Source of the DNA: Octopus bimaculoides
Lineage: Eukaryota
Assembly (NCBI RefSeq): GCF_001194135.2
Contig: NC_069005.1
Span: forward strand, 21,095,841 to 21,150,027
Length of the DNA: 54,187 nucleotides
Direction: 5' to 3'
Part shown: piece after piece, positions 1 to 54,187 of the stretch
Numbering within the stretch: position 1 is the first letter of the stretch
Layout: each line of letters begins with the position of its first letter
Made by a program: the position numbers and the translations under genes
The notes under the pieces: model-generated
Told to the model about the DNA's origin: nothing
Database searches by the model: none
What the model saw: the letters and a program-made list of their open reading frames with translations, nothing else

Positions 1-81
1 GTGTGTGTGTATGTGTGTGTGTGTGTGTTTGTGTGTCTGTATGCAGTATGCATGTGTGTGTGTATGTCTGCATACAGTATG

Positions 82-138
<57 letters not shown>

Positions 139-201
139 ATACAGTATGTATATGTGTGTGTGTGTGCATACAGTATGCATATATGTGTGTGTGTGTGTGT
201 G
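1..201. repeat. Compound (TG)n microsatellite with TGCATACAGTATG interruptions
   Basis: Directly visible. Similar (CA)n, (TA)n, (CAT)n, (AAC)n and (TACA)n arrays recur and flank most N gaps. Confidence 0.95.
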
Positions 202-443
202 TATTGTATCTCACCACTGCCATATCATGTTAGTGTTGTCCTTTGTTTACAATCTTCCATGAAGAACATGTCTGGCCATGAGGAAATATTTACCTTTGCT
301 TGGAATCAAGGTAAGGGTTGGTAACAGTAAGGACATCAAACTGTAGAAAATCTAACAACAAATTTCATTCAACCAATGCAAGCATGGAAGGAGGACATGA
401 AATGATGACGATAGTGATATATATATGTTTGTGTGTGTGTGCA

Positions 444-1622
444 TCAGGTTGAGTAAAAAGTAAGCAATGTTTTGAATGATGAAGAATTTGTACCAGATTT
501 TTGCAGAGTTTTGAATTTTTTAAAAACCTTTTTTTGCAATTGTCTGATAATACACAGACTTGCCCAAATGCATCAATAAATTAACATTGATATTTTTTTT
601 CACCATTGTTACAATCATCTGAAATGGAAATATCAAAGCACTATATTCGAGCAATTTTGTTATTCAACTTCAAAAAAGAACATAAAGCAGCTGAAACTGC
701 TCGCGATATCAATGAAATGTTTGGTGAGGAAATGACCAGTGAGTGGTCAGCTCGAAAAAGGCTTAAATGATTTCGCAGTGGAGACCTGTCATTGAGAAAG
801 ATCCATGTAAAACCACTCGAGAACTGACAAAAGAACTTCAAGTTAGCCAGAAAACTGCCTGCAACCATTTACATGCAATTGGAAAATCAAAAAAGCTCAA
901 CAAATGGGTACCACTCGATTTGAATAAAAATCAGAAAATGTGCAGATATGACATTTGCTCATCAATTCTTCTCCACAACCAGACCGATCCATTTCTCAAC
1001 CATATTGTAACTTGCGATGAAAAGTGGATTCTATACAATAATAAAAAAGATGTTCTTTGAAATGGTTGGACCAAAATGAAGCACTGAAAACTTTCCCTAA
1101 ACCCGAGCTCTTCAAAAAGAAGGTTACGGTAACTGTTTTGTGGTGTACTGCTGGACTCATCCACTATAACTTCTTAAAACCTGGAAAAAACCATTACTGC
1201 AGGAACATATTGCCATGAAATTGCAAAAATGAATGAAAAACTGCTACTCCTCTGTCTCAGACTGGTCAACAGAAGAGGGCCTATCATTTTTCATGACAAT
1301 GCTCAATCACATGTTTCACTAATGACACTCCAGAAGTTGAGGCAACTGGGCTACGAGGTTCTTCCCCACCCAGCTTATTCCCCAGACCTTTCTCCTGCTG
1401 ACTACCACTTTTCTAAGCACCTTGATGGTTTCCTACGAGAGAAGGAGTTCAAAAATCAAAGTATGTCCAAAGAGTTCGTCAGCTCCAGAACTCCGGAATT
1501 TTATGTTACCAGAATAAACAAACATGTAACTCATTGGCAAAAATGTGTTGATTCTAATGGTACTTACTTTGATGAATAAAATTTCATGCTTCAAAACATT
1601 GCTTACTTTTTACTCAGCCTGA
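444..1622 (+). mobile_element. Degenerate full-length mariner (DD34D, Hsmar1/cecropia-like) transposon
   Basis: TIRs TCAGGTTGAGTAAAAAGTAAGCAATGTTTTGAA and TTCAAAACATTGCTTACTTTTTACTCAGCCTGA; right TA intact, left reads CA. Broken transposase about 624-1579 with WVPLDL, VTCDEKW, HDNAQSH and HPAYSPDLSPADYH. Confidence 0.93.
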
Positions 1623-2258
1623 TATGTATATATTATTCACTTTTACTTGTTTCAATCATTTGACTGTGGCCATGCTGGAGCACCGCCTTTAGTCGAACAA
1701 ATCGACCCCAGGACTTATTCTTTGTAAGCTTAGTACTTATACTATCGGTCTCTTTTTGCCGAACTGCTAAGTGATGGGGATGTAAACACACCAACATCAG
1801 TGTGGAGGGGCAAACACAGACACAAATAACAAATACATATATATACATGTATATATAGAAGCAACATATAAAAGGAATACATATATAAAAGCACAGAATA
1901 TAAAAAACTTGTGTGTGTGTGTGTGTGTGTGTGAGTTTGTGTGTGTGTGTGTGTGTGTATATCCTAGTCTTGAGATCATGTGATGGTTGTAGATGAGCAT
2001 CATTATTATACAAGCAAGGATGTTTGTTTCCAATTTTCTGTGAAAGAAAACTTGTCCAACTATGGGAAAATGTTATTTTGCTTTGACACAGGTGAAGAAT
2101 ATTTTCAGGAAGGGCATTTGGCTGTAGAAAATCTTGCCTCAACAAATTCTGTCTAATCCATGTAAGCTTGGAAAAGTGGACGTATGATGACGACAATGAC
2201 GATGACGATGATGATGTATGACATGGAGTTTTGACAAAGTGTTTGGAGTCAAGCCTGG

Positions 2259-2464
2259 GGTACTAGGACAAAAATCCCTCCTGAGGACAAATCTCCCCTG
2301 GCAATCAGTATCCCCTGGCAGTCAGTATCCCCTGGCAGTCAGTATCCCCTGGAATATTGTTCTTTCTTTGCAATGAAAATATTTTAGGAGAGTGAAATTT
2401 TATTAAAAAAAATTAAAATATTTATTAGTTGAAATTTGTCTGGTGGGGATTTTGTCCTGATACC
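2259..2464. mobile_element. MULE-like MITE with 9-bp TSD
   Basis: Termini GGTACTAGGACAAAAATCCC...GGGATTTTGTCCTGATACC; direct repeat CAAGCCTGG at 2250-2258 and 2465-2473; internal 17-bp tandem CAGTCAGTATCCCCTGG. Confidence 0.8.
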
Positions 2465-3059
2465 CAAGCCTGGAACTCCCATATCATTGCCAAGCGCACC
2501 TCTTCACCATCAAATCTGTAACCATATAGAAAATCACTTCCGAACGTCTCTCAGTATTTACTGTATATTTATCTATTTACATACCTTTCATACCTCTACA
2601 TAATAGATTCCCATGTCAGTTAGTCAGAACTAGTAACCCAAGTACTTTAGCCTCACTCTCAGCCAACGATTTCATATTCTCTCTCTGTTTCAAACTAAAC
2701 AGTCTTTTGGAACATTACCAAGTAGGAATCTAATTTTAGATTTTCCAGAATACTTTTGCTCTTCTCTTTCCTTTCCATTTTTTTTTTTATTTCGTGTTAT
2801 ATTTCATTTTTGCGTTGTTTTCTTTATGTTGCTTTTATTTTGTTTGTTTTGCTAACCACTCCTTATATACTAATTACCATTGGAAGTATTGGTAACACAT
2901 CCTAAATACATGTATATGTGTGTGTGTGTGCTCATGCATGTGTGTGTGTGAGTACACACACAAATAACGACATGCACATCACACACGCATGCACACACAC
3001 ACACATATGCACACACACACACATATGCACACACATACACGCTCATGCATCATCATCAC

Positions 3060-3093
<34 letters not shown>

Positions 3094-3687
3094 GTTTAAC
3101 GTCCATCTTCCATTAATTGGTAGCAGTGTTAGGGCATTGGATAGAATGCCTGGCAGGATTCCTTTTGACTCTCTGTGTTGCGAGTTCAAATTCAAATGTT
3201 GCTAAGGTCAATTTTTTCCCCATTCATTGTTATAGGATCAATCAATAAAAATACCTTTCTATTCAAGATGGCGGATTGGTAAAATTGTTGATACTCAACA
3301 AGATGCTGTTTGATGTTTGTCGTGGCTCTACATTTCATTGGCAATGCCTGCAATGATGCTGGGTATCAATGTATATTAGTCTTGCTCTCTTGGCTAACAT
3401 TGGTGCAAAGAGGGAGGTGACTTGATGTGCAAGTCAGTTTTCTCTCCCTGAGAAAAATCACCTCTTTCCCTGCCACAAGTGGGCAGCTGCTAGACGCTTA
3501 CAAAAAGAAAATAATAATTTACCCAGGCTTGCACCCTGTGAGAGGGTCCTTTCTATATATATATATATAGGTGTGGGTGTGTGGTAAGAAGTTTGCTTCC
3601 CAACCATATGGTTCCTACTTCAGTCCCACTGCAAGGTACTTGTGGTACTCAGGCCATCTGCAACAGAAGAATAAGGCCATTGAAAAC

Positions 3688-3756
<69 letters not shown>

Positions 3757-3868
3757 NNNNNNNNNNNNNNNNNNNNNNNNNNNNNNNNNNNNNNNNNNNN
3801 NNNNNNNNNNNNNNNNNNNNNNNNNNNNNNNNNNNNNNNNNNNNNNNNNNNNNNNNNNNNNNNNNNNN

Positions 3869-3931
<63 letters not shown>

Positions 3932-4610
3932 GATGTGAATGCAAGCATGGCTCAATGATTAAAAAGTTTGTTTCACAATCATGAGGTCTCAGGTTCAATC
4001 CATTGCATGGCATCTTGTGCAAATGTCTTTTACCACAGCCACTGGCTGACTGATGCCTTGTGAGTGAAATTCTGCAAATAGACACTGTGTAACAGCCCAT
4101 CAAATTCACTTTGCTTGTAATTTAATGAGCTTGCCTCCTTTGTGTTAAGTTGATTCTGCCTTAAGAATATACATAGCTGTGCAGTACTCAACAACTTAAT
4201 TCAATTCCACTTAATCAAATAACTGTGATAAGAAGCTTGCTTCCCAACCACATGGTTCCGGGTTCAGGCCTACTGTGTGGTACCTTGGGCAAGTGTCCTT
4301 TACTATAGCCTTGGGCCGATCCAAACCTTGTCGGTGGATTTGGTAGATGGAAACTGAAAGAAGCCTGTTGTATATATATATTTATATATTTGTGTGTGTG
4401 TATTTGTATCTGTGTTAGTTCCCCACCTCCATTACTTGACAACCGATGTTGGTGTGTTTACATCCCCATAACTTAGCATTTCAACAGAAGAGACAGATAG
4501 AATAAGTACCAGGTTTACAAAGAATAAGCCCAGGGGGCGATTTCTTCAACTAGAAGGTGGTGCTCCAGCATGGCTCCAGTCAAATGACTGAAAAGAGTAA
4601 AAGAATGAAC

Positions 4611-4661
<51 letters not shown>

Positions 4662-6800
4662 GGTGTGGGTGTGTGGTAAGAAGTTTGCTTCCCAACCATA
4701 TGATTCTTGGTTCAGTCCCACTGCGTGGTACTCTGGATAAGGGTCTTCTACTATAGCCTTGGACTAACCAAAGCCTTGTGAGTAGATTTGATAGACAGAA
4801 ACTGAAAGAAGCCTGTCATATATGTGTGTGTGTGTGTGTGTGTATGTTTGTCCCCCACACCACTGCTTTTCAACCGGTCTTGGTGTGTTTCCGTCCCCAT
4901 GACTTAGCAGTTCAGGAAAAAGGACCTATAGAGTAAGTACCAGGCTTAAAAAATAAACATGTTTTGGGGTTAATTCATTTTTACTAGAATTCTTCAAGCA
5001 TGACCACAGTTTGATGACTGGATCAAGTGAAAGATAGAAAATATATTGAGTGTGTGTGTGTGTGTATGTATGTATGGAAATGCTACTCTGAGCGTTAACT
5101 GAACAAGAAAAATATGTGTGGGAGAGAGAGAGGGAGCAACCCTANNNNNNNNNNNNNNNNNNNNNNNNNNNNNNNNNNNNNNNNNNNNNNNNNNNNNNNN
5201 NNNNNNNNNNNNNNNNNNNNNNNNNNNNNNNNNNNNNNNNNNNNNNNNNNNNNNNNNNNNNNNNNNNNNNNNNNNNNNNNNNNNNNNNNNNNNNNNNNNN
5301 NNNNNNNNNNNNNNNNNNNNNNNNNNNNNNNNNNNNNNNNNNNNNNNNNNNNNNNNNNNNNNNNNNNNNNNNNNNNNNNNNNNNNNNNNNNNTTTTTTTT
5401 TTTTTTAGTTTGTTAAATAAATTATTTCAGATGTTTGTCTTCCTTTGGTTTTCAAACTAAACCAGTAAATTAGAATATGTTGATATTTACTAATGACTTA
5501 ATTTCAGCAAGCTGGCAGAATCGTTAGGATGCTGGGCAAAATGCGTAATGGCATTTTGTCTGCCTTCACATTCTGAGTTCAAATGTTACCAGGATCGACT
5601 GCCATTCATCCTTTTAGGGTTGATAAAATAAGTATCAGTTGAATACTGAGGTGGATGTAGTCGACTTACCCCACTCCTCAGAATTACTGGCCTTGTGCCA
5701 GAATTTGAAATCAATATTTATTAATGATTCAAGGCAGAATTGTTATCACACCAAAAAAATTGCTTAGCAGTTTTTCTTCCAATTTTATATTTTGAGCTCA
5801 GATGCTGCCAACATCAACTTTGCCTTTCATCCTTTTGCAGTCGATAAAACAAGTACCAGTTGAACACCGGGGTCGATGTAATTGATTTACCCACTCCCCA
5901 AAATTACTGGCATTGTGCCAAATATTAAGACCAGGATCTATTTCCAGACGAGATGACAAAGGACTGAGATACCTGGCACCTTGTTGTACTCAAGAAGACC
6001 CGTCCTCCACAGCAGAAGTGTCAAGGCCGCTCCCCCTGGTGAAAGAGGATTGACCTGCAAGAGTCCTCTGCTGGTGCCATGTAAAAGGCACTTGTGCCGG
6101 TGCCACATAATAAGCACCCATGCTGGTTTCACATAAAAACGCTCATGCCAGTAGAACATTAAAAGCACCCAGCACCCACTGTAAAAATAGTTGGTGTTAG
6201 GAAGCTAGGAAGAGCATCCAGCCATAGAAGCCAAGCCATATTAGGCTGGAACCTGGTGCAGCTTCCTAGCTTGCCAGCTCTGGTCCAACCATCCAACCCA
6301 TGCCAGCATGGAAAATGGATGTTAAAGGATGATGATAATCTATTAAAAGAAAGAGAGCTTCAAATTGGAGAAAATAATCATTGTGATATTTTGGTGTCAT
6401 CTTTACACACAAACATGGAATTTATGTAAGGATTATTCATTGAGGAAATGTGTGCTGATCATGCTTTCATTAGGGAATGGCAAGGATTTTAAAAAATTAA
6501 TATACTAATATATTTTAAACATAGGCACAGGTATGGCTGTGTGGACAGGTACAGGTGTGGCTGTGTGGACAGGTACAGGTGTGGCTGTGTGGTAAGAAGT
6601 TTGTTTCCCAACTACATGGTTCTGGGTTCAGTCACGCTACGTGACACCTTAGGTATGGGTCTTCTCATGCCAAAGCCTTGTGAGTGGATTTGGTAGACGG
6701 AAACTAAAAGAAGCCTGTTGTGTGTGTGTGTCTTTGTGCATGTGTTTTTTCTCCCACCACCACTTGACAACCAGTGTTGGTGTATTTACTTCCTCGTAAC

Positions 6801-7510
6801 TTTAGCGTTCAGATTACTTTGTGAAAATAATTCTTATTTATTCATTCTGTTTTGAATTATTCATGCAATATCTTGTAACTTTGACTGTATTTTTTAGGAT
6901 AACATTTCAGGTTAAGTATAAGAGGGCAGATCTAGCCAATTTGAACTTAAAATAGACAGAATATTTTAACCACTTTAAATGCTAGAAGGTTAATTAATTA
7001 TCCTTAATTACCCATACAGCTTTAACTTTTTAGCATTTAATCCAGCCATACTTGGTCCAAATATCTTACCTGTTTTATGTTAAAACTGACCAAACAACCT
7101 CTGATTCCTACCTTACAATGTCATTCTAAAAATATACAAACACACCATTGAAATCTCTAAGATAATGTGTGATTAATTCAAAACGATGTGAATCAATAAG
7201 CATTACGATTGACAAAGAAATCTGAATGCTACAGGGTTAATGATTTATTTTTGATTTTGTAGATTATCTTTGGACAAAAATATACTTAACTTTTTTCTAT
7301 ATCAGAAAACATAATTTACTGATTGACAAACATGTCTAACCTTTTAGCATTCAGATTTCTCTGTCAAATGTAACACTTATTTAATTTATTCCCATTAATC
7401 TAAATTAGTCATTCAATACCTTGTAGCTTTGAGATTTCAATGACACAATTGTGTGAGAGGCCAGATTTGGCCAGTTTGAATATTTTGACTGGATATGGCT
7501 GGTTTAAAAG
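6801..7510. mobile_element. Three alternating-orientation copies of a TTAA-terminated MITE family
   Basis: Copies about 6801-6993 (+), 7022-7240 (-) and 7336-7510 (+) share CCTTTAGCATTCAGATT...AATGCTAAAGGGTTAA-like ends. Further copies at about 28360-28590 and 50190-50418. Confidence 0.7.
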
Positions 7511-7862
7511 GACCCACAGTTGTATAGGCCAAAACATAGGTCCATAGTTGTCCCTTGCCTACAAAAATCAAACTGTCCTTTCTTTAAGCATGTAAATTAA
7601 CTCAAGGAATTTAGGGATGTGTAGCCCTGGACAAACACTGTTTGAATTTTTGAAAAAAATGATACAGTTATGTCAAGAATAATTTTGATCATAAGTCTAC
7701 TTGATAAAGGCTGACCTGGGGTTAAACAACAACTGTAACCACTAATACTAACTACTATAGTAAACATTAGATAAGGTAATCCTAGATACATTATGCCTGA
7801 TAAGATCACAGCTTGGACAGCTTTGATCATGGATCTACCGGATCAGGACTGACCTATGACTC

Positions 7863-7899
<37 letters not shown>

Positions 7900-8192
7900 C
7901 TATTATAAATACTGACTATTCTGGTCACTAATACTTTTATACTGTTCCTTGGCTAATTTAGACATAGGTAGACTCTCTATGAATAAAAAAAACAGGGTGT
8001 TCGCAGCTGGAACCTTTAATCATAGATTTAATTAAACAGGACCAACATATGGTCAACAACAACAATAAGCAAGGTATCATAACTAAGCACTGGCTCTTTG
8101 AAAAGACCCCCCCCCCCCATGTATTTGTAGACCTTTTCAGTTGTGACTACATTAGAGTTTTATATTAATAGTGGTAACTCTTCTCTTTGCAG

Positions 8193-8228
8193 GTGGCGGC
8201 ATTGCTGTTGGTTCCTTGGTATTGATTG
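8193..8228 (+). CDS. ELP4: ELP4 internal exon (36 nt; (G)GGIAVGSLVLI; phase 1/1)
   Basis: Acceptor ttctctttgcag and donor G|gtaaat. Matches the human GGGLAVGTVLLI segment. Confidence 0.9.
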
Positions 8229-9046
8229 GTAAATATATCTCTTGTTATTTGTTGTCTTGCATCATGTTGATAGGAGGGCTAAAACTGAGTTGTTGGTAAT
8301 GAGGACTGAAGCAAACCCAGGGGTTAGCTAGTCTTAACTTGATCTGTGCAATGTAGAAGTTGAACGTTGCTACCATTTACCTCCCCTTCTCCCTAGAGTC
8401 ACTCATTTTGAAAATCCATCTCTCACTCTCAATGTCATCCTTTCCCACTTTGTTTTCCATGGATCACCCTTTACTGTGCTTCCAGTTACATCTCTCTCTC
8501 TCTCCTCTCAGCTACATCTTAGAACTGCCACACTTCATCTTTAACACGTCTCTTATCTGCAACTATTCTCATCACTGTCACATATCTGTCACTAATAGCT
8601 CCCCCCCTCCCCCACCTTTGTCCCCNNNNNNNNNNNNNNNNNNNNNNNNNNNNNNNNNNNNNNNNNNNNNNNNNNNNNNNNNNNNNNNNNNNNNNNNNNN
8701 NNNNNNNNNNNNNNNNNNNNNNNNNNNNNNNNNNNNNNNNNNNNNNNNNNNNNNNNNNNNNNNNNNNNNNNNNNNNNNNNNNNNNNNNNNNNNNNNNNNN
8801 NNNNNNNNNNNNNNNNNNNNNNNNNNNNNNNNNNNNNNNNNNNNNNNNNNNNNNNNNNNNNNNNNNNNNNNNNNNNNNNNNNNNNNNNNNNNNNNNNNNN
8901 NNNNNNNNNNNNNNNNNNNNNNNNNNNNNNNNNNNNNNNNNNNNNNNNNNNNNNNNNNNNNNNNNNNNNNNNNNNNNNNNNNNNNNNNNNNNNNNNNNNN
9001 NNNNNNNNNNNNNNNNNNNNNNNNNNNNNNNNNNNNNNNNNNNNNN

Positions 9047-9106
<60 letters not shown>

Positions 9107-9447
9107 GATATTTCACTTTGGCATTGCAAAACTAACAACCTGGTGTAGAACTCAATATCTGTATGCTTTTGAATGAAGCGTTAGATGAGTATAGAGCGGT
9201 AACAAGAGAATGAGATGACAAAAGAATAACCAATTATCTTATGAACTTCATTAGCTTACAGCTGTTTCCACTATAAGGTGTTGTGAACTCATAGTTGAGT
9301 ACCTGAGTAACACCTTACAGTTTCATCAGAGCCTCAAACATGAAGTGCAATTTATTTGGGCAAACAAAGACATTTAAGTATACATAGAAGAAGGCAATTA
9401 CCAGTTCCTAAGATTATTATCCGTTGTTCCTTTGCCATCTCTTTTCT

Positions 9448-9488
<41 letters not shown>

Positions 9489-11133
9489 TTCAAGGGTTGA
9501 ACAGAAAGAACAACAAAGACAAAAATTAGATGAAAACACAGCAAACAGAAAACGAGAGGAAACATAAATGGAAAATTAGACAAAAACACAATACATGGAA
9601 AATTTGCAGCTGATTTCCCCCTTAGTCAATGTCCAAGACATCTTAGTGGTTTTGTGCTTTTAACATTGAGAGTACTCCATCTTGGCAGTGCTAGAGCACT
9701 AAGCTTCTGGGAAAAGCTAACAAGTGTATACAAAGACAGAAACAAACAAGACAAGCTAAAATAATAATACATATGCAACAAAAGAATAATACAAATACAA
9801 CAGAAAATGAGTAATTATACATATACAACAGAAAGAGCCTTTCAGCTATCAAATTAATGTAGTGAGGTGGCACAAAGGAGAAATATATATATATATGACC
9901 GAGATGCCTGGCATCTTGGCATACTGACAAAGGACCGAGGTGCCTGGTGCCTTGCCATACTCAAGAAGACCTGTACTCCACCGCAGAAGTGTTACGACTG
10001 ACCCTTCTGGTGGTGTACAGCACTTGTGGTAGTGCCACAAAAAAGCACCCATGCTGTGACATGTAAAAGAGCCTGTGTGGTGCCACGTAAAAGTAACCAG
10101 CACACTCTGTAAAGTGGTTGGTGTAAGGAAGGGCATCCAGCTATGGAAACCATGCCAAACAGACTGGAGTCTAGTGCAGCTCCCCAGTTTGCTGCTCTGG
10201 TCAAACTGTTCAACCTATGCCAGCATGGACAATGGACGATGATGATGATGATGATAATGATAATTATATCTCTCTGCCAAATTAGATTGGAGCCTGGTGT
10301 TGCCATCTGGTTTCACCAGTCCTCAGTCAAATCGTCCAACCCATGCTAGCATGGAAAGCGGACGTTAAACGATGATGATGATGATGATGTAGGTGCAGGC
10401 ATGGCTGTATGGAAACTCTGCTGAAGCCTAACTCTTCGAAACGCTTAGTTTTAGAATGGTGGCAGCTGATGAAGTAAATGTTCTCTATGTGGCCTGTGTG
10501 TTTTCTGTACTCCGTTTATCATTTTGTCTACGTTTTGTTTGCAACGTCATGTACCCAGATATGCATCTATATATACAGGTAGATGTAGGTATGTACATAC
10601 ATGTACGTATATATATGCATTTACTCATTTATTATTTGTATTATATATATATATATATATATATCAGAAGTGGATTTTCTATGGCCAGATGCCCATCCTG
10701 TTGCCAACCCTCACCTGTGGCTGGATGTGTTTTCATGGAAGATCAGAAATTAATGACATTGCTTGTGTGACAGTGACACTCATTCTCAGCTGTCACACAC
10801 ACTCACACAAACACACATATTTACTCTATTTGCCTGTGTTTATATTTGTGTCTCTTTGTCATGTGTTAGTTGCTAAAGAGTATTACCATCATATGAGCCA
10901 TGTCCTTTGCTTCCAACCTGCCTTGGAAACCTATCCATGATAGGAAATATCTTATTTTGTAACAGGTGAGGGTTGGTAACAGGAAGTGTATCTGGCCATT
11001 GAAAAATCTGTCTCAATGAATTCATGCAAGCATGAGAAAATGTGGATGTTGAAATAAAATGAGTGCACACAGATTCACATACTGCTTATATCTACCAAAT
11101 TTTAATGAGGGGAATTTCTCTCTTGTTTTGTAG

Positions 11134-11241
11134 GAACTACCGAAACCTATTGTTGATGATGTCACCCCGGCACAGTCAAACATGATGCAGACAGATGAAA
11201 TGAAGATAGCTTGGCGTTACCAACATCTTAATAAATACCAG
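11134..11241 (+). CDS. ELP4: ELP4 exon (108 nt; ELPKPIVDD...EMKIAWRYQHLNKYQ; phase 0/0)
   Basis: Acceptor cttgttttgtag, donor CAG|gtgggt; conserved MKIAWRYQ motif. Confidence 0.95.
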
Positions 11242-12101
11242 GTGGGTCTGCGCAGCACTGAGTGTATGCAGGGCAATATATGATATAGTACTGCATGTGG
11301 TGGCACATGGCTTAGTGGTTAGAGCATTGGGCTCACAATCATAAGATAGTGAGTTCGATGCCCAGACTAGGTTGTGTGTTGTTCTTGAGCAAGACACTTT
11401 ATTTCACATTGCTCCAGTTCGTTCAGCTGTGAAAATGAGTTGCAACATCACTGGTGCCAAGCTGTATCAGCCTTTGTGTTTCCCATGGGTAACACTGGTG
11501 GTGTGGAGAGGGGAGGCTTGTATGCATGGGTGACTGCCGGTCTTCCATAAGCAACCTTCCCCAGATTTGTGCCTCAGAGGGTAACTTTCTAGGTGCAATA
11601 CCATGGTCATTCCTGACCGAAGGGGGTCTTTACCCTATTGTGTGTGGTGAGGATTATGACTGTTAGGGCAAGGAAGTATGGTAGTGCATATAAATTGAGT
11701 GAATCTGATGCCATCTTCAAAATGTATAAAAAATGAAGTAGCACAGTATTTTTTTTCCCAACCAACGTGAGTGATAATGCTCAAGATGTTAATTAACCTA
11801 CTACATAAATGTTTAAAATGTAATTAATTAGTTATTGTCACATGTCAACTAAGACCAGTGTGTGGGAAACTTTGAGCTGATGGATGCATTTGATGTGAAA
11901 TAATTTGAAGATTAATTTTCATTACAGGCTTGAAATATCTGTCCTTTGTTTGTATGGAGATAAGAAAAGGTTTTGTTCAAAATGAGAAAGTTGAAATCAG
12001 TTGATCAAAAGAAACAAAGGATGTTAGAAGGATTTTTTTGTCCTTAGTATTCACACAGATACTTGGTTGTTCAGGTGTCTATATAGCAGGACACACCACA
12101 T

Positions 12102-12360
12102 TAGTGGTTCCCAACCATTTTTTGTCTATGGTTCCCTTTGAATTCTATTTTACTCTACTAGACCTCCAGAGCAATTCGATGTATATTAAAAAATATCCTA
12201 CTGTATTTTTATAATTAAATATTATTAGGAATGGCCATACAAAAAATATTTGATATTTTGTGTATTGTAGAAGTTTAAGCAATTTATTGCAGATAAATTT
12301 TAACTGTAAAATCATATATGGACCTCTGAGGGCTAAATGGACCCCGATTAAGGACCACTA
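12102..12360. mobile_element. hAT-type MITE (degenerate)
   Basis: TAGTGGTTCCCAACC...GGACCACTA ends with imperfect 8-bp TSD caccacat/cactccat. Related copies at about 27325-27630, 39335-39560 and 53672-54009. Confidence 0.6.
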
Positions 12361-12425
12361 CACTCCATCTCCTTACCTTTCAACAAGTTTCAAATTTGGA
12401 GTGAAAGGTGTCCTGATAGACACAA

Positions 12426-12469
<44 letters not shown>

Positions 12470-13099
12470 CTGAATTTGTGTGCCTGTATGTGTGTGCCAA
12501 TAAATGAATGTATGTGTGTGTGAATCTGAGTCTGTGTGTATGTGTGTGTGTGAATCTGAGTCTGTATGTGTGTGTGTCAAAAAATGAATGTGTCTGCATG
12601 TATATATTTGGAAGAATAGAAAACAAATGAGCTCAATGATATTCCAAAAATTTTATTTGTTCTCTTTGACAGCCATTTCGAAAACCCCACTTGAAAGCAA
12701 TGTCAACTCTATAATAAGCACCTAATTAATTGTAATTATTAAATCAATTCAGTTATATGTGACATGACAGTCATTTCATCAGAAAGATTTTTGAAAAATG
12801 TAGGCACAGTCATGTCTGTGGTATGTGCAGGCATGGGTGCGTGGTTAAGAAGTTTGCTTTCCCCAACTGCATCAGTTCAGGTTCAATCTTACTGTGTGGC
12901 ACCTGGGGCAAGTGTCTTCTACTATAATCCTGACTTGTACATGGGTTTGGTAGATGGAAACTGAAAGAAACCCATCATGTGTGTGTGTGTGTACACACAC
13001 ACTTATAAAGCACTCAGTTTACTCTGTAAATTATCTTAATTTTTCAAAATTAAGATAAACAAAGTTCTCTTTTAATCTAAAATATACTCTCTTCCATCT

Positions 13100-13450
13100 A
13101 TCTGGTAGATGGAAGGCCCTTCTTCCAAAATTCAAGGCCTTTCTTCCAAAATTCAAGGCCTTTCTTCCAAAATTCACTTGTCCGTGATGAAAAATACTCT
13201 TCCAGTACTGTTCTGGCCTTGTCTACAACATTCATATTTTTCACACCCAAATGATTTTCAAGACTGTGGAATATATGTTAATCAGATGGGGCAATGACCA
13301 GCATAGATGGTGGGTCGGGCATTGTTTCCCATTCAAACTGCTCCAGCCTTTGGAATGTCATCCTCACTGTATGTGGCTGAGCATTATCCTGAGGGAAGAA
13401 CACCCTTTGTCTTGAAACCAAAGATGGTCGTTCTTCTTATAAATGCATCC
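13100..13450 (-). mobile_element. Mariner transposase 3' fragment
   Basis: Minus-strand translation gives a degenerate DNAQPHTVRMTFQRLEQFEWETMPDPP...APSD.HIFHSLENHL segment. Confidence 0.7.
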
Positions 13451-13900
13451 TTTTCAAGAAATATGTTATCTTTTGTTCTATAAACTCATAAAAACCCTGA
13501 CGAGTTTCTACCCCATATAGTTAAAAATTATACCTATTCTTAGCATATAACCAAATGCTTCGTTCAATTAGGAGCATGAACCAAAACATATATGTAGGTT
13601 TTTCACATCTGCCTTTACTTTTCAAGCTTTAGAATTTATGATTTATTTGTAATGTTATTATAAAAAATTTCAACATTTTTATATCATACAAATAAATTAT
13701 TTATACATCTATCTTTCTCCATTTTCTTTCTTTCAATATTAATAATATGTATTACTACAAAAATCCCTAAAATATCATCGAAATGTTCTCGTTATATGAT
13801 AGTGATTAACCTGTGGAATTTTTGGGATTATATAATCCCTAATGTGGATCTAACATCCTTGAATTGACTATATATATGTATGTATCTATATATGTACGTA

Positions 13901-13962
<62 letters not shown>

Positions 13963-13984
13963 TATAACTGTATCAGATTGCCAT

Positions 13985-14552
13985 AAGGGAAGCTAGGAGA
14001 CAGGTTTACTTAGCCAGAGGGGAAGCAGATAAGAAAAAATTTTCCAATGTTCTGCATTATAAGGACCGAAGCTTGAAGTGTTTTGTATTGCAAAACAGTG
14101 TGCGAGAGAGAATCATGATGTCGTAGGAGAGAAATGTGTCAGCATGGATCATGGCTCACTTGCATTTAGTGATGCTGCAAAGAGAGAAAGACTTGGAGAC
14201 ACTACTATGAAAGGCTGCTAAATGAGGAGAATGAATGGGAGAAAGAGAGTCTGCCAAGTGTCAATCCAACAGAGGGACCAGCTATCTGAATTGACAGTAG
14301 CTTGGTAGATAAAGCAATTAAGGGTATGAAGACAGGGCAAACCCCTGGCCCATCAGGAATCACTGCAGAGATGGTTAAAAGATCTGGTGGTGTAGGCTAT
14401 AGTCTAGTCACCTGTATAGTCAACCAGGTGATACATGAAACAGTCATACCCAATGACTGGTGTAGCAGCACTATAGTCAAATGCTACAAAGGGAAATGTG
14501 ATGCATTAGATGGGAATAATTACAGGGGTATCAAATTATTGGATCAGGTGAT
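13985..14552 (+). mobile_element. RTE LINE reverse-transcriptase fragment
   Basis: ORF 14302-14568: KAIKGMKTGQTPGPSGITAEM...PNDWCSSTIVKCYKGK.DALDGNNYRGIKLLDQVM, the pre-RT region typical of RTE. Confidence 0.85.
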
Positions 14553-14761
14553 GTCTTTGTGCAGCTGAGGATTGCTCTGCATTTTTAAATTGATGTAATG
14601 ATTACATTGTTCAATTAAATGGAGTTGCATGAAACGATCGTACTGTACTACCTCTGGGTATCCTTGTTGCTTATTTTGATTTTAATCACCTTACTTTGAA
14701 ATTGTATGGATAATTCCGTACTAAATTCTGGTGCCTAAACATAAGTACCATATTCACCTGA

Positions 14762-14814
<53 letters not shown>

Positions 14815-14817
<3 letters not shown>

Positions 14818-15130
14818 TAACGTCCGCTTTCCATGCTAGCATGGGTTGGACGATTTGACTGAGGACTGGTGAAACCAGATGGCTACACCAGGCTCCAATC
14901 TGATTTGGCAGAGTTTCTACAGCTGGATGCCCTTCCTAACGCCAACCACTCAGAGAGTGTAGTGGGTGCTTTTACATGCCACCGGCACAAGGGCCAGTCA
15001 GGCGGTACTGGCAACGGCCACGCTCAAAATGGTGTATTTTATGTGCCACCCGCAGAAGAGCCAGTCCAGGGGCACTGGCAATGATCTCGCTCGAAAGTCC
15101 TTACACATGCCGTGGGCACAAGTGCCAGAA
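14815..15130 (-). mobile_element. RTE-tail SINE / LINE 3' end family with (GAT)n tail
   Basis: Reverse complement of ...CCATGCTAGCATGGAAAGCGGACGTTAAACGATGATGATG. Many copies, e.g. 5940-6335, 9900-10250, 10270-10385, 24800-25010, 37610-37890 and 48355-48580. Confidence 0.7.
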
Positions 15131-16543
15131 AGGTGTGCATGTTTGTGTCTTCTTGTCTTGCCTTAAAGTGAATGAATGTCATTCATTTCCATTATTCTGA
15201 AAAATCATGTCTGGCCATAGAGAAAATATTATGTTGCTTGGAAACAGATGAGGGTTGGTGACAGGAAGGGTGTCTAGCCATAGAAAATCTGTCTCAATAA
15301 ATTCTGTCAAACCCACTCAAACATGGAAAAAAAAACCGGATGTGAAATGATGATGATGATGAAAATCAAATCAACATTGCTGTTATAAATATAACGTACA
15401 ACTAGGATATAAAAAGAAAATAAGTGTTTATAAAAAATGTGTTCAGTAAAAATTTATACAAACAATAAAAAAGTATTGTAATAAAACGCAGTTAAGTTAG
15501 TTTCAGTGAAAAACATTTAGATGAAAATGTTTAGAGTGAGAAGGAAAGAAAAAAATGGAGAGTGTGGGTGGAAAGGCAAAAGTTAAACTAATGGGAAAGC
15601 AAGATATGTCATCTAAATATTTCGTAGCAAAGTAAACTAATTATTGAATGTGCATGACTCTGTGGTTAGAGTGTTGGGCTTACAATTATGAGGTCGTGAG
15701 TTCAATCCATAAACACCATTCTAAAGCAGACACTGAAGCTCAGTGCATTCCTTGAAACGCATTTCAGATCTGGTCAAACCATCCGACCCATGCCCGCGTG
15801 AAACATGGACATTTGATTATGATGATGATGATATGTATGTGTTGAGTGCCGTTTTCTTTCGCTTGTCGTCTCAGGAGTGGCTGTGTGGTAAGTAGCTTGC
15901 TTACTAACCACATGGTTCTGGNNNNNNNNNNNNNNNNNNNNNNNNNNNNNNNNNNNNNNNNNNNNNNNNNNNNNNNNNNNNNNNNNNNNNNNNNNNNNNN
16001 NNNNNNNNNNNNNNNNNNNNNNNNNNNNNNNNNNNNNNNNNNNNNNNNNNNNNNNNNNNNNNNNNNNNNNNNNNNNNNNNNNNNNNNNNNNNNNNNNNNN
16101 NNNNNNNNNNNNNNNNNNNNNNNNNNNNNNNNNNNNNNNNNNNNNNNNNNNNNNNNNNNNNNNNNNNNNNNNNNNNNNNNNNNNNNNNNNNNNNNNNNNN
16201 NNNNNNNNNNNNNNNNNNNNNNNNNNNNNNNNNNNNNNNNNNNNNNNNNNNNNNNNNNNNNNNNNNNNNNNNNNNNNNNNNNNNNNNNNNNNNNNNNNNN
16301 NNNNNNNNNNNNNNNNNNNNNNNNNNNNNNNNNNNNNNNNNNNNNNNNNNNNNNNNNNNNNNNNNNGTAAGTAGCTTGCTTACCAACCACATGGTTCCGG
16401 GTTCAGTCCCACTGGTGTCAGTAGTGATGGTGGTAATGATGATGATGATGATGATGATGGTGGTGAGGGTGTTGATGCTGATGATGATGATCATTATGTT
16501 GTATTTTACATCTGTTTTGTATTTTTCTTGTTTCTTCTTCCAG

Positions 16544-16668
16544 TCCAATCCCACAACGGTCAAGTTTGGTCATTACTATGACCTTAGCCAATATATGGAT
16601 GAAGACTTGGTGTCCAGTGCTGATGTAACACTCATCACTTCACAACAACTCTCTCAGCAACATTTACA
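16544..16668 (+). CDS. ELP4: ELP4 exon (125 nt; SNPTTVKFGHYYDLSQYMDEDLV...; phase 0/2)
   Basis: Acceptor tttcttcttccag; FGHYYD motif. Donor CA|gtaaca is weak but gives the phase 2 required by the next exon. Confidence 0.88.
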
Positions 16669-18372
16669 GTAACAACAAAACTATTCACTATTTTCTCTGT
16701 TCTTCCATGTTGTATGTGTGGGGAAGAGTGATTTATGATAAGTTGTATTCATTATTTCGCCCTCTGTTTCACTGTTTCATGTTAGGTATGTGTGTGGGTA
16801 GACTGGATCTATAAATTTACAGTAACAACAATATTCATTATTTGCCTTCTATTCTACTGCTTCATTTGTGTGGGTTTGTTGGCTCTGTAAATTTATGATA
16901 TCAACAACCTTGGCGGAGGTTGTGTTTATCTGTGATATTTTGCAGTTGGAAGTTTGTTAAGGCTGTTAGTGTACCCATAATGTTAATATGTATGGATTGA
17001 AAGATTCAGCAGGGTGTCTACCAAAATACCACATGGTATTTAGTTGTGTTCTTTTATGTTCTTGAGTACAAATCTCATCCAAGCTGATTTTGTCTTTGGC
17101 ACTTTCATGCTCATTTATATAAAGTACTGGGACTGGTGTAATTGACTGTATATTCTCTGGATGGTAATGTCATGTTCTCTCAGCATAAACCAGTTAGAAT
17201 AAAAGAGAAAAAATAATACAAGACATTCAATTCAAATTACGATGAAAGTAAACAAAGTTTGCTTTAGAAGCGTTGAGATGTATTGAAAGATAAAAAAATA
17301 ATTTTATTCTCAAATGCAGGATAATGCTAATAAAATAGCATGAACAGGATAAACTGTCCATATTTTGCAGGAAAATGTCCCATGGCTGGCCGCCGACACA
17401 TTTTTCTGCAAAATATGGGTAGTTTATCCTGTCGATGTTATATTATTAGCATTATCCTGTGTTTGAGAATAAAATTACTTCCTTATCTTTCAATACAAGA
17501 CATGCTTATTGTTGGTATTTAACCACAGGTCAGTGTTGATCTGGCAGACCGATCATCAAATGAGTTCCTGACATGGCCAGCTCATCTTTTTTTCTGACAC
17601 TGTATTTAGGGCTACATAATATAATGTGACCTGTATCCTGTCCAAACACATTATCTAACATCCTGTCTTTTGTTCAGACATATTGTATCTAAGCACCAAG
17701 TGAAGCTACCTAATGGCTAGGGTATTTCACTCATTGTTACAAAATCATAGATTTAATTTTTGGACTAGGCTCTATGTTGGGTCCTTGAGCAAGGCACTTT
17801 ATTTCATGTTGTTCCACCCTGCTCAACTTCCAAGTACTGTTGCGGCCCTCTTCCCCTCCAAACCTGTCACACCCTGGATATTCCACTGGGTCATGGGCAA
17901 GTTGTGCCAAGAGGGCACCTGTGTCTGCATGAAACTACACAGGCACCTAAAACAATTAGAAGAAGCATGGTACTTGTCACTAAGTCCTCCTCACTTACAA
18001 GTAACAGCTGCCTTTAGTGAATCTAGAATTACATTATCTACTTTATTTACTCACTGTGTATCTAGAACTATACTATTTAATGTGTTTTTTTTTTGCTTGT
18101 CTTTTATTCAAACAGTGTATCTAGGACTACTTTATTCAGTGTTTCATTTTATATCTAGGACTACTTTATTTAATGTGTCCTTTTACCTATCTTTTATTTA
18201 GACATAGATATGCTTGTTCAGAACTGACCTTGGGGTAATTTTCAATATAGTAAATTATCTAGTCTGGTTTCTCATTAACACATTGGTAATTGCTTAATTA
18301 CAATTTAATTAAAGCAGTTTCCTTCTACCATTTACTTCTAATTTGACTCATTTATTTTCTGATATTTTTCAG

Positions 18373-18515
18373 TGTGGAACCACCAGGTATTGAACCTAAA
18401 AACCTTGAGGTGTCAGCCTGTCTACAGTGTCTTCTTTTGAATATTCAACAACATATCCAAGATGGTCAGTTTGGTACTCAGGACCAGCCTGAGAAACACA
18501 ATGTCCTAAGAATAG
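18373..18515 (+). CDS. ELP4: ELP4 exon (143 nt; VEPPG...LLLNIQQHIQDGQFGTQDQPEKHNVLRI; phase 2/1)
   Basis: Acceptor atttttcag, donor G|gtgact. NVLRI corresponds to human NILRI, and the phase joins both neighbours. Confidence 0.9.
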
Positions 18516-19269
18516 GTGACTATCTTCCCTCATTCTGTGACTCTAAGAGGTTATTCTCTCGTTGTGTGACTATAACAGGGTATCTCCTCACCTTCCATGA
18601 CTATAACGGAGTATCATTAGGTGACTATGGCCAGGTATCCTCTCTCATTATGTGATTATAAAAGATATCCTTTCATAGGTCTGCTGGGGTCAGGGCTGAT
18701 GTGGGGATAAGCATCCTCCTCCTCATCATCATCATTATCATCCTGTTGCACCTCTTGTACAGATTCTTGTGTCTCTCTGTCACCATCCAATTCTGTTGTT
18801 CATCATATTCAGCTGGTCAGTGGGATTGCAGTTTACGTCACCAAAAATCTGCTTGGCATAGGTCTTGGTTTGTCATCCCCCCCTGGCTCTTCCTTGTGTA
18901 GGCTCCCGCAAAAGAACTTCACCAACAACTTTGTCTTTAGCTTTACAGCAATGCCCTGTGAATCTGACTCTACACACCTTGATGATGTCTGATACTGGAC
19001 AAAGGTTTCCTACAATCGCTCATTGGTCAAACAATCTCTCCAAGTGACATTCAAAAGCCAGTCTTAGCATGCAGGCTTAAGCTTCATCCAGTCTTCTTTC
19101 CAGTTTTGAGGTAAGGGTCCACGCTGAGCATCCTTGTAATAGAACAGAAGTAGCAGTTTGCTTGAAAGAAGCTCCTTTCCATGTTGTCTGATAGTCTAGA
19201 TTTCCACAACAGTGATAGCTTGTTGACGCTACCCTACGCCTTACCAATGTGTGTGTTTACATTGCTTTT

Positions 19270-19790
19270 GCAACTAGAGATTTTAATACCCAAATAAGTA
19301 AATTTGGATTTTTTCTGTTTGGCCACACCTGTGGAAATTTTTAACTTTAGTGAAAATTAAAAAATTTGGTGTATTGATGTAATTTTTCATGCTGAATCTC
19401 AGGAGATAATTCACCCCCCCCCCCCCAAATTTTTAAAAAAAGTTACACAGGTTTAAAGTTTGATAATTTTTACCCAGTCAGAAAACATGATTTAGAAGCT
19501 ACAATTTTGTGCTTCACTGCACATATTGCCAACTGTAAATAAATAACCACTTCATACCTTGTGTTTTAAGCATTTGATAAGTGAAAAATGACCACGTAGG
19601 TAAGCAGCTTGGTAACAGCTTGGCTTATTACTAAGGAAACAGGCACTTATATGTTTGCAGCTTTCGATTGGCTAAAATTACCCAAAATTTGCAAATTTTA
19701 AAAGCTATTAACTCTTTGTGAATTGATTTATGGTGAAAATGAATTTCATGTCAATGATTACCATGCCAAACTACATCATCACGCTAAATA
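19270..19790. mobile_element. Unclassified DNA-transposon-like dispersed repeat
   Basis: 19625-19750 matches the reverse complement of about 50730-50875 (TTGCAAATTTT.GGTA.TTTTAGCCAATC.AAAGC...CTGTTTCC.TAGTAA). Confidence 0.45.
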
Positions 19791-19959
19791 TGAGATCAAC
19801 TGGAACAAAAATTGAAAAAAATTGAAAAGTGGCAGCCAAACAGAGAAGATCCATAAATTCTTCTACACATTGGAGAAGTGTGCCAGGCATTGTTTTGATC
19901 ATTCCATTTAGATTTAAGCCTATGTATTCTGTTTTGTTTGCATTAGCAACAACCAGGGG

Positions 19960-20360
19960 AAAAGGACACATTAGATAATGTAGTGCTAAATAGACTGTAA
20001 GGTCTATGACTGTATGTTCATAGCAGGAAGATCTGTTGGATCGGGTCCGACCTGGACTAAACAACGTGTCCCTCTTTATTGTTTAGGGGGGACACATTAA
20101 ATATAATATATTCTTAGATACACTATGTCTGAATAAAAGACTGAATGGCCACAGCTGGAATGTCTTTGATCATAAGGAATAAGGAGACTTACTGTGAGCT
20201 ATACAACAACTCTAACCACCAATGCTAACTAACTATACTGTACTTTGATTAGTGTCATCCTAGGTACATGTGTCTGAATACAATGCAGGATATTCTTGAC
20301 TATAACATCTTTGATTACTGGTCTGATAGATCAGAGCTGACCTGGGGTTAAACATCAGCA
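19960..20360 (+). mobile_element. (AAC)n-tailed retroposon-like repeat family
   Basis: GGACACATTAGATAATGTAGTCCTAGATACA...TTTGATCAT...GCTGACCTGGGGTTAAACAAC. Other copies at about 7600-7900, 17520-17700, 18020-18235 (-), 29480-29800 (-), 37140-37600 and 47930-47990. Confidence 0.6.
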
Positions 20361-23300
20361 ACATTATGCTATTCCACTCCATCATATTGCTCTAATGTAG
20401 TCTAAAATAAATGTGAAGGCACGTGGCTTAATGGTTAGGGTATTCGGCTCATGATTGTGAAGTCGTGAGATCAATTCCTGGTGATGTTCATTTCATGTTG
20501 CTGCAGTCCACTCAATTGGCAAAAATGAGTAGTATCTGTATTTCAAAGGGCCGGCTTTGTCTCACTCTAAGTCATGCTGGATCTCCCTGAGAACTATGCT
20601 AAGGGTATTCATGTCTGTGGAGTGCTCAGCCACTTACTCGTTAATTTCAAGAGCAGACTGTTCCAACCCATACCAGCATGAGGAGAGCGGACGTTAAATG
20701 ATGACGATAATGATTATGATAATAGCAAAATATCAAATTTCTCAAGATGATGTGTAGTTAGAATTCTTGTTGCTGTTGTTTATTCACTAAGAATAAGCAA
20801 GGCCGAAAAGTGGATGTCATTTAAGCATCTTGTGGCAATTGTTCTAGCTCTCTGCTCTGCGAGTTCGAGTGTGTAATAAACCTTGTATTAAGTTATTTTG
20901 GTGGCATGTCTCCTATTTCTAAGATGATAGAGTGTAGTTTATAGGTTAATTTGACAACAATTTGCAGCAAAGTGAACAATCTATCAGAGGACGCCTCTGG
21001 CTCATAATTTAGGTGATTTCAAGGGAGATAACTCCGACATATAGACGTATACTTGGGTTTCCATGGACGATCTCGTTCGTGACTCCAGAGTTCTAGCTTG
21101 TTGCAAGTTGTATTACTTATATATTACCACAATTTATCTGAATGTTAAGAGGAATAACACATCCTTCTAAAACATGAGGGAACGTTAACTGTGTAATTCT
21201 GGGCTCCTATCCTGGAGGAGAGCTATTATCTCAGTGGTAGAATACATTGTCTCAAGCTACTTAGCTGTTAGAAGGAATATCTACAACTAGATCAGTATAG
21301 GATTTTATTTATAATAGACTAGTGACCTATCCAGGTTGAGGTTCATCTCTCATTGCACTTAAACACCCCAAAACCCGAGGCAAGAGCTGGCTTTTTTAAA
21401 TATACTTTCAAATTGAAGAAGATTCTTTTATTTTTTACTTGTTTCAGTCATTAAACTGTGGCCATGCTGGGGCTCTACCTTGAAGAATTCTTGGTCAAAT
21501 GAATCAACCAGAGTACTTTTTTCTTAAGCCTGGTACTTATTCTGTTGGGCTCTTTTGCTGAACTGCTAAGTTACAGATATGTAAACACACACACACATAT
21601 TTATATCATTTGATCACATGACCATTCAGACTATCAGATGTTGTTACACATTGCTGGTCACAGTGTGCTTTGCATTGTTTTTTAGCCATCAAATGATGCC
21701 ACCCCCCTGGCTAGGTGAGCAGGCCAACACTCCCCCATCCCCTGATCAAAGGAAGGCTGGAACAACATGAAATGAAGTGCTTTGCTTAAGGACACAACGC
21801 AACGCCCAGTCTGGAAATTGAATCCATGATTGCTAGATTGTGAATGCAACAACCTAACCACTAGGCCACACGCCTTCACACATATATATATGCAATGGGC
21901 TTCTTTCAGTTTCCATCTACCAAATCTACTCATAAGGCTTTGGTCAGCCCAAGGCTATGGCAGAAGACCCTTGCCTAAGCTTCCATACAATGGGACTGAA
22001 CTCAGAACCATGTGGTTGGGAAGCGAGCTTCTCACCACACACCCACACTTTTTTATTCATTTATGTTACATAAGTTACTCTAAATTTAACTGACCCTATC
22101 TCCTCTACCATGTTGTTTAAACCTAGGTTTTCACTGACCAAGAAGACCTTATTGAAGACGTTTCAGCCATGGCCATCCCATCAGTTCTTTAGACATATCA
22201 CGCCATTGCACTCTTTAAGGTGGTAAAGAAGTCTGAGTGAGATTTTGCTATTATTTATTGCAGGTCAAGACTACATAGGCACTTGGTACAGTGGTCAGGC
22301 TGTTGCATGCATTCTTACGATTGTGGTTGCAGTTCCGAGGCCAGGCAATACTTTTTTCATCAAAATACTTCATTTCACATCGATCCAGCTCATTCAGTTG
22401 TAAATACATTCCAGCAACAGTTGGGAAGTTAATCCTGCGACAGACCGACATCCCATTCAGGAGAAAGTATTGTCATCTCAGTCACTTTTATGTCATGGAA
22501 ACTGGCTTAATCCTCTAACATTCAGATTACTGAGCCAAAAGTAGAAGGTAAAGACCCCCTTCGGTCATGAATGACCATGGGATTGCATCTAGAAATGTAC
22601 CCTCCACGGCACAAGTCCAGGCAAGTTTGTTTGTTGAAGACCAGATGTCACCCATGCATACCAGTCTCCCATCTCCATGCCACCAATGTTATCCAAGGGA
22701 AAGGCAAAGATTGATACAGTTTGGCATCAGTAATGTTGCAACTCGTTTCTACAGATGAGTAGCTTTGTGGTAAGAAGCTTGCTTCTCAACTACATGGTTT
22801 AGGGTTCAGTTCTACTGTGTGACACTTTGGGCAAGTGTCTTCTGCTGTAGCTTTGGGTCAACCAAAACCCTGTGAGTGGATTTGGTAGACGGAAACTGAA
22901 AGAAGCCTGTTCTGTGTGTGTGTGTTTGTGTTTATGTCTGTGTTTGTTTCCCCATCATCACCACCACTTGACAACCAGTGCTGATGTGTTTACATCCCTG
23001 TAACTTAGCAGTTTGGTAAAAGAGACCAATAGAATAAGTACCAGGCTTTAAAAAAACAAATAAGTACTGGTGTCGATACATTCTTCTAAAAATTCTTCAT
23101 TAGACTGCAGCCATGAGGTGCCCCAGCATGGTTGCAGTCTAATGACTAAAACAAGTGAAAAAAAAAAAAAAAGATTGGTTAGCATAATCCCAGATGGTTC
23201 TAGAAAACCAGGTGGTCATGCTTGGAACATCTTTGATCATAGGTCTCCTCTCTGTGTTGATCTGAGATTAAACACCAACACCACTGCCAACAATGGTAAC

Positions 23301-23361
23301 GAATATAAATTCCAATTTTTATGTTGTTGTGATGAATTTTTCTGTTTTAATCTTTTTCCAG

Positions 23362-23531
23362 CAATCCCATCTTTGGGTTCTCCACTCTGGGGCAATTTAA
23401 AGACAAGTGAATCAGATGGTTTACTATCTGTAGTTGACACTGACCTTCTGCGCTTCCTACTTGCTTTAAGGGCCATTTTAAGATCATCCTTTGCTGTGTG
23501 TATGGTAACTGTACCTTCACTCATAATGGAG
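23362..23531 (+). CDS. ELP4: ELP4 exon (170 nt; AIPSLGSPLWG...LLRFLLALRAILRSSFAVCMVTVPSLIME; phase 1/0)
   Basis: Acceptor tctttttccag, donor GAG|gtaagt; LGSPLWG motif. Confidence 0.96.
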
Positions 23532-24179
23532 GTAAGTTAAGGACATTTTGTAACCAGTTTCTCCTCTCACTCATCCATTACACTGTCTAACAAAATCAAA
23601 TTTTTTTTTCTTGTCTTTGGTCAGTAAGTGTTATTTCATATTTGCTTCTAAACAGAAATCAAAGGAAATGACTATTATTCCCTTCAAACCTTGCTTTTCT
23701 CACCTGAACATCAATGTTTTGAAACTGGCCTATTTTCCATTACATTTCAGACAGATTCAGTGCCGAGTTGCTGAAGCAGGAATATTGTTATAACAAATAT
23801 TCTGCTCAATACCACAGATTTGCTTGTCAGTTACTTGACCTTAACCACTTGAGTCTGTCCCTTAGTGGCTGACAACATGTGCATCTCTGATCATGAGCAG
23901 GAGTAGTGGGGGAGCATCGTAGCCATGTGCTGAGAGGGATTCTTTGGGGTTTGAATAAATGTAAGCAAAGCAAAGTTTTAAGGAAATATTGGCCATTTTT
24001 CACACTTTCTAGGGGTAAGGAAATAGGAAATAATAGTTGCTATCCAAGGACAAAAATTGTGTTACACAATGTTATGAGTGATTACTTTCTGCTTCCCATA
24101 CCATGGAAATGAATTAAGGAAATTAAGGACAGATTCTACATTCATTGATTGTAGAGTTAAGTTAAAACCTCTTTCTAAC

Positions 24180-24500
24180 TTCACTCATCACAGAGGTTAC
24201 AGGACACATTAATTTACTTTAGACACCTCTCACCACCTCTCTATATAAATTCATCAACATATCTAATGCCCACTGTATTATGATAATTATCCAATCTTAA
24301 GCAAGACACACCACTCTGTATAAATGTATCAACATATCTAATACCATCAGTATTATGATAATGAATACATTTAACCTTAGACAAGGCACACTACTCTACT
24401 CTACGTCAATATATCTAACACCATTATCATGGTGACAACTGAAGTGTTAAACCTTAGGTAAGATACTCCATTCTGTTTAGATACATCAGCATGTTTCACC
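24180..24500. repeat. Degenerate 70-80-bp tandem repeat just upstream of an ELP4 exon
   Basis: Recurring CCTTAGACAAG.CACAC.ACTCT...TCAACATATCTAA..CCA...TATTATGATAAT units (about 4). Confidence 0.65.
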
Positions 24501-24554
24501 TGATGTTATTATAATTCTAAAATGTTAATCAAGCAAAAACTTCATTTTCTACAG

Positions 24555-24663
24555 GATGCTAATTTTATCCACAAAATTGAACGACTCTGTGATACTGTTG
24601 TGCATTTGGAGAGTTTTGCTGGTTCCAGCCGCAGCGAGAACCCTTTGTATAAAGAATATCATG
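24555..24663 (+). CDS. ELP4: ELP4 exon (109 nt; DANFIHKIERLCDTVVHLESFAGSSRSENPLYKEYH; phase 0/1)
   Basis: Acceptor ttttctacag, donor G|gtttgt; LESF..NPLYKEYHG motif. Confidence 0.96.
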
Positions 24664-26347
24664 GTTTGTATCCGAAGAATATCATCTTCACCTCTCATCC
24701 ACACACACATACACACACTTACATCAAGAGAAATTTCATGCGGTCATTAGACCAAGCTGCCCAAGTAACCGTCTAGTTAAACAACACATTCACTATTATT
24801 TAGTGCCATGTATAAAGCACCAATGGTGGTGCCATGTAAAGAGCACCCAGTACACTCTGTAAAGTGTTTGGCATCAGGAAAGGCATCCAGCTGTAGAAAC
24901 CATGCCAAAACAGAACATGGAACCTGGTGTGGCCCTTGGCCTTGCCAGTTCCTGTCAAGCCAGTATGGAAAACACACTTTAAATGCTGTTGATGATGATG
25001 ACGATGACAATGGTTTTACCTTCCACTTTTCCATGCTTGCATGAAACTTTGTTGTGGTAGATTTTTTGCCTGGCCGGATGCTCTTCCTGTCACCAACCTT
25101 CAACCTCTTTCCAAGTCAAGTACTATTTCCTCAAGTACCTTTTGAGTAACAAACAGCTCAGTAGCTGAACATGCTTTTGAAGATAATTGTGTAAAATAAG
25201 ACTAGTTGTATGATAATGACTTTTGTTTGTAATTAAGATGCTAATATCAGCATGCACATGTGCACACACATGCATGCGTATATGTGACACATGCAAACAC
25301 ACACACACATGCAAATACACACGCATGCAAACAGACGCATGCACACACACATGCATACAAACTCACACACAGGATTCTTTTAGTTTTTATCTCCCAATTT
25401 CACTAACGAAGCATTTGTCAACACTATCCATATGGTGGAAGCAAACCCTGAATCACATGATTTCAATGCAAATGTCTAAACCACATAACCATGACTACAG
25501 GTATTGTTTAAAAATAAAACACTTTAGTTAAGGTATTCCTAGGTAAACTGTAGTAAACATAATTCTAATTCAAAAGTCAGTAATTTTTGGATAGAAGTGT
25601 AGTTGTGTAGATTAAACTTTTTTAATATTTTGGTAATTAATAAGGCAGTGAGCTGGCAGAATAATTAGCATGCCAGGCAAAATGCTTAGTGGCATTTTGT
25701 CCGTCTGAGTTCAAATTTCGCCTTTCATCCTTTCGGGGTCAATAAAATGAGCACCAGTTGAGTACTGTGGTCAATGTAATTGAGATACCCTTTTCCCCTG
25801 GAATTGCTGGCCTTGTGCCAAAATTTGAAATCAGTATTTTGGTAGTTAATTGGGGCGATGAGCTGGCAGAATCATCAGCGTGCCAGATGAAATGCTTAGC
25901 AGCATTTCATCCATTTTTGTTCTGAGTTCAAATTTCACCAAGGTTGACTTTGCTTTTCATCTTTTCACGGTTGATAAAATAAATACCAGTTGAACACTAG
26001 GGTCAATGTAATTGACTTACCCTGCTCCCCTGAAATTGCTGGTGTTGTGCTAAAATTTGAAATCAATATTTTGGTACTTAATTCTATCAATCCTGGAAGA
26101 TAAAAATGAATAATTTACACAAGCAGGATTTGAACTCATATATTATAACAAAGATCTCTAACACATACACAATACCATGAATATTGTGGCGGATACAGTT
26201 AATTTAATAAACCTACGTTTTTGACTTGATGTATAATAAACCCTAGAGTATAAAAGGTGAAGTTAATGGTGGCAGAGTGTTTTAAAATCAGAATGCAAAG
26301 AGCTGTAAACAGCTTACTTCTCCCATCTACTTCCCTAAATATTGCAA

Positions 26348-26746
26348 GGCGCAGAAGTGGCTGTGTGGTAAGTAGCTTGCTTACCAACCACATGGTTCCG
26401 GGTTCAGTCCCACTGCGTGGCACCTTGGGCAAGTGTCTTCTACTATAGCCTCGGGCCGACCAAAGCCTTGTGAGTGGATTTGGTAGACGGGAACTGAAAG
26501 AAGCCCATTGTATATATATATATATGTTTGTATGTATATGTTTGTGTGTCTGTGTTTGTCCCCCCAACATCGCTTGACAACCGATGCAGGTGTGTTTACG
26601 TCCCCATCACTTAGCAGTTCAGCAAAAGAGACCGATAGAATAAGCACTAGGCTTACAAAGAATAAGTCCTGGGATTGATTTGCTCGACTAAAGGCGGTGC
26701 TCCAGCATGGCCACAATCAAATGACTGAAACAAATAAAAGAATAAA
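26348..26746 (+). mobile_element. tRNA-derived composite SINE, family A (well-preserved copy)
   Basis: Head GGCGCAG.AGTGGCTGTGTGGTAAG...GGTTCAGTCCC (A/B-box-like), GGCACCTTGGGCAAGTG core, internal (TA/TG)n and tail ...AAATGACTGAAACAA. More than 15 copies, e.g. 1636-1850(-), 4215-4395(-), 4660-5030, 21425-22040(-), 22760-23160, 29075-29370, 36645-37030(-), 38650-39005(-), 47213-47375 and 52266-52727. Confidence 0.85.
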
Positions 26747-26873
26747 AGAAAGGACATTTTGTGTGATGCTCTTCTGATGCTGGCACCCGTTATCCTTCTC
26801 GGAGTCAATAATGAAATACTACAATCGTATATATTGCTGTCTCCTAATGCTTTTTCTCCATGTCTTCCTGCAG

Positions 26874-26980
26874 GTTTGTTCCATGTTAAGCAATTACCAA
26901 AATTAAATGCAATCAGATGCCAAATGCCAGACACAACAGACTGGGCTTTTAAACTGAGACGTAAGAAGTTTGTAATTGAG
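26874..26980 (+). CDS. ELP4: ELP4 exon (107 nt; GLFHVKQLPKLNAIRCQMPDTTDWAFKLRRKKFVIE; phase 1/0)
   Basis: Acceptor tcttcctgcag, donor GAG|gtaaga. Confidence 0.96.
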
Positions 26981-27634
26981 GTAAGAGACTTGCGGCCTTG
27001 TTCTACTAGTCTGTCACATTACTTTATTACACTGCAGGTATTTTGTCACACTATCGTGTAACACTACATTGTAACACTATACAGTTACCTAATATTCTCA
27101 CACTCCCTTGTTACAACACCTTGGTAAGTTACATTGTTACATCCCATTGCAATACTACCTTGTTACATCCCATTGCAATACTACCTTGTTACACTTCATT
27201 GTTACATTACCTCATTACACAACCTTGTCAAGCAACATTGTTTCATCACATTGTAACTTGAAGTTGTTACAAGCTTGTTACACTATCTTGGTTAGGATGA
27301 GCCAAGGGAGCATCAGAATTGGTGTTTCTCAACCATTTTTTATCTACGGAACAATTTTATTCCAATTTTATTCAAATGGATCTTCATATTGTTTAGCAAA
27401 ATGCTTAGTGGCATTTCGTCTATCATTACGTTCTGAGTTCAAATTCCACTGAAGTTGACTTTGCCTTTCATCCTTTCTTGGTTGATAAAATAAGTACCAG
27501 TTGATCAATGTGGCCAATGTAATCAACTCACCCCCAACTCTGAAATTGCTGGCCTTGTGCCTAACTTTGAATCCACAATTAAATATTATGAGGAATTGTA
27601 TTAAAAAAATTGTTAAAATATTTTGTGTATTGTA

Positions 27635-27761
27635 CAGGGTGTCCACAAAGTCTGTCTACATGGAGTAAATGAAATCATAACATAAACAATTAAATATAAG
27701 ACATAATAATTTCTTAAAGTATGTGTTCATCCTCATGTACCCAGACTTTGTGGACACCCTG
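27635..27761. mobile_element. Tc1/mariner MITE (127 bp)
   Basis: TA|CAGGGTGTCCACAAAGTCTG...CAGACTTTGTGGACACCCTG|TA: perfect 20-bp TIRs and TA TSD. Confidence 0.9.
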
Positions 27762-28770
27762 TAGAAGTATAACTTCAGTGGAATTTGAACTCAGACTGTA
27801 CAGACAGACAAAATGTCATTAAGTATTTCGCCCAGCATGCTAACAATTCTGCCAGCTCACCGCTTTCAAAAAATATAAAATATTAAGTAGGCACACTTGG
27901 AATCATCATCATCATCATCATCATCATCTAATGTCCATTTTCCATGCTGGCATGGGTTGGACAGTTTGACAGTAGCTGACTAGCTGAAGGGCTTGTTCAG
28001 GCTTCCTGTCTGTTTTGGTATGGTTTCTGTGGCTGGAATATATTGAATGGAGGATTGTTGTCATAACAATAAAAAGGGTTGGGAAACCACTGCTGTAAGT
28101 GGCTAATCGATTTGCAAGAAATAGCAGCCAAACTTCACTCCAGTCTCAGACCCATCTTAAATTAGGGAAGGCATATTGGATTAAGCAACTCTAAACGAGC
28201 TTAAAAAGATATTATGGTCATGGTTGGATTGCTTTTGATCATTGTTCTGCTCATTTAGAGCTGACTTGATATATATAACACCGGCCCTGCTTAATGTCAC
28301 ACTTGAGTAAGATATCTCTACTCAAGCATGCAAGAATGCTTAGGACCACAACATCTCTACTCAAGTTTCAGTGTATACTTAACCTATTGATATTCAAATT
28401 ATTCTGCCAAATGTAATGCTTATTTATGCACATTGTTTTGAATTAATCAAGTATTGTAGCTTTGAGACTTTAATGATGTGATAGTATTTTCTTTAGAATG
28501 ACATTGTAGTTTAAGTGTAAGAGGCTGGATCTGGCTGGTTTGAACATAAAACAGGGCTGGATATGGCTGGTGTCAATGCTAAAGGGTTAATGTCAAGTCA
28601 GTGATAATGTAGCTTATAGGCTTAGGTATGGTTATGTGGTATGAAGCTTGCTTACTAACCACATGGTTCCAAGTTCAGTACCACTGTGAGGCACCCTGGG
28701 CAAGTGTTTTCTACTATAGCCTCAGGCTGACTAAATCCTTGTGGGTGGATTTGGTAGAAAGAAACTGAAA

Positions 28771-29000
28771 GGCGGCGAGCTGTCAGAAACGTTAGCGTGC
28801 CGGGCGAAATGCTTAGCGGTATTTTGTCTGCCGCTACATTCTGAGTTCAAATTCCGCCGAGGTCGACTTTGCCTTTCATCCTTTCGGGGTCGATAAATAA
28901 AGTACCAGTTACGCACTGGGGTCGATATAATTGACTTAATCCCTTTGTCTGTCCTTGTTTGTCCCCTCTATGTTTAGCCCCTTGTGGGCAGTAAAGAAAT
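28771..29000 (+). mobile_element. SINE family B, young copy nested in a family A SINE
   Basis: GGCGGCGAGCTG...GCCTTTCATCCTTTCGGGGTCGATAAA...AAAGAAAT with 12-bp TSD AAGAAACTGAAA at 28759-28770 and 29001-29012. Other copies at 5505-5715, 25645-26065, 30780-31197(-), 35555-35725(-) and 42080-42510(-). Confidence 0.88.
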
Positions 29001-29021
29001 AAGAAACTGAAAGAAGCCCTT

Positions 29022-29059
<38 letters not shown>

Positions 29060-30440
29060 GGTGTGTGCATGACTGTGTGGTAAGAAGTTTGCTTCCCAAC
29101 CACATGGTTCCAGGTTCAGTCCCACAGAATGGCACCTTGGGCAAGTGTCTTCTACTATAGCCTCAAGCCAGCCAAAGCCTTGTGAGTGGATTTAGTAGGT
29201 GGAAACTGAAAGAAGCCTGTTGTGTGTGTGTGTGTGTCTATGTCCCCATGACTTAGCAGATAGAATAAGCACCAGGCTTTAAAAATAAGTACTGGGGTTG
29301 ATTCTTTCAGCTAAAAACAACAAGGTGGTGCCCCAGCATGGCCGCAGTCTAATGACCAAAACAAGTAAACAACTAGAAACAGTTATATAAACTGAATGTT
29401 GTTCCTACTGACTGCAAGTTCTCATTAGTCTAGTAACAGGAGTAGTTATTAGTGTGTGTGTGTATGTGTGAATCAAATGGATTGTTGTATATGGTGTTAT
29501 TATTTAACCCCAGGCCAATCTTTATCCACCTAACTGTGAACATTCCTGCCCTGTCAGTCCAGTCTTTTTTTTTCCATGAGGACATTAGTCAATGTGTCCT
29601 GTTTCTAGCACATCAAATGAAACTCCCTTGTTGGCTTGCCTTTAATGTAGTGTAACTGTGTTGTTGTTGTTGGTGTTATTTAACCCTTGGCCAGTTCTGA
29701 TCCAGTTGACTTGTTATCAAAGTTTTTGTCTGAATAAAACTAATATGTTTGTTGCAGTCATGACCAGCTCAGTTATATATTCAGACGCATGAAATGTGTT
29801 TGGTATCATGGATGTAGACATGGCCAAGTGGTTAACTAGTTTGCTTTGCAGCCATGAACTCCTGAGTTCAATCCCAGTGCATAGCATTCTTGGACCGATG
29901 CTTTTATTTTTTAGTTCACTTTCAAAAAATAAAGTTGTGAGGGGTTATATAAGGTGCTTTACCCAGAATTCTGCCATTACCTCAGCAACTCAATGGAGCA
30001 GCTATTCTTCAAGTGTGACCTATATGTTGTCAATTCTAAATACATCTGATTCTCAACTAGAATATTTACAAAATGATTCTTAAGATAGTATCAGCAGAAC
30101 AAGACTATGGTTTCCCTTTATATATGTACTCTAACATATTCAAGTTTAAAACTAGCAACCAAATTTCAAGTCACACTCTTCTGCTTTTGAACCATAAATA
30201 CTCGGTGTTAAAAAGAAAAAAACATGTACAGGATGACCATTGCTCGAATGTTTGCTTGCAATGGACAAAATATTTAGTTGTCTTTTGTTATATTTTTCTC
30301 CATTCTAAGTTCAAATCCTACCAGTGCTAACAAGGAAGTACTAGGGCTCCATATAAGCCACAATACCCTGCCCCCATCTCTGAATATGTGTTCCCTATTT
30401 GAGAATTCATCGGACCAGCTTGTTCTCATAATAATCTTTT

Positions 30441-30730
30441 TATGAAAATAAGATGACAAAGGAATAAACAAATATGTTATGAACTCCATTAGCTTACAGC
30501 TGTTTCTGCTATGAGATGCAGTGGACTCTTAGTTGAGTGCTTGAGTAACATCTTATAGCTTTATCTTAAATGTATGCATAATTGTCTTTTCCCAAATAAA
30601 CTGCACTTCGTATTCAAGGCTCTGCTGAGGCTACAAAGTGTTACTCAAACACTCATCTACGAGTCCACTGCATCTTTTAGCAGAAACAACTGAAGATAAT
30701 CAAGTATTCCTTTGTCATCTTATTTTCGTA
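30441..30730. mobile_element. Long-TIR palindromic MITE
   Basis: About 100-bp arms (TATGAAAATAAGATGACAAAGGAATA...GATGCAGTGGACTC) inverted at the other end (GAGTCCACTGCATC...TATTCCTTTGTCATCTTATTTTCGTA). Partial family copy at about 9210-9370. Confidence 0.75.
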
Positions 30731-31316
30731 TTACTGCTCTATGTTTGACTAATGCTTCGTTCTGAAGCATGTGTATATTCTTTTCTACTCTAGGCACAAG
30801 GCTCGAAATATTCAGGGAGGGGGCCAGTTTATTAGATTGACGTCAGTATGCAACTGGTACTTAATGAATCGACCCCGAAAGGATGAAAGGCAAGTCGACC
30901 TTGGCAAAATTTGAACTCAGAACATAAAGACAGACAAAATACTGCTAAGCATTTTGCCCGGCGTGCTAACGTTTCTTATTTCTTTATTGCCCACAAGGGG
31001 ACAAACAAAGGGGACAGACAAAGGGATTAAGTCGATTACATTAACCCTAGTGCGCAACTGGTACTTAGTTTATCGACCCCGAAAGGATGAAAGGCAAAGT
31101 CAACCTCGGCGGAATTTGAACTCAGAACGTAACGGCAGACGAAATACCACTTAGCATTTCGCCCGGCGTGCTAACGTTTCTGCCAGCTCGCCGCCTTGAA
31201 GGATGTGTATATTGAGTTCTACATAAGGTTATTAGTCTCACAATGCTTAAGCAAAATATCAAAACGTTAATCTTTTTACCATATTTGTCTATTACAATAT
31301 CTTTTTTATTTTTTAG

Positions 31317-31421
31317 AAACTTCATTTGCCTCCAGATCTCTCTGAAACAGTCAGCCGATCAGAAAGCCGACCTGGAATTATGGGATGTGGTAGCACTGGA
31401 CATCGGCATCTTGACTTCTAA
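31317..31421 (+). CDS. ELP4: ELP4 terminal coding exon (KLHLPPDLSETVSRSESRPGIMGCGSTGHRHLDF*)
   Basis: Acceptor ttttttattttttag; LHLPPDLS and C-terminal HLDF motifs; TAA at 31419-31421. Confidence 0.96.
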   Translation, partial: KLHLPPDLSETVSRSESRPGIMGCGSTGHRHLDF

Positions 31422-32143
31422 AATTTGATTGTTCATGAAGATGGTATGGAAACAGCTACTGGTGTTTGTTGTGATGATGATGGCCATCACGTTGACTGTA
31501 GTCCAGAAGTTTTTCTCACATACGCCATTGATGATGTAACACCGTTATCTCTTTATTGTCAATACCAGGACTATATTATGGCCAATACACTAATATCAGC
31601 ACAGTATCAAGATTAGATTTGGTATAACGATCTTGGGGTAGTCTTTTACATAATTTCAAATGTAATCGAGATGTCAGAATTGTTTCCCTTGCCTCTTACA
31701 TCTCGCTATTAACTCTGTTCAGCTCTCTTCACTAAAGGGAGAGAATTGAGAGAAATTTTCTCCCCCCCCCCTCATGTTAAGTGTGTTCGTGGCTGACCAG
31801 ACTACATCGAGATGAAGTGATGTTGTTTTATGGGCTTTCAGCATTATTTCTAAATATATAAGAAAGAACTGGTCAGTGAAATGTGTCTTCTATAAAGATG
31901 ACATTAATTGATATGCAAAAAAGAAAAAATAATGATTGTTATTAAGTAGAACAATTCATATAAGACATATAGACATTTCTATTTAAGTTTAAAACATCTG
32001 TTTGTCTGTCTGTCTGTATATATGTATGTAGGTTAACAGTTCAGGCATTGTATTCTCATCTGATGATTGTCGTTTAGAATATGAAACAAAATCCTATAGG
32101 GTGAACGATAACAAACACATCGAATATTTGCTCTACCCGGGTA

Positions 32144-32541
32144 TTGAGTTCTCCTTTACTTTGTTCACCACATATCTGGATTCACAAACAAAGACACTAC
32201 TGACTACACACACACACACACATGTGAAGGCACGTGGCCTAATGTTTGTCTTGTTGCCCTCACAACTGCAAGATTATAGATTCCATTTCTGGACTGAGCA
32301 GTGTGTTGTTTTCTTGAGCAAAACACTTCATTTCACGTTGATTTGAAATCATCTTGACATCTGGCATGTGGCACACTGCGCCTGTACAGGCAAAATCGAT
32401 TTGATGGAGGGAGTGAGCTAATGCACAATGCAAACATTTGATCACTGTAAAAGTACAAGTCATCTGTGCAGGTTGTTCAGCAAGGAATTGCAGGACTGTT
32501 GCCTGTTGTTTATGACAGGACTGTTCACTATACATACAAAG

Positions 32542-32572
<31 letters not shown>

Positions 32573-33205
32573 GATGCATAAAGGAATACTTAGAGAGTGC
32601 TTTGTATTATGAATTCTAAGAGTAAAAAATATTATATATTGTGAGAATTAGAGTATTCGATGCCTTACAGTGACCAGTGGTTTCATCCTGGGTGGCAATC
32701 TTCAAACTAGTGAGCAATTGAGAAATAGTTGTTTGTGAACCCATATAAATGGTGAACATAGCTGTTTGTGAACCCATATATATGGTGAACATAGCTGTTT
32801 GTGAACCTGTATATATGGTGAACATAGCTGTTTGTGGACCCATATATATGGTGAACATAGCTGTTTGTGAACCCACATATATGGTGAACATAGCTGTTTG
32901 TGAACCCACATATATGGTGAACATAGCTGTTTGTGAACCTGTATATATGGTGAACATAGCTGTTTGTGAACCCATATATATGGTGAACATAGCTGTTTGT
33001 GAACCCACATATATGGTGAACATAGCTGTTTGTGAACCCGTATATGTGGTGAACATAGCTGTTTGCGAACCCATGTATATGGTGAACATAGCTGTTTGTG
33101 AACCTGTATATATGGTGAACATAGCTGTTTGTGAACCCGTATATGTGGTGAACATAGCTGTTTGCGAACCCATATATATGGTGAACAAAGTAAAGGAGAA
33201 CTCAA
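32144..33205. mobile_element. Putative TIR element with subterminal 33-bp tandem array and an internal SINE
   Basis: TA|TTGAGTTCTCCTTTACTTTGTTCACC at the left end and GGTGAACAAAGTAAAGGAGAACTCAA|TA at the right end; about 47-bp imperfect inverted repeat. Confidence 0.6.
32727..33187. repeat. 33-bp minisatellite, about 14 units
   Basis: Unit ATATATGGTGAACATAGCTGTTTGTGAACCC.. ; the 11-aa period in the ORF track (MVNIAVCEPIY) confirms the 33-bp period. Confidence 0.95.
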
Positions 33206-33313
33206 TAGCTGTTTATTAAAAGTGTTGGGATTAGCTTGGCAGTGTTTGGATTATGTGATTGATTCTCTGTTTTAGTAGGTATTTGTGAACCTTTCAATTT
33301 CCAAAATGATATA

Positions 33314-33346
<33 letters not shown>

Positions 33347-34390
33347 ATTTGAGAACCAATCGGTGAATCTCACGTGGTCAGCAACAACATATACACATAC
33401 TCTAGTGTACTTTCTCTAATACAACAGTTTCTAAGTAGAACAATGATGCAACTGTGCTGGAAACATTCACTGTCAATCATTCACCAACAGCAAATTATTG
33501 GTTAGAAAATTCACCTGCATCCTACATCAGTCATTTACCAATTAGCATATAACTGACCAATAGCAAATTATTAATTAGTATCATGGTTCCAGTAAAGGGT
33601 TTAAGTAATAACAAAAAATAAATATCTATTACTCATAAAATTTATTTCAAAAACCTGAAAACATTGATAAAACTTTGAAAGGATTTGTAAAACTGAGATG
33701 TTGTGAGCCAAGTCTCATAAATGGGGGATAAAAGACTCATTAGCTTCATAGATCACAACAGACTGTTTTATTTTCTCATCACTGTTGCAATGTTTCTGTT
33801 TTTTCAGAGATCTTTGCTAAATAGTGAATTGCTGTCACTGATCTGTGCTTTATTGATTTATACATACATACATACATACATACATACATACATACATACA
33901 TACATACATANNNNNNNNNNNNNNNNNNNNNNNNNNNNNNNNNNNNNNNNNNNNNNNNNNNNNNNNNNNNNNNNNNNNNNNNNNNNNNNNNNNNNNNNNN
34001 NNNNNNNNNNNNNNNNNNNNNNNNNNNNNNNNNNNNNNNNNNNNNNNNNNNNNNNNNNNNNNNNNNNNNNNNNNNNNNNNNNNNNNNNNNNNNNNNNNNN
34101 NNNNNNNNNNNNNNNNNNNNNNNNNNNNNNNNNNNNNNNNNNNNNNNNNNNNNNNNNNNNNNNNNNNNNNNNNNNNNNNNNNNNNNNNNNNNNNNNNNNN
34201 NNNNNNNNNNNNNNNNNNNNNNNNNNNNNNNNNNNNNNNNNNNNNNNNNNNNNNNNNNNNNNNNNNNNNNNNNNNNNNNNNNNNNNNNNNNNNNNNNNNN
34301 NNNNNNNNNNNNNNNNNNNNNNNNNNNNNNNNNNNNNNNNNNNNNNNNNNNNNNNNNNNNNNNNNNNNNNNNNNNNNNNNNNNNNNNNNN

Positions 34391-34426
<36 letters not shown>

Positions 34427-35379
34427 TACACATACAAACACACACATATATATATAAAAGGACTATGTTTTCTGATTCTTAAATAAATTTCAGTATTGTT
34501 TAATGATTGATTTCATGTTTTTCTTTTAAAAATTTTGTTGATATTTTATTCTTTTACTGACTTCATTCATTGGATTGTGGCCATGCTTGGGCACTGGTTT
34601 CAAAGATGTTATATCATCATCATCATCATTTTGATGTCTGATTTCCATACTGGTATGAATTGGATACTTTGATTGAAGCAACAGGCCAGAGAGTCATATC
34701 TTGCTGTAGTGTCTCACTTGTAGGACTGAAGAGCCCTTGACTGAAGTGCCCTTGATTAGGAGCCGGAATCACTTTACTATTAGGGACAAGATTCATGGCT
34801 ACCGCCCATTTTACATGGGTGGTCAGGGAAGGATGGAGTTGGTGCCCCAAAGAGAGGCAAATATGTTGGTGATGAGGTGCCAGAATGAACCCTCGTGGTA
34901 ACATGTCCAAGAAAGTGAATAAAAGATAACAGGGATACAGAAGAATGGAAGGGGGCAGGTAAGATTGCAAGAATGTTGGAGGAGATGAAGAGATAGATGT
35001 AAACATGGGGCAGAAGTGGTTAAAAAAAAAGGATGGTAAATAAGAGGGTGGAGTGGTGAGAAATGAATGAGAAGGTGAGGATAAGAATGAGGTATGGATA
35101 TTGCAGAAGACATTTGAACAAGGTGCCATTGCAATGGGATAGAATCTAGAAATCATAAAGTTGCAAAGCAAACGTTTTAGTCACACAACAATGCTTGTTG
35201 CTTGATCAGAACTGAGCTGAGAGATTTAACAACAATGCCAATGGCATCACCACCATTACAACCAATCCGGGACTTACTTTGTTTGAAAAGGAGACAGGAG
35301 GTTGCCATGACCTGAATGGCTTTGGTCATCGGTCTTTTGCATCGAGGCTGATGTTGGGCTGAACAACAATTTGGATCGG

Positions 35380-35560
35380 ATTGTATTGCCTGGGTTCAGT
35401 TCACTGCAGGATGAAGGCCTCAGCATGTTCTCTCCACCAGCCACGGTCTGATGTGGAGGCTGTGAATTTGGACCTGGGATCATACTGGTTTGATGAGCCA
35501 ATTCTGCCGCACTGGTTTGACAGAGGGATCCTGTTTTTATACTCTTTCACAGGAGTAATT
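35380..35560 (-). mobile_element. RTE LINE 3' coding end fragment
   Basis: Minus strand gives SDRGWWREHAEAFILQ*, resembling the RTE C-terminal DR..WR...EAF.LQW motif. Confidence 0.5.
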
Positions 35561-35864
35561 GAGTTGATTACATTGACCCCAGTGTTCAACTAGTACTTAT
35601 TTTATCAACCCCAAAAAGATAAAAGCGAAGTCAACCTTGGTGGAATTTGAACTCAGAACACAAAGATGGACAAAATGTTGCCAAGTATTTTGTCCAGTGT
35701 GCTAACGATTCTACCAGCTCATCGTTTTAAACAAAAATAACAACTTTATATCAATATCAGTCATAATGATGCTGCAAAGAAAAAGTCTTTGATTGATGCA
35801 ACAGGCCGGAGAGCCATATCTTGCTGTAGTGTCTCACTTGTAGGACAGAAGAGCCCTTGACTGA

Positions 35865-35975
35865 AGAGTCTAGCTTGTGGTAGAGGTAGACCCAAGAAGA
35901 CATGGGATGATCTTCGAATGTTGGGCCTCAAGGAGGCAATGGACAAGCGACCGAGACCTTTGGTAATATGCATTC
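35865..35975 (+). mobile_element. RTE LINE C-terminal fragment
   Basis: GRGRPKKTWD..DLRMLGLKEAM..SDRDLW-like degenerate translation. Confidence 0.6.
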
Positions 35976-36293
35976 TTGCTAACTGAGTGAACTGAAGCAA
36001 TGTAACATGAAATGTTTTACTCAAGAACACATGTAGCACAGTCTAGGAATCAAAACCACGGATACACTATGTCCTGTTGTGGCCTCTGGCCTTCTCAATT
36101 CCTGTCAAGCTGACCAACCCATGCCAACATGGAAAACAGATGTTAAATGTCAAGAATCCAACACCCTAACCACTAAGCTACGAAAATCCTAACAAAAGAC
36201 TGTCATTTTTTTACAATAACAGTTGCTAGGACTACATTAATTAAATTTGAGAGAGATCTGGCTGGTATTTCTAGCATATTGAGTGCCCTAGTA

Positions 36294-36586
36294 CAGTACT
36301 ACTCAAAGTGGTGGTCATCCGTGGACCAGTGTCGATCCGCAAGCCATCAGCTGCTGGTGTGTGGTGAGTTTCCAGAAAAGAAAGAAACATTATAAAATAC
36401 TTATGTAATATTGTATTTGTTTACAAAATAAATATAAGATAACAAAAATTGGCAACTTTTATTAACCTCATTATATATATTATTTCTGGTATAAATTAAT
36501 ATTGCTAAGAAATATTACCAGTCCTTGGTACACTGGAAAAAAAACCCCATGCTGATCTGCCACATCAGATAGTTTGGGAAGCACTG
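36294..36586. mobile_element. hAT (Charlie-like) MITE
   Basis: CAGTACTACTCAAAGT...GTTTGGGAAGCACTG with perfect 8-bp TSD CCCTAGTA at 36286-36293 and 36587-36594. Confidence 0.85.
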
Positions 36587-37224
36587 CCCTAGTAGATGCT
36601 GGACTCCTTTGTTTGACTCAGTCAAATGTGATTTGAGGCTTCTTTACTTGTTTCAGTCATTGGACTGCGGCTATACTGGAGCACTGCCTTAAAGAACTTT
36701 TAGTTGAATGAACCAACCCAAATACTTATTTTTTAAGCCTGGTATTTATTCTGTCAGTCTCTTTTGCTGAACCACTAAGTTACAGGGATGTAAACACACC
36801 AACACTAGTTTGTCGAGAAGTAGTGGGATACAAACACAAGCACAAAGACACACACATAGACATGTATGTATGACAGGATTCTTTCAGTTTCCGTCTACCA
36901 AATCCAATCACAAAGCACTTTGGTTGGTCTGAGGCTATAGTAGAAGACACTTACTCAAAGTGCTATGCAGTGGGACTGAACCCAGAAGCATGTGGTTGGT
37001 AAGCAAGCTTCTTATCACACAGCCATGCCAGTGCTTTATATACTTTCCTGTTAAATATTTTTGCTGTAAGCCACTTTCATTATCCGCCATTCAGATATTA
37101 CTTGTTAACACTGGAATCTGCATGCATTGTTAGTATTGGTGAAAACAGCAGCCAAACACCCACCTTAACCCTAACCTTTAATTGCATTGAATCGCACTTT
37201 ACCGTCTTAAAAGCTGGAAGAACG

Positions 37225-37420
37225 TAGCGGATAATGTAGCCCTAGATACACTGTGTCTGAATAAAAGACAGAACACATTAGATAATGTAGTCTGAGATAC
37301 ATTGTGCCTGAATAAAAGACAGAACACATTAGATAATGTAGTCTGAGATACATTGTGTCTGAATAAAAGACAGAACATTAGATAATGTAGTCCTAGATAC
37401 ATTGTGTCTGAATAAAAGGT
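37225..37420. repeat. About 50-bp tandem repeat x4 inside an AAC-tailed element
   Basis: GATAATGTAGTC.GAGATACATTGTGTCTGAATAAAAGACAGAACA(CA)TTA repeated. Confidence 0.85.
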
Positions 37421-40319
37421 AGGATGGTCACAACTGGAATACCTTGAATCAAGTTTGCTGGGCCAGGGCTAAAAATGCAACAAAAACATCTGCAGCAGAA
37501 ACCTGTATGTGATTGATGAAACCAGTAGAAATAGCAGCTAAATATCCTTACCATCTTAAACAGGAAGGACAGTTTAGATAATGTAGTATTAATTATGTTT
37601 CATGTAAAAAGAATTGGTGTGGATGCTGGTGCCACATAAAAGGCATTGGTGCTGGTGCCACATAAAAAGCACTGGTGCTGGTGCCACATAAAATGCACTG
37701 GTGATGGTGCCACATAAAAAGCACCCAGTACACTCTGTAAAGTGGTTGGCAGCATTAGGAAGAGCATTCAGTTGTAGAAAACAAGTGAAAATAGACTATG
37801 GAACCTGTTGTGGCCTCTGGCTTTGTCAATTCCTGTTGAGCTGACCAACCCATGCCAGCATGGAAAACGGATGTTGTTAATGATGATGATGACGTATGAA
37901 TAAAAGACAAAATGGAACACTTTTCATCAGAAGTCTACTCCTACAGGCCCAATCTGGAGCTGTAGCCAATGAGGGAATCTCTCCATAATACCGAAAACAG
38001 CGATCAAATTCTGTTCAAATTACATCTGTAAGCTTAAAAAGAAGAATATGGTGGATGGTTACAGATGCGATATCTTTCATAATAAGCCTGCAGGATTCAG
38101 GCTGGCCTGGGGCTAAATTACAATAACTACAACAACAACATCAATCTGTTTGTCATTATTTAGGAATAATCATCGAAATATTGCTTAAAAGATTAAAGCT
38201 ATTTGAANNNNNNNNNNNNNNNNNNNNNNNNNNNNNNNNNNNNNNNNNNNNNNNNNNNNNNNNNNNNNNNNNNNNNNNNNNNNNNNNNNNNNNNNNNNNN
38301 NTCTCACAAAAATTATAAAATTATCTCTGATGGAAAATATGAATTTCAGTTAAGGTTGATTATTGTTTTGCTATTATAAGATAATAATTATTGATTAGTT
38401 CTTTGCAATTTCTTAGAACCAAGATTTTGTCAATTCCAAAGTCAATAATAGCTTCTCTAAATAGATATGAAGAAGTATTTCTTTTCATTCTGTTTGCTTG
38501 TTTTAAGACTTTTATAAATTTATGCACGTGTGTGCACTTGTGCGTGCGTGTGTGTGTGTGTGTGTGTGTGTGTATGCAGGCCCCTAGCATATTTCTAGGT
38601 ATGTTGTCTGCATTATCAATATTCAGCAACCATGTTTTCATCACCTTTTTCTTGTTTCAGTCAGCTGACTGGGGCCAGGCTGGGGCACCTAGAAACTATT
38701 TTTTTTAGTTGAATGAATCGACCTCAGGATTTTTACTTTAAGTCTGGTACTTATTGTATCGGTTCTCTTTTACCAAACTGCTAAGTTAACAACATTGGTT
38801 GTCAAGTGATGGTGGGGAGAAATGCAGACTGACACACACACACACAAGATGGGCTTCTTTCAGTTTCCATCTACCAAATCTGCTTACAAGGCCTTGGTCA
38901 GCCTGAGACTACAGTAGAAGACACTTGCCCAAGGTACCACGCAGTGGGACTGAACCTGGAACTATGTGGTTGGAAAGTAAGCATCTTACCACACAGCCAT
39001 GCCTGTGTCTATGGTTGTTATAGTTTTTACAACTGAAAATCCTTCTTAAATCCTTTTGTTACCATATTTCTGTTGAGATGCTCTGTGTTTCTTTCAATTA
39101 ATTTTAAATATAAGAAATAATTTAGTAAAATAACTTTGTTATCATTAAGCTAGTGTTAGGAACATAAATTGTGACTAAGGCTTGGTGGAAGATTTTAATT
39201 CAGAATTTTGCAACCAAGACATTTGTACTACAGAGCCAGAAGCAGTTTCAGGTGGATTGGTATCAAAAGGGTTAAAGTTAGTCTCAGATAAGGTGGGATG
39301 CATTTGCAGTGTCTTGAGGGTTTCTATAGAACAGTAGTTCTCAACCATTTTTTTAACTTTTGAACTCCTTTGATTCCTATTTTACTCAGGTGAGGAGACC
39401 TTCATAGCCATTTGATGTCTAAAAACTCCTATTATATTTTGAAGATTAAATATTTTTAGGAATTGTATTTTTAAAAATGTTAAAATATTTGGTGTATTGT
39501 AAGCAATTTATTGCACATGTATTTTAACAACAAAATCTTATGTGGACCATGGTGGAAAAGCTCTAAGTAGCAGAAGACAATGTCATCGTCATCATTTAAT
39601 GCCACTTTTCCATGTTTGCATGGGTCAAACAGAATCTGTTGATGTAGATTTTGGGGGGGCTGGATGCCTTTCCTGTCACCAACCTTTACCATTTCCAAAC
39701 CAGACAATATTTCCCCACTGCCAGACATATTTTTCAAGGGAGACTGTAAATGAGCAACATCATTTATGTAATGGCGATGCTCGTCTGAGTATGAAGTGAA
39801 ATATTGCATGGTAGTAAAAAATATGGGTATTGAATATGAAGGATGGGTAAAAGCTGGAGAGAATTGAAGTAATTATTTGCAGCTGGATGTGTAATGTTAG
39901 AGTATATGAATGATGGTGCATGATCTGAAAGAAAAACTGAATGTAAGAGGTATGTAATGTGGATTGCATGAAAGAATAGCTAAGAGGAAAGCAGTTGGTT
40001 GTGGGGAATTTGAAAGTGAAATGAAAAATAGGTCAAAACAAGAGAATATAAATATTACAGAAGAGAAAGAGGAAAATGATGCTTAAAAATATATCAAATT
40101 GGAAAGCCTCTGGACTACCTGGCATTCAGGGATCTTAGGTGAAAAAATCTCTCAAGTATGCACAGCCATATACAACTATTTCTTGCTGGCTGTATACAAA
40201 ATGGAACACCAACATGGATGACAAAAGGAAAGACAGGACAAAGAAAAGAGAAAAGTGAGTAATTATAGTCATTATATGCTTACTATTACTCTGTAAATTA
40301 CTAACTGGCCTACTCATAG

Positions 40320-41040
40320 CAGATGGAAAGGTTTGTTGTCACCGTCTAACAGTTTCCTAACATTCCCAGAGTTGAGGATAAATTTTCTGGTTTTAGGGGT
40401 GTGTCAAGATTGATAAATTTTCCTGTTTCTTCAATTGTATCATTGCATGATCTGCCAAGACCAGTGGCCTGGCAAGTCCAAGCAGGGCAGGCATTGTTTA
40501 AGGTTCCTTTTCAGGTTCCTGTTCCTGAATTGGATAGAACAATGCTGCACCTAAAGTGGTCTGCTCTGTCACTTTATGAGGATATAGATCCACATCTGGT
40601 CCAGGTCTGTGGAAAATGACCATCATTCCTGCAGGATCAAAGCTGAAGACATCCAATAGCTGTCCCCATTGCATTTTTTCCTATCACCACTAACTTACGA
40701 AGATAATGTAGATGCATTGGTGCTGGTGTCTTGGTTTGCTCAACAACCTGACAAAGACTATTATCGTTATAGTAGGCATGGTTTTGTGCTGAGCCAGTTC
40801 CACTCCCCGGCCCTTCAAACTTGAATTCGTCTGGCGCAACAAGTGCCATGTGCCAAATAGTTATCAATACGCAGGATTTGTATGGCACTACCTTCTCTTA
40901 GACGAACAGCTAAAGAGCTGAAAAGCCTCATCTACCCAGGGGGAACAGCAAAAGAGCTGAAAAGCCTCATCTACCCTGGGGAACAGTGAAAAAGCTGAAA
41001 AGCCTCATCTAACCCAGGTCTGTTGGGGTGTCTGTTAGTG
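40320..41040 (-). mobile_element. RTE-BovB-like LINE 5' region
   Basis: Minus strand RKFILNSGNVRKLLDGDN resembles the APE N-terminus (WNVRTLLD). About 37-bp tandem x3 at 40895-41015. Confidence 0.5.
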
Positions 41041-41149
41041 ATCTTCTGGAGGTATGTAAGTTGACCTATAGCTGAGATATTACTGTTCTGAGTCAGAGTA
41101 GACCTTCAAACAATAGTTGCTAAGAGGTGGTCAAATATTCCTCAGAACA

Positions 41150-41575
41150 CTGAAACTCCCAAATCAGGGCCCCACTACAGAATGCCATGCAAAGTCATCC
41201 AAACTACAGGCAGCTGCTGACAAACATGATATGAAAACCTTCTGTGAAGGTCTCAAGGCAATTTATGACGCCCTAAAACCAGTAGCATCACATCAGTGCT
41301 AACATCAGATATCACCCAGCTTATGGACAATAATAATATCCTCTCTCATTGAGCAGACTACTTCAATACAGTTATAAACCCAGTCTCTACCGTAAACATT
41401 ATTGTTTCCCTCCCACAAATGCTATCTTGGATCAGCTTGACTTGGATCATTCCTGTTAGAAGTGATGATAACCATAAAGAAGCTGTTCTCTGGGAAATCA
41501 CCAGGCTCTGATAGCATAACAGGAGAGGCCTAGAAGCATGGCAGGATCCAACTGGTTAAAAAAACTCACCAAATA
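41150..41575 (+). mobile_element. RTE-BovB-like LINE internal fragment
   Basis: KLQAAADKHDMKTFCEGLKAIY followed by degenerate K.LSGKSPGSD...KHG.IQLVKKL. Confidence 0.75.
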
Positions 41576-41960
41576 GTGGCTGTGTTGTAAGTAGCTTGCT
41601 TACCACCCACATGGTTTCGGGTTCAGTCCCACTGCGTGGCACCTTGGGCAAGTGNNNNNNNNNNNNNNNNNNNNNNNNNNNNNNNNNNNNNNNNNNNNNN
41701 NNNNNNNNNNNNNNNNNNNNNNNNNNNNNNNNNNNNNNNNNNNNNNNNNNNNNNTAAGCATTTCGCCCGGCGTGCTAACGTTTCTGCCAGCTCGCTGCCT
41801 TTAGAATAACTTTCTCTCTCTGATAGGCTCCTTGACAAGACAAGATTCTAAACTCTAGAAAAAAAAGATCTTTTATCACATGTTTCCAATGCTGTTTTGA
41901 GTGAGACAGTTAAATGAATTTTAAAAAATAAAAATATATATGAAAGACCCGTATACTAAC

Positions 41961-42021
41961 CTGGTTGATAGAAATTTGAGAAAACATGCAGTCAGTGGGT
42001 AACCAGATTGCTTTACTGTAT
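41961..42021 (-). CDS. ELP5: ELP5-like coding exon 2 (61 nt; (D)TVKQSGYPLTACFLKFLST(R), phase 1/2)
   Basis: Acceptor ttttcatttcag, donor AG|gttagt. G+AT completes Asp in frame with exon 1. Aligns by eye to human DSVEWEGRSLLKALVKKSAL; the 61-nt size matches the recalled human exon. Confidence 0.75.
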
Positions 42022-42649
42022 CTGAAATGAAAATTGGTATCTTAAAGTCTAATTGAGCAAAGTGATGATGATGATAATCCTTTCTAATATAGGCACAAGG
42101 CCTGAAATTTTGGCGGAGGGGGCTAGTCAATTACATCAACCCCAGTACTCAACTGGTATTCATTTCATCGACCTGGAAAGACTAGAAGGTAAAGTCAACT
42201 TTGGGAGAATTTGAACTCAGAATGTGAAGACGGAAGAAATGCTTCAAGTATTTCATCCAGCATGCTAACGATTCTGTCAGCTCACCGCCATAATAATAAT
42301 AATAATAATAATAATCTTTTCTACTGTAGGCACAAGACCTGAGGGGTATAGTTGATTACATTGACCCCAGTTTTCACTGGTACTTAGATTTATTAACCCT
42401 GAAAAGTAAAGTCAACCTCAGCGGAATTTGAAATCAGAATGTAACATCAGGCAAAATATCACTAAGCATTTCGTCTGGCATGCTAACGATTCTGTCAGCT
42501 CACCGCCTTAATAATAATAATAATAATAGTAACAACACTTCACTACAGTAACCATAAGAGCATCACAGCAAACCACAGCACATACCCAAAGCACACAGAG
42601 CTGCACTTGGTAGTGAAGTGAAAGCACGCTATAAAAATAAAACTACTGA

Positions 42650-42681
42650 ACAACAACAACAACAACAGCAACAGCAACAGC

Positions 42682-42731
<50 letters not shown>
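42650..42731. repeat. (AAC/AGC)n trinucleotide microsatellite
   Basis: Directly visible; abuts the 5' end of the Dong/R4 fragment. Confidence 0.95.
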
Positions 42732-42732
<1 letters not shown>

Positions 42733-43650
42733 ACTAAAGGAATTGAATAAGGGATTGTGATCGAGTGTGGAATAGGAAAAAAGGACAAAAATTAAATTCA
42801 AAGAGAGCACATTAGACAGATTGAAGAAAAACCTCTGCATGGTCAATTTTGGAGAGCCTTTGAAGATGTGGAACAAAATCCTGGGTTTGGTTAAAAAAGG
42901 GGGCAATTAAAAAAAGAAACAGAGAGCCTAATTGTAGCAGCCCTGAATCAAGTGATAAAGACAAACAACTTGAGAAAAAATGAGTCAGAAAAATGTAGAA
43001 TCTGTGGAACTTGGAATGAGACAGTGGCACACATTGTTGCAGAATGCTCCAAATTGGCACAAGAAGAATATAAGAAATGGAGGCACAACCAAGTAGTAAA
43101 AATTTTACACTGGAAGCTTTGCCAGAAATGGGGAGACACATGTTAGGAACACTGGGTTGAAAAAGTGCTGGAGTTGGAGAATTGTAAGATTCTGTGGGAC
43201 TTTCTGATTCAAACAGACAAGAAACTTGAAAATAATAGGCCAGCCATAACAATAATAGACAAGAAAAAGTGAAGTTGCCTACTAACTGATTCATCATGTC
43301 TGTTTGATTTCAGGATCATAAAGAGAGAAGACAAGAAACAGAAAAAATGCAATCTCTTAAAATTTGAAAGTGCAAGAATTTGGAAAATGAAATTTGTAAA
43401 TGCTGTACCTATAATAATTGGTGCATTGGGAACTGTAAGCAAAGATATAGACAAATGGTCGAAGGAGACTGGAATAGAATGCCCTGAAGAGCTTCTACAG
43501 AAACTTTGCCTCTTAGGAACAGGAAAGATTACCAGGAGGGTCCTAAGCATTTGAAAGACTATTGAAGGATTGTGGATACCTAAGGTCACAAGTAGGAACC
43601 CACTACCCACATAAATTCTACCAGGAACCCGAGTCAAATCAATTATAACT
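42732..43650 (+). mobile_element. Dong/R4-clade non-LTR retrotransposon 3' fragment (REL endonuclease)
   Basis: KPLHGQF; CCHC-type CRICGTWNETVAHIVAEC; RHNQV; KILWDFLIQTDKKLENNRP; VPIIIGALGTV...LQKLCLLGT. A related RT fragment lies at about 40095-40235. Confidence 0.85.
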
Positions 43651-44047
43651 TCATATGAGATCATATACATCCACCCTAGTACTTAACTGGTACTTATTTT
43701 ATTGACCCAAAATGGAACTTCTCAAACCGTCAATGTACAGTGTGCTCATTTGCCACATCTTCACCAGTTTTTGTTTCAAGATGTCTGGGATGCATTGGTT
43801 CCACAACGGAACTCATATTCATAAACAATATGAATTTTTGATCCCTCCATGGGTTCACAAAAATTGATTTACAAGAGAAAACTAACAATATAAACAAACA
43901 CCATGAATTGCATTTCTAAAAGTGATGCTGTAAGTCTTCAATGTTGTAAAACAAAGAATTGTCAGGATAAAACATTAGAGTTAGCAACTGTCAAATTTGC
44001 TGCATAAGAAAATCGGACATTTCATTCTTAATGACCTGATATATATA

Positions 44048-45319
44048 CACAGGGGTTGGACAAAATAATGGAAACATCTAGCATCATAATTTTGAAATAT
44101 CTATAAAACGATCAAAAGCTTGTTTATTTCCATGTTTTTTTTATTTATTATCAGTGTTCCTTAATATGTTTTGCTAAAATTGCTGCTTCTTTTCAGATAT
44201 CATCAGAAAAAGGTAATTAGAATTCATTAAAATGACAGATCTATCGGACTTTCCAAAGAGGTCAAATAGTTGGTGCTCGTATAGCAGGTGCTAGCGTAAC
44301 GAAAGCAGCCGAAAAGCTTGGTGTGTCAAGAAGTACTGTCTTAAAAGTAATGCCAGCTTTCGAGAAAGAGGGAAAAACCTCCTCGTTGAAACAGAACTCC
44401 AGTAGAAAACCAAAACTTTCAGATAGGGACCGTCAGACTCTTACACGAATTGTTAGAAAGGATCACAAAAGTACAGCTCCCAAAATTACTGCAGAGCTTA
44501 ATGACCACCTTGAGAACCCAGTTTCCACAAAAACTGTTTTCAGGGAGCTGCACAAAGCTGGAGTTCATGGGAGGGCTGCAATCAGAAAACCACTACTTTC
44601 AAAAACAAATGTTGCAAAGCGTTTAGAGTGGAGTAAAAACCTACAGAATAGGGCTCTAGAGCAGTGGAAGAATGTTATTTTCTCGGATGAGTCATCTTTT
44701 ACTTTATTTCCAACCACCAGCCAAGTATAAGTGTGGAGACAGCCAAAAGAAGCATTTGACCCAGACTGCCTTCTTCCAACTGTTAAATATGGAGGAGGAT
44801 CTATGATGATCTGGGAGGCTATATCTTGGAAATCCACCAGCTCAATGGTTTCCCTTCATGGCAGAATTAATAGTCAAGACTATTTTAGCATTTTATCTGA
44901 TCAAATTCATCTTATGGTTGCGGAACTGCTTCCGGAGTGAATCGCAATCTTTCAGGATGATAATGCACCAATTCACACAGCTAAAGTTGTTACTGAATGG
45001 CACAAGGAACATGCTAGTGAAGTTGATCATCTTATCTGGGCCCCACAGTCCCTAGATCTCAATATTATTGAACATTTATGGTGCATTTTAGAAAAACAAT
45101 TAAGGAGTCGATATACTCCACCATCAATCACTACAAGAACTGGAGACTGTTTTAACTGAAGAATGGACAAAAATTCCTTTGGAAACAATTCAAACTTTGT
45201 ATGAGTCCATACCTCATAGAATTCAGGCTGTAATTACTGCCAAATGTGGTCCTACCTCATATTAAAATTAATTTGTTTGAAATTTTAAGGTGTTTCCATT
45301 ATTTTGTCCAAGCCCTGTG
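44048..45319 (+). mobile_element. Full-length degenerate Tc1 (DD34E) transposon in ELP5 intron 1
   Basis: TA|CACAGGGGTTGGACAAAATAATGGAAACA...TGTTTCCATTATTTTGTCCAAGCCCTGTG|TA. Transposase 44232-45265 with FSDES, FQDDNAPIH and SLDLNIIEHLW, disabled by frameshifts and stops. Confidence 0.95.
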
Positions 45320-45338
45320 TATATATACAACTTCACAC

Positions 45339-45370
<32 letters not shown>

Positions 45371-46496
45371 CTTTTATCACTTACTTGTTTCAGTCATTAG
45401 ACTAAAGCAATGCTGGGGTACTGCCTTGAAAAATTTAGTTGAATGAATCAACCCCAGTACTTATGTGTTTAAAGCCTGATACTTTTAAGGAACCGTTAAG
45501 TTACATGGATATAAACACACCAACACCGGTTGTCGAACAGTGGTGAGGGACAAACACCGTCAACTACAAATATAATGTCTACTAAATCCATTCGCAAAGC
45601 TATAGTTGAAGACAACTATTCAAGGTGTTACGTTTGAGGACCGAACATGAAACTATGATTGGCAAACGAACTTCTTCACAACACAGTTATGCTGACAAAC
45701 ACACCCAAATGAAATACAGTTTACAATATTTAATGTTTTTTTTTCCCTTTAGTATAAAATATATAACTGCGTAAAAAAATATATTTCAAAGGAATCGTAT
45801 TGCTTTATAGAATACACGACTTTGAGGGACAATGCTTCAGGAAGCTGGACTTCTTGTTTCGTAGCTTATTAAACGAGTATTGGTGATGATGTCATACTGT
45901 ATTAGATTAAACGATGTTATTCCTTGCTTTACACACACACACAAAATTACATTTTATACAAACAAAATACAAAACATTATTACGTATACATATATGAAAG
46001 ACTATTGTTTGTTTCTTTCGAAAATTTAATAACGTTCATGTTTTTTTTTTTATTCTGGCTTCTGTTGTTTTTTGCGAGTTTAGAGCAGTAATATGAAGGG
46101 CTGCTATAATATGAAGGGTTGCCAGTCACAATTTGGTTCGTTTTTGACTATAGGTGTTCCAGTGGGACTTGGCATGGGACTAAAGTTCAACAATGCGTGT
46201 AGAGTAGAACCAGTATATTTCACAAAAAAAGTGGGGGAAAGACATTGTTCTTTGCTAAGAGTAGCAATACAAAGACCATTCTTCAACCTATTATCCGAAG
46301 TATTCTTCCCAGCAGACGAAAATAATTTTTAAAAAATACACGAAAATACAAAGCAGAGGTTCAAAACAATTTAACAGCAGAAACGATATCCAGATATGAA
46401 GCATGAAGTACTTAGTGGACGAGAACTGAGAAGATATAACATTCCTGTTCTATCAAGGATATTAAAGACGCAAAAAAAGTCCAAATGATTAATTAC

Positions 46497-46551
46497 CTTG
46501 TATCAAAACAACTTTCGACTGTTCAGAACCTCGGAGCAAGTTTTCCAACAT
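46497..46551 (-). CDS. ELP5: Elongator complex protein 5-like, coding exon 1 (55 nt; MLENLLRGSEQSKVVLIQ, phase 1)
   Basis: ATG at 46551 in CpG-richer context; donor CAAG|gtaatt. Peptide resembles the ELP5 N-terminus (human MLDSLLALGGLVLLRD, recalled), with the intron splitting the Asp codon. Confidence 0.75.
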
Positions 46552-46589
46552 GCTTCTTAGCGTTTTGACCTCTTGTCGTTTCGAATTTA

Positions 46590-46605
46590 GAGTTATCTCC
46601 CTTGA
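46590..46605 (-). promoter_or_regulatory. Candidate promoter-proximal motif TCAAGGGAGATAACTC upstream of the ELP5-like ATG
   Basis: 38 nt upstream of the ATG in a CpG-richer stretch; identical 16-mer at 21019-21034 (+). Function is inferred only. Confidence 0.3.
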
Positions 46606-47573
46606 TTAGATTGTAGTTACCGTTCTTTTTATTGTTTAACCCTAGGTATGCCATGATCGAGCATTTAACACATGAAGCGCATACAATTACACTACAAATT
46701 AGAGAAGAACATTGGGGTTCAAAAGTAAAAATTGCTGCGTTCGGAGAATGCTATACAATATTCTGAGAATTATTTAAGATTTTTTTTTCCGTTTTTTTTT
46801 TCGATTTGTCCGTAAAGTAAAAACAAGTGCAGAAACAATGCCATGACATACATGCATTCATATAAAAATTAAGTGAAACTCCAGCTGTTTTCGACAATGA
46901 TTACTTAGCTGTTAGATCATCTAAATTACTAGTTCACTGAATTAGCTTGTAAGTGACTAAGCATTTCACGGATACGTGTACAATTAAAAACAAACATCAG
47001 ATAGATTCAGCGCTGCGCAGTGTGTGATAACACTGTTCTTGAAAACGACAGGTTCAACATATCCAACTGACTTATGAGTGGGTCGATCTAAGGCAATGGT
47101 AAAACAAAATCTACTTGCTTAAGATGCAATACAGTGGAACTGAACCTGGAAATTTGTGATTGCAAAGCAAACTTCTTAATTATTTGATCATGTTATACTA
47201 CATATATACATACGCAGGAGTGGCTGTGTGGTAAAGTAGCTTGCTTACCAACCACATGGTTCCGGGTTCATTCCCACTGTGTGGTACCTTGGGCAAGTGT
47301 CTTCTACTATAGCTTCAGGCCGACCAAAGCCTTGTGAGTGGATTTGGTAGACGGAAACTGAAAGAAGCCTGTCGTATATATCCCCAAAGACACTAGTGTA
47401 GCTAGAGTGTGTGCTTCCCCCAGATTTTACAAAAAAAACTCATATTGCCTACAACAGGACGAAAAGTGCCACCCGGGCCAGACCGTCCCTACAGCCCTNN
47501 NNNNNNNNAAAGCCTTGTGAGTGGATTTGGTAGACGGAAACTGAAAGAAGCCTGTCGTATATATCCCCAAAGA

Positions 47574-47685
47574 CACTAGTGTAGCTAGAGTGTGTGCTTC
47601 CCCCAGATTTTACAAAAAAAACTCATATTGCCTACAACAGGACGAAAAGTGCCACCCGGGCCAGACCGTCCCTACAGCCCTAGTG
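47574..47685. mobile_element. Short hAT-type MITE (CACTAGTGTAGCT family)
   Basis: 8-bp TSD cccaaaga/tccaaaga. A partial duplicate sits before the 10-N gap. Confidence 0.7.
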
Positions 47686-48145
47686 TCCAAAGAGACGAGT
47701 GGCAAAGTTGGCCTTATCAGGATTTGAACTCAGAACGTAAGGAACTAGAAAAAAAACCATAAGGATTTTTTTTTTTTTGAACATTCAAACAATTCTACCA
47801 TCTCACCACCTTGAGGAACTGAACAAAAGTAACAACTAATGCCTACTGCTGTTGCCAAATATGTTAAAAATAATGTATTTGTCATCAATACAAAGAAAAT
47901 CAATTACTGTTTCAATTAAGACAATCATGAGTAGAATGCCTTTGATTACAGGTCTGCTGGATCAGAGCTGACCTGGGGCTAAATAGCAATGGCTTCTGAT
48001 TTAGGCCTTATGGCTAGCAACACTGAAGGGAGGGGATTGGTTGAATACATTGACTCCAGCACTTTGATGGTTCTTGGGCAAAAATGTCTTTGGTAGGATT
48101 TGACCTCTGAATATGAAGATGAAGGAAGTAAATACTATCTCAAGT

Positions 48146-48282
48146 CCCTAGCGTAGCTGAAGTGGGTGAGCAGTCCTGCCTGTGTGGTACTTTTAGGTCT
48201 GCTGTAGGCAATATGTGTTTTTTATGGGGACAGCAAGCAGAAGGGCCCACACTGGGAGGTACACACTCTAGCTACGCTAGTG
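48146..48282. mobile_element. Short hAT-type MITE, same family, opposite orientation
   Basis: CCCTAGCGTAGCT...AGCTACGCTAGTG with perfect 8-bp TSD TCTCAAGT (48138-48145 and 48283-48290). A third copy lies at about 52899-53043. Confidence 0.8.
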
Positions 48283-49820
48283 TCTCAAGTCTTAGAACTT
48301 ATAGGGCCAGTTACCTGGTTCCCCATGGTGTATAAGTGACCAAGATCACAACCTCATCATCATCATTTAACGTCCGTTGTCCATGCTGGCATGGGTTGGA
48401 CAGTTTGACCAAAGCTGGGGAGCTGCACCAGACCCCAGTCTGATTTGGCATGGTTTTTACAGCTGGATGCCCTTCCTAATGCAAACCACTTTACAGTGTG
48501 CTGGGTGCTTTTATATGGCACTGCAAGGCACCTTTATGTGGAACTGCACAGGTGCTTTGACATAGCACCACACAGGCACTTACATACACACACTATATAT
48601 ATATATATATATNNNNNNNNNNNNNNNNNNNNNNNNNNNNNNNNNNNNNNNNNNNNNNNNNNNNNNNNNNNNNNNNNNNNNNNNNNNNNNNNNNNNNNNN
48701 NNNNNNNNNNNNNNNNNNNNNNNNNNNNNNNNNNNNNNNNNNNNNNNNNNNNNNNNNNNNNNNNNNNNNNNNNNNNNNNNNNNNNNNNNNNNNNNNNNNN
48801 NNNNNNNNNNNNNNNNNNNNNNNNNNNNNNNNNNNNNNNNNNNNNNNNNNNNNNNNNNNNNNNNNNNNNNNNNNNNNNNNNNNNNNNNNNNNNNNNNNNN
48901 NNNNNNNNNNNNNNNNNNNNNNNNNNNNNNNNNNNNNNNNNNNNNNNNNNNNNNNNNNNNNNNNNNNNNNNNNNNNNNNNNNNNNNNNNNNNNNNNNNNN
49001 NNNNNNNNNNNNNNNNNNNNNNNNNNNNNNNNNNNNNNNNNNNNNNNNNNNNNNNNNNNNNNNNNNNNNNNNNNNNNNNNNNNNNNNNNNNNNNNNNNNN
49101 NNNNNNNNNNNNNNNNNNNNNNNNNNNNNNNNNNNNNNNNNNNNNNNNNNNNNNNNNNNNNNNNNNNNNNNNNNNNNNNNNNNNNNNNNNNNNNNNNNNN
49201 NNNNNNNNNNNNNNNNNNNNNNNNNNNNNNNNNNNNNNNNNNNNNNNNNNNNNNNNNNNNNNNNNNNNNNNNNNNNNNNNNNNNNNNNNNNNNNNNNNNN
49301 NNNNNNNNNNNNNNNNNNNNNNNNNNNNNNNNNNNNNNNNNNNNNNNNNNNNNNNNNNNNNNNNNNNNNNNNNNNNNNNNNNNNNNNNNNNNNNNNNNNN
49401 NNNNNNNNNNNNNNNNNNNNNNNNNNNNNNNNNNNNNATATATATATATATATATATATAACCATACACAGTTATATGCAGTCCTCCTTGAACAAGATGC
49501 CAATGTGTCACTGAGTTACTCATTTATAGATGTGTGAAGTGGAGCAATGTGAAATGAAGTGTTTTGCTCAAGAACATAATATGCAGCCAGTCTAGGAATT
49601 GAAACCACAATCTTGCAGTTGTGAGTGCAGTACTTTAACCACCAGGCCACGCATCTTTGCATGAAGATGAAGAACTAGAATAAATGTTGCATGGAATTTT
49701 TTATGACATTCTAGCAATTCTCACATCTCATCACCTTCTTGGAGTTAAACACCAATAATAGCCAAACTTCAGCATAACTTACAGAAATTTGTTCTTCCAG
49801 TATCGTTTTTTTTTTGAGTC

Positions 49821-50186
49821 TGTAGTAACGCCGTGCGCATGCGTAGTCTCACGCATGCGTGGAATTAAACAAGCAAGCGTTCCCGCTTAATTCTATCTCT
49901 TTTGCGGTCGGCCGACCATGAGCATCGGACGTGTTAAGCTGTCTCTCTACATCTTTCGGACTTACACTCGACAGCTCGCTTGCAACTACAGAACAACGTC
50001 CCAACAACTATGCTCACACACAACAGAAGCTGTAACAACAAGAACTAAAGATGTATATATTTACCACCTGAATAAAGTGTTGTTTAAGTTGATAGTCTGG
50101 AGTTATATTCTTTAATTTTATAGTAGGAAAGTCAGGTATACATCTAAAGATGTATAACCCACTTTCTACTAAAGTGGTTCACTAAA
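49821..50186 (+). mobile_element. Solo LTR, Gypsy-type (366 bp)
   Basis: Starts TGTAGT and ends ACTAAA (one mismatch from ACTACA); 4-bp TSD AGTC at 49817-49820 and 50187-50190; CpG-rich U3-like part and an internal AATAAA. Confidence 0.75.
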
Positions 50187-51364
50187 AGTCCTTTAGCATT
50201 CAGATCTCTCTGTCAAATGCAATGCTTATTTATTCCCGTTGTTTTGAATTAATCATGCATTATCCCATAGCTACGAGATTTGTGATTGTTTTATGATGTG
50301 ATTGTTTATTTTAAGAATGACACTGTAGAGTAAGTGTAAGAGGCCAGATCTGGCCTGTTTGAATATAAAACAGATGGAATATTTGGGCCTGATACAGCCA
50401 GTTTAAATGCTAAAGGATTCATGAAGTTTTCCTGAGATATATTTTAGATAGAGTAGATTACGATTACGCTGGTGGGGAAAATGGGAACAATACTTTTTTG
50501 TTGTTGTATTCTTCCATGCCCACCTCCTACTAAATTTATTACATCTTCTATCTTTTACTTGTTTCAGTCGGCAACCACAAATTGTCCCCGTTCTTATTTC
50601 TAAATCTGGTACTTATTCTATCGGTCTATTTGGATCTTTTTGGTTACTGTCACAGATTTCATATTTTTTCAGTTTTGTTGCGATTGTTTCCAAATTTGGT
50701 TATATCGATTTTTGTAAGCTAATTCTGAAAATGAAATAAATTTTTGCCATAAATTGATAAAAAAACGTAAATACCCTTTAAAGCTTGCAAATTTTAGGTA
50801 GTTTTAGCCAATCAAAAGCCATCATTATACACATGACCGTAAATCTCACATTGCTGTCTGTTTCCATAGTAACAAGCAAAGCTGTAGTCTACTTCATTTT
50901 TATTGTAATAAAGACATTGTATGGCTCAACTAAGATTTTCACCACCGCAACCACCACCACCACCACCACAAGTTTAGACGAGTGACATCATTTTGTGCTT
51001 GTATCATTGTTGTCTATCATTTTGTGACAAGCAGCTATCATGCAGAAAATGCACGGCCTTCTGATTCCTGTTTTCTGATTAGACTAAAAATTATCGAACT
51101 TTGAAGTTCTGGAACATTTTTCTAAACTTTTCTGGGAATAAATGAATCCCAAATTGAGATTCAATGTGAAAAATTACATCAGTATACCAAATTTTAAAAT
51201 TTCCAAATTTCTGACAACATCCGAAAAGATCTGTTTCTTTTTGCTGAACTGCTAATTTACAGGGATGTAAATGAACCAACAAAGGTTGTTAAGCTGTTGT
51301 AGGGAACAAACACAAAGACACACAGAGGATGGGTTTCCATGTACCAAATTCATTCACAAGATAT

Positions 51365-51790
51365 TGATTTTATTTGCATTCATGTATGTATACGATATAT
51401 GAATAATACAAAACCACATTAAAATACAAATCCTAAAACAATAGCCATGATTCTTCCGTAATACGAGTTCTCACAAAAGAAGGAGAAATGAAAAGAAAAT
51501 AGTGGGACGGGGGGGGGGAGAAAAAGAGGAGAGACAAAAGAAAAGAGAAGAAAGACAAAAAAAAACATCAATGCAGCACCAAGTGCTTCAATTCGTTGCA
51601 CAGCACAAGGTTCAACGGAACCCACTGAAGCAAGCCAGCATGGATGATGGCGAGGCTAAGCCGTTGGAGAAGCCAAGCGCTCTCACGGGCATCACCTGAC
51701 CACTCGGTGAGGCGAGCTGCCAACGATGACAAGAACTTCGCGGTTAGTCACTCAGTCCCGCCAAACGTCTCAAACGCCACAGGACTGTAG
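51365..51790 (-). mobile_element. CRE-clade-like non-LTR retrotransposon 3' fragment inserted in a SINE
   Basis: Minus strand YSPVAFETFGG...KFLSSLAARLTEWSGDARESAWLLQRLSLAII matches the C-terminal REL region of CRE-like elements, followed by a 3' tail ending near AATAAA. Confidence 0.65.
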
Positions 51791-52443
51791 TAGAAGACAT
51801 TTGCCCAAGGTGCTGCACAGTGGGACTGAACCTGTTACTACATGGCTGTGAAGTAAACTTCCAAGCCACAAATGCATATTTTTTTAATGAAATTTTCCAG
51901 TGATAAACTTTAAGTGTTTTAAAAGCTGTAGTGTACAATTATCTAGATAAAACATAGAAGTTGGGGAGACATTTCGAATCATCCCTGCCTCCAATATTTA
52001 ACTTACGTATATTTTTTTCTTTCTGAAAAATCTTCCAGTGTAATTAATAATCCTTTCTTATTTTTGGCACTAGAACAATAATTTTTATGGTAGTGGGGTA
52101 AGTCTATTACATTGATCCCCAGTAGCCAATTGATTGCAGTTCTATTCTTCTAAGCATTTTGTTCAATGCTCGAATTTGCCAGTTTAACAATAATCTCTTG
52201 TTTTGGCAGTAGGCCAGCAATTTTTAGGGGAATGGGTTAAGTCAATTACATTGACCCCTCCCCCCAGGAGTGGTTGTGTGGTAAGTAGCTTGCTTACCAA
52301 CCACATGGTTCCGGGTTCAGTCCCACTGCGTGGCACCTTGGGAAAATGTCTTTTACTATAGCCTCAGGCCAACCAAAGCCTTGTGGGTGGATTTGGTGGA
52401 CGGAAACTGAAAGAAGCTCATTGTATATATGTATATATATTTA

Positions 52444-52485
<42 letters not shown>

Positions 52486-54187
52486 AATATATATATATAT
52501 ATGTATGTATGTGTTTGTGTCTGTGTTTGTCCCCCCCACCATCGCTTGACAACCGATGCTGGTGTGTTTACGTCCCCGTAACATAGCGGTTCGGCAAATG
52601 AGAGACCGATAGAATAAGTACTAGGCTTACAGAGAATAAGTCCTGGGGTCGATTTGTTCGACTAAAGGCGGTGCTCCGGCATGGCCGCAGTCAAATGACT
52701 GAAACAAGTAAAAGAAAAGTAAAAGAATATAACCCCAAAACGAAGAAAGGCAAAGTCAACCTCAATGACATTTGGACTCAGTATATTTCCAGAGAAACGC
52801 CACTAAGCATTTTATCCAACTCTTGAATTTGCTAATTTAATGATAATTTCTTATTTTGGTACAAGGCCAGCAATTTTTAGAAAAAGGGGGTAAGTCAATC
52901 ACTAGCATAGCTAGAGGGGAGCGGTCTGCCCCGGGTGACATTTTTTATGGGGGCGGCACCACTTTTGGATCTGTTGTAGGCAATATATATATTTTCTGGG
53001 TGCCCGATGGCGGCAAACTGAAGGCACACATACTAATTATGTTAATCAATTACATCGACCCCAGTGCTAAATTGGTATTTATTTTATCGACTATAAAAAG
53101 GATGAAAGGCAAAGTCAACCATGGCGGCATTTGAACTCAGAATACGAAGCCGGAAGAAATATCACTAAGCATTTTGTCCAGAATTTGCCAGCAATAATAA
53201 TGAGAGAAATACATATGAGCATTGTTCTTATCTTTGCACAAAGATTTCGTTCAGAGAATTTTTCCTGGGCAAAATTAAACGGAAACGGACGGGGGAGGGG
53301 AGCAGGAAAATATCCGAAATTCTTGAAAAAAAATGCAGAACTTTTCCCAACATAACTTTTTTTTAGAAAGTCATGGGGAAACAAAGGCGGCGGCGGTGGC
53401 GGCGGTGGGAAGGAGACACTTCCATAAGTAATACCGAATCCTCTCTACGTGGTCTGCTAGAAACAACAGTAATATCGTTACTGAACTGCTTTTCTATCAC
53501 AGAGCTCTGCTGGAACAAGGCTGACCATGGGTTAAACACCTGTAACAACAACAACTACAATGCAATAGACCGATCAATTAAAATTTAAATGAATTAGAAG
53601 GTGTACGTCTACTACATATAAATCTGCAGACGAGTTTCTTCATTATTTTATTTCTACGTGATCGTGTGGAGCAGTGATTCTCAACCGGGATCCATATTAC
53701 CCCTGAGGGTCTATGTAAAGATTTTTGGAAGTCCACGCAACAAGATAATAAATTGGGGATCTACAATAGTATCTTAAGGGCCCTGAAAAAATTTGCATTA
53801 GATGTATGTATTGGTATGTATTGCAAGAAACAGCTAGGTTTCTTTCTCTAACATTTTACAAATTGCAGCCTACACAAGTTAATGTAAGAAAAGCAAAATA
53901 AGGAATTTTGAAAGAAGTTTTTAAACATTGAATGGCAATGGGAGTCCACCAAAATAAAATAGCAACCAAAGGGATCCATAAATTTTTTTAAAATGGTCGA
54001 GAACCCCTTGTGTAGAAAATTCCTCGTTGGCTGGGATGAGTTTGCTGCTAATCTAGATCGGCTCTGATGCTGTAAACCTGTTACCAAAAAGCATTCTACT
54101 TATAATCATCCTGCTTTATGACTTTTCGTGTATCGCATATGACCCAGAGTACATTATCCAATGTGTTTTTTGTTGTTTTTTTTAAAT

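Follow-up and report, generated by a model that had tools for sequence, protein, structure and literature searches.

The region analysed is a 54,187-nt stretch of the Octopus bimaculoides genome (contig NC_069005.1, positions 21,095,841 to 21,150,027), referred to here as the window. The 3' part of ELP4 lies on its plus strand and the first two exons of ELP5 on its minus strand, with repeat-rich DNA and gaps between them. The features of the locus are:

8193-8228, 11134-11243, ~16543-16625, ~18420-18525, 23362-23530, 24554-24665 and 26874-26989, plus strand: further ELP4 (PAXNEB) exons
31317-31421, plus strand: last ELP4 exon; acceptor ttttag/AAACTT; reads KLHLPPDLSETVSRSESRPGIMGCGSTGHRHLDF; stop codon TAA at 31419-31421
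31422-41654, no strand: repeat-rich non-coding DNA 3' of ELP4, lacking any ELP5 exon
32725-33187, no strand: 33-bp x14 tandem repeat inside the preceding feature
33911-34390, no strand: gap in non-coding DNA, touching no exon
38208-38301, no strand: gap in non-coding DNA, touching no exon
41655-41754, no strand: gap of exactly 100 N within ELP5 intron 2, 206 nt beyond exon 2; scaffold join
41755-41960, minus strand: first 206 nt of ELP5 intron 2, running into a SINE-like repeat at the contig end
41961-42021, minus strand: ELP5 exon 2, codons 19-38 plus 2 nt (AG); acceptor tttcag/ATACAG, donor ACCAG/gttagt; sequence read and tblastn
42022-46496, minus strand: ELP5 intron 1, 4.5 kb, with transposon remnants
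42895-43143, plus strand: reverse-transcriptase zinc-finger fragment in ELP5 intron 1 (Pfam zf-RVT, 19.5 bits)
44236-45156, plus strand: Tc1-like element in ELP5 intron 1 (Pfam HTH_Tnp_Tc3_2, 60.8 bits; DDE_3, 34.8 bits)
46497-46551, minus strand: ELP5 exon 1, start codon, codons 1-18 plus 1 nt; donor CAAG/gtaatt; sequence read and tblastn

A first-pass annotation had placed the end of ELP4 at 31421 on the plus strand. This position is confirmed by reading of the last exon and by the profile score of the joined window exons, which reach 201.7 bits against PAXNEB (PF05625; cut-off 28) over profile positions 81-366 of 366 and so belong to that family, with which they also share the conserved ...HLDF C-terminus. 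Two parts of ELP4 were looked for in the window and not found: the N-terminal exons, with ...STG..LD..LLGGG, and the exon that follows the 36-nt microexon. They may fall in one of the gaps (5145-5392, 8626-9046) or precede the window. When 92 aa of ELP4 were run through a word-indexed protein search, the sole match was a metagenomic PAXNEB fragment of 62 aa. In vertebrates, ELP4 is the 3' neighbour of PAX6.

Neither strand of the 10 kb from the ELP4 stop codon to ELP5 exon 2 showed detectable coding sequence. Pfam gave zero matches in the plus-strand ORFs of 31422-41654 and in each of the three minus frames of 32000-41960, and comparison of 31000-41654 with the ELP5 regions of O. vulgaris and O. 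sinensis yielded multi-copy repeat matches only.

On the minus strand, exon 1 opens with an ATG at 46551 and together with exon 2 comprises 116 nt, or 38 codons plus 2 nt (AG). The two exons had been proposed to splice in frame through canonical sites, and direct reading of both sequences agrees. The 38-codon peptide is 100% identical (38/38) to the N-terminus of the 302-aa O. vulgaris ELP5 CAI9740686.1 (E = 3.1e-15 in an exhaustive HMMER search of 1.84 billion proteins), a match well beyond chance; residues 1-38 are also identical in the O. sinensis ELP5 XP_029651141.1. CAI9740686.1 is a full-length member of Elong_Iki1 (PF10483; 57.2 bits, profile positions 1-292). Alone, the 39-aa fragment scores 19.3 bits against this profile (E = 9e-4, profile positions 1-35), below the cut-off of 22.5, and its place in the ELP5/Elong_Iki1 family comes through identity to residues 1-38 of the 57.2-bit protein. 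The resemblance to the ELP5 N-terminus that had been noticed in the first-pass annotation is thereby borne out. The 39-residue peptide given there stands for residues 1-38, while its final arginine had been read from an intron G; residue 39 is nevertheless still Arg in the real gene, since exon 3 starts with A and produces AGA.

O. vulgaris ELP5 residues 1-19 match window 46551-46495 by tblastn, the orthologous exon lying at 10001-10057 of the O. vulgaris ELP5 locus, and O. vulgaris and O. sinensis share with the window both the start codon and the exon 1/2 boundaries. Intron 1, at 4.5 kb compared with ~2 kb in O. vulgaris, is longer in the window because of its transposon remnants. Neither the peptide (phmmer, zero matches) nor a human ELP5 sequence (zero chains) matched any PDB sequence. 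Padded to 40 aa, the peptide drew zero candidates from a word-indexed protein search despite the identical N-terminus in the collection, the word index being too sparse to catch queries this short. Judged from their sequence, 46551-46497 and 42021-41961 are the genuine 5' end of ELP5, an ordinary single-copy octopus gene.

The window, however, holds only 2 of the 8 ELP5 exons. A tblastn search with the 302-aa protein (word size 2, E<=10) matched residues 1-19 and 15-39 only; residues 40-302, encoded by exons 3-8, were not found in the 54-kb window, and the locus there does not encode the whole Elong_Iki1 domain together with the conserved acidic C-terminus (...DDEDPDDDLDI). A segment reading VINCLETFTEGF at ~41240-41290 on the minus strand has an apparent likeness to ELP5 but was discarded, as its phase does not fit the exon 2 donor, stop codons follow it and the real exon 3 looks different.

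The break in synteny coincides with the gap at 41655-41754. Window 54180-41799 is collinear with 2233-12280 of the O. vulgaris ELP5 locus and with 1387-13432 of the O. sinensis ELP5 locus at 86-91% identity, and collinearity with both, whose references are two independent chromosome-scale octopus assemblies, ends at 41799, at the 100-N gap. The collinear flanks, including ~8 kb of 5' flank, mark 41799-54180 as the ortholog of these loci. Past exon 2, at least 21 kb of O. vulgaris lacks any synteny with the ELP4 side of the window; absent at the gap are ELP5 exons 3-8 and a further 9 kb or more downstream. At exactly 100 N, this gap differs from the other gaps in the window, whose estimated sizes are irregular, and it is flanked on both sides by SINE-like repeats, the final 44 nt of the intron 2 segment being a multi-copy repeat. 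SINE-like repeats are typical at contig ends. By these comparisons, sequence continuity across 41655-41754 is not supported, and the scaffolding join skipped at least ~25 kb.

The remainder of the gene is present elsewhere, probably in the same assembly. Exons 3-8 of O. bimaculoides ELP5 are on the unplaced contig LGKD02030886.1 (15,651 bp; GCA_001194135.2), where the ELP5 model XP_014787024.2 is flagged 'partial' and lacks exactly exons 1-2. This model has a spurious 28-residue N-terminus from a read-through intron and then continues as RYEQVHVLLL, which starts at residue 39. The exon 3 acceptor is ...ttattag/ATATGAGCAAG, and the A with which exon 3 begins completes the AG of the window as AGA (Arg39), in frame. 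The contig is collinear with 13770-23702 of the O. vulgaris ELP5 locus, directly past the end of the window alignment. Its first 1179 bp are unaligned to O. vulgaris or O. sinensis intron 2, so its tiling into the gap is only approximate. The window and the contig are separate records with zero sequence overlap and carry complementary parts of the same gene.

The first-pass annotation had described ELP4 and ELP5 as convergent neighbours, possibly an Elongator mini-cluster. In the window the two genes are not complete, contiguous and uninterrupted: the 100-N gap intervenes and 6/8 ELP5 exons are missing. Nor was the same pair seen within 10 kb in independent assemblies or related species, since no ELP4 exon comes closer than 10 kb to ELP5 in O. 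vulgaris (ELP5 at OX597838.1 ~16,802,893-16,816,141), O. sinensis (CM016883.1 ~8,124,112-8,136,897) or Argonauta hians. A PAXNEB gene neighbours ELP5 in none of the 7 species looked up (these three octopods and four further animals); the ELP5 neighbours across these species are Frag1, Bin3-methyltransferase, UBX, EPSTI1 and Skp1. In O. vulgaris a Frag1-family gene is downstream of ELP5, and O. vulgaris and O. sinensis are mutually collinear at 94-97% identity across 10 kb downstream of ELP5. A literature search on ELP4/ELP5 synteny found plant and fungal papers only.

The reading we favour, to which we give a probability of about 0.9, is that ELP5 is split across assembly pieces and that its convergent adjacency to ELP4 is an assembly artefact and not a cluster. 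One piece (41755-54187) would carry the 5' end of ELP5, exons 1-2, and another (1-41654) the 3' two-thirds of ELP4, the scaffolder having linked the two by a 100-N placeholder. Intron 2, exons 3-8 and the 3' flank, with which ELP5 truly continues, would have been assembled separately as LGKD02030886.1 and left unplaced; such a join would artificially put the ELP4 3' end ~10 kb from ELP5 exon 2.

Two other explanations take the juxtaposition, or the break itself, to be real. A true tight convergent pair would require a complete ELP5 within 31421-46551, with the later exons either concealed by gaps or diverged beyond detection. There are three gaps in the interval, but from ELP4 to exon 2 they add up to 674 N against the ~795 nt (>790) of coding sequence that exons 3-8 require, introns being extra, and the O. 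vulgaris counterpart of the missing part covers ~9 kb. Moreover, exons 4 and 5 (79 and 66 residues) are 94-96% identical between octopus species and should be easily detectable, yet they are unmatched, and the minus-frame Pfam scan was empty. This arrangement is already refuted, and its revival would need gap sizes to be grossly underestimated; we give it next to no chance. Hardly more probable is a lineage-specific rearrangement that broke ELP5 or copied exons 1-2 beside ELP4 as a fragment or pseudogene. Synteny does break within ELP5 intron 2, as such an event would predict, but the break coincides with a repeat-flanked N-gap. Furthermore, exons 1-2 have intact splice sites and encode protein 100% identical to that of two other species, the ~8 kb upstream is collinear with the orthologous loci and so indicates the ortholog and not a dispersed copy, and exons 3-8 form an intact open frame on an unplaced contig that lacks exons 1-2 of its own.

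Alternatively, the two genes could be loosely linked, with ELP4 on the same chromosome, downstream of ELP5 by tens to hundreds of kb, convergent with it and with at least a Frag1-family gene between. This proposal is compatible with the assembly-join explanation, because only the real ELP4-ELP5 distance differs between the two. The scaffolder set the ELP4-bearing piece beside the ELP5 5' piece, which suggests a possible shared chromosomal neighbourhood, and the 10-kb flanks in O. vulgaris and O. sinensis leave room for ELP4 to end at a greater distance. On the other hand, the stretch of O. vulgaris past exon 2 has no synteny to the ELP4 side, an annotated gene intervenes in that species, and small pieces are often misplaced or misoriented by scaffolders. 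We regard such linkage as a tentative proposal, somewhat on the doubtful side. The narrower version, in which octopod ELP4 and ELP5 would lie tail to tail within ~100 kb with one or two genes between them (e.g. of the Frag1 family), as a lineage-specific arrangement compressed by the scaffolder, seems to us rather unlikely.

It is therefore the assembly join, with ELP5 divided between the window and the unplaced contig, that best accounts for the data. The ELP4-ELP5 mini-cluster is not demonstrated, because the adjacency arises from pieces joined across a gap; the synteny break at the 100-N gap and the location of exons 3-8 elsewhere contradict it. Of the two origins that had been suggested for the pair, ancient tandem paralogy is left unsupported, since none of the 7 species looked up, the three octopods with their 10-kb flanks included, shows the adjacency, and a cephalopod rearrangement is unneeded, the join itself accounting for the juxtaposition. 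Had it been true, a conserved ELP4-ELP5 pair would have hinted at co-regulation or at an ancient tandem origin of the paralogous Elp456 subunits. By orthology, both are predicted to be normal Elongator subunit genes, whose products would have a RecA-like fold, assemble in the hexameric Elp456 ring and act in tRNA wobble-U34 modification.

For annotation, the 'partial' ELP5 model of O. bimaculoides can be completed with exons 1-2 at 46551-41961, and LGKD02030886.1 is placeable in the gap at 41655-41754. The case is also a warning against inferring synteny across placeholder gaps. A run of 100 N is a placeholder convention for Hi-C or mate-pair scaffolding, and the gap is probably a Hi-C-type join. 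The locus has the same features as known scaffold-join artefacts, in which placeholder 100-N gaps are accompanied by small contigs left unplaced: a gap of that size, repeat flanks, a break in synteny and the missing piece of the gene on an unplaced contig.

The exons at issue lie in the window as follows.

46551-46497, minus strand: ELP5 exon 1, starting at ATG, donor CAAG/gtaatt
42021-41961, minus strand: ELP5 exon 2, acceptor tttcag/ATACAG, donor ACCAG/gttagt
31317-31421, plus strand: last exon of ELP4, ending ...GHRHLDF-TAA

The first-pass annotation had spliced the two minus-strand exons into a 39-residue peptide resembling the N-terminus of ELP5, and this identification was upheld. When 1.84 billion representative proteins were searched exhaustively with HMMER, the peptide proved 100% identical (38/38) to residues 1-38 of a 302-aa protein, CAI9740686.1, annotated in Octopus vulgaris as ‘Elongator complex protein 5’ (E = 3.1e-15). 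Its sole Pfam match was Elong_Iki1 (PF10483), with residues 1-34 on profile positions 1-35 (E = 9e-4) and a score, for the peptide alone, of 19.3 bits, slightly below the 22.5 cut-off; CAI9740686.1 itself scores 57.2 bits across the entire profile. This protein shares its 90% cluster with O. sinensis XP_029651141.1 and with a ‘partial’ entry from O. bimaculoides; its ELP5 homologues in animals and fungi number more than 100 and have a ...DDEDPDDDLDI tail in common. The Argonauta hians ortholog is identical at 30/38 positions across the peptide stretch. Judged from these alignments, the window exons are genuine and rightly called ELP5. The splice itself stood for 38 codons and failed at the last residue: since the exons sum to 55 + 61 = 116 nt, only 38 codons plus the dinucleotide AG, residue 39 as read was borrowed from the intron, yet it is Arg in the true gene.

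The placing of the end of ELP4 at 31421 (+) was likewise borne out, the last exon being read there and the Pfam PAXNEB profile matched; seven more exons lie between 8193 and 26989 (+), and the joined exons score 201.7 bits (cut-off 28). An apparent 36-nt microexon at 8193-8228 (+) encodes ..GGIAVGSLVLI... The exons 5' of it, and the expected next one (approximately human residues 88-124), were not found in the window; they may be hidden in gap 5145-5392 or 8626-9046, or precede the window. With its N-terminal exons absent or within gaps, ELP4 could not be reconstructed in full length from this sequence.

In O. vulgaris, ELP5 comprises eight exons spread across 13.2 kb; the last six (exons 3-8) take up about 9 kb and code for 264 residues. 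A tblastn search of the whole window with the 302-aa protein (word size 2, E<=10) returned only residues 1-19 (46551-46495) and 15-39 (42034-41903), and Pfam scans of the three minus-strand frames of 32000-41960 and of plus-strand ORFs of 31422-41654 gave no match. Three of the nine N-gaps in the window fall between ELP4 and ELP5 (33911-34390, 38208-38301 and 41655-41754); at 674 N in total from ELP4 to exon 2 they are too small to hide the remaining ELP5 exons, which are outside this window.

The ‘partial’ O. bimaculoides ELP5 model is carried by LGKD02030886.1 (GCA_001194135.2), a contig of 15,651 bp with 2,973 N, resembling a short-read scaffold. The model is without precisely the two exons present in the window; its first 28 residues are translated intron sequence (…FFIIIIIIII), followed by RYEQVHVLLL… from residue 39 onward. 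The exon 3 acceptor is ttattag/ATATGAG, whose first A joins the final AG of the window to give AGA (Arg39), and the frame is kept. Comparison was made with the ELP5 loci of O. vulgaris (OX597838.1, L001), O. sinensis (CM016883.1, L003) and A. hians (L004), the first two from independent, chromosome-scale assemblies. Window 54180-41799 aligns collinearly with L001 2233-12280 and L003 1387-13432 at 86-91% identity, from the upstream flank of ELP5 through both exons and the intron between them into the first part of intron 2. The contig begins where this alignment ends, and is collinear with L001 13770-23702 and L003 14650-23408; window and contig show similar divergence (about 87-92%) from both species. 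This likeness, together with the exact complementarity of the two gene halves, suggests that the window, too, belongs to the O. bimaculoides assembly. The first 1.2 kb of the contig does not align to intron 2 of other species, and its tiling into the gap is therefore approximate, not base-exact.

It is at the gap at 41655-41754 that synteny is lost. Window 31000-41654, to its left, has no collinear block with the ELP5 loci, only multi-copy matches to a SINE-like repeat, and the terminal bases on either side (41575-41654 and 41755-41798) are SINE-like repeats. The O. vulgaris and O. sinensis loci are collinear with each other across all 33 kb, including 10 kb downstream of ELP5, at 94-97% identity. 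A gap of 100 N is the customary sign of a join with unknown size, and the exact 100-N length here suggests such a join. The window most probably comprises two assembly pieces with a placeholder between them: a right piece stopping 206 nt into ELP5 intron 2, and a left piece with ELP4 followed by 10 kb of 3' sequence rich in repeats. The true continuation of ELP5 was most probably assembled as a separate small contig and never placed; at least 9 kb more, including part of a Frag1-family gene, lies beyond it in the sister species and is also absent here. With the ELP5 remainder and this downstream sequence missing, the join therefore skips roughly 25 kb or more.

The convergent ELP4/ELP5 mini-cluster proposed earlier is not real at the claimed scale, given the loss of synteny at the gap and the failure to find the window's ELP4 exons within 10 kb of ELP5 in L001, L003 or L004. 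Ancient tandem paralogy of the two genes, suggested as its origin, finds no support. Since the two pieces were set side by side, both genes may come from one region of a chromosome. For annotation, the partial O. bimaculoides ELP5 model can be completed and LGKD02030886.1 placed in the gap.

The window also carries the following repeats and transposon remnants.

44236-45156, plus strand: degraded Tc1-like transposase in ELP5 intron 1, scattered across three frames (HTH_Tnp_Tc3_2 60.8 bits; DDE_3 34.8 bits)
42895-43143, plus strand: reverse-transcriptase zinc-binding fragment in ELP5 intron 1 (zf-RVT 19.5 bits, weak, below cut-off)
590-1576, plus strand: second mariner/Tc1-like transposase remnant (HTH_Tnp_Tc3_2 and DDE_3, weak, below cut-off)
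32725-33187: 33-bp unit x14 (92% match), shortly downstream of ELP4
4224-4616, 26351-26750, 36643-37021, 38645-39005, 47225-47381, 52275-52730: examples of SINE-like copies
14885-15105: lone relative, inside ELP4, of a ~183-bp unit

Segment 45359-44720, overlapping the Tc1-like stretch, matches intron 1 of O. sinensis at 90.8% and does not align to O. vulgaris; the content of ELP5 intron 1 therefore varies by species. The 33-bp repeat gives spurious 150-200 aa ORFs in several frames on both strands. Copies of the SINE-like element (~400 bp) are numerous, in either orientation, both in the window and at the loci of O. vulgaris, O. sinensis and O. bimaculoides, and contig ends fall on such copies. 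The ~183-bp unit is in tandem ~7x in O. vulgaris ELP5 intron 4 (L001 17673-18988).

Annotated genes within 10 kb of ELP5 were surveyed in seven species, and PAXNEB was absent from them in 7/7.

Neighbours of ELP5
O. vulgaris: 5.8 kb downstream, a Frag1-family gene (PF10277) in convergent orientation
O. sinensis: no neighbour called
Argonauta hians: Bin3-type methyltransferase, upstream
Mya arenaria: UBX gene and transposase-like genes
Aplysia: EPSTI1
Solemya: UBX gene
Sycon: Skp1

In both bivalves, Mya arenaria (L005) and Solemya velum (L007), the UBX-domain gene stands head to head with ELP5, upstream of it, an arrangement that looks like conserved microsynteny without relation to ELP4.
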